In this document: one piece after another, positions 1 to 64,000 of the stretch
How the letters are laid out: every line of letters starts with the position of its first letter
Position numbering within the stretch: position 1 is the stretch's first letter
Notes under the pieces: model-generated
What the model was told of the DNA's origin: nothing
What the model saw: only the letters and a program-made list of their open reading frames with translations
The model's database searches: none
Program-made: the position numbers and the translations under genes
NCBI GenBank assembly: GCA_965208615.1
Contig: CBDBPB010000001.1
Coordinates: forward strand, 288,001-352,000
Length of the DNA stretch: 64,000 nucleotides
Source: Spirochaetota bacterium
GTDB taxonomy: Bacteria; Spirochaetota; UBA6919; CBDBPB01
Direction: 5' to 3'

Positions 1-257
1 TATTTTTAATATCGGCTTTTATACTCTTTCAACCTGGTATAACAGCATCCTTTTTTAATGTGGATCATGGTTTAAGGTATTACTTTTATTTTATTGGTCT
101 ATTAATTTTAGGCTTAGTATTTGTTTTACAAAAAGTTAGAGTGAAAATATATCACTAACACTATTAAGTATTGTTTTAGCTATATGGCCAAACATATTTA
201 CTAGTTCTACAGTGATTAAATAGTAACTCATTAGTGTTTATATAATAGAGGGGCATT

Positions 258-1106
258 ATGATGACAAAAGCTCAAATTATGAGATACATTTATAAAGAAA
301 TTGATAATCTTCCATCTATATCGGATAACCTTATTAAAATTCAAAACCTTATAGCCAGTCCCAAGTCTGATGTTAATACTATTAGCAGTTATGTAAAGAA
401 AGATGTGGGACTCACCGCTAATATATTAAGAGTTGCTAATTCTCCATGGTATATGCCTATTATGAGGATAGAAACTGTAGAAAGAGCTATTACTATTATC
501 GGATTAAGACGTTTATACTCCATTGTTATAGCTATTGGGGCTAAAAAGGTTTTAGACGATAGAGTTAAATTAGTTAAGACTACATGGAAGCATAGTTATA
601 AATGTGCTTTTTTTGCTCAGAACCTTTTAAAGTCAATAGATCCTAAAAGTGATAAATTAGAATTATCCTATATAGGTGGACTACTACATGATATGGGGAA
701 GATTATATTATTATCCCTTAGCCCTGATCTTATTAAGCGAATATATAATATTAGTGAAATAAAAAAAATATCAGTTAGCGATATTGAAAAGCAAACCTTA
801 GGATTTAGTCATTCAGAAATTGGTAGTAAGATTGCTGTTAAGTGGAAGTTTCCACAAAGTCTCCATGATGCAATTGCTTATCATCATAATATTAAAAATA
901 TTAACGAAGAGTTTACACCCGTAGTATATAGTGTATATCTTGCTAATATATTGAGTAAGCTAGAAGAGCCTTCTGATGAAGTATATAATCAAATCGAACC
1001 TAAGGTATTAGAGTATTACAAAATAAAGTCTCCAGAAAAACTTAACTTTATGGTAAAGCTACTTATAGACTCATATTCGATAGCCCCTGAGATACAGTTT
1101 ATATAA
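258..1106 (+). CDS. HDOD domain signal-transduction protein
   Basis: LPS..., DVGLTANILRVANSPWY, WKHS, GLLHDMGK, HSEIG...KWKFP, IAYHH motifs typical of HDOD. Confidence 0.9.
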   Translation: MMTKAQIMRYIYKEIDNLPSISDNLIKIQNLIASPKSDVNTISSYVKKDVGLTANILRVANSPWYMPIMRIETVERAITIIGLRRLYSIVIAIGAKKVLDDRVKLVKTTWKHSYKCAFFAQNLLKSIDPKSDKLELSYIGGLLHDMGKIILLSLSPDLIKRIYNISEIKKISVSDIEKQTLGFSHSEIGSKIAVKWKFPQSLHDAIAYHHNIKNINEEFTPVVYSVYLANILSKLEEPSDEVYNQIEPKVLEYYKIKSPEKLNFMVKLLIDSYSIAPEIQFI

Positions 1107-1157
1107 TATTTGATACCTTTATTTAAAAAAGATTTATGTATATCGTAAAGGAGATAA

Positions 1158-1988
1158 GTGAATATTATATCCATAAGCCGTAGAACGGATATACCAGCAT
1201 TCTACGGTAACTGGTTTATGAATAAGCTAAAACAAGGTTTTGTTGAATATAAGAATCCCTTTAATCAAAAGGTTTATTCGGTCAGCTTAAAACCTGATGA
1301 TGTATACGCCTTAGTTTTTTGGTCTAAAAACTTTAAGCCTTTTATTAAGTACCTATCCCATTTGGATAAATATAGATTTTACTTTCACTATACCATTACA
1401 GGATTACCCAAGATTATTGAAAATAGAACTCCCCCTTTGACTGACAGCATAGATAACTTTAAATATCTAGCTGATATATACTCCAACAGGGTGTTATGGC
1501 GATTTGACCCCATTGTTCTTAGTAATATATCCCCCATAGATTATCACTTGAATAGCTTTAATCGTATTTCAGAAAAGCTTATTGGTTATACTAAAAGATG
1601 TTATATCAGCTTTGTTCAGACCCACTACAAAAAGGTTAAACGCCAGTTTAGTATGGCAAATAAGAATGTTACACTGTTAGATACTAATCTTGATCAACAA
1701 AAAAGCTTATTAAACAGTATTAACGCAATAGCTAAAAAGCGTAATATATCCCTATATATATGCTGTCAGAACAAGTATTTAGCTTCTGATATAAAACAGG
1801 CTCGGTGTATAGATAAAGGTTTATTGGAGGAGTTATACCCCAATATCAGGACAAATATAAAGCTAAATAAAACCAGACAAGATTGTGCTTGTTATAATAG
1901 TGTTGATATTGGAACTTATAATACCTGTATTAATAACTGTATTTATTGTTATGCTGGAGGAAATAATAAACACTTATCCATGCTATAG
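1158..1988 (+). CDS. DUF1848 family protein (radical-SAM-like)
   Basis: IISISRRTDIPAFY start, VFWSKN, WRFDPI, C-terminal DIGTYNTCxxxCxYCYA; GTG start after AAGGAG. Confidence 0.88.
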   Translation: MNIISISRRTDIPAFYGNWFMNKLKQGFVEYKNPFNQKVYSVSLKPDDVYALVFWSKNFKPFIKYLSHLDKYRFYFHYTITGLPKIIENRTPPLTDSIDNFKYLADIYSNRVLWRFDPIVLSNISPIDYHLNSFNRISEKLIGYTKRCYISFVQTHYKKVKRQFSMANKNVTLLDTNLDQQKSLLNSINAIAKKRNISLYICCQNKYLASDIKQARCIDKGLLEELYPNIRTNIKLNKTRQDCACYNSVDIGTYNTCINNCIYCYAGGNNKHLSML

Positions 1989-2867
1989 TTAGGGGTATAC
2001 CTTTTTATTGTTTATATTAGGCTTTCCAAGAGCTAAACGTATACCAGAGAATATAATAAGCAATCCCCCAATTAGGGAGTACATATCCGAAAGCTTGTCA
2101 AATATAATAAAGTCAAAAATTACAGCCATAACAACAGTCAACATTGATATAACGCTCCCAGTGGATGCCTTTATAAACTTATATGCATAAGTCATAGTTA
2201 TTTGAGCTAGTAAGGCAGTAATAGTTATACCCAATATAAACAAAATAACCTTATTAGATAAGGGAGTATACTCTCCAATCAAGCTGGGAAGAGGTGCTAA
2301 AGAACTAAGTGCTGAAAAAGATAGTGTAATAATTAATGATGGATGACGCTCTCGTGCCTTTTTAACTGCAACAATGGCTCCACCAGCAAATATCGCAGCT
2401 AATATACCATATAGCATCCCCGTATTAATGGTATTTAAACTAGGCTTTGTTATTAGAGCAATGCCACTAACAGCTAAAATAAGATATAGCAATAAAGAAA
2501 AGCTAAACCTCTCTTTTAAAAACATTATAGAAAAAATACTGGTAAATATAGGAAAGGTATAAACCAACATTACAGCTTCTGACAGCTTGATCTGTGATAT
2601 AGCCTCAAAGTATAAAAGAAGTGCAATAGAACCAGCTATCCCCCTAATAAGCAGAATAGGCTCTTTAACAATTAAAAATAGTGTATTCTTAAGCCCATTA
2701 ACAGAACGCAGTTTTAATATGATCAAAACAGCTATAGTTACTAATATACTTCGCCAGAAAACTATCTGAATCGACGACATCTCATCAGATATAAACTTAA
2801 CCATAACAGCCATAAGGGAAAACTGTACGGTAGAAAAAATCATTAAAAAATATCCATTATATATCAA
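1989..2867 (-). CDS. DMT/EamA family transporter
   Basis: About 10 hydrophobic segments, two EamA repeats (FWRS, PIFT..FS..FLKER). Confidence 0.88.
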   Translation of the reverse strand: MIYNGYFLMIFSTVQFSLMAVMVKFISDEMSSIQIVFWRSILVTIAVLIILKLRSVNGLKNTLFLIVKEPILLIRGIAGSIALLLYFEAISQIKLSEAVMLVYTFPIFTSIFSIMFLKERFSFSLLLYLILAVSGIALITKPSLNTINTGMLYGILAAIFAGGAIVAVKKARERHPSLIITLSFSALSSLAPLPSLIGEYTPLSNKVILFILGITITALLAQITMTYAYKFIKASTGSVISMLTVVMAVIFDFIIFDKLSDMYSLIGGLLIIFSGIRLALGKPNINNKKVYP

Positions 2868-3090
2868 AGTCTAACCTATAATTACAATGAATACCATTAT
2901 TAAAACTACTGTTCTATTCATAGTTACCTTATATAAATAACCATTATTTAGTTTAACTATTTATTAATCCGATTAAAAATAGAATTGTTATAAGTAAATA
3001 ATAACTCTATTGATTATAAAATCAATTTTTTTTTATAAAATCTCAGTTATGCCAATAGCACATTACTATATTGGATGTAGGTGGTTATCT

Positions 3091-3807
3091 TTATTCAAGA
3101 TCAATTTTAATAACGCCGTCAACTTTTGATATGTCATAAAATAATGACTTAATACTAATCTTCAAAGGAAGACGTATATTAAAACTTATTCTTAGTGAAT
3201 CACGATTTATGTCTTCTGATAATCCAAAGTTATGAACGATAATCTTATGAGTCTTTAGTACAGAAAATATATGCTGTATAATAACAACATTTCTTTTTCC
3301 TTCAATAGATAACTTTTGTATAGAAGTAGTCTTAATAAGCTTTTTGTCGAAGAAGTTAAGAACAATCAAAGTAAAAATTACAATACCAAAGCCTAAACTA
3401 GCAGCTAAATATAATCCCCCACCTATAGCCAGACCAATTCCAGCAGTTGTCCATATTGTAGCAACAGTAGTAACCCCTTTAATGGCATACTTAAAGCGTA
3501 TAATTGCAGCACCACCTAAAAAACCTATTCCACTAACAATCTGAGCCGCAATTCTTGTAGGATCACCATTATACTTATTACCAAGATATATGCTGGTTAG
3601 CATAATCAAACATGATCCAGTGGATATTATAATATGAGTTCTAAGTCCTGCTGGTTGACCGTGTCGTCCACGTTCAAAGCCTATTATGCCTCCAAATATT
3701 AATGCCAATAATAACCTTATAAAAGTAACCAGTGGATGAAAAGGATCAGAGTCCAATACAAAGATATTATAAAAAAAGTTAAATGTACTATCCATAGAGA
3801 TTCCCAT
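3091..3807 (-). CDS. MgtC/SapB family membrane protein
   Basis: GGIIGFER, AGLRTH, DPTRIAAQIVSGIGFLGG, IWTTAGIGLAIG. Confidence 0.92.
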   Translation of the reverse strand: MGISMDSTFNFFYNIFVLDSDPFHPLVTFIRLLLALIFGGIIGFERGRHGQPAGLRTHIIISTGSCLIMLTSIYLGNKYNGDPTRIAAQIVSGIGFLGGAAIIRFKYAIKGVTTVATIWTTAGIGLAIGGGLYLAASLGFGIVIFTLIVLNFFDKKLIKTTSIQKLSIEGKRNVVIIQHIFSVLKTHKIIVHNFGLSEDINRDSLRISFNIRLPLKISIKSLFYDISKVDGVIKIDLE

Positions 3808-4063
3808 ATAGAGGTTAACACTTTGTTTTACAGATAATAATTAGTAAAAGATTTTTATATTATGTTAATAGCTGTTTTAGTAGTACTATCATAAAAAAAC
3901 TCAACCAAATATAATAAAAAAAATACAGATTTTAACAACTTAACTTTCTATCACAGAGCTTTTTGTTATATTTCCTATAGCATTAGTTAGAATTATCCTT
4001 TTAATAAAAAAAACACACAGCTAATTATATCAAATAACAAGAAATAGTTTAAAGGAGAAGTAT

Positions 4064-5611
4064 ATGAGAAAAGTAAACTTTGTAATTGTACTAATAATTA
4101 TAGTATGTTCTCAACTTTCTACTATATATTCTTATCCAGGCTTAGAAAAAAGTAAAACGGTTAATATAACTACATCCCAAGTAGATAGTTCAGATAAAAC
4201 GAATAACAAGGATAAAACGGATAATAAAGAGCATATTTCTATTTTATGGTCTATTCCTTTTGTTTTAATATTGTTTTCTATAGCTATTATTCCTTTAATA
4301 TTTCCTCATTTTTGGCATCTTAATTATTGGAAGATTACCTTATTTATTTTTTGTATTCCTATGATGATTGCAAATTTATTTTTTATTAACGATTCCGTTA
4401 TGGAAAGTACATTTCATGAAGTTCAGTCTTATATTTCATTTATTATGCTATTGGCATCACTTTTTACAATTTCGGGTGCCATACTAATAAGAGGTAATAT
4501 ACTTGGTAAACCTATTGTTAATACAATAATATTATTGATTGGCACGTTACTGTCGAGCTTTATGGCTACCACTGGTGCATCCATGTTATTAATAAGGCAT
4601 TTAATAAAAATAAATAAGTTTCGTCATAGCAAGGTTCATATAATTATATTTTTCATATTTACTGTTAGCAATACTGGTGGATTGCTGACTCCTCTTGGTG
4701 ATCCGCCGCTATTCCTTGGTTATTTACGGGGAGTTCCTTTTACATGGACACTTAATCTTATTCCACAATGGCTTATTGTAAATGCAATACTTCTTTTGAT
4801 ATTTTTTATTTGGGATAATATTATTTATAAAAGGGAGGTTAAAAAAGGATTAATAGAGATACCTCCCGACTACCAAAGTAAAAGAGAGCCTTTTAGCTTA
4901 GAAGGAAAGGTTCAATTTTTCTTACTTATTGGAGTGGTTTTATCTATTTATTTTCAGGGGCATCTATCTAGGTTATACAATTGGTGGCCTCATTTTGGTC
5001 CTCAAGAAGGGCTTATGTTAATTATGATGATTTTATCTTTGGTTATAACGAAGCCTAATAGTAAGATTCGTAAGGGTAATGACTTTTCTTGGTACCCCAT
5101 TAAGGAGGTTGCAGTATTATTTGCTGGTATATTTGCGTGTATGGTACCAACTTTATATTTGCTTAAGATTTACGGTCCCGAACTTGGGGTAGTAAAAGAA
5201 TGGCAGTTCTTCTGGATTACTGGCGGACTCTCAAGTTTATTGGACAATGCTCCCACCTACCTAGTTTTTATGGAAATAGACAAATCATTATTATGTAGTA
5301 TGAATATTTGTTCTGGTCTTAGTAGTTATGAAATTGTTAATAAATTTATTATTCCTCAATTTAGCTATCTTGCCGCTATATCATGCGGAGCTGTTTTTAT
5401 GGGAGCTAATTCATATATTGGAAATGCACCTAATTTTATGGTTAAGTCTATTGCTGAAGAGAGGGGGATTAAAATGCCAAGTTTTTTTGGTTATATGATA
5501 TACTCCCTTTTAATATTGGTACCAATATTTTTGTTAATTACTTTTATCTTTTTTTTATTAATTAGTTTTATAGTTGTTATAAGATGTTATCAATCTAGTA
5601 GGTTATTGTAA
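4064..5611 (+). CDS. Putative sodium:proton antiporter (IT superfamily, CitMHS_2-like)
   Basis: SNTGGLLTPLGDPPLFLG, LDNAPTYL, GANSYIGNAPNFMVK motifs; the C-terminal ~15 aa may be read-through from an indel in the T8 run at 5549-5556. Confidence 0.85.
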   Translation: MRKVNFVIVLIIIVCSQLSTIYSYPGLEKSKTVNITTSQVDSSDKTNNKDKTDNKEHISILWSIPFVLILFSIAIIPLIFPHFWHLNYWKITLFIFCIPMMIANLFFINDSVMESTFHEVQSYISFIMLLASLFTISGAILIRGNILGKPIVNTIILLIGTLLSSFMATTGASMLLIRHLIKINKFRHSKVHIIIFFIFTVSNTGGLLTPLGDPPLFLGYLRGVPFTWTLNLIPQWLIVNAILLLIFFIWDNIIYKREVKKGLIEIPPDYQSKREPFSLEGKVQFFLLIGVVLSIYFQGHLSRLYNWWPHFGPQEGLMLIMMILSLVITKPNSKIRKGNDFSWYPIKEVAVLFAGIFACMVPTLYLLKIYGPELGVVKEWQFFWITGGLSSLLDNAPTYLVFMEIDKSLLCSMNICSGLSSYEIVNKFIIPQFSYLAAISCGAVFMGANSYIGNAPNFMVKSIAEERGIKMPSFFGYMIYSLLILVPIFLLITFIFFLLISFIVVIRCYQSSRLL

Positions 5612-5699
5612 AATACCCTTCGTATTATGTTTGATAAAACGTCTTATAACAAGTTCTAAGAGAATCCATTTTTTCAAAGCAGCTAATTGCAATATAAAA

Positions 5700-6963
5700 T
5701 TATTCCTCCTCACAAAAATCCTTATAATACCTTGCTACCCTCATTAAGTAACTCGTAACTGCTAATGAAGAATTAATATGAAAAGTATTTACATTCTCTA
5801 TAAGCTCCTCACCTTGACTGACTAACTTATCAATAACCCTATCAGGAAAGAGATACAGCTTATTCTCTCTATCACTAACCCCCATAACACCGTACTTTAT
5901 ATTCTTAGCCTCCCTAAAATAGTCTAATTAGACTATAAAAAAACTCATATAGCTCTTCAGAAGCAATATAGTCGCATAACTCAATAAAATCACTAGATGT
6001 TAAATAGTTTGACACTATCTCATGGAAAAACTTGTTAACAATATCACTATATTTAAGACTATCCTCCTTTAGCAAATATGACCATAGCGTATCTTGTATA
6101 GAGTTATTTATTACTATACCAAAACGATCCCTTATAATAGCCAGATTATCACTATGGGATAGCCTATAAAAAGGAACTAAAAAACATCTGGACTTTATAG
6201 TAGCTAAAATAGAATCAAGATTTTCCGTAATAAGTATTATAGTGCTATTAGAAGGAGGCTCTTCCAATAGCTTAAGAAGGGTATTGGCTGTCTCTTCCCT
6301 CATTAGATCAGCTCCATTAACAATAAAAACCTTGTGTCCTTCTACTGGAGACATATATAGCTTATTTAGAGTAGTTCTTATTGTCTCTATGGGGATGTTA
6401 TCGAGTATAAGAGAATCATTAATTTCCTTAGAAAAATCTATAATCTTGCTAAACCTTTTTTGGGACTCCTCACTAACCGTACCCCATGATAATTCCTTTC
6501 TTACACCAGCTAAAAAAGCTTTATTTTTGAATATTTTCTCTTGGACCTTACTCCTAAGCTGTTTACTTATATTGGTTTTAGTCCTTAGTCTAAAAAAACC
6601 CGATGAATAACGATAACACAAATCATTTATATAATAAATAAGACTATCCAAAAGAGCTATATTAGGTTTTTCAGCAAAATAGGGATATAATAAGTTAATT
6701 TTATCGAATACATAATCAGTATTGACTATTTTAACATCGGGATGGGCAAAAGAATTAATCTTATAACAGCTTTCACAGTCATCGCAAAAGTCATTATTAT
6801 TTTTAATACAGTTTAGAGTTTTAGCAATGGATAATGCTGTTGTCATCTTTCCACAGGAACTATGACCATGAAAAAGTAAAGACGGAGAAAGCCTATTATA
6901 TTTTAGTGCATTCTTTAAAATATCGAATGATATTTGTCTACCCAATAAATCATTAAATCCCAT
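5700..6963 (-). CDS. holB: DNA polymerase III delta' subunit (split by an apparent frameshift near 5916-5919; ORFs 5914..6963 and 5700..5885)
   Basis: SLLFHGHSSCGK, C..C..C zinc module, HPDV, ANTLLKLLEEPP, TIKSRC; removing one base in the 4-nt run at 5916-5919 joins the 61-aa ORF in frame. Confidence 0.8.
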
Positions 6964-6986
6964 ATACTAAACCTATAATTATTATA

Positions 6987-8018
6987 TTATTCCGTTATAA
7001 ATATATCCGAAGAACTTTGCCATTTAATATCATTTTTATCTCTATAAATTATTAGTCCTTCCACGTTGTCAAGGCTATCTATTAACCTAAGACCTTTATC
7101 CAACCCTAAAATAAAAACTATAGTAGCAATACTATCAGCATCCATAGCAGATGGCGCTAATATAGAAACGCTAATACAGTTACTATCCGATGGATAGCCA
7201 GTTTTAGGGTTTAGAATATGATGTAATCTTTTACCCGATTTATTTAGTATATACTTTTCATAATCCCCAGATGTAGCTAATGACATATCCTCCAAAGGGA
7301 TATATCCAATGTAATCCCTTGGGATAAGTTCTACCCTGGGATTCTTAATAGCAATTGTCCACTTTTTGTTATAGAGCTTTTTACCAATTGCCTTAACGTC
7401 TCCTCCAATGTTCAGTATGGCGTTTTTGATGCCCTGTTGTTTAAGGTAATCCATCCCTCTATCAATAATGAATCCTTTGGCTATGGCACCCAAACTTATT
7501 GCCATACCGCTTTTTAGAAAACGGATACTCTTATCCTTAAGTAGTATATTTTTGTAGTTGACAAGAGGCAGTATGCTTTTTATTCTTTCTTCTGAAACAG
7601 AATCCCTGCCAGACCAAAGACTAATAAGAGGAAGTATACTAATATCAAAAAACCCATTAGATAGATTAGAATAGCTAATAGCCTTAACTATTACGCTATA
7701 AAGCTCATTGGATAACTTAACATCATTTTTAAATGCCTTTTTATTTACTATACTAAGCTCGCTATTAGGCTTATATGAACTAAATATGTTTTCCAGACGC
7801 TTAAGCTCATTAATTAGACCATCCTTTATCTTATTGGCATCCTGATATGGATAGGCTATAATATGCAAGTCAATTTCTGTTGCCATTAAGCCAGTTATTT
7901 TCTTATAGTTGTAATGTTTAGGAGAGAAAAATAAAAAATATATAGCAAGTATAACTAAGATGATAGAGCCAACAATAAAACCTGTCTTACTGGCTCTTTT
8001 AATAAGCTTTTTAGCCAT
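6987..8018 (-). CDS. apbE: FAD:protein FMN transferase
   Basis: MAT, SEL, LGAIAKGFIID, NIGGD, ATSGDYE, HHILNPKTG, ADSIAT motifs. Confidence 0.95.
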   Translation of the reverse strand: MAKKLIKRASKTGFIVGSIILVILAIYFLFFSPKHYNYKKITGLMATEIDLHIIAYPYQDANKIKDGLINELKRLENIFSSYKPNSELSIVNKKAFKNDVKLSNELYSVIVKAISYSNLSNGFFDISILPLISLWSGRDSVSEERIKSILPLVNYKNILLKDKSIRFLKSGMAISLGAIAKGFIIDRGMDYLKQQGIKNAILNIGGDVKAIGKKLYNKKWTIAIKNPRVELIPRDYIGYIPLEDMSLATSGDYEKYILNKSGKRLHHILNPKTGYPSDSNCISVSILAPSAMDADSIATIVFILGLDKGLRLIDSLDNVEGLIIYRDKNDIKWQSSSDIFITE

Positions 8019-8350
8019 TAGATAGACTTAGAAAGAGTTTTAAATATATAGTTAAAGTCGGAATGTCTATTTTCCACTAATACTGCAACTTTATCCCATA
8101 CACAAAGACTAATAGCAGGACCAGATATAGCAAAACCTTTTACATCATCAAAGCCTTTAATTTTGGTATAGCCAGAAAATAAATGAGCCTGCATAGAACC
8201 CATTCTAATATTAGCTGAACATATATCAGCAATTACTGAGGCAGTATTATCATCAATATTCCCTTGTTTTGATTCAGCCTTACCCTCATTAGAAAACTCT
8301 ATTGCCGCTATAAAACCTTTTATACTAGATAATTTAGTTAAATTAGCCAT
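8018..8350 (-). CDS. DUF2173 family (roadblock-like) small protein
   Basis: L..L..I.G.IAA.EFS.EG, CSAN..MG.MQA, GFAISG...SLCV, DFN.IFK pattern; GGAGG RBS. Confidence 0.7.
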   Translation of the reverse strand: MANLTKLSSIKGFIAAIEFSNEGKAESKQGNIDDNTASVIADICSANIRMGSMQAHLFSGYTKIKGFDDVKGFAISGPAISLCVWDKVAVLVENRHSDFNYIFKTLSKSI

Positions 8351-8435
8351 ATAACCTCCTATTTTTGATGAAATATAATTAAGCTAATTAAATAGGTCAA
8401 ACCGAAGATATAAAAAATACTAATTGCATAAATGG

Positions 8436-8464
8436 TTGACTCAATGAAATAATTTTGCTATTAT
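8436..8464 (+). promoter_or_regulatory. sigma70-type promoter for glnB
   Basis: TTGACT-N17-TATTAT with TG extended -10. Confidence 0.6.
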
Positions 8465-8501
8465 TTGTCCTAATTGCTATTTTTTAAAAACTGATAATAT
8501 A

Positions 8502-8849
8502 ATGAAAAAAATTGAAGCTATAATCCAACCCATAAAGCTAGACGCCGTTAAAGAAGAACTCAGCAAAGTAGGAGTTACAAGGATGACTGTTAGCAATGTT
8601 AAGGGCTTTGGAAGACAAAAAGGACATACTGAGTTATTCGGTGATAAAGAATATGAAATTATATTAATTAGAAAAGTTAAGCTGGAAATAATAATGAATG
8701 ATGATTTTGTTGAACCAGCAATAAAAGCAATTATAAAAACTGCCAAGTCGCCTGGTGGAGGTAAAATCGGAGACGGTAAAATCTTTATCTTACCAATAGA
8801 TAACTGTATACATATACGTACTGAAGAAAGAGGTAAAAATGCCGTATAG
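8502..8849 (+). CDS. glnB: P-II family nitrogen regulator
   Basis: MKKIEAII.P.KL, VKGFGRQKGHTE, EY (Tyr51), KVKLE, GKIGDGKIF. Confidence 0.93.
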   Translation: MKKIEAIIQPIKLDAVKEELSKVGVTRMTVSNVKGFGRQKGHTELFGDKEYEIILIRKVKLEIIMNDDFVEPAIKAIIKTAKSPGGGKIGDGKIFILPIDNCIHIRTEERGKNAV

Positions 8850-8854
8850 TTTAA

Positions 8855-10039
8855 CTACAAAACTAAAGAGGGCTCTATAACTCCTTCTAGCCGATCTAAT
8901 CCAAGTTCTATTCTCTTATTCAATGGGGATAGCTTTAATCCTGCAATAATAATATAGGGGTTTAGGCTAAAACTATCCCTAAAATATCTAATTTGATTAT
9001 CCGGTATCTTTACTGTAATTCTCTTCCAACCTCTAAAGTGTATTTCTGTTAATACTAACTCGAAATATCTTCTTTTACCGTCTTGGAATATGGCAGATAC
9101 TTCTTGTCCGCTATTATCCCCTTTGATCCACATGGATATCTGATGTCCTTTTTTTAGCCTTGACATAAAAGGAAAATGAATAAAAACTTCTCTATTTTTA
9201 TGAATAGAAATAGGTATATCTAAGGCTAAATACTGTTTATTGTTCTCCCACTGGTTATCATGGCTTTTTATTGTACTAATCTTTTGTTTAACAGCTTTAT
9301 TATTTATTATATAATCCCAGTTATTAGATTTATTATTTTCGAAGTCTGCAAAGCTTTCATAGGGCATATAATATTGATTAGCCGATGAGCGTAAATGACT
9401 ATATACCCTTATTGGACTAATTAAAACAGAAAACTCCTTAGGGGGATTATTTACTACCTTACTAATTCTTATTTTAGTAATCTTTATAGGCTTATTATTC
9501 TTATAATTAGTATTAGCGTATAGATTCATAAACCTTTTTTGCCACCTCTTATATGGTAGATTAACTACGCTTCTTTTTTTCACTCCACCGGGATACTCAA
9601 AATATATACCTATTTTTATATTTGGTGTATTAGTTAATGCCCAAAAGTCTATAGACCTTGCCCAATAGGGTAAAGTAAGACTATTTTTAGGTCTAATATT
9701 AACAAACATAAACTTAGATGCCTTAAAACCAGCCCTAAGATGATAAACCGGATCTTTATAATTAGTTCTAGTACTTGCTCTTGGATCAGCAAAAAAAAGT
9801 ATGCTATTTTTAATACCCGTTAACGAAGAGGGATTAATAGTAAGATTGGAGGGGTTAAAATATAGTGTTTTCTTTTTAAAGACTCTATCGGATATGCTAT
9901 TTAGCTTATGAGTTGAAGTATTAAAGTAAAACTTTTTAGTTACTACCCTTTTTTTAAACCTATATTTAATACCAATTTTATTAAATCCATTTGTAAAAGT
10001 TAGCAAAGCTAAAAATATAGATATTATCAGCCTAACCAT
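8855..10039 (-). CDS. Secreted protein with FlaA (flagellar filament outer layer)-like domain(s)
   Basis: Signal peptide from ATG 10039; ISMWIKG..SGQEVSAIFQD....FELVL..IHFRGWKRITVKIP resembles the spirochete FlaA core; a weaker copy (SIDFWA...LPYKRWQK) lies N-terminal. Confidence 0.6.
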   Translation of the reverse strand: MVRLIISIFLALLTFTNGFNKIGIKYRFKKRVVTKKFYFNTSTHKLNSISDRVFKKKTLYFNPSNLTINPSSLTGIKNSILFFADPRASTRTNYKDPVYHLRAGFKASKFMFVNIRPKNSLTLPYWARSIDFWALTNTPNIKIGIYFEYPGGVKKRSVVNLPYKRWQKRFMNLYANTNYKNNKPIKITKIRISKVVNNPPKEFSVLISPIRVYSHLRSSANQYYMPYESFADFENNKSNNWDYIINNKAVKQKISTIKSHDNQWENNKQYLALDIPISIHKNREVFIHFPFMSRLKKGHQISMWIKGDNSGQEVSAIFQDGKRRYFELVLTEIHFRGWKRITVKIPDNQIRYFRDSFSLNPYIIIAGLKLSPLNKRIELGLDRLEGVIEPSLVL

Positions 10040-10721
10040 ACTTTCTTTCTCTAGTATGAGAGTTACCCTTATGCTTATCAATAAAAAGCTCGTCTATACG
10101 GATTTTATCAGCATAGGACTTATAAGATTTAGACTTTTCCTTTTTTTTGTACCAATTATTTTTATACCAATTGAATATTAAAACTGCTAATATTATTACT
10201 ATAGTAGAATAGGCAAATAGATGTTTATATATAGTTTGTATGTAGTCCTTTTTTGTATAAGCAATAAATAACGTATTCAAGCGTTTATCAGCTTTCTTAC
10301 TTATAGGTAGGTCTTTATGGTAAATTAGATAAGGATCTTTATCAAAGATATTTTGTTTAACCTTGCCACCTTTATGGAAAAGGTCTTCTAATAATATTTT
10401 AGGTAGATAATCACTATCTTTATAGCTTGCCATAGCTGGTTGAAATATACCATATTCAATCTTCCCAAGCTGATAAGAGCTAAATGTAGGTTCTTTATCC
10501 AAAAGTTCATTAAACGCCAACTCAATAACTAAGGCCTTATCTTTTATTTGTTCCGCTGTGAGAATAGTAATTATATCCTTAGCAGTATTTTCAGACTTTA
10601 GTAAAAGACTATTATGATAATCTTTTAGTCTATCCCTTTCTATAAAGATTCCAACAAAATAAGTCAATCCAAAGACTGCCAAAGCTAAAACCAAAAAGTG
10701 AGTTAAAAACTGTCTTTTCAT
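10032..10721 (-). CDS. Hypothetical protein with two transmembrane helices flanking a periplasmic domain
   Basis: Hydrophobic segments near residues 8-27 and 168-186; overlaps the next gene. Confidence 0.6.
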   Translation of the reverse strand: MKRQFLTHFLVLALAVFGLTYFVGIFIERDRLKDYHNSLLLKSENTAKDIITILTAEQIKDKALVIELAFNELLDKEPTFSSYQLGKIEYGIFQPAMASYKDSDYLPKILLEDLFHKGGKVKQNIFDKDPYLIYHKDLPISKKADKRLNTLFIAYTKKDYIQTIYKHLFAYSTIVIILAVLIFNWYKNNWYKKKEKSKSYKSYADKIRIDELFIDKHKGNSHTRERKYG

Positions 10722-10797
10722 ATAAACCTACCCATTTAGGAGGTCGACTTATTAATAAAAAACTTTACTATATTTTAAAACCGCCAAACACCAATAC

Positions 10798-11676
10798 TTA
10801 TATGCGGTAGTTTAACATCATAACCTTTAAATACTTATGAGAGACTCTTATTTTTATTGTATCCCCCCTTTTTAATTTATACTCTTTTATAGAGTCTATT
10901 TCAATAATACCCTCTTCCATAAGGGACTGGATTTCAAGTTCTTCATTATCTATGAACTCCCCATGCTTAATAGAATTACCAGTTCTGGTGCCAACATATA
11001 TTTCTCTTGATATAAACCTGCCAAACCTTGCATTACGATTAAAACTAATACCTCCAGCTGATGTAAACCATCCAGTAGATCCTGCCCCTGTAACAATTAG
11101 CAATCCACTAGACTTCTGCTCTTCTTCTTTACCCCTATATATAATACGATATCGGGATATTTTTGTACTATTATTTTTCCCTATATAAATAGTATCAATA
11201 GCGTTTCCTATAGGCTTATTATTTAAGTCTGCCTCTAGAGTTACCCATTTATCAACTATATAACTAGAGTTATGTATCTGCTTAACCATTTTATCTAGAT
11301 TAAAACGATTACAAGTGGATAAAGCTCCTTCACTTTTCAGGTTGTCAGAGCGTATATTAAGGATTAACTTATCAGAAAGCATATTATGATAAACATATTT
11401 AAAATGTTCATCGCCTCCAATGGATATAATTAAATCTTTATCTTTAGTAAGGCTAGTTGTTAGCTCATCGGTATAAATGAACTCAGCAGAGGGTATTAGC
11501 TCTTGAACAAAACTTATACACTTTATCTGTTCAATATGGCTTGCAATGATAAGGTCATATTTTATTCCTTCCATCGCATATTTATTTATTATCTCATTAA
11601 AATTTAGATTATACTGTCTTTTATCATATTCAATCTTGCTAAACTTGCAAACCGCCAATATGTTATTAAACTTCAT
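10798..11676 (-). CDS. nadK: NAD(+) kinase-like protein (NADK2-type, divergent motifs)
   Basis: IISIGGD, SEGAL, QKSSGLLIVTGAGSTGW; GGDGT appears as GGDEH. Confidence 0.75.
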   Translation of the reverse strand: MKFNNILAVCKFSKIEYDKRQYNLNFNEIINKYAMEGIKYDLIIASHIEQIKCISFVQELIPSAEFIYTDELTTSLTKDKDLIISIGGDEHFKYVYHNMLSDKLILNIRSDNLKSEGALSTCNRFNLDKMVKQIHNSSYIVDKWVTLEADLNNKPIGNAIDTIYIGKNNSTKISRYRIIYRGKEEEQKSSGLLIVTGAGSTGWFTSAGGISFNRNARFGRFISREIYVGTRTGNSIKHGEFIDNEELEIQSLMEEGIIEIDSIKEYKLKRGDTIKIRVSHKYLKVMMLNYRI

Positions 11677-12353
11677 TTTTGAATAAGTTGGTTAAATAAC
11701 TCTTCTAATAATTTTTTATTCCCTTTTTTTGGTATTATGGTAAGTTTATTATTTTTTTTATCAAGCTTAAAGCTAAATACATCATTGGATTTCTTTACTA
11801 TATTGCTATCCATTTTATTTGATGATATAAAGCTAAATATTTTTTCATAGGTAGTATATGGTAAGGCATGAAACTCTTTAAAGCTTTTATAATAAAGTTC
11901 TTTAAACTTTTTAGTCAAGGCATCTTTTTTTAATTGATCCTTTTCTTTTTTTATAAGATTTAGTTTTGACTTTAAAAGCTTAACTTTTTTATATCCAAGT
12001 TTAATAATATCCTCTTCAGTAATTAAGTCTTGATTCTCTAACTGCATTTTAACAATGGCAATATAATCACTAATAGTGGATTGGTGTAGCTTGGGAACAA
12101 TTCGATTATTAACATAATCCCTCCAAAGAGGGTATAGTGGATCAGCCTTATAAAGCTTAAAACGTTTAATCTCAGCTAATGCCTTTCCTAAATAAAAAAA
12201 ACTCTTTTGAATGTTTAGTATACTTTCCTCAATAACCTTCTGACGCTCATTTAATAATATTGACTTTTGCCTTTCTGACAAAATAATCCTATGTTCCATA
12301 TCAAGACTAATATTAGGAAGATTATTTTTAGTAACAGGAACAAGTTGATTCAT
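11673..12353 (-). CDS. Chromosome/plasmid partition-like protein resembling Borrelia PF49
   Basis: LGKALAEIKRFKLYKAD..Y..W.DYV...L.QSTISDYIAIV....E...ITEEDII..G pattern. Confidence 0.5.
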   Translation of the reverse strand: MNQLVPVTKNNLPNISLDMEHRIILSERQKSILLNERQKVIEESILNIQKSFFYLGKALAEIKRFKLYKADPLYPLWRDYVNNRIVPKLHQSTISDYIAIVKMQLENQDLITEEDIIKLGYKKVKLLKSKLNLIKKEKDQLKKDALTKKFKELYYKSFKEFHALPYTTYEKIFSFISSNKMDSNIVKKSNDVFSFKLDKKNNKLTIIPKKGNKKLLEELFNQLIQK

Positions 12354-12542
12354 AATATCTTATAAGATAAACCGTTGTATTTAATATACTTAAATCGAAA
12401 ATAATAGCCTTGATATTATAACATAGCTTTTTAACGTTTATTAAAATAACATTATAATAATATATAATCGACAAAACTAACTAGTATTTTTATACCATAA
12501 CATAGCTTTTCTATATGTTATATAATCTAACTAGTTACTACT

Positions 12543-13058
12543 TTAACTTTTAACGCTCTCATCTTGTATAGGAGATGGACCATATTTGTTTTCACCTGGA
12601 TTACTAGGTAAAATACAAAAAACTATAATAGTAATACCAAGAATAAAAGCAATAAAAACAAGAATAAAAGCAATAAAAATAGGTGAAAGAATAATGTATA
12701 GTGCCCTATGATCAAGAGAATAATGCAAGGAGCCAAGTGCCCATAAAAACCCAATCAAATATGAACATAATGAAATTGGTAGAAATATAAGATAACTTAC
12801 TAGCCACCAACCACTATGGTTAGTATCATGGAGTCTACGGACAGTAACAGCTATACCTGGTATTAAAACAGCTAGTTGGTAAATACCATTAACTATTCCT
12901 ATCTGAAACCCAGTACTGTAACTACCAGTGAAATAGTCAATAGCTAAAAGCCATAAAAAGATTATCGTACTAAACAAAACAAAAAACCAATACTCCTTAC
13001 GCCTTGCTCTACCCTTAAAGACAGCATACTTTCTTAAAACTTCAATATACCAACTCAT
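12543..13058 (-). CDS. DUF805 (YhaH-like) inner membrane protein, copy 2
   Basis: WY..VL.KYA.F.GRARRKEYW.F, AVTVRRLHD, G.NKYGP.P. Confidence 0.93.
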   Translation of the reverse strand: MSWYIEVLRKYAVFKGRARRKEYWFFVLFSTIIFLWLLAIDYFTGSYSTGFQIGIVNGIYQLAVLIPGIAVTVRRLHDTNHSGWWLVSYLIFLPISLCSYLIGFLWALGSLHYSLDHRALYIILSPIFIAFILVFIAFILGITIIVFCILPSNPGENKYGPSPIQDESVKS

Positions 13059-13532
13059 ATTTTCTCCTTTGATGGTTCGTTATTAACACTCTCATCTTGT
13101 ATAGGACATGGACCATATTTGTTTTCACCTGGATTACTAGGCGTTATAAGAAAAATTAAAATAGCAAAAAATATAATCAAAAATACAAAATACAAAATAC
13201 ATAATTAGAAGAAAGATCATAGACTTAGTCAAGAAACTTAATAACGCAAACACAGTAAATATATAAAAGCCTCCTATCCACCAACCAGTACGACCAACAT
13301 CATGGAGTCTACGAACAGTAACAGCTATACCTGGTATTAAAACAGCTAGAAGGTAAATACCATTAAGTATTCCTATCTCAAACTTAGTACTGTAAGTACC
13401 AATCAGTAAGTCAATAGCTAAAAGCACTAAAGAGATTATCATATTAAACAAAACAAAAAACCAAAACTCTTTACGCCTTGCTCTACCTTTAAAGACAGCG
13501 TACTTCTTTAAAACTTCAATATACCAATTCAT
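13055..13532 (-). pseudogene. DUF805 protein, copy 1, frameshifted in a 7-bp tandem repeat
   Basis: Same motifs and same AAGGAGAAAATATG start as copy 2; the conserved PSNPGENKYGP tail is in another frame; deleting one AAAATAC unit restores an ORF ending at 13055. Confidence 0.8.
13180..13200. repeat. (AAAATAC)3 simple sequence repeat
   Basis: Three exact units at 13180, 13187 and 13194. Confidence 0.95.
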
Positions 13533-13644
13533 ATTTTCTCCTTTTCTTACTAGCACAGTTTATTAGTATTATAACTTTTATTAAAAATAGCTATATTTAT
13601 ATAGGAGTCAAGAAAAAAAACAAATCAGAACAAAGTCTATAAGT

Positions 13645-15867
13645 TTATTCAGTATCAAGGTCAGCTTCTAAGAAGTCTTCAAAGTAGTCGTTCTGTAAAG
13701 CCCCACGAGGACATATATTAACACAGGTATAACATGTGGTACACTTAAGAGGATCAATAGTAAAAACCTCTCCATTACGTTTAATAGCACCCTGTGGACA
13801 ACCATATACGCACTTATCACAAAAAATACAGGTTCCGCAACTAATACACCTATCAACCTCACTATCCTCATCACCAAAGTAGGTTACGCTTATATTCCTC
13901 TTTGGGACAAGACTATTCTCTGGATAAATAAAGTCAGTCTTACTCAAAAAAGAATGTACCTCCATAGATGCAATCCGACCATCACCCACAGCATTGGTTA
14001 TAAGTCCAGGTTTAATTATATCCCCACAAGCGAATACCTTATTATTACTAGTCCTGAAAGACCTATCCCCAACAAGTACATAGCCCCGATCGTCCACCAT
14101 AACATGATTAGATATAAATGCCGTATCAGGTATCTCCCCAATACTAAATAATACAACATCAGCCTTAATAATAGAGCCATCCTCAAAGTATATCTCTTTA
14201 TCACTAAGACGTTCAACCTTCTTAGGCCATAAAATCTCAGTACCTAAGTTAGTAGCCATTTCTAACTCCTTACCAAATGCCAAAGGCTTTTGTATGTCAA
14301 TAGCACTAACCTTCTTAGCCCCCAGCCTCCATGACTCACAAGCAATATCCATACCAACATTACCAGCCCCTATAACCACAACATCCTTATCAGATAAATC
14401 CATTGCCTTGCCATTGTTAATATCTAGCAAAAACTCTAAACCAGGTATAATACGCTCACCCCCCTTATAAGGGATACGCTTAGGAGTATGTGCTCCACTA
14501 GCCACAATAATAGCATCACTCTTAGAGTAAACTTTCTTAAATAATTGTGCGTCAACAAAAGTGTTAAGCCTAAAAATAATGGGTAAAGACCTAAGCCTGT
14601 TTATATCCTTATCCAATACCTCATTAGAAAGCCTCTCCCTCGGGATAGCCTTCTTAAGCTTTCCCCCAATATCATCAACCCCATCATAAACCTCTACCTG
14701 ATAACCTCGCCTTATAAGCTGCCACGCCGCAGATAAACCAGCAGGTCCAGCACCTATTATAGAAATAAGCTCCTTACGCTTGTCCTTAGCCGTAAGAGGA
14801 GTAAAATCAGGATAATAAACCTTTGCTATCTCCTGTATTTCAACAGGACCGTCTAAGACATTACGACTACACTTATCCATACAAGGAGCAGGACAAACAT
14901 GACCACAAACCGACATCCTAAAAGGAGTAAACTCATCCATAAGTAATTGAGCATCCTCCAACTGCCCAGACCTTATCATGTGTATGTAAGTAGGAGTAGG
15001 TATACCAGTGGGACAACTAAACATACACGGTGGAGTCATGTTAAGATGTCTTGGCTTTTTATGCTTTATATTCATAGCAGACGTATAAAGCTTTGCAAAT
15101 GGCCTATGACCCATTTTAGTTATCTTAACAAAATCTCTATAGTCAATATCGGGCATATTAATATCAAGGTCTTTTGCGTATTCAGAAATAATGTTATTTA
15201 AAAACTCAATATCTGAGTTGTCCATATTGGCAATAAGAGCTCCCCCACCTAATAAATGCTCCTCAACATTACCCCTAATATAAATAACCCCACCATGAAT
15301 ACCAGTACCCACACTATGACCAACAGGAATAGGACTATCATTAAGATTTAATACAACAACCCGTCCCCCAGCCATATACTCCCCGCAATAGTCCTTAGCC
15401 GTACCCCCAATTACTAAAGTAGGTATCTGATCCATGTACTCCTTCATGTGAATACCAGCTCTATACTCAACATCACCCTTTATAAATACCTTACCACCAC
15501 GCATAGAGTGTCCAGGTATCTCACCAGCCTTACCATAGACTATAATCTTACCAGAGTTCATAGTATTAGCCACACCATCCTGAGCATTACCATATACAAT
15601 AAGCTCAAGACCATTCATAAATGCCCCTAAATCCTGACCCGCTACTCCGTATATGACTATCTTAGCGTCTGAGTTGATCCCACCACCAATATACCTTTGC
15701 CCCAATACGTTTTCTAATACTATATTTTTAGAGCCACTATTAATTTGACTCCTTATCATCCGATTCAACTGCCTATAATAAATACCCTTTGCATCTAAAA
15801 TAGATATATCTTTTTCCTCCTCCATAATAGACCTCTCCATTATATAAGCTGACTCCATCATAGACAA
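13645..15867 (-). CDS. Glutamate synthase GXGXG (GltB3) domain fused to GltD-like FAD/NAD(P)H oxidoreductase and C-terminal 2x[4Fe-4S] domain
   Basis: GQRYIGGG, GVANTMNSG, GEYMAGG; PPCMFSCP, CGHVCPAPC...C; IGAGPAGL; IGAGNVGMD; CISCGTCIFCDKC, CTTCYTCVNICP. Confidence 0.9.
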   Translation of the reverse strand: MSMMESAYIMERSIMEEEKDISILDAKGIYYRQLNRMIRSQINSGSKNIVLENVLGQRYIGGGINSDAKIVIYGVAGQDLGAFMNGLELIVYGNAQDGVANTMNSGKIIVYGKAGEIPGHSMRGGKVFIKGDVEYRAGIHMKEYMDQIPTLVIGGTAKDYCGEYMAGGRVVVLNLNDSPIPVGHSVGTGIHGGVIYIRGNVEEHLLGGGALIANMDNSDIEFLNNIISEYAKDLDINMPDIDYRDFVKITKMGHRPFAKLYTSAMNIKHKKPRHLNMTPPCMFSCPTGIPTPTYIHMIRSGQLEDAQLLMDEFTPFRMSVCGHVCPAPCMDKCSRNVLDGPVEIQEIAKVYYPDFTPLTAKDKRKELISIIGAGPAGLSAAWQLIRRGYQVEVYDGVDDIGGKLKKAIPRERLSNEVLDKDINRLRSLPIIFRLNTFVDAQLFKKVYSKSDAIIVASGAHTPKRIPYKGGERIIPGLEFLLDINNGKAMDLSDKDVVVIGAGNVGMDIACESWRLGAKKVSAIDIQKPLAFGKELEMATNLGTEILWPKKVERLSDKEIYFEDGSIIKADVVLFSIGEIPDTAFISNHVMVDDRGYVLVGDRSFRTSNNKVFACGDIIKPGLITNAVGDGRIASMEVHSFLSKTDFIYPENSLVPKRNISVTYFGDEDSEVDRCISCGTCIFCDKCVYGCPQGAIKRNGEVFTIDPLKCTTCYTCVNICPRGALQNDYFEDFLEADLDTE

Positions 15868-15985
15868 ATCCCCCTTGACATAACTATCGTATATTAAATA
15901 TAAGAAAAGCTAACTATATAAAGCAATCTTTATAAATACTAGAACATAACTTTTAATATTATATAAAATATATATTTAGTATATT

Positions 15986-16996
15986 TTATTTTCGTACTAT
16001 CCACAGTGACCTTGGTTCAGATCTTGGTTCATCATGAGGTACCTGTTTTAGGGTAGGACACTTTTCTGAAAGTTCCTTAAAGTAGTTATGTTTTAAGAAA
16101 TTTAATGCACCAATTATTTTATATTCTTTATTCATACCAAGGAATGCTTCAACAAGGTACTGTTCATTCCAAAAGGGATAGTGATGTTCTAATATCCAAT
16201 TATCGAGATAGTCTTTTGGTGTAAAAATATCATGTATATGAACATAAACTCCTTTTTTTAGCATTGGTAAGATTGTTAAATATATTAGTAAAACATCACC
16301 TTGGGCCCTTATTATATGTGAGGAGTCAATAAAAAGAATATCATTTTTCTCTAAAGTGTTAAATATTGAAGAATCAAGCTTTTCTAATCTTTCTCTAGTT
16401 ATTTTAATATCTAATTCTTCTAACCATGGCTTTTCATAAGGTTCTATACAAACTTGCTTACATTGATAGTTTGGATTCTCTTGTTTATTTTGTTTAATAG
16501 CCTCAAGCATTAGTAATGTTGAGTAACCACATCCTACCTCTATAATTTGTTTTGGCTTTAAGAAGCGAATGGTGTTATATAAATATTCAGAGTCTCCATA
16601 TTCAAAATGATAGTTATTATAATAAAAGAAGCTATATTCCTTTTGAGATTGAATAGAGTTTTTATCATTTTTATCCATAGGGATTTTTATTAATTCATCA
16701 TTATAGTTAAAGTTTTTAAGCATATTAAGTTGTTCTTTAACATTAAAATCTATCCAGGGTAATACTCTATCTTCTCGTAGTGATTTATATAAATGAGCTG
16801 GATTAAAAAGAGGCTCATAATAATGATCTTTTATTGGATAAATACCAACTTTTATAAATATCTTTTTAGCTATTTTCATATTAGCCACCCCTTTTATTCT
16901 AATAAACTTGAAAAGATAGCTACTAATAAAAACAAAAGGTGCAATTAATATATCAATAACAGGTAATGCTCTTTGAATTAATCCTAAATTAAACAT
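15986..16996 (-). CDS. Class I SAM-dependent methyltransferase (Methyltransf_24-like)
   Basis: IIEVGCGYST, DILFIDSSH, GVYVHIHDIF, WNEQYL. Confidence 0.88.
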   Translation of the reverse strand: MFNLGLIQRALPVIDILIAPFVFISSYLFKFIRIKGVANMKIAKKIFIKVGIYPIKDHYYEPLFNPAHLYKSLREDRVLPWIDFNVKEQLNMLKNFNYNDELIKIPMDKNDKNSIQSQKEYSFFYYNNYHFEYGDSEYLYNTIRFLKPKQIIEVGCGYSTLLMLEAIKQNKQENPNYQCKQVCIEPYEKPWLEELDIKITRERLEKLDSSIFNTLEKNDILFIDSSHIIRAQGDVLLIYLTILPMLKKGVYVHIHDIFTPKDYLDNWILEHHYPFWNEQYLVEAFLGMNKEYKIIGALNFLKHNYFKELSEKCPTLKQVPHDEPRSEPRSLWIVRK

Positions 16997-17253
16997 ATCT
17001 ATTCTCCTTATATTATCATTCAGTTCAACCTACTTATTTATTGTATTTAATATTGGTGTACGCAACCTTATAATAAATATAGTAGTATTCTTTAGAAGGC
17101 TTATTGGTATTAATTTAATTAAATAGTATATTACTATTTAGAAGAAAAGATATTAAATACAAAAATAAAGTCAATTTGATTTTTACAATTATGTTTGTCA
17201 AAACATATTTACTATATATAACCTCCTTAACATAGCATTAAAAGTCATATTAA

Positions 17254-17282
17254 ATTCTAAATGCTTACTCTATATAAGTCAA
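17254..17282 (-). promoter_or_regulatory. sigma70-type promoter inside the glt cluster, upstream of the methyltransferase
   Basis: TTGACT-N17-TAGAAT on the minus strand. Confidence 0.5.
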
Positions 17283-17326
17283 CTTTTGAATAGTATACTT
17301 TTGATAATTCAATTATAACACTTAGC

Positions 17327-18847
17327 TCATGCACCAGCATGCTTTATCCCAAGAATACGTAGTTCTTCTTCGTTTAGATTAATACCCCTAATCCTATCCC
17401 TATTACCCCTTAGAGCCTCAATAGTGCTAATACCCATAGACCCCATAAGCTCTTTTATCTCTTCAGCCCAAGCATTAAGTAGATTCTTTAAAGCCTGAGC
17501 CCCCTCTTTAACATCAATACGGTCAACCAAAGACGGATTTGTAGTGGTAATACCATAAGCACACTTTCCAGTAAAACACCTCTGACAAACACCACATCCC
17601 AAAGCCAAAAGTACAGGAGTACCAATATATATAGCATCAGCCCCAAGACAAATAGCCTTAAGCACATCAGATGAACATTGCATACCACCAGAGGCAACAA
17701 GACTAACACTAGACCTAATACCCTCATCCCTAAGCCTCTGATCCGCAGATGCAATAGCTAATTCAATGGGAATACCAGTATTTTGGCGTATCTGTAATGG
17801 CGTTGCACCAGAACCAGCACGAAAACCATCAATAGCAATAATATCAGCCCCAGCCCTTGCTATCCCACTTGCAATAGGTGCCACATTATGAACAGCGGAT
17901 ATCTTTACTGAAACAGGTACCTTATAATCCACAGCCTCTTTAATGGCGTATATAAGCTGGCGTAAATCCTCTATGGAGTAAATATCATGATGAGGTGCGG
18001 GTGATAAAGCATCACTACCAACAGGTATCATCCGAGTCTCTGATATGGCTTTGGATACCTTTTCACCAGGTAAATGCCCTCCAATACCTGGTTTTGCTCC
18101 CTGACCTATCTTTATCTCCACAGCAGCAGCCGCTTTTAAATAATCCTCACTAACACCAAAACGTCCAGATGCTACCTGAACAATAGTATTAGCACCATAC
18201 TTCCTTAATGACTTATGAAATCCACCTTCGCCAGTATTCCAAAATGTACCAACCTCATGAGTAGCCCTTGCCTCAGACTCGTGTACATTAAGACTAACCG
18301 CTCCAAAGCTCATAGCACCAAACATAATAGGTATCTCCAACTTTAACTGCGGACCAATATCATCACCATACTTGCTGGGCTTTTTACCTAAATAAGTTCT
18401 AATCTCCATAGGCTCTCTAAGAGGATCAATAGAGGGGTTTGTAACCTGACAAGCATCAAACATTATATGATCAAAATATCGCCTTTGAGGACCAGTGGCA
18501 CCATTACCAACTAATAAAACTCCCCCAATATCACCAGCCTGCCTCCACAAATTGGCCACATGCTGAGGAGTCCAATATCCATGACTGGACGACATAGGCT
18601 CTATCTTAATATAAATAGCCTTCTCTGGACAAAACTTAACACATCTCTGACACGCCCCACATGCCTCATAATTAGCCCAAGGCTTATATAACACCTTATC
18701 ACCCTTCTTTATTGGCTTTAAGGATATCTCTCCAAAAGAGCACTCATGAGCACATAAATTACAACCATTCTCATAATCACACCTTTCTATATTAAACTCA
18801 GGGTGAAACGACGGAGTAACTCTCCAATTGTTTTTCATCTTCTCCAT
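17327..18847 (-). CDS. gltB2: Archaeal-type glutamate synthase FMN-binding subunit (GltB2) with N-terminal ferredoxin domain
   Basis: AMSFGA, NTGEGG, QVASGRFG, EIKIGQGAKPG.GGHLPGEKV, SPAPHHDIYSIEDL, VSVK, C..C..C....C 3Fe-4S motif. Confidence 0.93.
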   Translation of the reverse strand: MEKMKNNWRVTPSFHPEFNIERCDYENGCNLCAHECSFGEISLKPIKKGDKVLYKPWANYEACGACQRCVKFCPEKAIYIKIEPMSSSHGYWTPQHVANLWRQAGDIGGVLLVGNGATGPQRRYFDHIMFDACQVTNPSIDPLREPMEIRTYLGKKPSKYGDDIGPQLKLEIPIMFGAMSFGAVSLNVHESEARATHEVGTFWNTGEGGFHKSLRKYGANTIVQVASGRFGVSEDYLKAAAAVEIKIGQGAKPGIGGHLPGEKVSKAISETRMIPVGSDALSPAPHHDIYSIEDLRQLIYAIKEAVDYKVPVSVKISAVHNVAPIASGIARAGADIIAIDGFRAGSGATPLQIRQNTGIPIELAIASADQRLRDEGIRSSVSLVASGGMQCSSDVLKAICLGADAIYIGTPVLLALGCGVCQRCFTGKCAYGITTTNPSLVDRIDVKEGAQALKNLLNAWAEEIKELMGSMGISTIEALRGNRDRIRGINLNEEELRILGIKHAGA

Positions 18848-18856
18848 TTATAGCTC

Positions 18857-19912
18857 CTAATTCATATATCCAGCTTTAAAATTAACAATAACTGGCTCTC
18901 CACCCTTAGGAGACCATAATTCATCAACCTTAGAGGATAATAACCTAATACTACACTCCTCAGATGAGGCGTAAAACCTATTACCGTCAACAGCACAAAC
19001 CACAGGTCTAAGTTTATTCCTGTCATTCAATATTATAGCCCCATCATTATGAGTCAGAACAATACCAAAAGGCCCATTAACCACTGCAGGACCATATATC
19101 TGCCTCAATAACCTTAGCTTATTATCATTATTTCTGTCAATATCCTCCCAAAGAGGTGGAGCCATAGCACTACAAATATCCTCAATAGGCAAGCTATCCT
19201 TTCTTTGTAGCTTATCAAAAATATAACTTATAACCTCAGTATCCGTTCTAAGAAGGCACAAATAATTATACATCTTAAGCCACCTCGCATTTGTACCATA
19301 ACTGGTTATCTCACCATTATGAACACATGACTTATCCAATATACAAAAGGGATGAGCACCACCCCACCATCCAGGGGTATTGGTAGGAAAGCGATTATGA
19401 GCAGTCCACATATAACCTTTGTATTTGTCTATTCTAAAATAGTCAGCAATATCCTCAGGAAAGCCAACTCCCTTAAAGGCTCCCATATTCTTACCAGATG
19501 AGGCTACAAATGCTCTATCCAGCTGGTTAATGTGCATAACAATCTCAACAACACAGTCGTCTATAGTCTGACCGGGTAATAACTCATCCTCATGAGGTAA
19601 AACAAAATACCTCTTAAAGTATGGTCCAGTCATAATAGCCTTTGTTGGATATACAGGTATCTCCTCTTCATGATAGATCTTTGTCTTTAACCCTAAATAA
19701 TCCTCAACCCTTTGTATAACAGGATCATGACGGCCACCATCATACATAATATGAAAGGCATAATAATCCCTATATTCAGGATAAATACCATAAGCGGCAA
19801 ACCCACCACCAAGACCATTCCCCCTATCATGCTGTATTTTGATAGCCTCCCTAATATGACTACCATCTATTAGTTTTTTATCCGTATTAATAATCCCTAC
19901 AATTCCGCACAT
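18857..19912 (-). CDS. gltB1: Class II glutamine amidotransferase subunit of split glutamate synthase (GltB1)
   Basis: N-terminal MCGIVG, DRGNGLGGG, HNRFPTNT, HNGEI, TDTEV, NGPF, DRNKLRP, SSEE. Confidence 0.92.
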   Translation of the reverse strand: MCGIVGIINTDKKLIDGSHIREAIKIQHDRGNGLGGGFAAYGIYPEYRDYYAFHIMYDGGRHDPVIQRVEDYLGLKTKIYHEEEIPVYPTKAIMTGPYFKRYFVLPHEDELLPGQTIDDCVVEIVMHINQLDRAFVASSGKNMGAFKGVGFPEDIADYFRIDKYKGYMWTAHNRFPTNTPGWWGGAHPFCILDKSCVHNGEITSYGTNARWLKMYNYLCLLRTDTEVISYIFDKLQRKDSLPIEDICSAMAPPLWEDIDRNNDNKLRLLRQIYGPAVVNGPFGIVLTHNDGAIILNDRNKLRPVVCAVDGNRFYASSEECSIRLLSSKVDELWSPKGGEPVIVNFKAGYMN

Positions 19913-20689
19913 TTATGACCCCCTGTTTGTATATACTTTTAATCTTTCATTAGCGATTTCTGTATACTCTTTAGATATTTCTGAGCCAATCCATCTTCTG
20001 CCTAACAAATGTGCTACTTTAGCTGTAGCCCCGCTCCCCATAAACGGATCGTAAACCAAGTCATTTTTATTAGTCCATGTTTTAATCTGGTCGATAGCAA
20101 GTTGCTCGGGGAAAATAGCTGAGTGGTTATAAGCAATCTTATCCTTAGTGGATATACCCCCACCAATTGAGTAAAAGAATACATTACCTAGCTTTTTATT
20201 AGTCGTTCGGTTTACTTTTTTATAATTAAGAGTCCCAGCCTTTCCTCTATTTTTCATATTAGCAAGCCCCCTATATTTCGTTTGCTCTGTAATAGGATTA
20301 AAAGTCTTTGGACTGTCCTTTGAAAAAGCAAACATATATTCAAAGTGTTGATGATAACGCTTACCACTTGTAGGCATTGGATTGTTTTTATAGTAGATCA
20401 TAGTATCGTGCAAATTAAAGCCAACCTGTCTAAAATGTATTGCTTGCTTGAAAGAGGTTAATGTCTCACTACCGTTTTCTGTTTTATCTCCTACAACCCA
20501 GATAATCACTCCACCAACTTTTAATATTCTGTATAGCTCTTTTATTATGCTCTCAAATAAAAAGTTATAGCCGTTATAATCCCTTAAATCATCATAAGGT
20601 GGGGATGTTAAAACCATATCCACAAAATTATCCTCAAATAATTTCATAGTGTCAATACAGTTTTCTTGATAAATAGTATTTTCTTCCAT
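19913..20689 (-). CDS. Orphan site-specific DNA methyltransferase (beta class, N4-C/N6-A)
   Basis: TSPPY catalytic motif precedes the DPFMGSG SAM motif; H.A.FPE; no adjacent endonuclease. Confidence 0.9.
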   Translation of the reverse strand: MEENTIYQENCIDTMKLFEDNFVDMVLTSPPYDDLRDYNGYNFLFESIIKELYRILKVGGVIIWVVGDKTENGSETLTSFKQAIHFRQVGFNLHDTMIYYKNNPMPTSGKRYHQHFEYMFAFSKDSPKTFNPITEQTKYRGLANMKNRGKAGTLNYKKVNRTTNKKLGNVFFYSIGGGISTKDKIAYNHSAIFPEQLAIDQIKTWTNKNDLVYDPFMGSGATAKVAHLLGRRWIGSEISKEYTEIANERLKVYTNRGS

Positions 20690-20730
20690 TTTACTACACT
20701 ATAGCAAATTATAAATAGGTTATAATAGTT

Positions 20731-22134
20731 TTAGTTACAAACTATGGTTGATTCTTCTTGTGTCGGCTTACTGTTTGCTTGCTTCTTAGTAAGAATGCTC
20801 TCTAAAAGAGGTGTCATACAGTTTAGTATTTTCATTTGAATGGCTATATTCCATAATGGTTCAAGCTTTCTCCACCCACTTGTATAAAAGAAATGCTTAA
20901 GTTTATTCCTTAGACTATCATGAATCGAACTGGCTTTAAAAATAGAACCCCATTCATAAAAATATTTATATGCTGTATCATATCCATTTTTTAGCTCCTC
21001 ACAAGTCATACCAACAGGTATGAATGTAACATTTCGAGTATTATATAAATCCCAGTTCTCTGTAATAATCCGTCCAGACTCTTTAAGACGCTTATAAAAT
21101 GCAGTACCAGGATAGGGAGTAGCAATATGAAAAGTAGCCGTTGTTATACCCATCTCTAATGCCCAGTCAACAGTTCTCTTAAAAACGTCTTTATTGTCTC
21201 CATCCAAACCAAAAACAAAGCTAGCGTTAATCATAACCCCAAGATCGTGAAGCCTATTAATGACTTTTTCATAGTCCTTATTAATGTTTTGCCGTTTATT
21301 ACTAACCTTAAGGCTATCAAAGTTTAAACTCTCAAAACCAATGAAAATGCTCTTTAGGCCAACCTCAGCGGCTAAATCAATAAGATCACTATTTAATATA
21401 GAATCTACAGTGGCTGCCCCCTGAAATATTCTATTCATACTCCTCATTTCGTAAAATAAGTTTCTAACAAAAGACTTAGCACCAAATAAGTGATCATCTA
21501 AAAAATAAAGATGTCTACCTTTAAGCTGCTCTATTTCATTTAATACATCATCTAACTTTTTTGTATAAAATGATTTTCCATTCTTAAAAAAGGAATCCTT
21601 ATAACAAAACTCACAGTGATAAGGACAACCCCTCGATATAATAAGAGAGTTCGGAACTAAATATAATCTTCTTTTTATTAAGTCTCTCCTCAAAGGAGGA
21701 ACATCAATTAATGATCTATGTTTAGAAATATATACTTTTTTAATCTTGCCTTTTCTGTAGTCAGATAAAAAAGTTGAGAATATACCTTCTCCAGGACCAA
21801 TAATAATAGAATCGGCATACATCTTTGCCTCTTTAGGTAAAGATGTTACATGCAATCCACCTAAAATAACAAAAATACCTTTCTTACGATAGTGATTAGC
21901 TATACGATATGCCCTATAAGCATTGGATATGTAAACTTGAATGGCAACAATATCAGGATCATCATCCAAGTATAACTTTTGAACATGCTCATTAACAACC
22001 TCTACTTCATCCGAAGGTAGTAAATAACCAGCAAGAGTTACTAATCCCAAAGGAGGAAAAAGTGAATACTTAATAGATCGCCTAATAGAACCCTCTACTT
22101 CATTAAAAGCTGGCATTATGAACTTTATTTTCAT
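20731..22134 (-). CDS. B12-binding radical SAM protein
   Basis: PPLGL..LA, GGLHVT, SRGCPYHCEFC, FLDDHL, GFES, TPYPGT. Confidence 0.92.
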   Translation of the reverse strand: MKIKFIMPAFNEVEGSIRRSIKYSLFPPLGLVTLAGYLLPSDEVEVVNEHVQKLYLDDDPDIVAIQVYISNAYRAYRIANHYRKKGIFVILGGLHVTSLPKEAKMYADSIIIGPGEGIFSTFLSDYRKGKIKKVYISKHRSLIDVPPLRRDLIKRRLYLVPNSLIISRGCPYHCEFCYKDSFFKNGKSFYTKKLDDVLNEIEQLKGRHLYFLDDHLFGAKSFVRNLFYEMRSMNRIFQGAATVDSILNSDLIDLAAEVGLKSIFIGFESLNFDSLKVSNKRQNINKDYEKVINRLHDLGVMINASFVFGLDGDNKDVFKRTVDWALEMGITTATFHIATPYPGTAFYKRLKESGRIITENWDLYNTRNVTFIPVGMTCEELKNGYDTAYKYFYEWGSIFKASSIHDSLRNKLKHFFYTSGWRKLEPLWNIAIQMKILNCMTPLLESILTKKQANSKPTQEESTIVCN

Positions 22135-22217
22135 TAGATACCCTCTCTAACAATCCTCCAATATAACCAGCATTCAATTATTCCAATTCTACTTTAGCTA
22201 CATATCCTAAACCAAAA

Positions 22218-24977
22218 TTAGATAGTGTTAGGAATAATCTTGGAAAACTGATCCAATATCTTATCAGAATCTTTGTTAAACTTATTAGAAAATAAAGCTA
22301 ACTGCTTGTCATACTCTTTGTCAATACTGATCTTTGAAAAAACATTTATAAAATCAATAATCTCTTTCTTTAAAAAAGACCTATCCTCAATATCACTAAC
22401 CATACCAATATTCTTAACCCCAACACCAAGCTGATTCTTATGAACCTTACCCCTAATATAAGACGCTCCAGCTGACATACCACTACAAGCATAATACCCA
22501 ACAGGAGAGTCTATGTCAAAAATGTTTAATAATATTCCAATCCCCCCTTGAGCATACTCCATAAAATAATCACCCATACCCTTATCCTTGCTAAGACCAA
22601 ATATGCCAACAGGTGGCTCCCTATCACTAATAAGAGGTGCAAAGGTTTTTAAAAACTCCTCCCAACCTAAACTGTCAATAAGCCCCTTTCGCTTTTGATA
22701 GTGAAAAAGCAATTCATTAATAATATCAGTCTTTTCCAAACCCTCATACCTTTTAGGATTAATGTTTTTCCATACCTCTGGTAAGCCTGCCTTGAAAAGT
22801 AAAAGACTCCTAACCCCTCCAGCCTTAGCAACCCTAAACTTACCAGAAACCGCATAAGACGCAAATAAATCATTAACCTCACCAGATATGTTAATCTCAC
22901 TAGGGTTAGACGTATTAGCAACACCAACCTGTGCATTACCACGAATAGTCATAACATTTGTATGAGCAGGATATGTAGTAACCTTGGTATCCCTTATAAA
23001 AGCAAAAGAATTATTACCAACTAACCCATGAACGTTTATCTCATCAGCCTTAACCCCAGTACCAATATACCTGTGTCCAACAACATTCTGTAAAGTGAAC
23101 CTCCTAACCCCCATATCACTTGCCCTTTTCATAATTAGATTAAGAACACGGCTATCAACTCTATCAACCCCAACATCAATCTCTAAAAAGTCATTGTTTA
23201 TGCCTTTTAGGTATCCATCGATCAAAAAGCTATTCTCATCATAGCTCTCATTTTCACTTTTAAATATTGCATGCTTCTTTTTACCAGGTAGAATAACATT
23301 ATTCAACTGCTTTTTCCATTCTTTTTTACCAAAAGTCTCATACAAAAGAGGGTCATTACCATGATAGCGAAACCTTCGTGATCCAACAACATCCGCAAGA
23401 GTACTCATACCAAGCCCAGCGGCAAGTCCTTCCATATCGTGGATGAAACTCTTATTCATATTAATAATTCTATTAGAACCCTCTTCTGGATCAATCCGTG
23501 TACCATAAGGACGTGAGGTAATACCCCATGCACATTGATCAGTATGACAACGCTTACAAAGAGTACAGCCCAAAGGGTGCAAATGCCTCATACCCATACC
23601 CACAAAGTCTGCCCCAGCTAAAAAGGTTAAAAATGCACTAAAAGAATCAGTAAGCCCCCCTTCTGCAATAATAGAGACAGACTCCCTAAGCCCCTCTGCC
23701 CTTAAAGCAAAATCAGCTATGTGTGCAAGATAAACAGTATTTAATCCCCTATTTTGTAAGTCAACATGATGAGCCGCACCAGTAGAACCATCACCACCCT
23801 TTATCGTAATATAATCAAACCCAGCCTTTGCTAATGCCACTACAATCTCTGCATAGTTCCAAGCAGTACCATAAGCATCAGCTCCTATTAGCTTGTCATC
23901 CCCCACAACAGCCCTAAGAGTCTCTACCCTCATTGGCAATTCTTCAATAGAATATTGTAAATGTTGTGGATTAGGTGCAGTAAGAGTCCTTAATGCCTCA
24001 ACACACCTAAGAAGAGCGATCTCTAAATCGTTTTTAGGAGCAGGTAAACGTCCTCCCTTACCCTTTTTAGCATCCTGACCATACTTCATATTAAAACCAG
24101 CAAACTTATCCAGCTCTACCCAAGAACCATAACCACCAGACCCAAACTGAATAATACAATATTGAAAAGCCGACTCAAAGTCTGGATGTATAAACCCTTC
24201 ACCTGTGAAAAATGGCCTTTGCAAGCTAATAGACGCCATCATCCTAGCCATAAACGCCTCATGACTATTAGAACCATAACTCTGATTAACATCAAATATA
24301 GGACACTCAATCCTAAACCTTGCATTACGTTTTCCAAGATATGATTGACGTAAGTTACCAGCATACTCATGACGATTATCCCTCTGAGGACTAAGTATCT
24401 CAGCCGCATCAATAAGCCATTCATTGCGTATCTTAGAAGGAAGCTCACCTAAATGAGCAGAACCCACCATAGACCTTCCCTCACTACGTTGTATAGCCCC
24501 GTTAATTACAGAGTGATCACTTAAACTACATCCAATAGAGTTATAATCCCTTTCTTCATATACCTGAATAGCACCTCTAGGACACTCCTTTACACACCTC
24601 TTACAATTACAACACTCCTCCTGAACAATGTGGAGTACCTTATCAACAAATACAGCCTCTTGACCATCATCAGGATATATATGATTGCCATCCTTATCAA
24701 CAGCAATCTCCTCCATCCTGAATACTCCAAAAGGTAAATCAGGTCTGTCTAAATTATGAGTACAGGCAATTACACACGTACCACAATGTATACATCCCTT
24801 ACCTGGTTCTTCGTTCTCAGAAGTAACCTTAACCCTATACTTAGAGCCAATATTACTAATACTAAGCCTATTAGGCTCGTCGTGAACAATAAATGTCTTT
24901 CTTATTAGCTTATTTGCATTATCAGGAAGTTTATAATCGTTTATGATTAAGTTTTCAGGAAGCTTTTTTCCACTCAT
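22218..24977 (-). CDS. Divergent glutamate synthase-related protein: ferredoxin + FMN barrel + GXGXG domain
   Basis: [11 protein letters not shown] / [65 protein letters not shown]; likely start ATG 24977 (MSGKK). Confidence 0.85.
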   Translation of the reverse strand: [919 protein letters not shown]

Positions 24978-26121
24978 AGTCCAACCTTTTAGGAACTCCA
25001 TTATTAATATCAAAGGCAACTACCTTACCCGCATCAGGATTGAATATCTCAATATCCTCTCCAAGAGCATAAGCGGCCATAACAACAGCTCTCTCTTCAC
25101 TAGCCATAAACGTAACCTTATCATTATAACCAATAGTAAATGCTCTTAGATGATCCCTGTCAGTCAAGCCAATAAGAATATCCCCAATAAGAACAATGGC
25201 TGTAGTTGGTCCACTAAACTTAAATCTATTTAAGATAGAGTTAGAAGTTAACTTATGATAAATATCCCTTTCTTTATCTTCCATTAACTCTGCCTCTTTT
25301 GGGAACTTACGGCATACAATCCATTCAATCTCTTTTAAAGAATAGTTATTTTCAAGCAAATAATGCAGTAACTTAAAAATAGCCTCTGAATCAGTACCCA
25401 CATGAAGAGGTATGCCTATTTGCTCTAGAGCTATGGCATTGGACTTATCAGATGATAGGTGTCCATTATGAGTACCAGATACATTACCAAGAGCAATAGG
25501 TTGTGGACCCCACCATAACCCTCTACCCCTACTTGTTGGCCATCTCATGTGAATCTGACAAGCTGTTATATCCCTATCCTCGTACTGAGCAATGTCAAAT
25601 ATGTTAAGAGTATCATCCAACTGAAAAGCGGTTAAAAATGTACCCGAATCCTGACTGCTAGAGAATATCCTCGTATCGTTAATATGGTGCATATTAAACT
25701 CAGTGACCTTTTTTCTTATGTATAACATAGGGTCTAAAATCTGATCAGTATATAACATTCTCTCAGTCTTTGGAGTGGTTACCTGATAACTAAATAACTC
25801 AGGCATATCATATTCATAATACCATTTTTTCTCAACCAAAGGACGCTTTTTATCTATAGCAAAACCCCAACCCTTTAACACATTCTCAAGCTCACTAATA
25901 TTAGAACGATTCCTATACATAACATGAAAATGAAATATATTATCACCCTTATAAGGATATACACCCTTTAATGTAACCCCAGAACCTGTTCTACCCCTAT
26001 ATTGCAAGCAATAAGCAGCATTCAATACATTGCTAAGCTTAAACTGTCCAGCCGCAGTTAATAAACCACATGCACCAGGTGGTATACCCTCGTCCCCACC
26101 ACTAAATGTCCTTATATCCAT
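24955..26121 (-). CDS. Second class II glutamine amidotransferase with a 17-aa propeptide
   Basis: ...PPGA-CGLL, QYRG, HMRWPTS, HNGH, TDSE, SGP, DRDHLR, ASEE. Confidence 0.82.
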   Translation of the reverse strand: MDIRTFSGGDEGIPPGACGLLTAAGQFKLSNVLNAAYCLQYRGRTGSGVTLKGVYPYKGDNIFHFHVMYRNRSNISELENVLKGWGFAIDKKRPLVEKKWYYEYDMPELFSYQVTTPKTERMLYTDQILDPMLYIRKKVTEFNMHHINDTRIFSSSQDSGTFLTAFQLDDTLNIFDIAQYEDRDITACQIHMRWPTSRGRGLWWGPQPIALGNVSGTHNGHLSSDKSNAIALEQIGIPLHVGTDSEAIFKLLHYLLENNYSLKEIEWIVCRKFPKEAELMEDKERDIYHKLTSNSILNRFKFSGPTTAIVLIGDILIGLTDRDHLRAFTIGYNDKVTFMASEERAVVMAAYALGEDIEIFNPDAGKVVAFDINNGVPKRLDYEWKKAS

Positions 26122-26171
26122 AATATATACCCAATTAAGTTGATTATATCAAATCTAAAATATAATAAGGC

Positions 26172-27902
26172 CTAATAAGCTATGTCATCGTAAGATATAT
26201 ATTGCTTATCCACAATGTCTTTCCAGTTATTATCATAGGGAACAATTGCCATTGCATTCCTTGGACAGCCTGTAACACTATCCTTTGTTTGGCTACTTAC
26301 TTTTTCTTTAATAAATTTATAAAAATGACTATCTTTTTTAGCATTCCAATTCTTAGAAAGCTTTAATATGCTCTCATTAGCATAATCACGACACCAATCA
26401 CACTGGATGCATATACCACAATTCCAACACCTTGATGCCTTTGACATAGCAAGATCATCAGATAAAGGTAAATCAACCTCTTTAAAATTGCCTTTTCTTT
26501 CTTCAATGGATAACTTACCCAACCTTAACCTCGCCTCAACAGGGAAGTACCTCTTTTTAATAGTATCATAAAAAGCAACGTCGTCATTATATTTAGGACG
26601 TTCAAGGTTCTCACCCAAATAATTACGAACCTCTATAGCCGTATCCTGTGAAGCCCCTACAGCCCTAACTACCATCCCAACAGAGCCACTATTGCCCTGA
26701 AGAGCATCCCCAGTAATGAAAAGCTTATCCTTGTCTTCTTTTTCTAAAGCGTCTATAAAGATATTATACCCTTCTATCCTATAATCAGAAGTAATAAAAC
26801 TTAAATCTGGCGTCTCACCAATAGCCGTAATAACAGTATCCACCTCCAATTGATAGATAGACCCCTTAATAGGCACAGGACGCCTTCTACCAGATGAATC
26901 AACATCCCCTAATCTCATTCTCTCCATAGAAAGCTGAAGTTTTCCACTCTTAAGCTTTTTTATATCAGTAGGTGCAGTAAGAAAACTAAAATCAATACCC
27001 TCTTTTTTAGCCTCATCTACCTCACCCGGATGAGCAGTCATCTCAGTCATACTACGCCTATAATAAACACTAGGATTAGCACCAAGACGTATAGACGACC
27101 TTGCAACATCAAAAGCTGTATACCCACCCCCAATAATAGCAATATCCTTACCAACTTCCAATGACTTAAGAAGTCCGTTATAATTAGCACTCTTAAAATC
27201 TTGATGGTAATATAAATTACGTAAAAACTCTAAACCCACCTTAACGTCACTTAAGTTATCCCCAGATATACCCATAGACCTTGCTTTTTGAGCTCCAGTT
27301 GCAATAACTATTGCATCATGCTCCTTTATAAGGCTTTTTAAAAAGCCCCAATCTACAGGCTTATCGAGCCTAATATCAACACCAAAACTCTTTATATAAT
27401 TTATTTCATAATCCCTAAGCTCAAAAGGATAACGAAAAGGTGGTATACCTTCAAATAAAATACCACCAGCCTCTTTATGACGCTCGTATACTATAACATC
27501 ATAACCTGCTCTTGCAAGAAAATATGCACTAGATAAGCCGGCGGGTCCAGAACCAATAACAGCAATAGACTTATTCTTTCTATGTTCAACAGGCTTTGCT
27601 AATATGTTATTTTTAAAGCCATAGTCCGATGCAAAACGTTCTAAGTATTTAATATCCACAGCACTGTCAAACTTAGCCCTATTACAAGCAGTTTCACATG
27701 GATGATCACAAAAACGACCACAACCACCAGAAAATGGATTGGTCTCTTTTAATATGTTGAAGGCCTTAAGAAAGTCTCCAACACTAATACTATAAATAAA
27801 CCTGGCAATGTCATTACGTGCTGGACAGCCACCATTACCTAAATGATCTATCGAATAACACGGACTCTTCTTGTTATAATAAATAGGATATAGCTTTTTC
27901 AT
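26172..27902 (-). CDS. GltD-like FAD/NAD(P)H-dependent Fe-S oxidoreductase
   Basis: SPC...GCPA, CGRFCDHPCETAC, IGSGPAGL, IGGGYTAFD, YRR, RCWNCGICIQCDWC. Confidence 0.88.
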   Translation of the reverse strand: MKKLYPIYYNKKSPCYSIDHLGNGGCPARNDIARFIYSISVGDFLKAFNILKETNPFSGGCGRFCDHPCETACNRAKFDSAVDIKYLERFASDYGFKNNILAKPVEHRKNKSIAVIGSGPAGLSSAYFLARAGYDVIVYERHKEAGGILFEGIPPFRYPFELRDYEINYIKSFGVDIRLDKPVDWGFLKSLIKEHDAIVIATGAQKARSMGISGDNLSDVKVGLEFLRNLYYHQDFKSANYNGLLKSLEVGKDIAIIGGGYTAFDVARSSIRLGANPSVYYRRSMTEMTAHPGEVDEAKKEGIDFSFLTAPTDIKKLKSGKLQLSMERMRLGDVDSSGRRRPVPIKGSIYQLEVDTVITAIGETPDLSFITSDYRIEGYNIFIDALEKEDKDKLFITGDALQGNSGSVGMVVRAVGASQDTAIEVRNYLGENLERPKYNDDVAFYDTIKKRYFPVEARLRLGKLSIEERKGNFKEVDLPLSDDLAMSKASRCWNCGICIQCDWCRDYANESILKLSKNWNAKKDSHFYKFIKEKVSSQTKDSVTGCPRNAMAIVPYDNNWKDIVDKQYISYDDIAY

Positions 27903-28047
27903 GTTCTACCCTGACTAATATCCCCATATAAAATATTTAATGTATAAATAAAGGACAATTACAATAACTCAGCGTAAGTATAATAATTTCTTAAAAGGCT
28001 TGTTCTTTAACTACCTTTTGGATGGCTATAAGTGCTAAATATTAATG

Positions 28048-28236
28048 CTACTTTACTTCTTTATGTATTGTATGTTTTCTTTCAAACCTACAATACTTTT
28101 TTATTTCCATCTTACCTGTTGTATTTTTTCTATTTTTAGTCGTTGAGTATCGAGAAACATTTGGAATACCACTATCCCTACACTCAGTACACTCTAAGGA
28201 TATAATTATTCTACTCTCAGCCTTCTTTTTTGCCAT
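28048..28236 (-). CDS. rpmG: 50S ribosomal protein L33
   Basis: [16 protein letters not shown]...[21 protein letters not shown]....HTIHKE; true start at ATG 28236. Confidence 0.95.
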
Positions 28237-28289
28237 TGTTTTACCTTGAAAGTTAACATAAAATAAGTTTTTTTTAATTAGGAGTATTA

Positions 28290-28318
28290 ATAATAATAGT
28301 TTTATCAAAAGGAGTCAA
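28290..28318 (-). promoter_or_regulatory. sigma70-type promoter for rpmG
   Basis: TTGACT-N17-TATTAT on the minus strand. Confidence 0.55.
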
Positions 28319-28409
28319 GAAAAATACTATAGAGTAAATCTATTTGTAGTTAAAGCTTTAATAATTTTAAAAAATTATTGATATATTAATTTGACTATAG
28401 ATAAAAAAA

Positions 28410-28595
28410 TTAGTTTTTACTATATTTTTTTTTTCCCCATTTATCTTTAAAATCAGCAGAATATTGTGAAATCCATTCTAAGGCCGCTTGTTGAAAACCA
28501 ATATCACGACACTTTTTTTCACTTTCTATCCATTTATATTGATTAATTTCGTCAATTTGAGCTAATAAAAAAGTTTTAAGCTCTTTTTCATTCAT
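28410..28595 (-). CDS. Small DUF4032-like protein, copy 2
   Basis: EINQYKWIESEK..RDIGFQQAALEWI..Y. Confidence 0.7.
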   Translation of the reverse strand: MNEKELKTFLLAQIDEINQYKWIESEKKCRDIGFQQAALEWISQYSADFKDKWGKKKYSKN

Positions 28596-28629
28596 AAGCT
28601 ACACAATTATACTTGTAATTTATAAGCAA

Positions 28630-28794
28630 TTAGTACCAACTATTTTTAAAGTCAGCAGAATATTGCTCTATCCACTCTTTTGCCGCCTGATGAAAACCAA
28701 TATCACAACATCTTTTTTCGCTTTCTATCCACTTATATCGGTTAATTTCATCGATTTGAGATATTAAGTACATCTTTAATTCTTTTGCATTCAT
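28630..28794 (-). CDS. Small DUF4032-like protein, copy 1 (54 aa, absent from the ORF track)
   Basis: Hand translation MNAKELKMYLISQIDEINRYKWIESEKRCCDIGFHQAAKEWIEQYSADFKNSWY; clear paralog of 28410..28595. Confidence 0.8.
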   Translation of the reverse strand: MNAKELKMYLISQIDEINRYKWIESEKRCCDIGFHQAAKEWIEQYSADFKNSWY

Positions 28795-29176
28795 AATAAA
28801 TTCCAGCCTATCAAAAAAACTATAAGTTCAAACATTTCACACTATACACTTAAGTCCAATAATATTAAATGATTTCTATATTGGCAAATTTTTATTTAAA
28901 AAATAATACTTTTAAAAATATTCCTTTTTTATATTTTATTACAATATATGGTAACACTTTTTTAAAGTTTTTAAAAATATAGTATAATTATTATAGCCTT
29001 TATTTTAACAATTAGCTTTATTATTTCTTTTAATATTATTTTGTTTATAACAATCGACTCTATAATTAATATAACTTAATAACTTTTTTATTCAGATAGA
29101 ATTATGAGTAAAACAGCAAATCAACTTATTAAGAAGTGTTTAAGCCACCATAATACAATATTAACTAGGAGGTTTT

Positions 29177-30445
29177 ATGATTCGTTTTATGATTTATTTT
29201 ATGTTTAGCATAATATTTATTTTTTTAATTAATCCTCCATCATTTTCGTTAGTATTTAAATATAAGAGTAAAAAAGGGGATGAATACAACTTAAGAACAT
29301 TTTCTACACAAGAAGTTCTTGTTAATAACGTTTTGATAATTAAAGTCGACCAAAAATATGAAGGACTATTAAACGTAAATAAAACTACTAATGCAATGTC
29401 CGAAATTAATGGCAATTATAACTACTATAGCCGTCCATATGGATCAACCTCTCCATATACGCTTAAGAACAGACATAATACAAAAACACGCTTTAAACAA
29501 TATATAGATGGAAAAATAGAGCTTGATAAACAATATTATTATCCCGTTGTAAGAGGAATACCAACCTTCCCCAAAAAAGACATTAAAATAGGCGACTCAT
29601 GGATAAATAACGCCAAAGAAGTACAAGACTTAAAAAAGCTAAATATATCAAAGCCTTACTCCATACCCTTAACAGTTAGATATAAATATTTAAGAGATGA
29701 CCAGTTTAGAGGTAAGGACTGTGCAGTATTCAGCGTTCTTTATACAATTAATCAAAATAATAAACTTATAATAGCTAAAACTAGAAGCCTATTCCCTACA
29801 AGGGTAGCTGGCTATTTTAACGGTATATATTATTGGGACAAAAAAAATGGTATACCAATTTATTATGAAGGCAAATACTATTTTATATACATACTAGCAA
29901 ATGGACAGGTTAGAGAGTTTAGAGGTGTTGATTATGGCGATATTATAAAAAAACCTTCTAAAACAAAGAGTAAGCCTAAAAAGCCTAAATCCATAGAAAA
30001 GGATATTAAAAAACAATTAAAAAAGTCAAAGCTTAACTTCCCAGTAAAAAAAAGTGAAAAAGGTATATCCATTAATCTTGGTGAACTGCTTTTTGACTTT
30101 AACTCAACCAAGCTAAAACAAAATACCATAACTAACCTTGATAAGCTGGCTAAAATATTAATGAAATATGACCACTTACAACTAACAGTAGAAGGACATA
30201 CAGACTCAATAGGAACTGACGAATATAACCTTAAGTTTTCTAAACTAAGAGCTAAAAAAGTAATGGATTACCTCATACAAAAAGGCATCTTGCCCAATAG
30301 AATTAAATATAAAGGCTTTGGAGAACATAAACCTATAACATCTAATAAAAGTATACGGGACAGGGCTAAAAATAGGCGGGTAGAAATCATTATCCAAAAT
30401 GATAAAACATCTATAAAAAATAACAATAAATCGGATAATAAATAA
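29177..30445 (+). CDS. OmpA-family protein (spirochete-type N-terminal domain)
   Basis: Signal peptide; YPVVRGIPTFP; LLFDFNS, VEGHTD, S..RA..V..YL, NRRVEI; AGGAGG RBS. Confidence 0.9.
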   Translation: MIRFMIYFMFSIIFIFLINPPSFSLVFKYKSKKGDEYNLRTFSTQEVLVNNVLIIKVDQKYEGLLNVNKTTNAMSEINGNYNYYSRPYGSTSPYTLKNRHNTKTRFKQYIDGKIELDKQYYYPVVRGIPTFPKKDIKIGDSWINNAKEVQDLKKLNISKPYSIPLTVRYKYLRDDQFRGKDCAVFSVLYTINQNNKLIIAKTRSLFPTRVAGYFNGIYYWDKKNGIPIYYEGKYYFIYILANGQVREFRGVDYGDIIKKPSKTKSKPKKPKSIEKDIKKQLKKSKLNFPVKKSEKGISINLGELLFDFNSTKLKQNTITNLDKLAKILMKYDHLQLTVEGHTDSIGTDEYNLKFSKLRAKKVMDYLIQKGILPNRIKYKGFGEHKPITSNKSIRDRAKNRRVEIIIQNDKTSIKNNNKSDNK

Positions 30446-30446
30446 A

Positions 30447-31196
30447 TTATATCATCTGTATGCCGCCGTTCACTTGGGCATAAGTACCAGTAATAAACTT
30501 AGAGTGATCACAGGCTATCATTAAAACAGCTCCAGCAATATCATCTGGTAAAGCGTTACGCCTTAAAGGAATCATATCCGCAATAGCCTTTTTTTGAACA
30601 TCGTTCAAAAAGCTGGTGGCATCAGTCAATGTTAAACCTGGTGCAACCACATTTACCCTAATCCCATTAGGACCCAGTTCAAGAGCTAATGATTTTCCAA
30701 AAGCATCCAAAGCAGACTTTGCCACACTATGAACAGAAAAGCCATCACCAGGAAAACGGGATAGTGAACTGGATATAATAATAATATTCCCCTTTTTTCT
30801 ATCTACCATAGATGGTATAACAGCTTTACAAGGAAAAAATACTGCCCTAATCTCATCAACAAGCTTAGACTCAAAACTATCCCATGGATACTCCACAAAA
30901 GGAAGTACCTTAAAATTAATACTGGCATTTAAAACCATAATATCAATGGCATTAAAATGACCCTCTGTTTTTTCTATAAGCTTTATAACCTCAGCCTTAC
31001 TTCTAACATCGGCCTGAATAGCTATTGCCTTTCCGCCATCCTTGTTAATGTCAGTAACAACCCTCTCAGCCTTATCCTTATTGCTTTTATAGTTTACTAC
31101 AACCCTTGCACCCTCTTTTGCAAATAGTTTGGCTATAGCCTCTCCAATACCCCTACTAGCCCCAGTAACAAGAGCTACCTTACCCTTTAACAACAT
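30447..31196 (-). CDS. SDR family oxidoreductase (FabG-like)
   Basis: VTGASRGIG, IRVNVVAPG, ITG....VNGG; catalytic YxxxK appears as HxxxK. Confidence 0.9.
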   Translation of the reverse strand: MLLKGKVALVTGASRGIGEAIAKLFAKEGARVVVNYKSNKDKAERVVTDINKDGGKAIAIQADVRSKAEVIKLIEKTEGHFNAIDIMVLNASINFKVLPFVEYPWDSFESKLVDEIRAVFFPCKAVIPSMVDRKKGNIIIISSSLSRFPGDGFSVHSVAKSALDAFGKSLALELGPNGIRVNVVAPGLTLTDATSFLNDVQKKAIADMIPLRRNALPDDIAGAVLMIACDHSKFITGTYAQVNGGIQMI

Positions 31197-31275
31197 AACT
31201 CCCCCATAAGAAATTAATTATAACTTCCGCTATAAAAATAGCATCCAAAAATAAAAGTATAATATCCTTTATAAA

Positions 31276-31674
31276 CTACTTCTTATTGTAAGTAATAACT
31301 CCAAAAATAGCACCCTGAGGATCCTGTATAAAACAAAACCTACCAACATCTTGTATATCAGTTAGGGGTAATATTACCTTTCCACCTAGGTCTTTAGCCT
31401 TTTTTGCAACATCATCAACATTATCCACCGTAATATAGGATGACCACATAGGTGGTACTCCCTCTGGCGTATTAGGAGGCATTTTCATAATACCGCCAAC
31501 ACCATGACCATTTATATTTACTACGTGATAGTTTAGATTAGGCTGTTGAGAATCAGAATATTTTTTAATATCCCAATTTAAAAGTTTACCATAAAACTTA
31601 ACCGCCCCATCTACATCAGTTGTACTAAGCTCTGTCCAACTAAAAGCACCATGAGTCTCAAAAAGATTATCCAT
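31276..31674 (-). CDS. VOC/glyoxalase family protein
   Basis: WTELST.D...A.KFY..L..W, VGGIM, YITVDNVD, GRF..IQDPQGA. Confidence 0.92.
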   Translation of the reverse strand: MDNLFETHGAFSWTELSTTDVDGAVKFYGKLLNWDIKKYSDSQQPNLNYHVVNINGHGVGGIMKMPPNTPEGVPPMWSSYITVDNVDDVAKKAKDLGGKVILPLTDIQDVGRFCFIQDPQGAIFGVITYNKK

Positions 31675-31751
31675 GTTTTCTCCTTGCTATACTTTATCTT
31701 AAAGTATAATAACCCATAATTACAAAACAAAGTTGCTTTTAACAAAAAAAA

Positions 31752-32513
31752 CTAATTAATAAGATAAGCTCCTAGCTCATCATAACTATTAGCCGTAAAA
31801 TGAGGAATCTCGTCATCAGAATTAGACTCTCTATAACTAATGTTAAAACGCCTAATGTGAGATAAATAAACTTCATGCTCGTAACTAATTACATAACCAT
31901 TCATCTTTTTGTCAAGATCAAGCTTTAGGTGAATAGCAGTCATACCAATAGACTTAGATGGAGCAATATCATTATCCAGCCTATCACCCACCATAATAGA
32001 CCTGCCTGGATCAGTATTAGCCTCTTTTAATGCCCAGTTGAAAAGTCCTATATCTGGCTTGCTTATCCCCAAACTGTCAGATAACGCTATAACCTTAAAA
32101 TATTTAACTAAGTCATGCTTTTTAAGAACGTCGTAACACTCAACAGGTTGATTCGCAATAATCCCAAGGTTATATTTACTATATGCACGCTTTATAAAGG
32201 ATTTTGCCTTTGGTATAATAGGATTAAGATCATACCACATAGAGTGTATATGAGAAAATATAGTATTACGAATTAGCTTTTCTTCATCATAAGAACAATA
32301 ATTAAGAACCAAATCCCTAGGAAGACGCTTATTAGAATTAATAAAAAACTCATCCCTCTTGTTAAGCAGGTCATTAAATGTAATGTTAATACCTCTTTTT
32401 ACTAACTCTTCATGAATAAGCTTATAAGAATAAGCTACACCAGGATCATCATTTAGTATAACATTACCCACATCAAGGAATAACCATTTTCTATTATGCA
32501 AACTATTACCCAA
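31752..32513 (-). CDS. HAD family hydrolase
   Basis: FLDVGNV, IIANQ, KPD, MVGDRLDND. Confidence 0.88.
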   Translation of the reverse strand: MGNSLHNRKWLFLDVGNVILNDDPGVAYSYKLIHEELVKRGINITFNDLLNKRDEFFINSNKRLPRDLVLNYCSYDEEKLIRNTIFSHIHSMWYDLNPIIPKAKSFIKRAYSKYNLGIIANQPVECYDVLKKHDLVKYFKVIALSDSLGISKPDIGLFNWALKEANTDPGRSIMVGDRLDNDIAPSKSIGMTAIHLKLDLDKKMNGYVISYEHEVYLSHIRRFNISYRESNSDDEIPHFTANSYDELGAYLIN

Positions 32514-32556
32514 AACTCCAGCCTTTTTATAAGGGCTTAACCTTATTTAGCAAATA

Positions 32557-33054
32557 TTATCTATAATTTTCAAAATCTATATGGATACCAAAATCCTTAT
32601 CCTTAAGCTTGGCCATTATATCCTGAAGATCATCTTTTTTTCTTCCAGTAACCCTAACCTGTAAATCCTGTATTTGAGACTGAACCCTTATTTTACTATC
32701 CTTTATAAATTTAACAATTTCCTTACACTTATCTTTATTAATACCCGATTGCAATTCAATCTTTTGCCTAATCATCCCATGAGATGCACTCTCCTCCTTG
32801 TTATAAATAAGTGCCTTAAGAGGAACCTTTCTTTTTACCAGCTTTGCCTTTAGTATATCAACTATACTCTTAAGCTTAAAATCGTTATCAGCCAAAAGAT
32901 TAATACAGTTATCCTTCTGATTAAGGGTAATATCACTCTTACTGCCCTTAAAGTCATATCTTTGAGCCATCTCCTTTTGAGACTGATTAACCGCATTCAT
33001 AACCTCGTTCATATCCACTTGGGATATAATGTCAAATGAAAAAGTCTGTGCCAT
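32557..33054 (-). CDS. yajQ: YajQ family nucleotide/c-di-GMP-binding protein
   Basis: SFDIIS.VD..EV.NAVNQ, RYDFKG, RVTG.KKDDLQ, F.NYR. Confidence 0.95.
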   Translation of the reverse strand: MAQTFSFDIISQVDMNEVMNAVNQSQKEMAQRYDFKGSKSDITLNQKDNCINLLADNDFKLKSIVDILKAKLVKRKVPLKALIYNKEESASHGMIRQKIELQSGINKDKCKEIVKFIKDSKIRVQSQIQDLQVRVTGRKKDDLQDIMAKLKDKDFGIHIDFENYR

Positions 33055-33139
33055 ATTATTTATACCCTGTTTTCTATTAGCAATTTGCCTGACTAAAAAT
33101 AAAAAGATTAATAAACTACTCCATCATATTTACAAAAAC

Positions 33140-33982
33140 CTAACTAGTATATTTATGCAAACTTGGTCCTGGTAAATACTGCATGCCCAAATAAGTAAAA
33201 AGAATAGCTAAAAACCCTATGATAATAACAATAGCTAACTTTTTATCATCCCATATATACTTTAAATGAAAATATCCCACAAAAGCAAACCATGATACTA
33301 ATGCCCAATTTTCTTTTGAATCCCATCCCCAATAGTTAGACCATGCCTCCTGACCCCACCATGAACCTATTAATAATCCCAAAGTTAAAAATAAAAAACC
33401 AAACTTGCTAACAGAAAAAGCATAAGAACTAAAATTAACAGACTTCTGTCCACTCATAAGCCAATACCAACTAACATCCCTTGGAAATATTAAATATAAA
33501 ATCGCAGACAAAAAAGCTATAAAAAATGCTCCATAGCCCATAACATAACTAAGTACATGAGGTATAAAAAGTGGACTCTGTAAAGCCGCCATAAGAGGTA
33601 ATGCCTCTACATCCCTCTTGGATACCGCAAATAAAAAGGTTAATAGTATACCAAGACTAACAAACACTCCAAGAAGTCTAACTTTAAAAATTAACTCAGC
33701 AATAATATATATAAGAGCAGTTGCCCATGTTATAAATATAGTTGCCTCATACCAAGTCTTAAAAGGCTCTCTACCTGTTGTTATCCACCTATCAACAATT
33801 AGCCATGTATCAATAATAAAAGCCAATATCAATAAAAAAGTAGTAAGGAAAAACATAAGTAAAGACTTATCCACAAGCCTTTTACTAAAAACTAATGCCA
33901 CTATATATCCCAAAAAAGCTACAACAAAAGCTAATAGAGTTAACTTAGCTAATATAGGTAAATAATATATCTGCTCTATCAT
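33140..33982 (-). CDS. ccsA: Cytochrome c biogenesis protein CcsA (system II)
   Basis: ALQS....HV, GSWWGQEAWSNYWGWDSKENW (WWD motif), C-terminal SLH.Y. Confidence 0.93.
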   Translation of the reverse strand: MIEQIYYLPILAKLTLLAFVVAFLGYIVALVFSKRLVDKSLLMFFLTTFLLILAFIIDTWLIVDRWITTGREPFKTWYEATIFITWATALIYIIAELIFKVRLLGVFVSLGILLTFLFAVSKRDVEALPLMAALQSPLFIPHVLSYVMGYGAFFIAFLSAILYLIFPRDVSWYWLMSGQKSVNFSSYAFSVSKFGFLFLTLGLLIGSWWGQEAWSNYWGWDSKENWALVSWFAFVGYFHLKYIWDDKKLAIVIIIGFLAILFTYLGMQYLPGPSLHKYTS

Positions 33983-33999
33983 AATATACTCCTAACTAC

Positions 34000-36456
34000 T
34001 TAATTAGAACTATTTAAGCCATTCTTTGGCTTTATGTATAACGTTATAAAAACTCCAATCAATAATACCACAAAGCCAAAATATACAATGTATAATCCAG
34101 GCTCATAAGTAATACCAATCCCAGAATAATATGGATTTTGTTCACTGGCATTAGTTTGATAAAAACGATAACCATTATACTTCATATACTCATTGACCCT
34201 AATAACCTGAGTTTTACTAGCCCTATTAACTTTTTTATCCTCGAATATCGATAAGGTACTCTGCCAATACTTTGTAGTGGACTGCTTTGACGAATCAAGA
34301 TATAAAATATAGTCAGAATTAGGCAGTGAATACCTATATGAACCAGTGTTATCCCTTATATTCGGTAGATAAACTAATTTATCTAATCCCCCAGTCTTTA
34401 CCTCCAGCAATACAAGTGGATTACGCTGATACGGCAAAGCATTAGCTGGAAAAGGATATACCTGCTTAATATCATTATACATTTTTATAAAAGTGTATGA
34501 GGCTTTACTATCCCCAAAAATATAAGGCTTATTAAATTCAATATCCTCAACCTTCAAAGTCTTATTCAATATGCTATATATTTTTCTATCCTTTCCAGCA
34601 ATGACAACCTTATTCATTTGCTTGGAGTCATAAGAATACTTAAACCCTAAATCCGGTAAAATCTTTTTAAGCTTATCCGGTAATGGAAAGTCATAATTCT
34701 CAAATAACATAAACTTAATATCTTCTTTATCCCCCAAAAGACTAAGCTCAACAACAGGATTAATAGGATTAGATAAATCATTAACAATAACCTTTTCTTT
34801 AATATAAAAATGCTTATAAAACTTGTCTAACCTTATTTTATATGGAGAATTATCCACCTTATGAACATCACCAGGCTTAAAAAATGTTTTTATAGTGTTT
34901 TTATCCCCATTAACTAGCTTAATATAATGCTTAGACTGCTTTTTAGCCCGCTTTACTTTATACAATAATTTATTAGCATCCTTTTTAGAAAAACTCCATA
35001 TCAAGTTAATCTTAGTCCCATTAGTAGGATCTTTGTGATTATAATTATGCCTAAACAAAATGGTATTATTCACCTTTCCAGAGGACATACTAGCAAATAA
35101 TCCTGGATTTATAACGTCTATATTAGCGGATAAAATATCATCAGGAATAGAACTTAATATCTGAGCAACATCAAGACTCAAAAGCTCATCTTTATAAATA
35201 TCTTTTTTAAGTATATATCCACTGTTAACTCTTTTATATGCACTTAATAAAAGGTTTTTATCATTATCACTTTTAACCCTAGGTAAAAGCTCTTTCTCAA
35301 AGGAATGCTTAGACAGCCTATTAGGAAAATTAATATAGTTAATATAAAAATCAGGAATATATTTTACAATTTTATAAGATATATCCTCGCCGTAAACCTT
35401 TTGACTATTACCAATACCTAATGGAATAGCAACAAGAACCTCATTCTTAGAACGCTTTTTAACTGCCTTCTTACCAGATGGAGTCTCTACTTCAATTTCT
35501 TTATGCCCCTGATTAACCTTAGCTAAATATATATGAAAATCAGGATCGTATTTCTTAGTTTCAAACTTATCCAATTTAAGATAAAAATCTAACTTTTTCT
35601 TTTTCCTACCCATAAAATCAGCCTTATAAAGCTCAACCCTATCGCTATACTTGTTAAGCTCAAGGTGAATAACTCCCTTAAAGCCCAAAAGAAAGTCTAG
35701 CCAAGCTCCCATAACAATAATTATTAGCGAAATATGAAGAAGATGAAATCCAGTAAAACGCCAGTTAAAGGGCTTAGTTAGAATAATCCTAATAAGACTA
35801 ACTAATAAAAAAACATATAAAACAGTATAAGGTCCACTATGATAAAAGTCATGAAGCCCTAAATAAATAATTATCTTACTCGCCAATGCACCAAACATAC
35901 TAACAGATGGCGAAGATAAACTAAAAATAACGGATAAACATAAAAATAAACCAAAACCTAAAATTAAATAAGTAAATACCCTCTTATACCTAAACTTGAA
36001 AATAATCCTAACTAAAAGGTATACCAATATAAGTATGACGAATACAATGGCAAATTTATACCAAGAATTGCCCATAAACGTAAAAAAAGAAACTGAAAAA
36101 TTATTATAATAAATATCCTCTTTAACGCTGGCATTAAATGTATTCCACTGAGGTAAAAAAGTACCTATCATGGTAGTAATAACTAGAAAAAAAACATTCA
36201 TTACTGCAAAATAATATGTAGTCATTAGGTTTTTAATGTGCTTGTAGGTTATAGCGATAAAAATTAAAGCTATTAATAATGATAACGCTATAACAATTGG
36301 ATATCCAAAGCTATAACCCTCCATTGAAAGCCACTTTCCAAAACCAATTACTTTATGTATTATAAAACCTACAAACATACCAGCAAGTAATAATATTCCA
36401 GATTTAACAAATAATGACAACTCAATTGATTTATTTTGTATTTTCTTAGCTTCCAT
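34000..36456 (-). CDS. resB: Cytochrome c biogenesis protein ResB/CcsB
   Basis: IGTFLPQ, GFHLLHIS, large periplasmic domain, IRVNE...Y.GYRFYQ, EPG..IVYFG; adjacent to ccsA. Confidence 0.88.
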   Translation of the reverse strand: MEAKKIQNKSIELSLFVKSGILLLAGMFVGFIIHKVIGFGKWLSMEGYSFGYPIVIALSLLIALIFIAITYKHIKNLMTTYYFAVMNVFFLVITTMIGTFLPQWNTFNASVKEDIYYNNFSVSFFTFMGNSWYKFAIVFVILILVYLLVRIIFKFRYKRVFTYLILGFGLFLCLSVIFSLSSPSVSMFGALASKIIIYLGLHDFYHSGPYTVLYVFLLVSLIRIILTKPFNWRFTGFHLLHISLIIIVMGAWLDFLLGFKGVIHLELNKYSDRVELYKADFMGRKKKKLDFYLKLDKFETKKYDPDFHIYLAKVNQGHKEIEVETPSGKKAVKKRSKNEVLVAIPLGIGNSQKVYGEDISYKIVKYIPDFYINYINFPNRLSKHSFEKELLPRVKSDNDKNLLLSAYKRVNSGYILKKDIYKDELLSLDVAQILSSIPDDILSANIDVINPGLFASMSSGKVNNTILFRHNYNHKDPTNGTKINLIWSFSKKDANKLLYKVKRAKKQSKHYIKLVNGDKNTIKTFFKPGDVHKVDNSPYKIRLDKFYKHFYIKEKVIVNDLSNPINPVVELSLLGDKEDIKFMLFENYDFPLPDKLKKILPDLGFKYSYDSKQMNKVVIAGKDRKIYSILNKTLKVEDIEFNKPYIFGDSKASYTFIKMYNDIKQVYPFPANALPYQRNPLVLLEVKTGGLDKLVYLPNIRDNTGSYRYSLPNSDYILYLDSSKQSTTKYWQSTLSIFEDKKVNRASKTQVIRVNEYMKYNGYRFYQTNASEQNPYYSGIGITYEPGLYIVYFGFVVLLIGVFITLYIKPKNGLNSSN

Positions 36457-36525
36457 ATTAAAACCTTTATATTTATAAAGTTAGTTATAGCAAGTAGTTT
36501 ACAATGTATTAGCTTTAGGACGAAG

Positions 36526-36801
36526 TTAGTATAGTTTTCTATTTTGAGTTAGCTTACATAAAAACTCTGACTTTTTATGCTTTTTAAGCCTTTTTATTTT
36601 ATATTCAAGCTTATATGCCTCTTTTTTACTAAGCATATCATAAAAAGCAATAAGCTTAACAGGCAGTCTATAACGAGTATATTTAGCTCCTAATCCGTTA
36701 TTATGGTCTTTTATCCTTTTATTAATGTTTTTAGTTACCCCGCAATAATAAGTCTCATCCGCACAATAAACTAAATAAACACCCCAGTCTTTTTCAGACA
36801 T
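36526..36801 (-). CDS. GIY-YIG nuclease (UPF0213/YazA-like)
   Basis: VYLV.CADETYYCG.T..I.KR...HN.G.GAKYTR, A.KLE..IK. Confidence 0.92.
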   Translation of the reverse strand: MSEKDWGVYLVYCADETYYCGVTKNINKRIKDHNNGLGAKYTRYRLPVKLIAFYDMLSKKEAYKLEYKIKRLKKHKKSEFLCKLTQNRKLY

Positions 36802-36944
36802 CTATATACCCTTAGTTAACCTAACTAATTGCTTTCTACATAATAAGTACAACTATAACATCCCAATATAATTTAACTAATTTAAACTAAAAAACATAGC
36901 ACTTTTTATCCCATCAACGCTATCCTTATAAAAAAACCTAAAAC

Positions 36945-37592
36945 TCACTCATCACTATACTCCTTTATATCTATCTTTGGTCCAAGATGTTTAGGTTTAT
37001 GATTAAATATATGTAGCTCAAAATATGCCTTTATCCTAGCTAAAAACTCTCTTGCCTTATTTAAATAATGAGCATCATAAATACGCTTATCCGCTGGTAT
37101 ACCATAAACATTAAGCCCAAGATGGCGTGCTATATATATAGCCCTGTCAAGGTGGAACTTTTGTGTTATAACATAAAAAGACCCTAAACCAAAAATAGCT
37201 TTTGCCCTATATAAACTATCATAAGTTCTAAGACCAGCATGATCTAAAAATATATCCCTATCCAAAACACCTTTAGATAAAGCATAGTTTTTCATGGCAT
37301 TAACCTCATCATAATCCACTTTGTGATGAGCACCAGAAAATAATAACTTTGATACCACAGCTTTTTTATATAACTCTATCCCCAAATCAACCCTGTCCCT
37401 AAGAATAGTGGATAACTTACCATCCTTATATACTCTTGCACCGAGTACTAAAACAACATAACGCTTATCAATATTATCAATATTATTAATCCAATAAGGT
37501 CTGGCAAACTTAACCATAGCACTGCTTATGTATAAAGCAATACTCAAACCCACAACAAATAAAACTACAACTAAAATAAATATCCTAAGCAT
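36945..37592 (-). CDS. sanA: SanA/YdcF (DUF218) family protein
   Basis: VLGA, L.DR, SG, YDEV.AM, DHAGLRTYDS..RA, TQ.FHL.RA, RE.LAR. Confidence 0.88.
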   Translation of the reverse strand: MLRIFILVVVLFVVGLSIALYISSAMVKFARPYWINNIDNIDKRYVVLVLGARVYKDGKLSTILRDRVDLGIELYKKAVVSKLLFSGAHHKVDYDEVNAMKNYALSKGVLDRDIFLDHAGLRTYDSLYRAKAIFGLGSFYVITQKFHLDRAIYIARHLGLNVYGIPADKRIYDAHYLNKAREFLARIKAYFELHIFNHKPKHLGPKIDIKEYSDE

Positions 37593-37611
37593 GTTAACCT
37601 AAAAACAACTA

Positions 37612-37645
37612 CTAAATAAAATACCCCAGCATAAAAGCTGAGGTA
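37612..37645 (-). terminator. Rho-independent terminator downstream of soeC
   Basis: TACCTCAGC-TTTTAT-GCTGGGGTA followed by TTTTTATTT on the minus strand. Confidence 0.7.
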
Positions 37646-37725
37646 AAGATAATTAATAATAAAAAACTATACTCTTGAAGGAGATAAATATAATAATAAC
37701 CCATAACAACTATTTTTAAATATAG

Positions 37726-38736
37726 CTAAGGTATGGGAGTACCTCTTTTTGCCTTTGTCAAAATAGGATTCTTAATAGCCTTTACCCTAAAATTATTATA
37801 GTACAAGTTTTGTAAGTGATTGCCCTCAATAAAAAATAAACGCCTATCCCATAAAAAACCAAAAATCACTAATACCATAACAACTAAACTCAAAACTAAA
37901 TCAATAAAACTATAAACCCTGTTATAGCCTATGAAAAGCCAAATAAACAACGGTACTACAAATGCAAATACTATAACTAACCTCTCCTGCATAACCTTAT
38001 TATCTGCCTTATAAAAATATTCTTTTGTATTATAGTTATCATAAGCACATCCAGTATCCATTAAACGTATGTCATGATCGTTTATCCCAAGGGCATTCCT
38101 CAAAGTGGATGACTCATAAGCATTGTTAATATATTTATAAGACATTAGCTTAACAACTAATGCAAATAATGTAAGCAATATCAAAAATATGACTAGACCA
38201 TCAATAATAAAAACCATATCACCACGTAAAAATAACAAGGCTAAACTATAAGCTATAGCAGTCCCACCCAGTATACCGGATAATATAAAGTTAACCAAAG
38301 TATATATATTTGCCCACTCCTTTATATAACTAATGGCAACATACAACATGGATGAGGCTATCAAAAAGCCAAAACTAACAATAACGCCTAAAAACCCAAG
38401 TAATAAAAGCTTTTCGTAAGAAGCATTAAAATAAAACATAACTAAATATATAAAAGTTATACTAATTGCCCCCCCTAGGTGCATAGCCTCTCTGGATAAC
38501 CATGATTGTCTAATCATCCTAATTGCCTTCCATCCACGCTTTGGATTACCAAGATGAAATATACTGGCAATACCGCCTAAGCCCTGAAATAATAGAGAAC
38601 TCAATAATAAACTATATATGTATATCCTCGGCATAGTGTTAGCAAAAAGACCCTCTAATACAATAGTCAAAATGAATATCCCTTGACCTATTCCCCCCAA
38701 AACAGTTAATAAAACTAATGACATCTCTGGTCTCAT
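37726..38736 (-). CDS. soeC: Sulfite dehydrogenase membrane anchor (DmsC family)
   Basis: M.P..SLV.LT.L.G.GQG, S.FHLG.P.R.W, SWLSRE, RRLFF....H.QNLYY; third gene of the operon. Confidence 0.88.
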   Translation of the reverse strand: MRPEMSLVLLTVLGGIGQGIFILTIVLEGLFANTMPRIYIYSLLLSSLLFQGLGGIASIFHLGNPKRGWKAIRMIRQSWLSREAMHLGGAISITFIYLVMFYFNASYEKLLLLGFLGVIVSFGFLIASSMLYVAISYIKEWANIYTLVNFILSGILGGTAIAYSLALLFLRGDMVFIIDGLVIFLILLTLFALVVKLMSYKYINNAYESSTLRNALGINDHDIRLMDTGCAYDNYNTKEYFYKADNKVMQERLVIVFAFVVPLFIWLFIGYNRVYSFIDLVLSLVVMVLVIFGFLWDRRLFFIEGNHLQNLYYNNFRVKAIKNPILTKAKRGTPIP

Positions 38737-38751
38737 ATAGCCTCCTATAAA

Positions 38752-39480
38752 CTAAGTGCTGGCAATATCCTCAGCAATAGTCTCTTTGTACGATATAATA
38801 GACTTCTCAGTCTTAACCTTAATATGTTTTCTACTTCTAACATCATCCCTATCGACCTTCATCTCAATCTTTCTCTTGGGTAAATAGTGGTTTGACGGTT
38901 CAGCAGCAGACTTAGGCATAAGTTTATAACCCATACCATCCCTAATCCTTTTTGAGGCCTCACTATTAGGATCATCAATATCACCAAATACCCTTGCCCT
39001 AGTAGGACAAGCTAAAACACATGCAGGCTTTCTCTCTTCATGAGGTAAATTATCATTATATATTCTGTCAATGCAAAGAGTACACTTTTTCATAACCCCC
39101 TCAAACTCGTCATACTCCCTACAGCCATAAGGACAAGCCCATGAACAATACTTACAACCAATACAATCATCATAATTAACTAAAACAACCCCATCCTCCT
39201 CACGCTTATAAGAGGCTGATGTAGGGCATACCTTAACACATGGGGCATCCTTACAGTGCATACAGGACTTGGGTAAATACATAATCTCAGTATTAGGGTA
39301 TTTACCAATCTCATAAGTCTGAACCCTGTTAAACCATACCCCGTCAGGACACTCACCATAAGGATTATTATCAGTAAGAGGTCCAGCACTCCCTTGAGTA
39401 TTCCACGACTTACAGTTGGTAGCACAGGCATGACATCCCACACAACTGTTTAAATCTATCACTAACGCTAATTGACTCAT
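38752..39480 (-). CDS. soeB: Sulfite dehydrogenase 4Fe-4S subunit
   Basis: LVIDL..CVGCHAC...CK.WN, FNRVQTYE, PKSCMHC...PC..VCPT, KKCTLC.DRI. Confidence 0.92.
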   Translation of the reverse strand: MSQLALVIDLNSCVGCHACATNCKSWNTQGSAGPLTDNNPYGECPDGVWFNRVQTYEIGKYPNTEIMYLPKSCMHCKDAPCVKVCPTSASYKREEDGVVLVNYDDCIGCKYCSWACPYGCREYDEFEGVMKKCTLCIDRIYNDNLPHEERKPACVLACPTRARVFGDIDDPNSEASKRIRDGMGYKLMPKSAAEPSNHYLPKRKIEMKVDRDDVRSRKHIKVKTEKSIISYKETIAEDIAST

Positions 39481-42371
39481 CTATTCCCCCTTATAAACTC
39501 GTATCTAAGTACCTTTGGCACCTTATCCATATTGGGTAAAGCCTTAAGAGGTTTAAACTCAGGCCATGGCTTTTTCTCATTAGCCTTACTAATACGCACC
39601 CTTAAATCAAACCAAGCCGCCTGACCACTAATCGGATCACTGTTGGATATTATAGTCCCATCATCTAAAGTAAGCTCCTCTTTGATAAGGTGATTCAATA
39701 AAAAACCATAACTAGCCTCTTTTGCCTTAGGATCAAGATTCCATGCACCAGGTATTTTAGCAATTGCATTCCACGTCCAAACAGTATCGGGCTGAACAGC
39801 CTCTGACAGCTTAACCTGTACCCTAATCTTACTAAGAGGAGATTCAACCCAAACCCAGTCCATATCCTTAATTCCAAGCTCAATAGCCTTAGCACTGTTC
39901 ATATATAAATAATTCTGACCAATAATCTGCCTAAGCCAAGCATTCTGACTATCCCATGAATGATACATAGGCATAGGCCTTTGGGTTATAGCATGAATGT
40001 TATATTTATCCTTGTCAATAAGCTCATGCTCAATAGGCTCATACCAAAATGGTAGTGGATCAAAATACTTAATAATCCTCTCTCTATGCCTATCACTAAC
40101 AGGCTGACGACCACTCCTATGCCCTTTAGCCGATAACCTAAACCTTTGTAGTGCCTCAGAATAAAGATTCATAACAATAGGCTCATTCATCCGTATAAGC
40201 TTAGCTTTTTGTGCCCAGTTTAAATATCCCTGATTAATATTACGATTGTATTTAATGTTGTCCTCAAGCTCAATCTGAAAGAATGACTTATTATTAAAAT
40301 ATGCCTCCCACTGATTTGGATTAGGCTCACCAATCATATGACTATTACCGTCTTTACCCCTCCATCCAGCTAAAAACCCTATACCAGCACCCTTAGCAGG
40401 CTCCCAATTGGCAATGAACTCCTTATAGGTTTTAAACAAAGGCTTTTTATCCGAATCACAAAAGCCCTCTAAGCCAAGAGAATTAGCAAGATCAATAAGA
40501 GTTTGTTGAAAAGGCCTACATTCACCCTTAGGCTCAAGGATAGGGCGTCTTATAGCATCAGCAGGACACTCATAATCACTAATAGGCCTATCCAACATGG
40601 ATATAACATCCAGCCTCTCAAGATAAGTTGTGTCAGGTAAAACTAAATCAGCAAAAGCAACTTGCTCACTATAAAAAGCATCACTCACAACCAAAAACGG
40701 TATCTTATATGTACCATCCTCATTCTTAGCCTTTAACATCTCAATAGTACCCATAGTATTCATAGACGAGTTCCACGCCATGTTAGCCATAAACAAAATT
40801 AACGTATCAATGGTATAAGGATCACCCCTATAGGCGTTGGATATAACATTCTGAAGCATCCCATGGGCTGTTAGTGGAAAGTCCCAGCTAAAAGCCTTAT
40901 CAAGCCTAAGAGGTTCACCATTATCATCAACCATTAAGTGTTCAGGCATAGATGGAAAGCCCAATACAGGTGATGGTAATGGTGTGTTAGGCTTAATCTG
41001 ATCAGCCGAGTTAATAGGCTTAGGACAAGGAGGAGCAGGCTTTGGGAAAGGCGGCTTAAACCTAAACCCACCAGGACGATCTATAATACCCAAAAGCATC
41101 ATAAATATAGATAGTGCCCTAATAGTCTGAAAACCATTGGAATGTGCAGCTAATCCCCTCATGCCATGAACAGATACAGGATTACCAGTGGTGGTCTCAT
41201 GTTCATTATCCCAAGCATCAGTCCACGGTATTGGCAATGTTATAGTCTCATTTTTTGCTATAATCCCTATCTCAAGAGCGATTCTCTCTATAGTATCAGC
41301 TGGTACACCACAAATAGCCTCTGCCTTCTCTGGAGTATACTCCTCCATGACCCTCTCACTCAGTAATTGCATACCAGTCTTTACTGTTTTACCGTCAGAA
41401 GTCTTAAAAGTACCCATAAGAGCTGGATTAATACCCTCAGTATATGGCTCCTCAACCTCATCAGTGTTTAAGTCCCACACTGAATGTAGACTATCATCCC
41501 TACCACCCCACTCAGGATGTATATATGATAGACCCTCACCTTCATCGCCCTCATCAGTCTGGATTAAGTATGAGGCATTAGTATGGGTCAATAAAAAGTC
41601 ATTGTCATATAAGCCATTCTTTAAAAGTACGTGGATCATAGCCATAATAAACATCCCATCAGTACCAGGCTTAATAGGTACCCACTCATCAGCAATTGCC
41701 CCATATCCAGATCGAACAGGGTTTATAACAACTAACTTACCACCACGCTCCCTTATCTTGGATAGGCCAAGCTTAAGAGGATTAGAGTCATGATCCTCAG
41801 CCACGCCAAATAATAACATATATTTAGTACGTTCATAATCAGCACCACCAAACTCCCAGCTAGTACCCCCTATAGAGTATATCATCCCAGTTGCCATATT
41901 AACAGAACAAAACCCACCATGTGCCGCAAAGTTAGGGGTACCAAATTGCTTTGCCCAGTAAGACGTTAAAGCCTGCATCTGATCCCTACCCGTAAAGAAT
42001 GCTAACTTCTTTGGATCAGTCTCTCTAATGTTTTTAAGACGCTTTGTAAGAATATCCATAGCCTCATCCCAGGATATCTCATTAAACTCACTCTCCCCTC
42101 TTTCTGCATTCTCTTTTCTTAAAAGAGGCTTACTTAGCCTAGCAGGGCTAAACTGCTTCATAATCCCTGATGAACCCTTTGCACATATCACTCCCTGATT
42201 AGTAGGATGATCAGGATTACCCTGTATATATACGATTTTATTATCCCTTAAATTAACCTTTATCCCGCACCTACAAGCACACATATAACAAGTTGTATAC
42301 TTAATATCCTCGTTGGACAAAAGAGTATGGCCATCCTTCTCCCGCCTTATGTTATCCATAAATCTCTCCAT
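39477..42371 (-). CDS. soeA: Sulfite:quinone oxidoreductase molybdopterin subunit
   Basis: YTTCYMCACRCGI, FFTGRDQMQALT, AHGGFCSVNMA, MANMAWNSSMN, TQRPM.MYHSWDSQNAWLRQI; no Tat signal. Confidence 0.92.
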   Translation of the reverse strand: MERFMDNIRREKDGHTLLSNEDIKYTTCYMCACRCGIKVNLRDNKIVYIQGNPDHPTNQGVICAKGSSGIMKQFSPARLSKPLLRKENAERGESEFNEISWDEAMDILTKRLKNIRETDPKKLAFFTGRDQMQALTSYWAKQFGTPNFAAHGGFCSVNMATGMIYSIGGTSWEFGGADYERTKYMLLFGVAEDHDSNPLKLGLSKIRERGGKLVVINPVRSGYGAIADEWVPIKPGTDGMFIMAMIHVLLKNGLYDNDFLLTHTNASYLIQTDEGDEGEGLSYIHPEWGGRDDSLHSVWDLNTDEVEEPYTEGINPALMGTFKTSDGKTVKTGMQLLSERVMEEYTPEKAEAICGVPADTIERIALEIGIIAKNETITLPIPWTDAWDNEHETTTGNPVSVHGMRGLAAHSNGFQTIRALSIFMMLLGIIDRPGGFRFKPPFPKPAPPCPKPINSADQIKPNTPLPSPVLGFPSMPEHLMVDDNGEPLRLDKAFSWDFPLTAHGMLQNVISNAYRGDPYTIDTLILFMANMAWNSSMNTMGTIEMLKAKNEDGTYKIPFLVVSDAFYSEQVAFADLVLPDTTYLERLDVISMLDRPISDYECPADAIRRPILEPKGECRPFQQTLIDLANSLGLEGFCDSDKKPLFKTYKEFIANWEPAKGAGIGFLAGWRGKDGNSHMIGEPNPNQWEAYFNNKSFFQIELEDNIKYNRNINQGYLNWAQKAKLIRMNEPIVMNLYSEALQRFRLSAKGHRSGRQPVSDRHRERIIKYFDPLPFWYEPIEHELIDKDKYNIHAITQRPMPMYHSWDSQNAWLRQIIGQNYLYMNSAKAIELGIKDMDWVWVESPLSKIRVQVKLSEAVQPDTVWTWNAIAKIPGAWNLDPKAKEASYGFLLNHLIKEELTLDDGTIISNSDPISGQAAWFDLRVRISKANEKKPWPEFKPLKALPNMDKVPKVLRYEFIRGNR

Positions 42372-42430
42372 AAATAAATGAGTCTATAAACCGAACTATT
42401 ATTGAAAGTAAAAATCTAATGAATTAAAAC

Positions 42431-42451
42431 ACCCCTCTCATAAAGAGGGGT
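42431..42451 (-). terminator. Terminator-like hairpin in the soeA leader
   Basis: Perfect 8-bp stem ACCCCTCT-N5-AGAGGGGT, followed on the minus strand by GTTTTAATT, 60 bp upstream of the soeA ATG. Confidence 0.5.
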
Positions 42452-42505
42452 AAGAGGAGATATTCATTTGCTTTTATAGCAAATATTGAAAAAAACAATA
42501 TATAT

Positions 42506-42539
42506 TTAAATTACTATCCGTCTTAAATTACTATCCGTC
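42506..42539. repeat. Exact 17-bp tandem duplication TTAAATTACTATCCGTC
   Basis: Units at 42506-42522 and 42523-42539. Confidence 0.9.
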
Positions 42540-42844
42540 ATTAATAGTATAACAAAATGATATTATACTTGGTTCCATAAATTTATATAGGAACAAAAAA
42601 CTATGAGTTTAGTTTGTTTTTTAGGAGAATAGTAAAATAATACCTCAAAGGAATGCTATTATCTTGACGTTATATGTTTTCCCTAAAATAATAAGTAAAT
42701 TATTAAGCCAATACCCCCTCTAAACTAATTAAATTATCATAAAATATCTCTTTATTATATCTGATAGAAGGCTTGCTAACAAAGCATTAAACAGTAATTA
42801 GTAACACTATAATAAATATAAACCTATGGTTTTTTTGGAAAAAG

Positions 42845-42873
42845 TTGACTGTTTTAAAAATAGTACTTATATT
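42845..42873 (+). promoter_or_regulatory. sigma70-type promoter for acpP
   Basis: TTGACT-N17-TATATT. Confidence 0.55.
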
Positions 42874-42958
42874 ATAGCAAAAATTATTTAGAATATGCTC
42901 TAATATAAATATATTACAACCAGTTAAACCAAATTAATTACTAAACCGGAGGCTATAA

Positions 42959-43192
42959 ATGAATCATTTTGATAAAGTAAAAGAAATTATTGTTGATCAA
43001 CTAGGCGTTGAAGAATCTGAAGTAACTCTAGAAGCATCTTTTATAGACGATCTTGGAGCCGATTCACTAGATACTGTAGAGTTAGTTATGGCTTTTGAAG
43101 AAGAATTCAAAATAGAAATACCTGATGAAATAGCTGAAAAAATCCTTACTGTAAAAAATGCTGTCGACTTTATACAGAAAAGCGCTAAGTAA
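42959..43192 (+). CDS. acpP: Acyl carrier protein
   Basis: [20 protein letters not shown]; GGAGG RBS. Confidence 0.98.
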
Positions 43193-44113
43193 CTAGTTAT
43201 ATATATAATTTTTTAAATTTTGACATGTTGTCCTTAGCTTTTTAAGAGTTTTAAGCTCTACTTGCCTAACCGTTTCTGGAGATATACCAAAAAAATTGCC
43301 TATTTCTTTTAAAGTATATTTTTCACTATGGTCTATACCAAAACGATGGATAAGTATAGCTTTCTCTTTAGGAAGAAGACTATTTAATGCTTTTTTAGTA
43401 TCATCTTCAGCATTTTTGTTAATAAGTGTTTCATAAGGATTATAATTATTGTCTGTCACAAAGTTTTCAAAAGAAGCTGACTGATCAGAATTAATGGTAT
43501 CCTCAAAATAGACTACCACCGTGTCAGAAAGTTTTATTTTGTTTATTTGTTTAGTATTAACACCGAGCTTTTTAGACAGTTCTTTGTTAGTCGGATAACG
43601 ATTATATTTGTCCATGTACTCATCTATGACTCCATGGATTACCTTTAATTCCTTTTCCTTACGATAAGGTATAGGAATTATCTTTTTTTTCTTAGCTAAA
43701 GCTCTAATAATAGTTTGCTTTATCCAGCTTGAAGCATAAGTAGAAAATCTAACATTCTTTCTATAATCATACTTTTCAGCGGCTCTAATAAGACCAATAT
43801 TCCCATCCTGAACAATATCTATTAGCTGATACTCTTTTGAGGTAAATAACTTAGCTATTTTTATAACTAATCTAAGGTTAGAGTTAACTAACAAGTCTAA
43901 AGCTTCTTTATCCCCATTTTGTATTTTTTTAGAAAGGCTTTTTTCTTCCTCAAAGGTCAAAAGTTTATATTGAGAAACATCCTTTAAGTAGTTTTTAATA
44001 GAATCATGATAACCTTCATTATCTAATTTAACCTTGCAAAGCCTTTTATGTTTTTTATTATCTATAAGGTCTTTCTTACCACACTTTTTATTTACCATGC
44101 TTGACTTTGGCAT
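43193..44113 (-). CDS. RNA polymerase sigma factor, RpoD/RpoS family lacking region 1.1 (RpoS-like)
   Basis: YLKDV....LLT.EEE, NLRLVIKIAK, D.VQDGNIGLIRAAEKYD, FSTYA..WIKQ, TLKEIG....S.ETVRQ.E. Confidence 0.9.
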   Translation of the reverse strand: MPKSSMVNKKCGKKDLIDNKKHKRLCKVKLDNEGYHDSIKNYLKDVSQYKLLTFEEEKSLSKKIQNGDKEALDLLVNSNLRLVIKIAKLFTSKEYQLIDIVQDGNIGLIRAAEKYDYRKNVRFSTYASSWIKQTIIRALAKKKKIIPIPYRKEKELKVIHGVIDEYMDKYNRYPTNKELSKKLGVNTKQINKIKLSDTVVVYFEDTINSDQSASFENFVTDNNYNPYETLINKNAEDDTKKALNSLLPKEKAILIHRFGIDHSEKYTLKEIGNFFGISPETVRQVELKTLKKLRTTCQNLKNYIYN

Positions 44114-44157
44114 ATCAAACTCCTTATAATTACTTTTCTATATACACATACTTAAGA

Positions 44158-44174
44158 AGCAAATACTATACCAA
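44158..44174 (-). promoter_or_regulatory. sigma54 (-24/-12) promoter
   Basis: Minus strand TTGGTATAGTATTTGCT = GG-N10-GC with TTGC, about 45 bp upstream of the sigma factor ATG. Confidence 0.72.
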
Positions 44175-44847
44175 CTTGAAATATTTATTTTAAAATTATA
44201 ATATGACATTTCGCTAACATAGATGTTCTTTTATTAAAAAGGGTTTAAAAAAACCTTAACAAATACAGTAGTTATAGCTGTCTATTTTTATAAACACCTT
44301 ACATATAAGGTCAATATATAGTAAGTTTAATAATTTAGTCTATACATTTGTGGAATAGTAAATGATCAATATAGGAAGAGGATATACAGTTATACAACAA
44401 CCATTTAAGGTCATAGTAAAATAATATGTTTAAGGAAATAAGTTTTCTTCAATATTTATTTTTCTTGTTCCAAAAATAAATGTAAAATATATCTATTTTA
44501 ACTTTATATGCTGGTTAATTGGGATATAATATAATTATAAGATTAAAAATATTAAAACCTTTTAAGCTATATCATTACATTAAGCTATGCATATCTTATT
44601 ATTATACAACTAGTTAGTAATAACCATAATCTAGTTTTTATGGCAAAGCTATCCCTCGCCATTAGAAAATAGTTAGTTCTAATGGAAATTATATTAGTAT
44701 TTTGGTGTATTATATTTAACACACTAAGTGTGATTAATATGACATAGGAAAATATTAATACTTATAAATAAAAGCATTCAAAGCAACTAACCTATTCTTA
44801 TTAAGCTGTCCTATAAAAAGCACATTAACAATATGTTAGGCATGTTA

Positions 44848-45855
44848 TTATAGTAAGCCATGAGAATTAGATGCCCACTTAAATGAATAGTTTTCGCTAT
44901 AAATGTCAGGCAAATCAAGTTGTATACGAAATTCTAATTCATAGTGATTATGAGTATCAAGAGTATATCTTCTGTTTGACACAGGCTTTAGCGAATATAT
45001 TTGCTCTTTATAGTCATAGGGTAATGTAGAACAGATATTATATAGTTCACGGTATATTGCATCCTGGGGTGACTCATTGGATAAAATATGAATATTTGGA
45101 ACACTCCACTTTGTGGACGAAAAAGGCGATTTTCTTTGATATAAAAGAATCTCATCTTTAAGATTTTTAATAAATAATGAAATACTATTATGAATTATAG
45201 AGCTTTCTGGTCTCATAAACTTATCTGCTAAACTCATTTCATAAGACATTATTATAGCAAGGTTTTTAACCGCCTCATCCAAATCATCATTTATAATCAA
45301 ATACTTAAAGTGATGCCTATATGAATATTCAAATTCTATTCTTCTAAGTCGTGCCTCGATCTCATTATTACTTACATTAGCATCACGCTTTTTCATTCTA
45401 TTAATAAGCTCATTCCTACTAGGAACATCAACAAAAATGCAAACACTAGAAGAAGGAAAACACTCTATAACCTCCATTGCACCAAGAACTTCAATATCAG
45501 TTATTAAGTTTTCCCCTTTGTTTAAGGCATCAGTAATCTCTTTTCTTCCAATACCATAATAATTACTTCCGTGAACGAACTTCCATTCAATTAACTCTCC
45601 ACTATAAATCTTACGTTCAAATTCATCCCTACTAATAAAAAAATAAGGATTACCATTACTTTCATCCTTTCGCATTGATCGTGTTGTATAACTAGGAATA
45701 AATTTAATAGGTAGTTTATTTTTTCTAAAAAAAAACTTATAGTTAATAGAAGAGTTAACCAAAAAAGGATAGTCAATAACCTTTGAAATTAATGAAGTCT
45801 TACCCACTCCAGTAGGACCTATTAACAAAAACAATCTTCCATTCATTAGGTTCAT
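44848..45855 (-). CDS. gmk: Guanylate kinase with C-terminal NUDIX-like extension
   Basis: GPTGVGKT, SYTTR..R..E.NG..YFF, IEW..VHG.NYYG, DIEV.G, IINDDL..A; about 125 extra C-terminal aa. Confidence 0.88.
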   Translation of the reverse strand: MNLMNGRLFLLIGPTGVGKTSLISKVIDYPFLVNSSINYKFFFRKNKLPIKFIPSYTTRSMRKDESNGNPYFFISRDEFERKIYSGELIEWKFVHGSNYYGIGRKEITDALNKGENLITDIEVLGAMEVIECFPSSSVCIFVDVPSRNELINRMKKRDANVSNNEIEARLRRIEFEYSYRHHFKYLIINDDLDEAVKNLAIIMSYEMSLADKFMRPESSIIHNSISLFIKNLKDEILLYQRKSPFSSTKWSVPNIHILSNESPQDAIYRELYNICSTLPYDYKEQIYSLKPVSNRRYTLDTHNHYELEFRIQLDLPDIYSENYSFKWASNSHGLL

Positions 45856-46015
45856 CCTATATAAGCACAGTTAATTTATATATACAAATGGATTTATAGT
45901 ATTTATAGTTAATATATATAGCTTTACTCTATTTAGCTAATTTTAGTATTATGGAATATAAGTAGTAAAAGCGAACGAACAACCATATAAAAAAGATAAG
46001 TATTAAAATACGATT

Positions 46016-46201
46016 TTACTTTTTAGGTTTTTTATTTTTACGTTTTTTATTTTTTTTTTCATCAAACTTTTCATCCATTTTTTCCCAGTCACTCCCATAA
46101 ACAGAATCCTTACCTTTAGAGTTAGGTTTTTTTTTAGAGTCACCCGAAAAAACAAACTGCGTACTAAAACATAGTACCAAACTTATAATCAATATTTTCA
46201 T
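46016..46201 (-). CDS. Small secreted Lys-rich hypothetical protein
   Basis: Signal-peptide-like MKILIISLVLCFS...; 61 aa. Confidence 0.5.
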   Translation of the reverse strand: MKILIISLVLCFSTQFVFSGDSKKKPNSKGKDSVYGSDWEKMDEKFDEKKNKKRKNKKPKK

Positions 46202-46269
46202 AATAGTACCAACTATATAACCCTATTATAACAATACTTTAAAATCTCAATTTTTAGTATAGCTTATTA

Positions 46270-46908
46270 TTAATCAACATCATATATGTTATTATATTTA
46301 ATTTTATACCTCGACACAAGTTGATTAAGCTTAAACATAAGTGCTTTTTTTAATTCATTAGTTTCTGCTTCTTTTTTTGCAAAGTCTATTTTCTTTTTAT
46401 AAGTCCAGTTTTTAGTTTCTTTTTTAGAGTTTAACTGTTCATATAATCTTTCTATGACTTTATCACTAGGTTTTTTAGCTTCTTTTTTTACAACTTTTTC
46501 TATATATACTTTTTTAATCAACATTTTTTTTATAATATTGGATAGGATTCTTGCTTTTTCACTATATTGTTTTTCATTAAAAATATTTTTTCTAGTGGCA
46601 TCCTCTATAATCAAGAATTCATCAACAAGACCTTCAAAATATTGTTTTTTTCTTTCATTACTATTTTTAAGTTCATTTATTTTTTTTTGATTTAAATATG
46701 GATTTAACAAACTCTGTAACTCAATAGAGGCAAGATATTCTTTTTTAAATTGATTATCGGTTAGTTTAACTTCTCCATTTATTTTAATCAACCACTTACT
46801 ACCGGCATATAAACCAAAAACAAAGATCAAAACATTTGTTAATAATACTATAGCCACCATCCATACTGATTTAATATTTTTTTTAGTCATAACTTTATCC
46901 TTTACCAT
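46270..46908 (-). CDS. SurA-N/PrsA-like helical chaperone without PPIase domain
   Basis: N-terminal TM; W.IKING, L.DE.LI..DA, Y....V......PSD..I..LY pattern. Confidence 0.5.
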   Translation of the reverse strand: MVKDKVMTKKNIKSVWMVAIVLLTNVLIFVFGLYAGSKWLIKINGEVKLTDNQFKKEYLASIELQSLLNPYLNQKKINELKNSNERKKQYFEGLVDEFLIIEDATRKNIFNEKQYSEKARILSNIIKKMLIKKVYIEKVVKKEAKKPSDKVIERLYEQLNSKKETKNWTYKKKIDFAKKEAETNELKKALMFKLNQLVSRYKIKYNNIYDVD

Positions 46909-47528
46909 CTATTTATTATAGGTTCATTTCGAATAACTGAAGACTCTCCTCTTAGTTTTTTATAATACCTTTCCAGTCTACTTCTTAATTTTTTAGCCTT
47001 CAATTGTTTTTTAATATATTCCTTTGCTAATTTTGGTGAAACATTCTTTAGTTCAGGTTTATTCTTATTTGCTCTATACTCTTTATTTACCTCTCTATTA
47101 CTAACCTTTACCTTGGGATAAAAGTAGTCCCGCACAAAGTTACTAATAATAAGCTGTTTTTTAAGGTAAGAAGTTATACTTTTTAGCAATTTATCTATTT
47201 TTTGTTCATTATAATAGAATTTCTTTTGTTTAGCCAGTTCTTTAATATTGCTTAATAGTAATTGTTGATTTTCAAAGTCGATAAGAAACAGTTTTTTTGA
47301 TTCTTTATTTTTTAATATTTTTTTAATATCCTTTTTAGATATAGGTATAGGAGAGCTCATTGCTCTAAACTGTGTAATTGCATTATAAGAATTATAAAAC
47401 TTTTTTAGTGAAACAGTTTTATCATCTATTTTTGTTATCCATGTATCCTTTGCTATTAAAAAGCTTATAAAGATTAGGTTTAATCCTAATAATATAACTA
47501 TAATTCTTTTCTTCATCAAATCCCCCAA
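46902..47528 (-). CDS. SurA-N/PrsA-like helical chaperone without PPIase domain (paralog)
   Basis: Signal peptide; WITKIDD..V, V.VS..EV...Y..NK, AK..IK.QL, Y.KLR..S.V. Confidence 0.55.
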   Translation of the reverse strand: MGDLMKKRIIVILLGLNLIFISFLIAKDTWITKIDDKTVSLKKFYNSYNAITQFRAMSSPIPISKKDIKKILKNKESKKLFLIDFENQQLLLSNIKELAKQKKFYYNEQKIDKLLKSITSYLKKQLIISNFVRDYFYPKVKVSNREVNKEYRANKNKPELKNVSPKLAKEYIKKQLKAKKLRSRLERYYKKLRGESSVIRNEPIINRW

Positions 47529-47774
47529 GATGTTAATTTATATCAATATAATTATATATTTTAACCTCTGCAATAAAAAGTACAAAGTTTTTTTAAAATT
47601 ATATATCAGCAATCGATTAGTTATTTTTAAATACTAGTACTATAGTTTAAAGCCAGGCTTTTTAAAAAATTAATATATTCCATATTATAACCTAATATAA
47701 AATTATTAATTAAGGTTTTTTTTTACTAATGCTTTTTAACTTTAAGTCGAAACATATTTTGTAGCGTTCCTTAT

Positions 47775-47820
47775 AAAGAGACAGCTCCTCTATCTTGAGA
47801 TGGTGGTTGTCTCTTTTTTT
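47775..47820 (+). terminator. Long hairpin with T-tail oriented on the + strand
   Basis: AAAGAGACAGC...GTTGTCTCTTTTTTT with inner CTATCT/AGATGG stem; G-U pairs work only on +. Confidence 0.6.
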
Positions 47821-47840
47821 AACTCTATATAAAAACCAGT

Positions 47841-50387
47841 TTATTTCTTAGATGTTAATTTATATATTTTGGCATCAATAAAAAGTCTTACCAACTCTGA
47901 ATCAATATGATTACTATTAACTTCTAATTTTAGAATATCTAATGCCTCGCTCTGGGAAACCGCTACCTTATAAGGACGATCACCAGCAGTAAGTGCATCA
48001 TATATATCTGATACCGCTATTAGCTTTGATTGATTGGGAATACTATCCCCACTAAGATTATTAGGATAACCTTTAGAGTTTAGTCTTTCATGATGTGCAT
48101 AAGCTATTTCTGGTATACTATTAAGCTCGCTAGTCCATGGTATCTGTGATAAAAACTCAAATGTATGAGATACATGAGATTCAATCTCCTTTCTTTCTTT
48201 ATAACCCAAAGAACCCTTACCTATAGATAAATAAGATAATTCTCTATCAGTAATATAGTTTATATAATCTCCATTGGAGTCCAAAATAGTTTTATTTGCA
48301 ATTTCCTTTAAATAATTCAAATTAACTTTCTCTTCCACCACCTTAGGATTATTATTAAAAATAACTAATTCCAAAGCCTTATCTACTTCCTCAAGCTTAT
48401 TTTTTAGAATACTATCCTCATTCTTGATTAGCGTTAAAGCCTTATTCCTATCTTTTTCAAGTAAATATTGTACCTTTTTCTTCAAAAATTGATTTTCTAA
48501 TGTCTTTTTAATAAGCTTAAACCTACTTTTAATAAACTCAAGCTCATATGGATAAAGCTTACTAGCCTTAAGAAGCACCTCTTCTCTAACTCCTACCTTA
48601 CCAAAATCGTGGAGTAAAGAAGCATACCTAATCTCTTTTATTTGATCACTATTAAAATTAATCTTTTCCCATTTACCGCTATCCAACGTGTTTACAGCTT
48701 CAGCCAAACCAACAGTATATATTGCAACTCGTTCAGAATGACCAGATGTAGGAGGATCTCGTGATTCAATAGCATATACAGAGGCTTTTACAAATCCTTC
48801 AAACAGATTTTCAATATTTCTATATAATATATTATTCTCAATGGAAACAGCAGCTTGACCAGCTACCGATTTCACTAACTCAATATCATGACTATCAAAA
48901 TTTATAGTATACTTCTCAATGGATTCAATAGAGTCAAAGCTAATATCAGGGTATCTTTTTTTATTAATTAGTTGAAGAACTCCAATAACCTCATTGCTGT
49001 GATTCGTCATTGGAACAACTAACATAGACTTAGTTTTATAATAATGCTTTTTATCATATTCAAGGTTTAAAGAATATTCAGCGTCATTCGGTAAATTATA
49101 TACATCCTTTAGGCTTAGGACCTTACCTGTTAGTGCTACATATCCAGAAATACTATTTTTACTTATTGCAAAAGAAAACTCACCCTCATCCAGCTTAAGG
49201 GATGACTGCTTAAAACAAAGAGTCTTATTACCACTTTTATCCTGTTCTACTATATAAATACTACCAGAATCGCACTGGGTTAGTTTTTTGACCTTAGACA
49301 AAATTAGACTAAGTAATTTATTAAAATCCTTTTCTGTTGCCAAGGCTTTACCTATATTAGTTAGTACTTCTATTTCTCTAGACTTTTCCTCAAAACGATT
49401 ATTTTCAATGGCAAATGCCGCCTGACCAGCAATAGATATTGCCAATTCCATATCATGACGATCAAATGAAATAACATCACTTATGTTAAAACTACTAGAC
49501 CTCTTATGATTTTTCATTTTATTTATAAGCTGAAGAACTCCAATAACCTTACCTTTCTGGTTTTTCATGGGGATAACCAATAGTGAAGTCGTATGATAAT
49601 TATTTTTTTTATCATATTCAAGGTTTAGGCTGTAACCAACATCCTTTGGAAGATTATAAGCATCACTAATATTTAAGCCCTTACCTGTAAGTACCACATA
49701 ACCCACTATACTTTTTTTAGTTAAAGGAATTAAATTTTCATGTAATTTTAAGTCCGATAAAATAAAACGTAATTTTTTCTTACCATTTATGTCTTTCTCT
49801 ATTATAGATAAGCTGGCTGAGTCTGCATTTGTTAACAACTTTCCTTTAGTCAATATTAGGTTTATAAGGTCATTATAGTTTTTTTCTGTTAAAATCATTT
49901 TTCCAATTTGATTAAGTTCCTTAAACTCTCTATGTCTCTGTGTTAACCTCTTATGCAAAAGGGAGTTCTCTTGTTTTAATATTAGATTTTTAAATCCGCT
50001 TAATACTGCTTGTTTTAGGTTTTCGAAGTTAAAGGGATATGATATTGGATAATGAAATATACTAGATGGTAAATTTAACTTTTCAAACAGTTTAAGTTTT
50101 TCATCCGATAAAAATAATGGTATAATTAAAAAACAAGGTATCTCTTTAGCATTTTTTATTCTCTTCCAAAAGGCATAATCTCTTTTTAACACATCCATTT
50201 CGTCTAAGAGAAAAAGGTATATACTTGATTCAGCTGGTAATTTCATAAGAGGGATTTCAAAATCATCATTAAGTTCCACAGTTAGTATTTTTTCATTTTT
50301 TAAAAAGTCATTAATTTGTTTTAGCCAATTTATATTAATATTTGTAGAAAAATATAATTTCTTAGTTTTTTTATTAGTATAAGTCAT
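47841..50387 (-). CDS. GAF-GAF-HD-GYP cyclic dinucleotide phosphodiesterase
   Basis: Two GAF repeats (SI.GYV.LTG, L.VPM.N....IGVLQLINK), LLHDFGKVG, HHERLN..GYP, DIYDALT. Confidence 0.93.
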   Translation of the reverse strand: MTYTNKKTKKLYFSTNININWLKQINDFLKNEKILTVELNDDFEIPLMKLPAESSIYLFLLDEMDVLKRDYAFWKRIKNAKEIPCFLIIPLFLSDEKLKLFEKLNLPSSIFHYPISYPFNFENLKQAVLSGFKNLILKQENSLLHKRLTQRHREFKELNQIGKMILTEKNYNDLINLILTKGKLLTNADSASLSIIEKDINGKKKLRFILSDLKLHENLIPLTKKSIVGYVVLTGKGLNISDAYNLPKDVGYSLNLEYDKKNNYHTTSLLVIPMKNQKGKVIGVLQLINKMKNHKRSSSFNISDVISFDRHDMELAISIAGQAAFAIENNRFEEKSREIEVLTNIGKALATEKDFNKLLSLILSKVKKLTQCDSGSIYIVEQDKSGNKTLCFKQSSLKLDEGEFSFAISKNSISGYVALTGKVLSLKDVYNLPNDAEYSLNLEYDKKHYYKTKSMLVVPMTNHSNEVIGVLQLINKKRYPDISFDSIESIEKYTINFDSHDIELVKSVAGQAAVSIENNILYRNIENLFEGFVKASVYAIESRDPPTSGHSERVAIYTVGLAEAVNTLDSGKWEKINFNSDQIKEIRYASLLHDFGKVGVREEVLLKASKLYPYELEFIKSRFKLIKKTLENQFLKKKVQYLLEKDRNKALTLIKNEDSILKNKLEEVDKALELVIFNNNPKVVEEKVNLNYLKEIANKTILDSNGDYINYITDRELSYLSIGKGSLGYKERKEIESHVSHTFEFLSQIPWTSELNSIPEIAYAHHERLNSKGYPNNLSGDSIPNQSKLIAVSDIYDALTAGDRPYKVAVSQSEALDILKLEVNSNHIDSELVRLFIDAKIYKLTSKK

Positions 50388-50461
50388 TATCTTTTAACCC
50401 AAAAAAGCAGTATTTTTTAGCATTACTTTTACATAACAATGTCACACTTAAAAAATTAACT

Positions 50462-50495
50462 ATTTAGTAAAAAGTTAATTAACTTTTTACTAAAT
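50462..50495. repeat. Perfect 34-bp palindrome
   Basis: ATTTAGTAAAAAGTTAA|TTAACTTTTTACTAAAT. Confidence 0.95.
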
Positions 50496-50676
50496 GGGAA
50501 GTTGGTATATATAAAAATATAAAGCAGTATAACTACTAGTTAGTTTAACAAGGCTAGATTTTCCTATTAGCTAGTTGAATACTGTTATCTGATGTAAATA
50601 TTATTGTATTATGACGTACTATAACTTAAATAATACTATTTAGTTAATTGATTATAAATTATAAGGTGGAGGTATT

Positions 50677-51888
50677 ATGGATAAAATTAAAAAGGTTGTA
50701 TTGGCATATTCTGGAGGCCTTGATACTTCTGTAATTTTAAAATGGCTCATTGAAACCTATGATGCAGAAGTAGTTGCATATGCCGCAGATATTGGTCAAC
50801 AAGAGGAACTTGATGGACTGGATGCTAAGGCAAGAAAAACTGGTGCATGCGATGTCTATATTGAAGATTTAAAAAAAGAGTTTGTCGAAGACTATATTTT
50901 CCCTGCAATAAAAGCTAATGCAGTATATGAGGGCAAATACCTTCTTGGAACATCATTAGCAAGACCTCTAATTGCTAAAAGGCAGATTGATATTGCAAAG
51001 CTTACTAATGCTGATAGTGTTGCACATGGTGCAACTGGTAAAGGTAATGATCAGGTACGCTTTGAGCTTGCATATAAGGCATTGGATCCAAATATTAATA
51101 TTATTGCTCCATGGAGAGATTGGAATTTAACTTCGAGAGAAGAGCTAATTGCTTTTGCAAAAACCCATAATATTGATATTCCAGTTAGCAAGTCAAAGCC
51201 TTACTCATCCGACAGAAATATTCTTCACATTAGTTTTGAGGGGGGAGTTTTAGAGGATCCTTATACAGAGCCAAATGAAGAGATGTTTACACTATCAAAA
51301 TCCCCTTTTGATGCCATAGATGAGCCTAAATATATTGAAATCTCTTTTTATAAAGGCATACCAGTAGCAATAGACGGAAATGGACTATCACCCGTTGAAC
51401 TAATGGAAACTCTAAATAAGCTTGCTGGTGAACATGGTATTGGTAGAATCGATATTGTTGAAAACCGTCTAATAGGAATGAAATCACGAGGTGTATATGA
51501 GACTCCTGGCGGTACTGTACTAATAGAGGCTCATCGTGCCCTTGAATCCCTTACTATAGAAAGGGATACTTTTCACTATAAAGAGTTTATTAGCCTTAAA
51601 TATGCAGAATTACTATATTACGGTAAGTGGTTCCACCCTTTAAAAGAGGCTTTGGATGCTTTTATTAATCACACTCAACAGGCTGTTACTGGTGATGTTA
51701 GATTAAAGCTGTATAAAGGAAATTGTATGGTAGTGGGCAGGCGTTCTATGTATTCTTTATATAATCCGCAGTTAGCTACTTTTGAAGAAGATAAAACCTA
51801 TGATCAAAATGATGCAAAAGGATTTATTAATTTATACGGGCTTACTACAATAGAGTCTGCCATGCAAAAGAAAAAGCTTGATCCATAA
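50677..51888 (+). CDS. argG: Argininosuccinate synthase
   Basis: [45 protein letters not shown]. Confidence 0.98.
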
Positions 51889-52016
51889 AAAAAACTTAAT
51901 AAAAAGTTAGAGTATTTATAAAATATGCCTATAATCTAGTGAAAATGAATATTTATTCAATTTTTTTTGAGTTGTTGTTAAGAACACATCTTAGACTATA
52001 TTTATGAGGTATTTAT

Positions 52017-52730
52017 ATGTCAATCAAGCTATTTATTATAATGTTTTCGCTTACTCTTTGTTTTGAGGCATTTGCTATACCCGTTAGTACTAAAGGTATA
52101 TTCAATAAGATAAGGGAGAACTATTATAAGAGTTTTCCAAAAGATTTTACTGCAAGCGTTGTTGGACCAGAGATAAATAAAAGTCTTTCCAAAATACCTA
52201 AGAATGCATATTGTGAAAATAAAAGTCCAAAGGTTAGCTATCTTTATCTTAAGCATAAAGAAGAAAATATTATTGTAGAAAACGTTGAAAACCCTTATGT
52301 AACCAGATTCCAACTATATCTAAATATGTATAAAGGCACTAAAATATTTTTAAACTCGTCAATTTCTTTTTTACAGTTGAAAAAGGTGTTCTATTGGAGT
52401 TATAGACCTTCTCTTAGTAAAAAGTACTACGTAATAAAAATGAGAAGGCATAGGATTAGGAAATCCGACTATATGCTACTTTATGTAGATAAAAAAGATT
52501 TTTCTATTAAAAAGGCTGTTAAATATAGTAATGAGCGTGCAATAGGTACTCTTCTAATAACATATAAGAAAGTAAAAAGTTATAATATTCCATCGAGTCT
52601 AAAGTTCAACATTTTAAGGAAAGGTAAAATGGAAAAGTTTAACTTATTGATAAAGAGCTACAAGCTAAACACAGGATTGACTAAAGAAAAGATCATACAA
52701 CTCCAGAACGACTGTCCATCGCTAAACTAA
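52017..52730 (+). CDS. Secreted hypothetical protein (possible LolA-like fold)
   Basis: Signal peptide; beta-rich LYVDKKDF.I, YKKV....IP, KLNTGL tail. Confidence 0.5.
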   Translation: MSIKLFIIMFSLTLCFEAFAIPVSTKGIFNKIRENYYKSFPKDFTASVVGPEINKSLSKIPKNAYCENKSPKVSYLYLKHKEENIIVENVENPYVTRFQLYLNMYKGTKIFLNSSISFLQLKKVFYWSYRPSLSKKYYVIKMRRHRIRKSDYMLLYVDKKDFSIKKAVKYSNERAIGTLLITYKKVKSYNIPSSLKFNILRKGKMEKFNLLIKSYKLNTGLTKEKIIQLQNDCPSLN

Positions 52731-52771
52731 ATGGGATACTAGCTAGTAATTAGAATAGACCTATCAAATTA

Positions 52772-53512
52772 TTAGACTAGTTCCCAGCAACCGAATCCCA
52801 TAGAGTTTTTTGAACCTATTCCGCTATCATAGGCTATATCGATTAATTTATTATTAGCAGTTATGCTGTATAGTCCTAAATATCCTTCTATAATAAGGTT
52901 TTTATATTTAGTAATTATTTTTTGTGGATTATTTAGTGGTTTAAAGGTAAAAATAGTAGGTTCTATATTATTAACTGTAGGTATATTAAGTTGTGGATTA
53001 GCGTTAGCTTTTTTTAAGAGGTTATCATGTATAAGCTTTTCAAACACTGGATCACGGGGATTATAAAAGTGTATTTTTTTATTATTAGTTGAGTATTGTG
53101 TAACGGGTGATAGCATTTTTATAGTTATTTTATGATTAAAGTTTTGTTTGTTGTGGATTTTAATACCGTTTAGTTTTAATTTATTTTGTCCTAGAGTTAT
53201 GTTATGGGATTTCATTTGATTTTCAATCATACTAATGGCAATCTTTTCAACGGCGGTAGACAGGGTGAACTGAACATTTTTACCAAAGTTTAATGTTTTA
53301 TTTGATTTATTAAATGAGGTTTTTGTATTGCTTTTGAGCAGTGAAAAGCAAAATAGTTTAAAATGTCTTCCGTTTATTTTATATCCTTGTTTATGTAGGA
53401 AGGATGCAAAATCTTTTTCTAGATATTTGTATATCATAGCTTGTATAAAGTGATTATAGTTAACGGGGAGGATAATATCCAATTGTGATGAGAAGCTTAT
53501 AGTAATACGCAT
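52772..53512 (-). CDS. cas6: CRISPR-associated endoribonuclease Cas6
   Basis: P.NYNH.IQ..IY, FLH..GY, FKLFCFS, LSP, glycine loop GIGSKNSMGFG. Confidence 0.95.
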   Translation of the reverse strand: MRITISFSSQLDIILPVNYNHFIQAMIYKYLEKDFASFLHKQGYKINGRHFKLFCFSLLKSNTKTSFNKSNKTLNFGKNVQFTLSTAVEKIAISMIENQMKSHNITLGQNKLKLNGIKIHNKQNFNHKITIKMLSPVTQYSTNNKKIHFYNPRDPVFEKLIHDNLLKKANANPQLNIPTVNNIEPTIFTFKPLNNPQKIITKYKNLIIEGYLGLYSITANNKLIDIAYDSGIGSKNSMGFGCWELV

Positions 53513-53615
53513 TTTTTATTAATGTGTTATATGATATTAAATTACATTTAATTATTTATAGTTAAATGGTTCGGTAGAACTATCTTTTAGATATAGTTTT
53601 TATTATTAAAAAGTA

Positions 53616-53879
53616 AAATTGAAAATGATAAATTTTATCAATTTGGAGTGAAGCTTTTATGATTAATGAGTTGGAATAAGATAGATGTCATGGATATCCA
53701 AAACCTTTTTTATAAAAAAAAGAGTGTGATATTTATAAACATTTGTTTGTATAATAATATAATAAGCATTATGTTGGTATAGAGTTTTATTAATTATTTA
53801 AAATACACTATCGGAGGTTTGGGAATAAATTATAGAAATGCATGTTATAACTTATTGTTATATTATGAGTTATAAATGG
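53616..53879 (+). promoter_or_regulatory. CRISPR leader with promoter (GTGATA-N18-TATAAT at 53726-53755)
   Basis: AT-rich non-coding region abutting the first repeat; segments are duplicated at 54417-54446 and 60604-60665. Confidence 0.7.
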
Positions 53880-54302
53880 GTTTAACCGTACCTATAAGGA
53901 ATTGAAACATATAGCGATTTGTTAGAAAAGCTAGAGCTAGTCACTGTTTAACCGTACCTATAAGGAATTGAAACACTAGTAATCCTATACGTCCTACTGT
54001 TAATATTTCTCGTTTAACCGTACCTATAAGGAATTGAAACTAATTTTCGTCTGTTCTTATTTTAGAGAGGGGAGCCGTTTAACCGTACCTATAAGGAATT
54101 GAAACCATATACAAAATTTTTGTCCGCATTCGCATTCGCATGTTTAACCGTACCTATAAGGAATTGAAACTTTGAAAAACTTCCTGAAAGTATAACTAAA
54201 CTAACAAGTTTAACCGTACCTATAAGGAATTGAAACCTCTAAAACCGCTTACAGGACAGGCATATTTAAACCAGTTTAACCGTACCTATAAGGAATTGAA
54301 AC
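53880..54302 (+). CRISPR. CRISPR array, 7 identical 29-bp repeats GTTTAACCGTACCTATAAGGAATTGAAAC, 6 spacers of 36-37 bp
   Basis: Repeats start at 53880, 53946, 54012, 54077, 54142, 54208 and 54274; the ATTGAAAC 3' end gives + orientation. Confidence 0.99.
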
Positions 54303-54518
54303 TGAAATAGGACATACAAATAACACTATATTTTATTATAAAAACAATATTCTGAACAAATAAAATAAATATCATGACTATACAAAAACTAACTTTTTTA
54401 TAAAAAGTCATAAAACAGTGTGATATTTATAAACTTTTGTTTGTATTATAAAATAAGGTTATTAAAAACATTCTCTTTTGTTTTTGTTGTTTCTTTTGTA
54501 ACTCCTTTTTTTTGTTTG

Positions 54519-54547
54519 TACGACCTTAAGAGTTTCTTAGGGTCGTA
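54519..54547 (+). other. 13-bp RNA hairpin between the array and cas8b
   Basis: TACGACCTTAAGA-GTT-TCTTAGGGTCGTA, one G-U pair on the + strand. Confidence 0.8.
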
Positions 54548-54573
54548 TTTAAAAAGTCTTAATTTTGTTTTGC

Positions 54574-54602
54574 ATTTTATAGTATCTATAACAAGTTGAA
54601 AT
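54574..54602 (+). repeat. Degenerate solitary CRISPR repeat directly before the cas8b RBS
   Basis: ATTTTATAGTATCTATAACAAGTTGAAAT, 20/29 ungapped identity to the array repeat. Confidence 0.7.
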
Positions 54603-54614
54603 AGGAGAGAAATA

Positions 54615-56405
54615 ATGATTAAGGCAATACAAGAGTTAGGTCAGCTTTTATTAAAAGAAAAGAATACAACAAGTATACTTACTAGCCTTTTAACTACCGC
54701 AGATTTAAATAAAATACAGTTAGTACTCGAAATTCATATTAAAAATGGAGAGTATACCAAGGTTTATTATGTTGCCTATCAAAAAGAAGACGGAGATAAA
54801 TATCTATATAAAAAGGGACCTGGTAATGGTGGAGATTATACCCTCTCTTCCAGGCTGAGCAAAGATACAAATACAAAAACCTTTCTTGCTAACAAAACTT
54901 TAAACCGTTTTAAGAACTGCTTTAATAATTTGCTAGCAAAGAAAAGTCTATCAGAAGATGATAAAAAACTAATTAATACCTTAAATGATAATTTTACAAG
55001 CTATTACAAAGAAATCGAAAAAGAGCTATATAACTTAGCTAATAAACTTAACAAAAAAGATGGCTATCTTGTAACTTTCATAATTGATGATAAACCTTTA
55101 TCTGAGTTTAAGGTTTTTAAAGATTCTATCTTAGAAGATTTTTATTCAAAGAGTTATACTAAACAAAATAAGAAGTCTATTGGAACTAATCAAGTATGTA
55201 GTATATGCCTTAATAAAAAGGCTGAAGTATATGGTCTATCAAAGAACTTCTCATTTTACACATTAGATAAATGGTCTTTTGTTAATTCAGGTTTTGATCT
55301 ACAAAAAGCCTGGCGTAATTATCCAGTTTGCCCAGAGTGTTTATTAGAGGTAGAGCTTGGCAAGCGAAAACTTATGAGTGAGTTTAGTTTTTCATTTTGT
55401 GGTTTTCGTTATTTACTAATCCCAAAGTTAGTTACTTCAAAGGATGAAGAGCTAAAAAAGGTATATGATCTTCTAAAGGATTTTAAGGGTCCCTCTTTCG
55501 AAAAAGAAGTAAAACAAGGTATTATTGATGGTGAAAACGAGGTACTGGAGCTTTTTAAAGACAAAAGTAATAACTTAAATCTCTTTTTTCTTTTCTATAA
55601 GATAGATAATTCAGCTTTTAGAATTCTTCTCACTTTAGAAGGGTTTAACCCTTCGCTAATAAGAAAACTATATTGTGCACAGGATAAAGCTCATAATGAA
55701 CCTATGTTTAAAAGAATTAAGAAACTTGAAGTGCTTGTTAAAGCTGGTTATGAGCCTCGCTTTACATTTAAAGTAGTAAGGAATTTCTTAGAAGACAAAT
55801 CATTTTTAGAAATTATTGGCAAGACATTTACACTAAGGCATATTAGCTATCAATATCTTATTGCTATGTTTATTAACAAAATACGCTATCAATTTGTTAA
55901 TAACTATTCTTCACTTATTCAAACATCAGATGCTTTTCTAATTTTATATTTTTTGCACCACTTAAACTTAATAAAAGTTAAAGGAGGAAATATGGATAAG
56001 TTTCATGATAATGACACTGAAGAAGAGTTCACAAAGCACTTTGAAGACCATAAAAGCTTTTTTAGTAATGAGCAATGTACTGCATTCTTAGTGGGTGTTT
56101 TAGTACAAAAGTTATTGAATATTCAATATCAAGATAAAAAAGCCAGTCCATTTTACAAACATCTTAATGGTCTACAAGTTAACGAGAAGCTCTTAAGGAG
56201 GGTGTTTGTTAAGGCTCAAAACAAATTAATAGAATATGAAAAAAACTATTATGTTAAATTAGAAGTTTTAATTTCAAAATACTTTGAGGTTTCAGACCTT
56301 GCAAAAACCACTAGTGATGAAATATCATTCTATTTTATAACAGGGATGAACCTAAGCCGTCTCTTCCTCAAAAAAGAAGATAGCAATTCAGATTCATCTA
56401 GTTAA
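54615..56405 (+). CDS. cas8b: Type I-B large subunit Cas8b (TM1802/Csh1-like)
   Basis: MI.AI..LG, KYLYK....NG, CSIC, FYTLDK, NYPVCPEC, AFLVGVL....L..Q, FYF..GM; upstream of cas7. Confidence 0.9.
   Translation: MIKAIQELGQLLLKEKNTTSILTSLLTTADLNKIQLVLEIHIKNGEYTKVYYVAYQKEDGDKYLYKKGPGNGGDYTLSSRLSKDTNTKTFLANKTLNRFKNCFNNLLAKKSLSEDDKKLINTLNDNFTSYYKEIEKELYNLANKLNKKDGYLVTFIIDDKPLSEFKVFKDSILEDFYSKSYTKQNKKSIGTNQVCSICLNKKAEVYGLSKNFSFYTLDKWSFVNSGFDLQKAWRNYPVCPECLLEVELGKRKLMSEFSFSFCGFRYLLIPKLVTSKDEELKKVYDLLKDFKGPSFEKEVKQGIIDGENEVLELFKDKSNNLNLFFLFYKIDNSAFRILLTLEGFNPSLIRKLYCAQDKAHNEPMFKRIKKLEVLVKAGYEPRFTFKVVRNFLEDKSFLEIIGKTFTLRHISYQYLIAMFINKIRYQFVNNYSSLIQTSDAFLILYFLHHLNLIKVKGGNMDKFHDNDTEEEFTKHFEDHKSFFSNEQCTAFLVGVLVQKLLNIQYQDKKASPFYKHLNGLQVNEKLLRRVFVKAQNKLIEYEKNYYVKLEVLISKYFEVSDLAKTTSDEISFYFITGMNLSRLFLKKEDSNSDSSS
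55992..56405 (+). CDS. cas11: Cas11 small subunit from an internal in-frame start within cas8b (137 aa)
   Basis: AAGGAGG at 55981-55987 then ATG 55992, in frame with cas8b (offset 1377 nt). Confidence 0.75.
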   Translation: MDKFHDNDTEEEFTKHFEDHKSFFSNEQCTAFLVGVLVQKLLNIQYQDKKASPFYKHLNGLQVNEKLLRRVFVKAQNKLIEYEKNYYVKLEVLISKYFEVSDLAKTTSDEISFYFITGMNLSRLFLKKEDSNSDSSS

Positions 56406-56431
56406 GCTAATTGTTTTAAGGAGGAAAAATT

Positions 56432-57316
56432 ATGTTAGATATTAAAAATAGAAGTGAATTATTATTTTTATATGATATTAGTGATGCTAATCCTAATGGC
56501 GATCCTGCTGATGAGAACCGTCCAAGAGTTGATGAAGAAACAGGTTATAATATTGTAACTGATGTACGTCTTAAAAGGACTATAAGAGACTATCTATTTG
56601 AAAACAAGGGATATAATGGTAGTGATGACAAGGATATTTTTGTAAGAGAGATTATTTATGATCAAAAAAATCAACATATACAAGACGGAAAAAGCAGAAC
56701 CAAGAACTTTGATAACGATAAAGAAAAGATAATAAACAGCTGTATTGATATTAGAATGTTTGGTGGGGTACTGCCTATTGAAAAAGATTCTATAACGTTT
56801 ACAGGACCTGTTCAATTTCAGATGGGCAGATCACTCCATCGTGTTTCCATCAATCACATTAAAGGCACAGGAGCTTTTGCCTCTAAGATGGGGGCTAAGC
56901 AAAAAACGTTTAGAGAGGAATATATTTTACCTTATTCACTTATAGCATTTCACGGTATTATAAATGAGAATGCCGCTAAGCATACAAACCTAACTACTGA
57001 AGATGTTAAATTACTTTTAGAGGGTATGTGGGAGGGAACTAAAAACCTTATTACCCGATCCAAGTTTGGACAGATGCCAAGACTATTACTAAAAGTAGAT
57101 TATAAAGATAACTTTTATATTGGAGAATTGCACAAGTTAGTTAGCTTAGATAGCGAAAAAGAGGATGAACACATAAGATCTACTGATGATTTTATACTTG
57201 ACGTGTCAAAGCTAAATATAGCTTTAGAAAAGTATAAAGACAAAATTGTAAAAGTTACACTTATAAATATATCCGATTCTCTTAAGTTATCTGAAAAGAT
57301 ATATGACGCTAATTAA
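56432..57316 (+). CDS. cas7: Type I-B Cas7/Csh2
   Basis: NRSELLFLYD....NPNGDP..ENRPR, VTDVRLKRTIRDY, D.RMFG, TGPVQF, TRSK.GQ.PRL. Confidence 0.95.
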   Translation: MLDIKNRSELLFLYDISDANPNGDPADENRPRVDEETGYNIVTDVRLKRTIRDYLFENKGYNGSDDKDIFVREIIYDQKNQHIQDGKSRTKNFDNDKEKIINSCIDIRMFGGVLPIEKDSITFTGPVQFQMGRSLHRVSINHIKGTGAFASKMGAKQKTFREEYILPYSLIAFHGIINENAAKHTNLTTEDVKLLLEGMWEGTKNLITRSKFGQMPRLLLKVDYKDNFYIGELHKLVSLDSEKEDEHIRSTDDFILDVSKLNIALEKYKDKIVKVTLINISDSLKLSEKIYDAN

Positions 57317-57327
57317 TCACATAAATT

Positions 57328-58077
57328 GTGAGGAAAAAAGTGAATAAATGTTTAATCTTTGATGTTTGGGGAGACTATGCTCACTTCAGAAAGTTTTATA
57401 CGACTTCTTCACCTATAACATTACCATTTCCTCCTAAGGCAACAATTGTTGGAATGATATCTGCTATTATAGGTTTAGATAAGGATATTTATCTTAAATC
57501 TTTTTCAAAAGAAGATTATCATATAGCTTTAGGAATTATTAATCCTATAAAAACATCATTTATTATGGAAAATTGGCTTGATGTTAAAAGATGGAGCTAT
57601 GAATTACGCACTAAAGAAATATTAGGTAAAAAACAACCTAAGCAACGAATATTAGCTCACACTCAAATAAAAATAGAGTGGGTTAAAGACCCTAAATATC
57701 GAATATATTTTTATCACAAAGATAATGATATACAAAACAACTTAAAACAGCATTTAAAGAACCATACATCATTCTATACCGTTACTCTAGGGGCCAGTGA
57801 GAACTTAGCTAATTTTAACTATATAGATGAACAAGACTTCCAACTGTCAGATACTGAACTAACCAGCATTAGGTCTGTTATTAGAAAAGAGCATCTTAAA
57901 GAAATTGACTGGTCTAATCCTCAAGAAATTAAGATACTAAACTATCCAATAGATATGACTGAAAATAGAATAACAGAATGCTATGACGAGTATCTTTACG
58001 AAAATAATGGAAACTCCATTAAGGCAAAACTTTATAAGGCAATGAGGATTAATGATTATGTCATCTGCCCTATGTAA
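57328..58077 (+). CDS. cas5: Type I-B Cas5
   Basis: FDVWGDYAHFRK.YTTSSP.T..FPP..T..G.I.AI.G, P.YRIY, Y...LG. Confidence 0.95.
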   Translation: MRKKVNKCLIFDVWGDYAHFRKFYTTSSPITLPFPPKATIVGMISAIIGLDKDIYLKSFSKEDYHIALGIINPIKTSFIMENWLDVKRWSYELRTKEILGKKQPKQRILAHTQIKIEWVKDPKYRIYFYHKDNDIQNNLKQHLKNHTSFYTVTLGASENLANFNYIDEQDFQLSDTELTSIRSVIRKEHLKEIDWSNPQEIKILNYPIDMTENRITECYDEYLYENNGNSIKAKLYKAMRINDYVICPM

Positions 58078-60495
58078 TCCAAAAGAGTTAAGCCTTTACT
58101 CTCATCCTAATAAGAAGTTATTTGATCATCTATTAAGAGGGTTTAATCACATTAAAGATCAAATAGATCGCTCTAAACTTTCATTTGATAAATATAATGC
58201 TGATGATATTAAATTAGCCTCTAAAATAGCCTATATATTCCATGACTTTGCTAAGTCTACACCTTTTTTTCAAGATTATATGAAAGAGATTATGGAAAAA
58301 GGTGAGTCTAAAAATCGTTCTAAAAATAAGAGTCACTCTCATTTATCAGCTATTGTAGGCTATTCTGTTGGAATAAAGGTCTTAAAATGTGAAGTGCTTG
58401 CTGTTCTAGTCTATGCCTCAATTAAATTACATCACTCAAATATTAAAGATTTTGATAAAGTCTTAATCATTTCAGACGAGGATAAAAACCTTTTAGAGAA
58501 ACAATTTCTATCCTTAAAAAAGTACTCAAAAGAAATTAATTGTACGTTCCAAACTCTTTTGGAGAAGGCTAACATAGACTATACATTTGATATGGAATAT
58601 ACTAAGGAGTCTTTTGGAGATTTGTGGAACCTTAAAAAAACTCTTCGTAAAAATAAAAAGGCTCTTTGTAATAAAGAAAAGCACACAAACGATATTAAAG
58701 AAATTGAGCCTTATTTAACCCTCTTATTTATATTTTCTTCTATAATTTATGGGGATAAGTCAGAAGCTATTTTAAAGCAAGATATTGATAAGACTAAGTT
58801 AGGAAGGTCTCCTTGGCGTTTCGACATAGTGAATAATTATATAACAAATCTTTCAAATAATTCCCCTATAAATAAGATTCGCAAGGATATCTATCAAGAT
58901 GCTTTAAATAATATTGAAACACTAGATTTAAAAAATAATAAGATTCTTACTTTAACTGTTCCAACAGGTGGGGGTAAAACATTAACATCGTTAGCTATTG
59001 CTACAAAAATCAATGAAATATTAAAAAAGAATGGAAAAATTATCTATTCTCTTCCCTTTACTTCTCTCATAGAGCAAAACCAAAATGTTTTAAAGATATT
59101 TTGAAAAACAATCAAATTAGCCAAGATGATAAAAATATACTAACCCATCACTATCTTAGTGATAGAGAGTTTAATGACTTTTCAGAAGATAATTATAATT
59201 TTGATATTGATAAATCTTCTCATCTTATCGAAACCTGGAATAGTCATTTAGTAATTACTACTTTTATTCAATTTTGTAATAGTGTTTTTAATAATCGTAA
59301 TAAAAATCTCAAGCGATTTCTCCAATTGAGAGATAGTATTATAATTTTAGATGAAATTCAATGTTTTCCTACAAAATATCATAAGATATTCTCTAAAGTA
59401 ATTCAATGTCTTAGTCAATGTTTTAATATCCATTTTATTTTAATGACTGCCACTCAGCCTTATATTTTTGAACAGGGCATATCAAAAGAAATATTACCAT
59501 GTTCCAAAAGGTATTTCACTCAGTTTAATCGTACTAAATTAATCTACTCAGATAAGAAAGTTAAAATATGTGATTTAAATAATAACATGTTTAAACAGTG
59601 GGAACTGCAAAACAATAGTTTTCTTATTGTGATGAATACTATTAGCTCATCCATTAAGCTGTTTAATGAGCTTAAAGCTAAACTAGAAAGACATATCCCC
59701 TTTTATCTTTCAACTAATATTATCCCCAAAGAACGACAGCACCGAATAAAAGAAATTAAAAGACTTTTGAAAAGTAAAAAAAATATTTTTGTTGTAAGTA
59801 CACAATTAATTGAGGCAGGAGTTGATCTTGATTTCCCTTTGGTTATAAGAGATTTTGCACCTCTTGATAGCATTAATCAAATTGCTGGAAGGTGTAATAG
59901 AAATGGCCTTAATGAAGGTAAACCTGTTTACGTTATTGAGCTACAAGATGATAACAATAAAAGCTTTGCAAATTATGTATATGATAACATATTGTTACAC
60001 ATTACCAAAAATATACTTAAACCAGAAATTAAAGAAAATGAGCTTTATAGTTTTGCTAAAACATATTTTGATGATGTTAACAAAAAACGTAGTCAAGACT
60101 TTATAGACCTGTGGCAATCTTTTTGTAGATTAAGCTTTGAAAAAGCATATAGTAGTGTAAATGGGAATAGCGGAGGCCTTAATCTCATTGAAAACCTGCC
60201 AAATTATGTTAATGTCTTTGTAGAAATTGATGAAGAGGCTAAAATAGTTTGGGAGAAATATGATAATAACATATTATCAAATAAAAAGCTTAATAACATT
60301 GAAAAAAGAACAAAATATAAACAGATTGTAAACGAACTTAATAAGTATATCGTTAATACACCTTTGAAAATTGCTGATAAGTTTGTAGAAGTTTATGATA
60401 AGTCGCTATACAAAATTGATTATGAAAGTATAGAGCATTACTATAATATGGAAACAGGTGTAAAACGTGGAGAAGAAGATATTTATGTCATCTAA
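58052..60495 (+). CDS. cas3: Cas3 HD nuclease-helicase, interrupted by a 1-nt deletion at 59088-59091 (ORFs 58052..59104 and 59101..60495)
   Basis: SHP...L.DH, HDFAK, HH, VPTGGGKT, LPFTSLIEQ in part 1; DEIQ, MTAT, STQLIEAGVD, Q.AGRCNR in part 2; adding one T gives QNQNVFKDILKN. Confidence 0.9.
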
Positions 60496-60701
60496 CATAG
60501 ATCGTTTTTTACATCTGGATGAATATGAACGCTCAAAGACTATTAAATTATTAATATCTAAAAAAGAAAATTATGCTATCCTTGATTTTCCTATAATTTT
60601 AAGAAATTGAAAATGATAAATTTTGTCAATTTGCAGTCAAGATTTTACCATTAAGAATAAGATAGCTTTTAAAAAAATACCCAGTATACACTTATATAAA
60701 A

Positions 60702-63596
60702 CTATACTACTATAGCGTTATATAATATCTCAACCAAGTGTAGAGCTTTAAACCTTGTACCATCCATAATTTGATGTCTGCAACTAGTGCCATTAGCACA
60801 TATAATAGCCCTATCTGCTCCCCTTAAACTAGGGAATAATACTAACTCCCCTATCTTCATTGATAAATCATAATGCTCATCTTCATAACCAAAAAAACCA
60901 GCCATACCACAACATCCAGATGGTATTTCCCTTACACTATAACCAATAAAAGATAATATATCCCTGCTGGCACCTAAAAAACCAATAGCCTTCTGATAAC
61001 AATGGGTATGCACCAAAACTATACCCCTAGATTTATTAGAAAAAATATTCTTAGGTATACGCTCACTTTCTATTTCACGGGCTAAAAACTCGTCTATCGT
61101 AAAAGTACAACTTGATAAAACCTTTGCACTATCAACTAAATCCCTATCCACAAGATCAATGTACTCATCCCTAAGTGTCAAAATGGCTGACGGCTCAATA
61201 CCCAAAATAGGCTCAGAAAGCGATACACAGTCTTTTAACATCTGAACATTCCTATTAGCCCTCCTCTTAGCCCTCCTTAAAAGCCCCTTGGATAATAATG
61301 AACGTCCACTATCAACATGCTTAGGCGTTCTAATATAATAACCCAGCTTGTTCAAAACTAAAATTGCCTTAATACCAATATCTACATCAATATAATTAGT
61401 AAACTCATCCACAAAAAGATTGACCGTATCAACCCTATCACCTATAGAGCCATTAATACTACTTAGATTCTTCCTAAGCCATGCCCTTAGAGTGGTTTTT
61501 TGTACTTTAGGTATTTCCCTTTTGGCACTCAGCTTTAAGACCCGCTTTAAAACTCCAAACCCTAAACCATAGTTGAATAACCTCGGATAAATAGACCCAA
61601 TTTTATACATAATAGGCAAATAAGCAAGTAATAACTCCCTAAAAGGTAAACCATTCTCATCATAATGCTTTTGTAAATATTCAGCCTTTAACTTTGTCAT
61701 GTCCACATTAGACGGACACTCAGCCTTACACCCCTTGCACGAAAGACAATAATCAAGAATATTATAAGCCTCTAAATAACTAAATGGACTAATCTTACGA
61801 CTAATTGCCTCCCTCAGTATGTTAGCCCTTGCCCTAGTTGTAAAAAACTCATCCCTATGAGCCATGTAACTGGGACACATAATACCTATATTTATCTTAC
61901 GACAGGCTCCTACACCATTACACTTCTCTATCATCCCCAGCATGCCATTAGAACTTGAAAAATCAAAAATAGTATTTATCTCATTGGCTTTTTCTCCCAA
62001 GTCATACCTAAGACTGGATGACATCAAAACACTGTTAACTATCTTACCCCTGTTAAACAAGTTAAACGGATCCCATGTATGCTTTATCTGCCTTAGTAAA
62101 TCGTAATTATGCTCTCCAATAAGCAAAGGAATAAATTCACCCCTTGACCTACCATCCCCATGTTCACCGCTAATCGATCCCCTATACTTCTTAACAAGCT
62201 TGGCAGTCTCTAAGGCAATGTCCCTAAAAGCCTTACGATCACTACTATCCCTTAGATTAAGTACAGGCCTTATATGCAACTCCCCAACGGAAATGTGAGC
62301 GTAATAAACACAGGATAAATTATATCTATCAAGAAGTAATTGAAAATCCCTAAGATACTGTTCCAGTGCATATACACTAACAGAAGTGTCCTCCACAAAG
62401 GCTATGGGCTTAGCATCACCAGGTATATTAGCTAATACACCAAGTCCAGCTTTACGAAGCTCCCAAGCCTTTTGGATGTCATCACCAAACAATATTGGAA
62501 AATGATAACCTAAATTAGCCTTCCTCATTCTATTTTCAAGGGTATCCCTCATACTAAATAATTCTTCTTCTGTGTCAAAGGCAAACTCCACCATAAGCAT
62601 AGCCCCAGGGTCACCCTTAACAAAAAAACGATTCTTAGACTGCTCAATATTATCCTTAGTAAGGTCCAAAATAGCCTTATCCATAAGCTCAACAGCCTGT
62701 GGATCATATTTTAATGCAATTAAATTAGCCCTTATCGCATCCATAACAGAATCTAGGTGTACGCAAATAAGACCCGCCTTCCTATACAGAATAGGTAAAA
62801 TATTAAGCTTAATCTCAGTCGTAAAAGCTAATGTACCCTCTGATCCAGTCAGCAACTTAGCCATATTAAATCTAACATTACTATCACTAAAAACCTCTGT
62901 GTCAGCTAAAACGTCTATAGCATAACCAGTATTCCGTCTCAGTACTGCCTTATCTGGATACTCTTTATCTATCTCTTTTCTATTCACCGGATTAGATAAT
63001 ATATCCCTTATGTTCCTGTATATATCACCCTCTAATGACTTATCCCCGCACCTACTGCTAAACTCAGAAGGACTTATATCCCCAAACTCAGCCTCAGAAC
63101 CGTTACTAAGTATAACCCTTAATGAAAGAATATGATCCCTTGTAGTTTTATAAACTATAGAATGAAGTCCAGCAGAATTATTACCAACCATCCCACCTAT
63201 CATACAGCGGTTAGAAGTGGATGTCTCAGGTCCAAAAAAGAAACCATAACCCTTAAGATAACTATTAAGCTCATCAAGTATAACTCCAGGCTCAACCCTA
63301 ATCCAGGACTCCTCTTTGTTGATCTCAAGTATCCTATTCATGTTGGACACATCAACAACAATACCAGAACCAACAACTTGACCTGCTAAAGAGGTACCAG
63401 CAGTTCTGGGAATTATAGTTAACCCATTATCCTTAGCAAAATTAATAATCTTTATTATGTCATTCTTAGTCTTAGGCAGGCAAACAGCAAAAGGTAGCTC
63501 CCTGTAAACTGAGGCATCAGTTGCATAAAGTAAACGATAAGCCTCATCAGTAAGAAGTGTACCATCCAATGAGGCTCTTAAGCTTTTTATGTCCAT
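60702..63596 (-). CDS. FAD-binding/(Fe-S)-binding oxidoreductase (YdiJ/GlcD-GlcF fusion family)
   Basis: YATDAS, PRTAGTSLAGQ, GGMVGNNSAG, GSEGTL, SGEHGDG, CNGVGAC, CLSCKGC..ECP, CCGMAG. Confidence 0.92.
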   Translation of the reverse strand: MDIKSLRASLDGTLLTDEAYRLLYATDASVYRELPFAVCLPKTKNDIIKIINFAKDNGLTIIPRTAGTSLAGQVVGSGIVVDVSNMNRILEINKEESWIRVEPGVILDELNSYLKGYGFFFGPETSTSNRCMIGGMVGNNSAGLHSIVYKTTRDHILSLRVILSNGSEAEFGDISPSEFSSRCGDKSLEGDIYRNIRDILSNPVNRKEIDKEYPDKAVLRRNTGYAIDVLADTEVFSDSNVRFNMAKLLTGSEGTLAFTTEIKLNILPILYRKAGLICVHLDSVMDAIRANLIALKYDPQAVELMDKAILDLTKDNIEQSKNRFFVKGDPGAMLMVEFAFDTEEELFSMRDTLENRMRKANLGYHFPILFGDDIQKAWELRKAGLGVLANIPGDAKPIAFVEDTSVSVYALEQYLRDFQLLLDRYNLSCVYYAHISVGELHIRPVLNLRDSSDRKAFRDIALETAKLVKKYRGSISGEHGDGRSRGEFIPLLIGEHNYDLLRQIKHTWDPFNLFNRGKIVNSVLMSSSLRYDLGEKANEINTIFDFSSSNGMLGMIEKCNGVGACRKINIGIMCPSYMAHRDEFFTTRARANILREAISRKISPFSYLEAYNILDYCLSCKGCKAECPSNVDMTKLKAEYLQKHYDENGLPFRELLLAYLPIMYKIGSIYPRLFNYGLGFGVLKRVLKLSAKREIPKVQKTTLRAWLRKNLSSINGSIGDRVDTVNLFVDEFTNYIDVDIGIKAILVLNKLGYYIRTPKHVDSGRSLLSKGLLRRAKRRANRNVQMLKDCVSLSEPILGIEPSAILTLRDEYIDLVDRDLVDSAKVLSSCTFTIDEFLAREIESERIPKNIFSNKSRGIVLVHTHCYQKAIGFLGASRDILSFIGYSVREIPSGCCGMAGFFGYEDEHYDLSMKIGELVLFPSLRGADRAIICANGTSCRHQIMDGTRFKALHLVEILYNAIVV

Positions 63597-63641
63597 AGTT
63601 AATAATGCTAAAACAGCCTTTAATTAACAAAATATTATACA

Positions 63642-64000
63642 CTAAGCAATAGCCTTTCTCACCCTAACCTTCTGCATAAAATAAACTAAAACTAAAAGCC
63701 CTACACCAATTGCAGTTGTTATTAGAGTAGGCCAGAATAATAACACAGTAGTGGGTAGCATTATAGCCCACTCATACCACTTTGTTTTCTCAATAAAATA
63801 AAGCATGGTCAACGACGAAAAGGCAACAGTACCAATAATGCAAGATATAAAAGCAACTAAAATCTCATATACACTGCCGTCAAGTAAAATAGCAGGTACA
63901 TAAGCAAATAAAATAGGCATTACATAAAGCATTTTTGCAAACTTAAATGAAGTCCATCCAGTCTTCCAAGGATCAGCTCCAGCAATAGCAGCCCCCGCAT
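63642..64000 (-). CDS. TRAP transporter fused (4TM/12TM) permease, C-terminal part; gene runs beyond the window
   Basis: AGAAIAGADPWKTGWTSFKFAK..YVMP.LFAY.P. Confidence 0.8.
   Translation of the reverse strand, partial: AGAAIAGADPWKTGWTSFKFAKMLYVMPILFAYVPAILLDGSVYEILVAFISCIIGTVAFSSLTMLYFIEKTKWYEWAIMLPTTVLLFWPTLITTAIGVGLLVLVYFMQKVRVRKAIA

Follow-up and report, generated by a model that had tools for sequence, protein, structure and literature searches.

Two differently fused split glutamate synthase systems in tandem in a Spirochaetota genome, probably acting as independent isoenzymes

The closest described systems to the locus reported here are the GltBD glutamate synthases of Azospirillum brasilense (PDB 1EA0, 2VDC, 6S6S) and B. 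subtilis (7MFM) and the ferredoxin-dependent glutamate synthase (Fd-GltS) of Synechocystis (1OFD, 1LLW). Their four modules are also those of both gene sets discussed below: an Ntn amidotransferase, an FMN-binding (beta/alpha)8 synthase with an Fe-S cysteine motif, a GXGXG beta-helix and a GltD-type module with FAD and two [4Fe-4S] clusters. What is known of split glutamate synthases, bacterial or archaeal, comes mostly from annotated genomes. Ignicoccus hospitalis has a split GltS, Igni407/Igni408, with a GXGXG-ferredoxin-FMN fusion (PMC2614490), and archaea have open reading frames for split, GltB1/GltB2/GltB3-like GltS (PMC8097209). In the accessible parts of both sources these archaeal systems figure as genes and not as enzymes (PMC2614490, PMC8097209), and the same parts of the 2021 review describe split glutamate synthases only as open reading frames (PMC8097209).

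The window analyzed here, a stretch of 64,000 nucleotides from a Spirochaetota genome, sets two very different split versions side by side. Downstream of rpmG (ribosomal protein L33, PF00471; 28048..28308, minus strand) lie nine genes, A to I, all on the minus strand, whose open reading frames and order match their earlier description. Set 1 is made up of A, B and C, and set 2 of F, G and I. A sequence-only reading had proposed two complete, co-directional four-module split sets, one joining GXGXG to the FMN subunit and one joining it to GltD, with extra genes among them. Pfam, tblastn, profile and fold comparisons confirmed the modules and the strand, a GXGXG fusion was found as described in I and, with a divergent domain, probably in C, and the extra genes D, E and H are three inserted, unrelated genes. 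The two sets share little identity in tblastn (26% for B/F, 32% for C/G and 26-27% for A/I), and they are old paralogues rather than the outcome of a recent duplication. The likeliest reading, to which we assign a probability of about 0.6, is that they are two independent, complete split glutamate synthase (GOGAT) isoenzymes, set 1 being of a divergent, apparently NADPH-linked type and set 2 of a widespread, apparently NADH-linked type. In openly available full texts, we found no paper characterizing an enzyme of the set-1 type, a fusion of GXGXG with GltD or two split GOGATs in tandem, which is weak evidence of their absence from the literature.

The amidotransferase of set 1, encoded by B (24955..26121, minus strand; 388 aa), has no Pfam match, so automated annotation under-calls this set as "glutamate synthase-related" or "hypothetical". 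A profile of 24 B homologues and F nevertheless matched PurF (E 7e-9), GltS (E 1e-4) and also GlmS in the PDB. Modeled with AlphaFold (pLDDT 86.4), B is closest in fold to the glutaminase domains of GltS (TMq 0.66-0.71, E 1e-16 to 1e-13), as opposed to a TMq of about 0.44 with GlmS and PurF. The profile and the predicted fold show B to be an Ntn amidotransferase of the GltS type, and it has a propeptide. The latter spans about 17 residues ahead of the catalytic Cys18, and this propeptide-Cys motif recurs, conserved, among B homologues from 36 loci. In an alignment of 25 sequences, no variation is seen at R193, N219-G220 or D244, and Cys18 is nearly invariant (at least 90%). We take the roles of these residues to be those described in the PurF, GlmS and GltS literature, in which case B has the N-terminal cysteine, the oxyanion Asn-Gly and the glutamine-binding Arg and Asp of class II amidotransferases.

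The synthase of set 1 is more divergent. C (22218..25019, minus strand) encodes a ferredoxin-FMN synthase-GXGXG fusion of 933 aa (927 aa in public databases, the start being uncertain by 6-14 codons). Its N-terminal part is a 2x[4Fe-4S] ferredoxin matching Fer4 families, followed by PF01645 at 174 bits, compared with 425 bits in G. The FMN domain matches solved GltS at E about 1e-22 with low identity. In the FMN-domain tree, the C-type domains form a clade (100/100) whose branch measures 3.58 changes per column, separate from the set-2, classical and FMN-only forms, and set 1 as a whole appears to belong to a deeply divergent clade. Its substrate loop bears a family-wide signature that is more basic than the canonical one (Gly-to-Asp, Pro-to-Lys and Glu/Ile-to-Lys). 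The C-terminal third has GXGXG (PF01493) as its sole Pfam match, at 18.5 bits, below the 32.5 cut-off; it shares 27% identity with the GXGXG region of I (268 residues, tblastn E 9e-14), and precomputed annotation assigns PF01493 to the C protein (P0001) and many of its homologues. This domain was judged to be homologous but divergent.

The long branch, the low PF01645 score and the altered loop would all be expected if set 2 were the housekeeping GOGAT and set 1 a neofunctionalized, glutamine-dependent, NADPH-linked FMN/Fe-S enzyme acting on another 2-oxo acid or in a related reaction. Given the branch and the loop, set 1 may represent a second amination pathway. Yet the substrate-site residues are retained: Q315, K318 and R338 of C align with Q969, K972 and R992 of Synechocystis GltS (1LLW), and their equivalents are conserved across 44 C-type locus rows (duplicates included). 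We take the Lys and Arg to be the residues that hold 2-oxoglutarate in solved GltS. The four-cysteine motif is likewise conserved, in 45 C-type locus rows, so that the FMN domain of set 1 combines PF01645, the 2-oxoglutarate site and the Fe-S motif with a modified surrounding loop. The full amidotransferase catalytic set conserved in B also speaks against a neofunctionalization of set 1, which we consider rather unlikely.

The NAD(P)H subunit of set 1 is encoded by A (26172..27902, minus strand; 576 aa), which matches Fer4_20 and Pyr_redox_2 and has the features of a GltD-type NAD(P)H/FAD/2x[4Fe-4S] subunit. It matches NF009410 at 377 bits, under the family cut-off, and in the PDB it is closer to NfnB (4ylf_B, E 7e-70, 240 bits) than to GltD (6s6s_G, E 5e-48, 167 bits). 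Its cysteine motif lies at the C-terminus, where the tail aligns with Fer4_20 (positions 2-33), whereas this motif is N-terminal in GltD and NfnB. After the second Rossmann strand, A carries a YRR motif that is invariant in 41/41 locus rows and aligns with the YRR of the NADPH-binding NfnB. The counterpart in set 2, I (13645..15867, minus strand; 740 aa, with a true start that probably lies 10-20 codons past the TTG), is a fusion of GXGXG (108.6 bits), a GltD/NfnB-like part (Fer4_20 and Pyr_redox_2) and a C-terminal 2x[4Fe-4S] ferredoxin (Fer4_9). The end of its second Rossmann strand is occupied by an Asp that is invariant in 11 locus rows and, among Deferribacterota, also present in the related I' proteins of genomes G041 and G051. 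Read by the Rossmann-motif rule, set 1 is apparently NADPH-linked and set 2 apparently NADH-linked.

The rest of set 2 is conventional in its motifs. F (18857..19912, minus strand; 351 aa) is a class II glutamine amidotransferase (GATase_2) with its cysteine at position 2, and is 67-78% identical across the F-G-I loci of the main cluster. G (17327..18847, minus strand; 506 aa) is a ferredoxin-FMN synthase subunit (PF01645 and Fer4 families) with a canonical substrate loop and the four-cysteine motif; in the FMN-domain tree it is sister to the G protein of the metagenome contig L093 (support 98/96). With I, set 2 thus has all four modules with canonical motifs (GATase_2 Cys2, PF01645, GXGXG and Fer4_20/Pyr_redox_2).

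The three remaining genes seem to be insertions specific to this genome among the loci compared. D (20731..22134, minus strand; 467 aa) encodes a B12-binding radical SAM protein (B12-binding, Radical_SAM and DUF4070) of a family that is multi-copy within the phylum; no homologue of it was found in 104 F-G-I loci (E 1e-8) or in 40 C-centered loci (E 1e-10), and it is part of neither glutamate synthase. E (19913..20689, minus strand; 258 aa; PF01555) is an N4/N6 DNA methyltransferase whose best PADLOC model is "orphan methyltransferase" (266 bits), and it was not found in any other C-centered or F-G-I locus compared. Its stop codon directly abuts the ATG of F, and a purine-rich ribosome-binding stretch lies within its 3' end, immediately ahead of the start of F. 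H (15986..16996, minus strand; 336 aa; Methyltransf_24, PF13578) separates G from I, the gap between which does not exceed 414 nt in the 97/97 other loci with both genes. A paralogue of H on contig C2 is 73% identical in amino acids and 76% in nucleotides; this match covers the coding region alone and the flanks are not shared, and H was rejected as a mobile element. A defence role for D, E or H was also rejected, PADLOC returning a weak match for D and the orphan methyltransferase for E.

The distribution of the two sets bears on whether they work together. A, B and C occur together in 34/40 loci from Deferribacterota, Nitrospinota and some Spirochaetota, the other six being cut by contig ends. 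The order rpmG-A-B-C is preserved in both relatives from the same order (G001 and G002). No flanking gene common to the A-B-C loci was found among the 64/92 flanking ORFs scanned in 12 loci, and no conserved neighbor hints at another pathway for set 1. Set 2 is present in about 100 F-G-I loci from Spirochaetota, Syntrophales and others, and is free-standing in 57 metagenome and 40 genome loci with both G and I. Among 40 relatives, two have a full-length C-type gene, five a full-length I-type gene and none both. The tandem is rare, yet not unique: on L093, C, F, G and I are contiguous and without inserts, and since this independent metagenome contig shows the same C-to-F junction, that junction is not an assembly artefact. 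In addition, 16 Deferribacterota genomes have set 1 together with a divergent F'-G'-I' of set-2 architecture on different contigs, so that set 1 and a set-2-type system coexist in 17/40 genomes, the present one included. An earlier candidate view of set 1 as the sole GOGAT of Deferribacterota was overturned when a search with the GXGXG family revealed these unlinked genes.

Set 1 is present throughout the Deferribacterota and Nitrospinota genomes sampled, and 32/37 set-1 genomes have at least two GltS-FMN gene matches, the further one belonging to F'-G'-I', to set 2 or to a classical GltB of about 1500 aa, the last in part of the Nitrospinota and in further MAGs with the labels Turneriellaceae and Spirochaetia. 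In six genomes (e.g. MAGs labelled "Candidatus Deferrimicrobia" and "Deltaproteobacteria"), set 1 occurs with a G-type subunit of 59-63% identity. No F or I was found beside the G-type gene in the three of these six genomes that were examined, and this combination is not a full set 2. At one such annotated locus, a Pyr_redox_2/rubredoxin-reductase-like gene lies nearby, beyond a 151-aa ORF. The usual presence of another GltS-like gene is the pattern that would be expected of an accessory enzyme and favors a neofunctionalized set 1. It also suits a related possibility, an unlikely one in our estimate, in which set 1 is not a GOGAT but a new and widespread Fe-S flavoenzyme, dependent on glutamine and linked to NADPH, that has another acceptor substrate and evolved as a regular companion of the NADH-type split GOGAT. 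In that case, a companion pair that is unlinked in Deferribacterota would have been joined as a single unit of six genes in the Spirochaetota lineage of this genome. Against a neofunctionalized set 1, however, no complete GOGAT-like system besides it was found in G001 (98% complete) or G002, whose other PF01645 proteins have no amidotransferase, GXGXG or GltD neighbors. The locus raises the question of whether the deeply divergent A-B-C clade is a true GOGAT.

The sequence-only reading had also suggested a hetero-oligomeric or electron-bifurcating GOGAT. A cooperation between the sets, through mixed hetero-oligomers or through bifurcation or confurcation with NADPH, NADH and/or ferredoxin, could account for the tandem being preserved in two organisms, for the coexistence of both systems in those 17/40 genomes, for the extra 2x[4Fe-4S] domains of C, G and I and for the higher scores of A and I against NfnB-type modules than against GltD. 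The adjacency of the two operons may reflect some coupling. Nevertheless, every module is present in each set, the sets are unlinked in Deferribacterota, no NfnA-like partner (FNR-like, [2Fe-2S]) was found within 13645-28308, and likeness to NfnB reflects shared module ancestry and not a bifurcating mechanism. Moreover, many genomes have one set as a conserved operon by itself and lack the other, which holds for both sets, so each is self-sufficient. The suggestion therefore found no support, and we consider such cooperation quite improbable. That reading had held that its proposal would fail if the sets never co-occurred elsewhere and each was an ordinary GOGAT: the former is contradicted by L093 and the Deferribacterota, and the latter agrees with each set standing alone elsewhere.

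Under the favored reading of two independent GOGATs, homology suggests that each set would split glutamine at its N-terminal Cys and pass the ammonia on to the FMN site, and that NAD(P)H would supply the electrons, by way of FAD and the Fe-S clusters, for the reduction of 2-iminoglutarate. The genome (99.4% complete) has one glutamine synthetase gene and no match to PF00208, the ELFV-type glutamate dehydrogenase family, so its glutamate would come from sets 1 and 2, which probably draw on different pools of reductant. The two operons would have come to lie side by side within a Spirochaetota lineage, in the order rpmG-A-B-C-F-G-I, and D, E and H would have been inserted later, in this genome. 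Predicted regulatory signals showed no excess over shuffled sequences (78 sigma-70 promoters against 69 expected, 7 terminators against 8), and the sigma-54 consensus (at most two mismatches) had 19 matches against 16 expected, none of which falls in an intergenic region ahead of A, F or I. Whether the two systems divide the work between NADPH and NADH is the other question raised by this locus; the Nitrospinota pairing of set 1 with a classical GltB does not fit a simple division of this kind.

Among the known systems, the N-methylglutamate synthase MgsABC consists of three GltB-derived domains without a GltD-type reductase and normally lies beside gmaS and mgd genes. Its amidotransferase-like, FMN and GXGXG domains are of the types found here, and one of the sets could in principle serve methylamine use in the same way. 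This is very unlikely, since both sets have a GltD-type reductase, which MgsABC presumably does not need, and the genome has a single PF00120 (GS-family) gene, leaving no candidate for a gamma-glutamylmethylamide synthetase; nor are there gmaS or mgd genes in the window. The NfnAB enzymes of T. maritima (4YLF, 4YRY) and P. furiosus (5JCA) share more, A and the middle of I being homologous over their whole length to NfnB and A having the NADPH-site YRR, but the operons of A and I also encode an amidotransferase and an FMN synthase. The archaeal split GltS resemble both sets in their separately encoded domains, variable fusions and a ferredoxin domain joined to FMN; they differ from them in that each set here has its own GltD-like reductase, and the Fd-FMN-GXGXG and GXGXG-GltD-Fd fusions are not described in the accessible parts of the archaeal sources. 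Finally, the substrate-site Gln, Lys and Arg of GltBD and Fd-GltS are conserved here too, but the large subunit is split over separate genes, the position of the GltB central domain has no Pfam match (the only Glu_syn_central match, in G, overlies the FMN domain), and the FMN domain comes after an N-terminal 2x[4Fe-4S] ferredoxin. The Fe-S motif has four cysteines as against the three that we take to be typical of classical GltS, and GXGXG is fused to the FMN domain in set 1 and to GltD in set 2.

The nine genes of the cluster all lie on the minus strand and are transcribed in the order A-B-C-D-E-F-G-H-I. Set 1 is made up of A (26172-27902, 576 aa; Pfam Fer4_20 and Pyr_redox_2, of the GltD/NfnB type), B (24955-26121, 388 aa), which has no Pfam match, and C (22218-25019, 933 aa; 2x[4Fe-4S] and Glu_synthase, 174 bits). 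Set 2 comprises F (18857-19912, 351 aa; GATase_2), G (17327-18847, 506 aa; 2x[4Fe-4S] and Glu_synthase, 425 bits) and I (13645-15867, 740 aa), which combines GXGXG (108.6 bits), Fer4_20/Pyr_redox_2 and a C-terminal 2x[4Fe-4S] domain. The three further genes are D (20731-22134, 467 aa; B12-binding, radical SAM and DUF4070), E (19913-20689, 258 aa; N6_N4 DNA methylase) and H (15986-16996, 336 aa; Methyltransf_24). The counterparts of the two sets are 26% (B/F), 32% (C/G) and 26-27% (A/I) identical and, judging from their sequences, the sets are old paralogues. Elsewhere in the window, two DUF805 genes stand in tandem immediately downstream of I (12543-13556; ~74% nucleotide identity across ~500 nt). 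A DMSO-reductase-family molybdopterin oxidoreductase operon (catalytic, Fe-S and DmsC-like anchor subunits; 33140-42371) is adjoined by ResB/CcsA-type cytochrome c biogenesis genes. Type I-B-like cas genes (Cas6, Cas8b/TM1802, Cas7, Cas5 and Cas3) occupy 52772-60495, with a very short repeat array of ~3 copies (period 66) between cas6 and cas8b (54142-54333).

Two modules of set 1, B and the last third of C, were doubtful by Pfam. The sole Pfam match of the last third of C is GXGXG, at 18.5 bits and under threshold, and PF01493 is present in the public precomputed annotation of C and of many of its homologues. The tail of C aligns with the head of I (27% identity, E 9e-14), and we judge this last third to be a clear, if divergent, homologue of I's GXGXG domain. 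In A, the C-terminal tail resembles the start of Fer4_20 (first 30 positions) and aligns with the same Cys motif in the NfnB-like modules of 9bov and 9n5u; it looks like a permuted GltD/NfnB module and not an extra domain. NCBIfam gave no significant match for B. The B homologues from 36 loci have a conserved N-terminal stretch leading to an Ala/Ser-Cys-Gly-Leu motif at least ~17 residues into the protein. R193, N219-G220 and D244 do not vary in an alignment of 25 sequences, and Cys18 is almost constant. We take these to be the Arg, the Asn-Gly oxyanion hole, the Asp and the Cys1 of class II amidotransferases. A profile built from this alignment matched PurF (E 7e-9), GltS (E 1e-4) and also GlmS in the PDB, with the Cys of B aligned to the catalytic Cys of PurF. 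The best structural matches of the AlphaFold model of B (pLDDT 86.4) are GltS glutaminase domains (TM-score on query 0.66-0.71, E 1e-16 to 1e-13), compared with ~0.44 for GlmS and PurF. Taken together, residue conservation, profile matches and the modelled fold indicate that B is a GltS-type amidotransferase, probably matured by propeptide removal.

The active-site motifs were compared with those of solved proteins. In phmmer alignments, Q315, K318 and R338 of C correspond to Q969, K972 and R992 of Synechocystis GltS (1LLW), presumably the residues of the 2-oxoglutarate site, and their equivalents are conserved in 44 locus rows, duplicates counted. Yet the loop around them differs throughout the set-1 family, being basic, with Asp, Lys and Lys in place of the canonical Gly, Pro and Glu/Ile of G and the solved GltS. 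Both C and G have a four-Cys motif. After the second Rossmann strand, A carries a YRR (41/41 locus rows) that aligns with the YRR of NADPH-binding NfnB, and in I this strand ends with an Asp (11/11 rows). Following the usual Rossmann rule, set 1 would thus use NADPH and set 2 NADH.

When C was used as a query against genome contigs, 40 loci were recovered, labelled Deferribacterota, Nitrospinota and some Spirochaetota. A, B and C are found in the same order in 34 of them, the remaining six being cut by contig ends, and none of D to I occurs within 10 kb of any of the 40. The flanks share no further common gene (64 of 92 flanking ORFs scanned, at 12 loci). In the loci labelled Nitrospinota or Nitrospirae (L024-L031), two genes stand in place of C, one for Fd-FMN (~525 aa) and another for GXGXG; some of these genomes carry a classical GltB of ~1500 aa as well. 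Among 40 phylum relatives, a full-length C-type gene is present only in two members of the same order, G001 and G002 (74% identity), whose synteny with the window covers rpmG-A-B-C and stops after C. As for set 2, a full-length I-type gene exists in five other relatives among the 40 (44-65% identity), where F-G-I are contiguous, and scans centred on G provided 61 metagenome and 43 genome loci, whose labels include Spirochaetota (Leptospiraceae among them), Syntrophales, Desulfobacterales and others. G and I are both present, at most 414 nt apart, in 57 of the 61 and 40 of the 43, respectively. Three loci (L087:6632-9872 in genome G073, L086 and L088), from set-1 genomes of which some bear the label 'Candidatus Deferrimicrobia', hold a G-type Fd-FMN subunit (58% identical). 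It has neither an amidotransferase nor a GXGXG gene as a neighbour, and in L087 a Pyr_redox_2/rubredoxin-reductase-like gene lies nearby with a 151-aa ORF in between; this subunit could be a glutamine-independent variant.

Homologues of D, E and H are absent from all 61 metagenome and 43 genome G-centred loci. Since neither these nor the C-centred loci contain them, the three genes are, on comparative grounds, insertions not seen in any other genome. D is a member of a multi-copy radical-SAM family. The top-scoring class for E is orphan methyltransferase; its stop codon adjoins the start codon (ATG) of F, and E itself contains a ribosome-binding stretch. H has a paralogue on another contig of the genome (C2:35733-36673; 73% amino acid and 76% nucleotide identity) and the likeness ends at the coding region, the flanks being different. 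In G001, ~2 kb holding a 112-aa ORF and a DUF2711 gene separate B from C (L022:8044-10001, contig C67). Here a set-1 operon is itself interrupted; such insertions seem to recur in this order.

The pairing of the two systems, of which the sequence-only reading knew no characterised example, is not unique to the window. A low-GC metagenome contig of 8,054 bp (L093) carries the 3' part of a C-type gene (its last 405 residues, 65% identical), followed after a 58-nt gap by F (77%), G (85%) and I (68%), then by a convergent gene. Over the same part of C, G001 and G002 are 66-67% identical, so L093 is about as distant as the same-order relatives. Where at least 1.3 kb of flanking sequence was available, the tandem was not seen upstream of F in 33 further metagenome and 34 genome loci, nor downstream of C in 34 C-centred loci. 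A search with the GXGXG family revealed a second, unlinked operon of set-2 architecture in Deferribacterota. It encodes F' (371 aa, without Pfam match, 26% identical to F, N-terminal Met-Cys), the Fd-FMN protein G' (canonical loop, 29% to G) and the GXGXG-GltD-Fd fusion I' (~780 aa, with the Asp motif of I and 31-33% identity to it along the full length). The I' fusion occurs in 16 of 37 other set-1 genomes (68-100% identity to the query), and in 17 of the 40 searched genomes, own genome counted, set 1 is found together with a system built like set 2. Classical GltB (about 1300-1580 aa) accompanies set 1 in some Nitrospinota and in other MAGs labelled Turneriellaceae and Spirochaetia, and G001 and G002 have, besides set 1, only stand-alone FMN-only or Rieske-FMN proteins.

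The evolution of the FMN domain alone was studied with 37 rows (IQ-TREE, LG+C20 PMSF; midpoint root for drawing only). These represent 11 of the 40 C loci, 13 G-type, five classical and four FMN-only loci, the FMN gene on contig C3 of the genome and both proteins of the window; a single locus accounts for two rows, and the remaining loci were left out. G of the window pairs with the G of L093 as its sister (98/96). The placement of several FMN-only rows, which have long branches, is unsafe. The C3 gene (118741-120357; L209:2860-4476) encodes a stand-alone fusion of Rieske [2Fe-2S] and GltS-FMN (538 aa), lacks amidotransferase, GXGXG and GltD neighbours, is conserved in G002 and groups with a gene of genome G035. 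The C-type rows form a clade (100/100) separate from every other type; its branch is 3.58 changes per column long. This long branch, together with the altered substrate loop and the usual company of another GltS-like system, favours the main rival interpretation, in which the substrate or role of set 1 has changed. Against it, the substrate-site and glutaminase residues of set 1 are conserved, and two genomes yielded no complete system besides set 1.

No ELFV-type glutamate dehydrogenase was matched in the genome (99.4% complete), and apart from C and G the Rieske-FMN gene is its sole PF01645 match of any strength; glutamate synthesis is therefore expected to rely on one or both of the sets. 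About 5 kb downstream of set 2, on the plus strand, lies a lone P-II gene (GlnB/GlnK family; 8502-8849), with no adjoining ammonium transporter gene. The genome has one glutamine synthetase gene, which argues against N-methylglutamate synthase, an enzyme mentioned in the sequence-only reading and a very unlikely identity for either set. As for the mixed or electron-bifurcating complexes it proposed, nothing points to them beyond the generic NfnB homology of the reductase modules. The most economical interpretation is that of two independent split GOGATs drawing on different pyridine-nucleotide pools. In that case, the two sets would have come to lie side by side in a Spirochaetota lineage, and three passenger genes would have entered the cluster later.

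In the openly accessible literature searched, no characterization of the A-B-C operon, the F-G-I operon or their tandem was found. A 2021 review (PMC8097209) goes no further than noting that Archaea have ORFs for individual GltS domains, and the Ignicoccus genome paper (PMC2614490) reports a separate amidotransferase together with a GXGXG-Fd-FMN fusion and leaves the assembly open.

What the first reader, a model, noticed from the sequence alone, without database searches (positions are those of the whole stretch)
54365..54614. Candidate CRISPR-like regulatory RNA / RNA toxin-antitoxin module between the array and cas8b
Seen in order: (1) a second copy of the leader promoter (54417-54446, 29/30 identical to 53723-53752) that uniquely carries an insert GTCATAAAAC just upstream; (2) a U-rich tract with anti-SD ACTCCTTT (54501-54508); (3) a 13-bp hairpin whose 5' arm GTTTGTACGACCTTAAG resembles the repeat start GTTTAACCGTACCTATAAG; (4) a 24-nt spacer-like segment from 54550 whose start TAAAAAGTCTTAA matches 54401-54413 (12/13), with TTA immediately 5' of that target, next to the -35; (5) a degenerate repeat at 54574-54602. 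Established: CreTA and CreR/crlRNA elements lie just upstream of cas8 in I-B loci and repress promoters by partial pairing; TTA is a reported I-B PAM. Inference: a mini-guide represses its own/cas promoter, and the anti-SD hairpin RNA may be a new toxin type making the adaptation-less locus addictive. Weak point: the implied 5' handle (GTCGTATT) matches ATTGAAAC poorly.
Basis: partly seen in the sequence, partly recalled or inferred. Interest (0 to 1): 0.78.

Follow-up and report, generated by a model that had tools for sequence, protein, structure and literature searches.

The report
Decayed CRISPR copy leading cas8b
The stretch in front of cas8b is a worn-down second copy of the neighbouring CRISPR unit that now supplies the promoter and leader of the cas operon and may let the Cas proteins throttle their own production, a kind of control already described in other bacteria.

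Summary
The features are at the stated coordinates. Three exceed chance:
- the second copy of the promoter-like module (29/30, found only at these two places in the genome);
- the degenerate repeat 54574-54602 (20/29), together with a copy of the array's trailer that now carries the cas8b SD;
- a 14-bp hairpin.

Two do not clearly exceed chance. The likeness of the hairpin arm to the repeat start is reached by 250 of 2000 shuffles. The 12/13 guide-target match is reached by 60 of 1000 shuffles.

The region 54393-54615 is a decayed tandem copy of the array unit: promoter at its 5' end, terminal repeat plus trailer at its 3' end, no leader core.

The favoured reading (0.38) is a CreR-type self-repressing guide. 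The TTA PAM fits three of four profiled Cas8b1 systems. The target lies 6 nt from the -35. The 24-nt guide is of repression-only length.

The main objection is that the implied 5' handle matches the repeat at only 3 of 8 positions, and that handle is essential in Haloferax I-B.

Rivals are a Cas6 site or structured leader acting in cis, or a relic. No CreT-like toxin was found. cas1, cas2 and cas4 lie on another contig. No orthologous locus and no RNA data could be reached.

The parts
52772..53512 (-). cas6, divergent from the array
   Evidence: PF01881 5e-28, PF21350; TIGR01877
53705..53762 (+). promoter-like module, copy 1 (GTGATA 53726-31, TATAAT 53750-55), upstream of the array leader
53813..53831 (+). 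leader core GGAGGTTTGGGAATAAATT, shared by all three arrays of the genome; the only copy in the window
53880..54302 (+). CRISPR array 1: 7 identical 29-nt repeats and 6 spacers of 36-37 nt; the repeat ends in ATTGAAAC
   Evidence: the AUUGAAAC tag is documented for related I-B repeats
54303..54323 (+). array trailer TGAAATAGGACATACAAATAA
   Evidence: paralogous to 54597-54615; 0 of 500 shuffles reach the score
54393..54456 (+). promoter-like module, copy 2, taken to be P_cas8b (GTGATA 54420-25, TATTAT 54444-49), with six extra bases at about 54407-54412
54398..54413 (+). TTA plus a 13-nt site matching the guide-like stretch, 6 nt upstream of the -35
   Evidence: PAM by analogy
54457..54517 (+). 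U-rich leader; CUCCU at 54502-54506 can pair with the cas8b SD
   Evidence: MFE and centroid of 54495-54615
54518..54548 (+). 14-bp hairpin, unique in the genome, not followed by a U run
54550..54573 (+). 24-nt guide-like stretch (psiS); its 3' part can also pair with cas8b codons 2-4
54574..54602 (+). degenerate repeat (20/29). Its last eight bases GTTGAAAT keep TTGAAA. A Cas6 cut would be expected between 54594 and 54595
   Evidence: handle rules
54603..54617 (+). SD AGGAG (54603-07) and the cas8b start codon, inside the trailer-like copy
54615..56405 (+). cas8b (TM1802 family)
   Evidence: PF09484 3.3e-111 covering 1-601 of 602 profile positions; TIGR02556
56432..58077 (+). cas7 (56432-57316) and cas5 (57328-58077)
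58052..60495 (+). cas3 in two overlapping frames. The break near 59101 falls inside the helicase core
   Evidence: the same sequence stands in a contig of run X1

Best explanation
Shown:
- 54393-54615 is a decayed tandem copy of the CRISPR unit that lies just upstream of it.
- Its 5' end is a second copy of the promoter-like module found before the array leader.
- Its 3' end is a degenerate copy of the terminal repeat plus trailer, and that trailer copy carries the SD of cas8b.
- The leader core needed for spacer uptake is absent.
- The copy therefore provides the promoter and a roughly 160-nt structured leader for cas8b-cas7-cas5-cas3.

Inferred, and favoured:
- The leader is a degenerate mini-CRISPR of the CreR kind.
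- Cas6 cuts in the degenerate repeat. The 24-nt stretch before it is loaded into Cascade.
- Through bases 1-9 and 11-13 it pairs with the TTA-flanked site 6 nt upstream of the -35 of the very promoter that makes it.
- A guide this short and this partial would block RNA polymerase without recruiting Cas3. Cascade would then hold down its own operon and release it when crRNAs or anti-CRISPRs soak up Cas proteins.
- The array's own promoter copy lacks the six extra bases and keeps only a 6-nt match, so it would escape.

Unresolved: how the 5' end of such a guide would be made and held.
For: - Duplication: the promoter module is 29/30 and unique to two sites. For the repeat, 6 of 500 shuffles reach the score. 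For the trailer, 0 of 500 do. The leader core occurs once in the window, at 53813.
- Guide and target: 12/13 with TTA. The seed positions that matter in T. maritima (1-5 and 7) all match.
- PAM: TTA is within the PAM of T. maritima (YYD), H. thermocellum (TTN/TNA) and P. thermoglucosidasius (TTA), all Cas8b1 systems with AAC next to the repeat, as here.
- Guide length: guides of 11-25 nt repress, and guides of 26 nt or less do not cut.
- Precedent: CreA/CreR guides pair by 10-15 nt with cas or toxin promoters. H. hubeiense CreA represses the promoter that transcribes it.
- The same genome holds a cleaner two-repeat mini-array beside its orphan array.
Against: - The implied 5' handle GTCGTATT matches at 3 of 8 positions and lies in the 3' arm of a 14-bp stem.
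- In H. volcanii I-B the 5' handle is essential and the 3' handle is dispensable.
- In known creA/creR genes it is the upstream repeat that keeps the handle.
- The upstream 'repeat' is not above chance.
- The 12/13 match alone is reached by 60 of 1000 shuffles, and 52 other such sites exist in the genome.
- The best-kept part of the degenerate repeat is its own handle. That is the mark of an upstream repeat, not a downstream one.
- The PAM of this system could not be derived.
- There is no orthologous locus to test conservation or covariation.
Confidence: 0.38

Rival explanations
1. Relic. The tandem copy survives only as promoter, SD and start region of cas8b. The degenerate repeat is decaying, and the 12/13 match and the likeness of the hairpin arm to the repeat are chance in AT-rich DNA.
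For: - The match is reached by 60 of 1000 shuffles, and by 104 of 500 for the whole leader.
- 52 other genomic sites match at 12/13.
- psiR1 is reached by 250 of 2000 shuffles.
- The repeat carries 9 of 29 changes.
- Shmakov et al. regard many single repeat units as spurious duplications (passage).
- cas3 is frameshifted, so the locus may be decaying.
- A GTTGAAAG-GGAG context before cas8b also occurs in 2 Tepidanaerobacter loci, where it may simply be SD context.
Against: - The promoter copy is 29/30 while the 117 nt between the promoter copy and the repeat (54457-54573) have diverged beyond recognition, which points to selective retention.
- The GC-rich 14-bp hairpin (z -6.3) in a U-rich leader is not expected from decay.
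- PAM, strand-independent position at the -35 and short guide length all fit together.
- The six handle positions that are essential in Haloferax are all intact. The probability given 9 random changes is 0.08.
Confidence: 0.3
2. Cis-acting leader with a single repeat unit.
- The degenerate repeat is a Cas6 site in the cas8b 5' UTR.
- The uncut leader folds over the SD and start codon.
- Cutting at 54594/54595 frees them. It also trims read-through from the array.
- The operon mRNA would then begin with GUUGAAAU plus the SD.
- No DNA targeting is involved.
For: - In the handle GTTGAAAT, only the first and last bases differ from the repeat. These are the two positions that tolerate change in H. 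volcanii, where U is accepted at the last position.
- CUCCU 54502-06 pairs with AGGAG 54603-07 in both the MFE and the centroid fold of 54495-54615.
- In the longer fold, 54556-54571 pairs with the start region. The leader folds with z -3.7, and 0 of 200 shuffles fold as well.
- No terminator lies between the array and cas8b, so read-through is likely.
Against: - The two folds disagree on what covers the SD.
- Most of the folding energy comes from the hairpin alone.
- The small stem of the true repeat is lost in the copy, so recognition by Cas6 is unproven.
- I found no described case of this mechanism in the papers read.
Confidence: 0.2
3. CreTA-like addiction module. The U-rich, anti-SD, hairpin RNA (54457-54550) is a toxin, kept silent by the guide.
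For: The order of promoter, upstream RNA, then guide resembles H. hubeiense creTA, which is transcribed from one self-repressed promoter. One bacterial CreT is a small RNA thought to act on translation initiation (abstract only).
Against: - No SD followed by a start codon occurs on either strand of 54303-54614, so there is none of the mini-ORFs with rare codons that define the known CreT toxins.
- There is no terminator to release a small RNA.
- The RNA would be the leader of the cas mRNA itself.
- The hairpin and U-tract are unique in the genome, and there is no Rfam match.
Confidence: 0.03

Closest known systems
CreR (Cas-regulating RNA) genes, the degenerate mini-CRISPRs of type I-B, I-E and V-A (Liu et al., bioRxiv 10.1101/2023.03.10.532045; sections 5 and 8 read)
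   Same: - Repeat-derived DNA in the intergenic space before the effector genes.
- No accompanying toxin.
- A spacer-like stretch that matches a PAM-flanked site next to the cas promoter only partially.
- The expected outcome is autorepression that senses free Cascade.
   Different: - The upstream repeat and its 5' handle are not recognisable here. In CreR they are the best-kept part.
- The element sits inside the 5' UTR of the operon it would repress.
- It is driven by a copy of the array's own promoter.
- The guide is 24 nt long.
CreTA of haloarchaeal I-B systems (PMC8501985, passages read; the Science 2021 paper is known only through these)
   Same: It lies in an I-B locus. The guide pairs through seed positions with the promoter that transcribes it, as in H. 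hubeiense. It lacks the leader.
   Different: No CreT-type mini-ORF. The seed has a mismatch at position 10. The 5' handle is not kept.
Mini-arrays and single repeat units in CRISPR-cas loci (Shmakov et al., PMC10120712; passages read)
   Same: [quoted passage not shown] One repeat is degenerate. The predicted target lies in a cas promoter with a fitting PAM.
   Different: - In their cases the seed lies next to the better repeat. Here the better repeat lies 3' of the guide.
- The longest exact run shared with the repeat is 6 nt, below their stated 16-bp match threshold.
- Their I-B cases mostly lie around cas6.
Repression by truncated crRNAs in the P. thermoglucosidasius I-B system (PMC10551041; passages read)
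   Same: A Cas8b1-type system with an AAC repeat end and a TTA PAM. Guides of 11-25 nt repress transcription without cleavage.
   Different: Those guides were engineered between intact repeats and were fully complementary to their targets.

Membership tests
CreR / crlRNA mini-array | A repeat-like sequence derived from the cognate CRISPR repeat, outside the array and within the cas locus | tested here: met
   54574-54602 matches at 20/29; 6 of 500 shuffles reach the score. The flanking trailer copy is reached by 0 of 500
CreR / crlRNA mini-array | An upstream repeat (psiR1) whose last 8 nt keep the crRNA 5' handle | tested here: not met
   The 8 nt before the guide, GTCGTATT, match ATTGAAAC at 3 of 8. 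The psiR1 alignment is reached by 250 of 2000 shuffles. The rule comes, and the need for the handle
CreR / crlRNA mini-array | A downstream repeat that keeps the 3'-handle part (first 21-22 nt) | tested here: inconclusive
   14 of the first 21 bases are kept. The small stem of the repeat is lost and another forms. Cas6 recognition cannot be tested here
CreR / crlRNA mini-array | Spacer-like seed (nt 1-5 and 7-11) complementary to a cas or toxin promoter | tested here: inconclusive
   9 of 10 seed positions match, with a mismatch at position 10. The site lies 6 nt from the -35. By shuffles the match is only borderline, 60 of 1000
CreR / crlRNA mini-array | A functional PAM beside the target | tested here: inconclusive
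   TTA fits 3 of 4 profiled Cas8b1 systems. This system's own PAM could not be derived: no protospacer was found
CreR / crlRNA mini-array | No leader element for spacer uptake | tested here: met
   The leader core occurs once in the window, at 53813, and not in 54393-54615
CreR / crlRNA mini-array | Conservation in related loci, with guide and target changing together | not testable with these tools
   The nearest Cas8b (67% identical) could not be reached as DNA. All loci that could be reached are 38% identical or less
CreR / crlRNA mini-array | A discrete Cas6-processed RNA | not testable with these tools
   No RNA run holds the stretch
CreTA | A CreT toxin: a small RNA with a strong SD and a mini-ORF carrying consecutive rare codons | tested here: not met
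   No SD followed by a start codon within 4-12 nt on either strand of 54303-54614
Intrinsic terminator or attenuator | A GC-rich stem followed by a U run | tested here: not met
   0 terminator-like sites in 53500-54700. The hairpin is followed by UUAAAAAG
Type I-B (Cas8b1/TM1802) effector locus | cas8b of the TM1802 family together with cas7, cas5, cas3 and cas6 | tested here: met
   PF09484 also rings in T. maritima and H. volcanii. cas3 is split by a frameshift

The most novel reading that the evidence does not exclude
The cas8b operon mRNA is itself turned into a crRNA-like molecule.
- Cas6 cuts the degenerate repeat 20 nt before the start codon.
- The message is left with a usable 5' handle, GUUGAAAU. 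The six positions that are essential in Haloferax are intact.
- Cas5 and Cas7 then assemble over the SD and start codon of their own mRNA.
- The amount of free Cascade subunits would set translation of the operon, an RNA-level feedback with no DNA target.
- The upstream anti-SD and hairpin would provide the opposite, Cas6-relieved state.
Probability: 0.08. Interest if true: 0.75.

Novelty: new member of a known kind. Interest (0 to 1): 0.4.

Why it matters
If the leader works as a guide, it would show a CreR-type circuit in which one duplicated promoter drives both the array and the cas operon, and only the cas copy carries the target. That wiring would link crRNA supply directly to Cas supply.

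The locus also shows, in one place, how such elements arise. The tandem copy of promoter, terminal repeat and trailer is still readable.

The missing 5' handle makes it a useful test case. Either handle-less guides can work in I-B systems, or guide-target matches of this strength should not be trusted without the handle.

As it stands, it is a plausible but unproven member of a kind described in 2021-2023.

Tried and rejected
- Orthologous loci. Cas8b searches gave nothing close: genome contigs with the protein, 0 relatives among 65 pattern matches; with an alignment, 193 relatives of which the best 80 were kept, all 38% or less; metagenome contigs, 24 loci, none close over the full length; 40 relatives, 2 matches at 34%; 400 genomes of the phylum, 6 matches at 36% or less.
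- Arrays beside cas8b in distant loci. Only 3 of 104 loci held an array within the flank. None showed a repeat copy near cas8b beyond the array's own end.
- Handle-like motif in the 300 nt before cas8b. Found in 6 of 51 loci on the sense strand and 5 of 51 on the other, so there is no enrichment.
- PAM from protospacers. Nothing useful in phage records for either array, none in the own genome for 12 spacers, and none in viral contigs for 3 of the 12 spacers.
- RNA evidence. No RNA holder is listed.
- Run X1 contigs. They reproduce 54014-60600 without a difference, but they probably come from the same data as the window.
- Rfam. Only the array repeats matched, below the gathering score.
- The hairpin region as a repeat of the second I-B system. 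298 of 500 shuffles score as well.
- A guide starting after the degenerate repeat. No PAM-flanked target stands out.
- Other registers of the guide. An ATTTAAAA handle at 54547-54554 (6/8) would put AAA in the PAM position (read).
- A match of the guide to 53359 inside cas6. Seed 10/10 and 17/24 overall, but with a GTT PAM and within the number expected by chance.
- Targets for the mini-array beside array 2. 150 low-complexity seed matches; the four sites whose surroundings I looked at lie inside open reading frames.

Full report
**The locus**

The window holds a type I-B effector locus. Its parts are:
- cas6 on the minus strand (52772-53512);
- an array of seven identical 29-nt repeats and six spacers of 36-37 nt (53880-54302);
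- a 312-nt gap;
- cas8b (PF09484/TIGR02556, the TM1802 family), cas7 and cas5;
- a cas3 that is split into two frames inside the helicase core.

The repeat ends in ATTGAAAC. RNA sequencing of related I-B repeats in C. thermocellum and M. maripaludis shows this as the 8-nt 5' tag, which fixes the plus strand as the transcribed one.

No cas1, cas2 or cas4 follows. The next gene is an FAD-linked oxidase on the other strand.

**Checking the five observations**

- Promoter-like module. The copies are 91% identical over 45 nt, with a further 14 of 14 just upstream. The 30-mer matches at 29/30, and no third site in the 2.46-Mb genome reaches even 23/30. Both copies scan as GTGATA, 18 nt, then TATAAT or TATTAT. 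Copy 2 carries six extra bases and one substitution just upstream of the -35.
- Anti-SD. ACTCCTTT is at 54501-54508.
- Hairpin. It has 14 bp, about -19 kcal/mol and z -6.3, and it is unique in the genome. No U run follows, and the scan finds no terminator in 53500-54700.
- Guide-target match. It is 12/13, with TTA directly 5' of the target.
- Degenerate repeat. 54574-54602 shares 20 of 29 bases with the repeat.

**Which features exceed chance**

- The repeat copy does. Six of 500 shuffles of 54303-54640 reach its score. Only 17 non-array sites among 4.9 million genome positions reach 20/29.
- The guide-target match is borderline. 60 of 1000 dinucleotide shuffles of the 40 nt before the repeat match the 80-nt promoter region equally well, as do 104 of 500 shuffles of the whole leader. 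The genome holds 52 other 12/13 sites.
- The likeness of the hairpin's 5' arm to the repeat start does not. 250 of 2000 shuffles do as well at the expected place. Part of that arm, TTTTGTTTGTA, also occurs in the promoter module.

The array trailer TGAAATAGGACATACAAATAA (54303-54323) recurs as TGAAATAGG--AGAGAAATAA at 54597-54615. It overlaps the end of the degenerate repeat and carries the SD and start of cas8b. None of 500 shuffles reaches this score.

So 54393-54615 begins like the array unit, with the promoter module, and ends like it, with the terminal repeat plus trailer. The 117 nt between the two (54457-54573) have diverged.

The leader core GGAGGTTTGGGAATAAATT is shared by all three arrays of this genome. 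It occurs only once in the window, at 53813. The region is therefore a decayed tandem copy of the CRISPR unit that now serves as the promoter and 5' UTR of the cas operon.

**The case for a CreR-type guide**

- Degenerate mini-CRISPRs before cas8 repress cas promoters through 10-15 nt of seed pairing beside a PAM.
- H. hubeiense CreA represses the very promoter that transcribes it.
- The four profiled Cas8b1 systems have the PAMs YYD, TTN/TNA, TTB/CCC and TTA, all with AAC or AGC next to the repeat. TTA fits three of them.
- PF09484 rings in T. maritima and H. volcanii, so this Cas8b belongs with that group at the family level.
- In P. thermoglucosidasius, guides of 11-25 nt repress, and guides of 26 nt or less do not cut. 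The stretch here is 24 nt.
- The target ends 6 nt before the -35, so a 24-nt footprint would cover most of the -35.
- The array's promoter copy lacks the six extra bases and keeps only six matching bases. Only the cas promoter would be hit.

**The case against**

- The guide needs a 5' handle. The eight bases before it, GTCGTATT, match ATTGAAAC at three positions and are paired in the hairpin.
- In H. volcanii I-B, changes to the 5' handle mostly abolish activity. Only the first base is free, and the last tolerates C, A or U. The whole 3' handle can be removed.
- In known creA and creR genes, the upstream repeat is the one that keeps the handle.
- Another register (ATTTAAAA, 6/8, at 54547-54554) would put AAA where the PAM should be.
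- In the degenerate repeat itself, the best-kept part is its own handle, GTTGAAAT. All six essential positions are intact. The chance of that, given nine random changes, is 0.08. This is the signature of an upstream repeat, not a downstream one.

**Two other readings that stay open**

First, a single repeat unit acting in cis. Cas6 would cut 20 nt before the start codon. That would separate the SD from a leader that can cover it:
- CUCCU 54502-06 pairs with AGGAG 54603-07 in both the MFE and the centroid of the local fold;
- in the longer fold, 54556-54571 pairs with the start region, at z -3.7.

The two folds disagree, so this is only a lead.

Second, a relic with no role beyond the promoter and SD.

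**The toxin idea**

It finds nothing to stand on:
- no SD followed by a start codon on either strand of 54303-54614;
- no terminator;
- no Rfam family.

**What could not be tested**

- Conservation and covariation. The only near relative of this Cas8b (67%) and the next (41%) are known as proteins alone. Every locus I could fetch is 38% identical or less.
- Expression. No RNA run holds the stretch.
- The PAM of this system. No protospacer was found.
- Contigs of run X1 reproduce 54014-60600 exactly, cas3 frameshift included, at a depth of about 6. They are probably the same data as the window and not an independent check.

**Verdict**

The regulatory-guide reading is coherent with published I-B biology but fails the one feature that matters most for loading a guide. 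I give:
- the guide reading, 0.38;
- a relic, 0.30;
- a cis-acting Cas6 site or structured leader, 0.20;
- a toxin-antitoxin module, 0.03.

Whichever holds, it belongs to a known kind of element. Interest is moderate.

Supplementary tables of the Shmakov and Liu papers were not opened. They may list comparable I-B cases.

Noticed in passing
L012:10966-11030 (-), which is G000 C1 280966-281030: A cleaner two-repeat mini-array lies just upstream of the leader of the orphan array 2. It has a handle-like ATTGAAAG (7/8), a 32-nt spacer-like stretch, a repeat copy with a 5-nt deletion (alignment score 30) and then a run of nine T. A 7/8 handle at a spacer-compatible distance is expected 0.008 times by chance. 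No convincing target was found.
   Followed up: partly
L012:10391-10819 (-): A second array with the same repeat, apart from its first base (7 repeats plus a decayed eighth). It has no cas genes beside it and lies between gyrA and the mannose-phosphate isomerase and RNase Y genes.
   Followed up: partly
L125:3668-12350 (G000 C2): A second, complete I-B locus of another variant: cas6, cas8b (Cst1-type), cas7 (DevR), a 295-aa ORF in the cas5 position with no Pfam match, cas3, cas4, cas1 and cas2. It has a 4-repeat array with a different repeat. Its leader shares the core GGAGGTTTGGGAATAAATT with both arrays of the window's system, so one adaptation module may feed all three arrays.
   Followed up: partly
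window 59095-59105: cas3 changes frame inside the helicase core, in a run of T followed by a run of A. The first frame ends at 59104 and the second starts at 59101. It could be a real break, a sequencing error at low depth, or a programmed shift.
   Followed up: partly
window 54106-54141 and L012 about 10687-10724 (-): Spacer 4 of array 1 and spacer 2 of array 2 share a 12-nt GAATGC-type repeat in opposite orientation. They may come from the same invader.
   Followed up: no
window 54286-54411 (-): A 41-codon hydrophobic ORF (MTFYKKVSFCIVMIFILF...) starts at the ATG created by the six extra bases in promoter copy 2 and runs into the last repeat. It has no SD before it, and AT-rich DNA gives such frames easily.
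   Followed up: partly
phage record MZ218124.1, 23693-23716: Paenibacillus phage SV21 holds 24 bases identical to part of this repeat, inside a hypothetical gene. It could be a solitary repeat-like sequence or chance.
   Followed up: no
window 54336 and 54496: In run X1, other contigs match this region only up to these points and then continue with unlike sequence. They may be strain variants or related loci sharing the promoter module (table 7).
   Followed up: no
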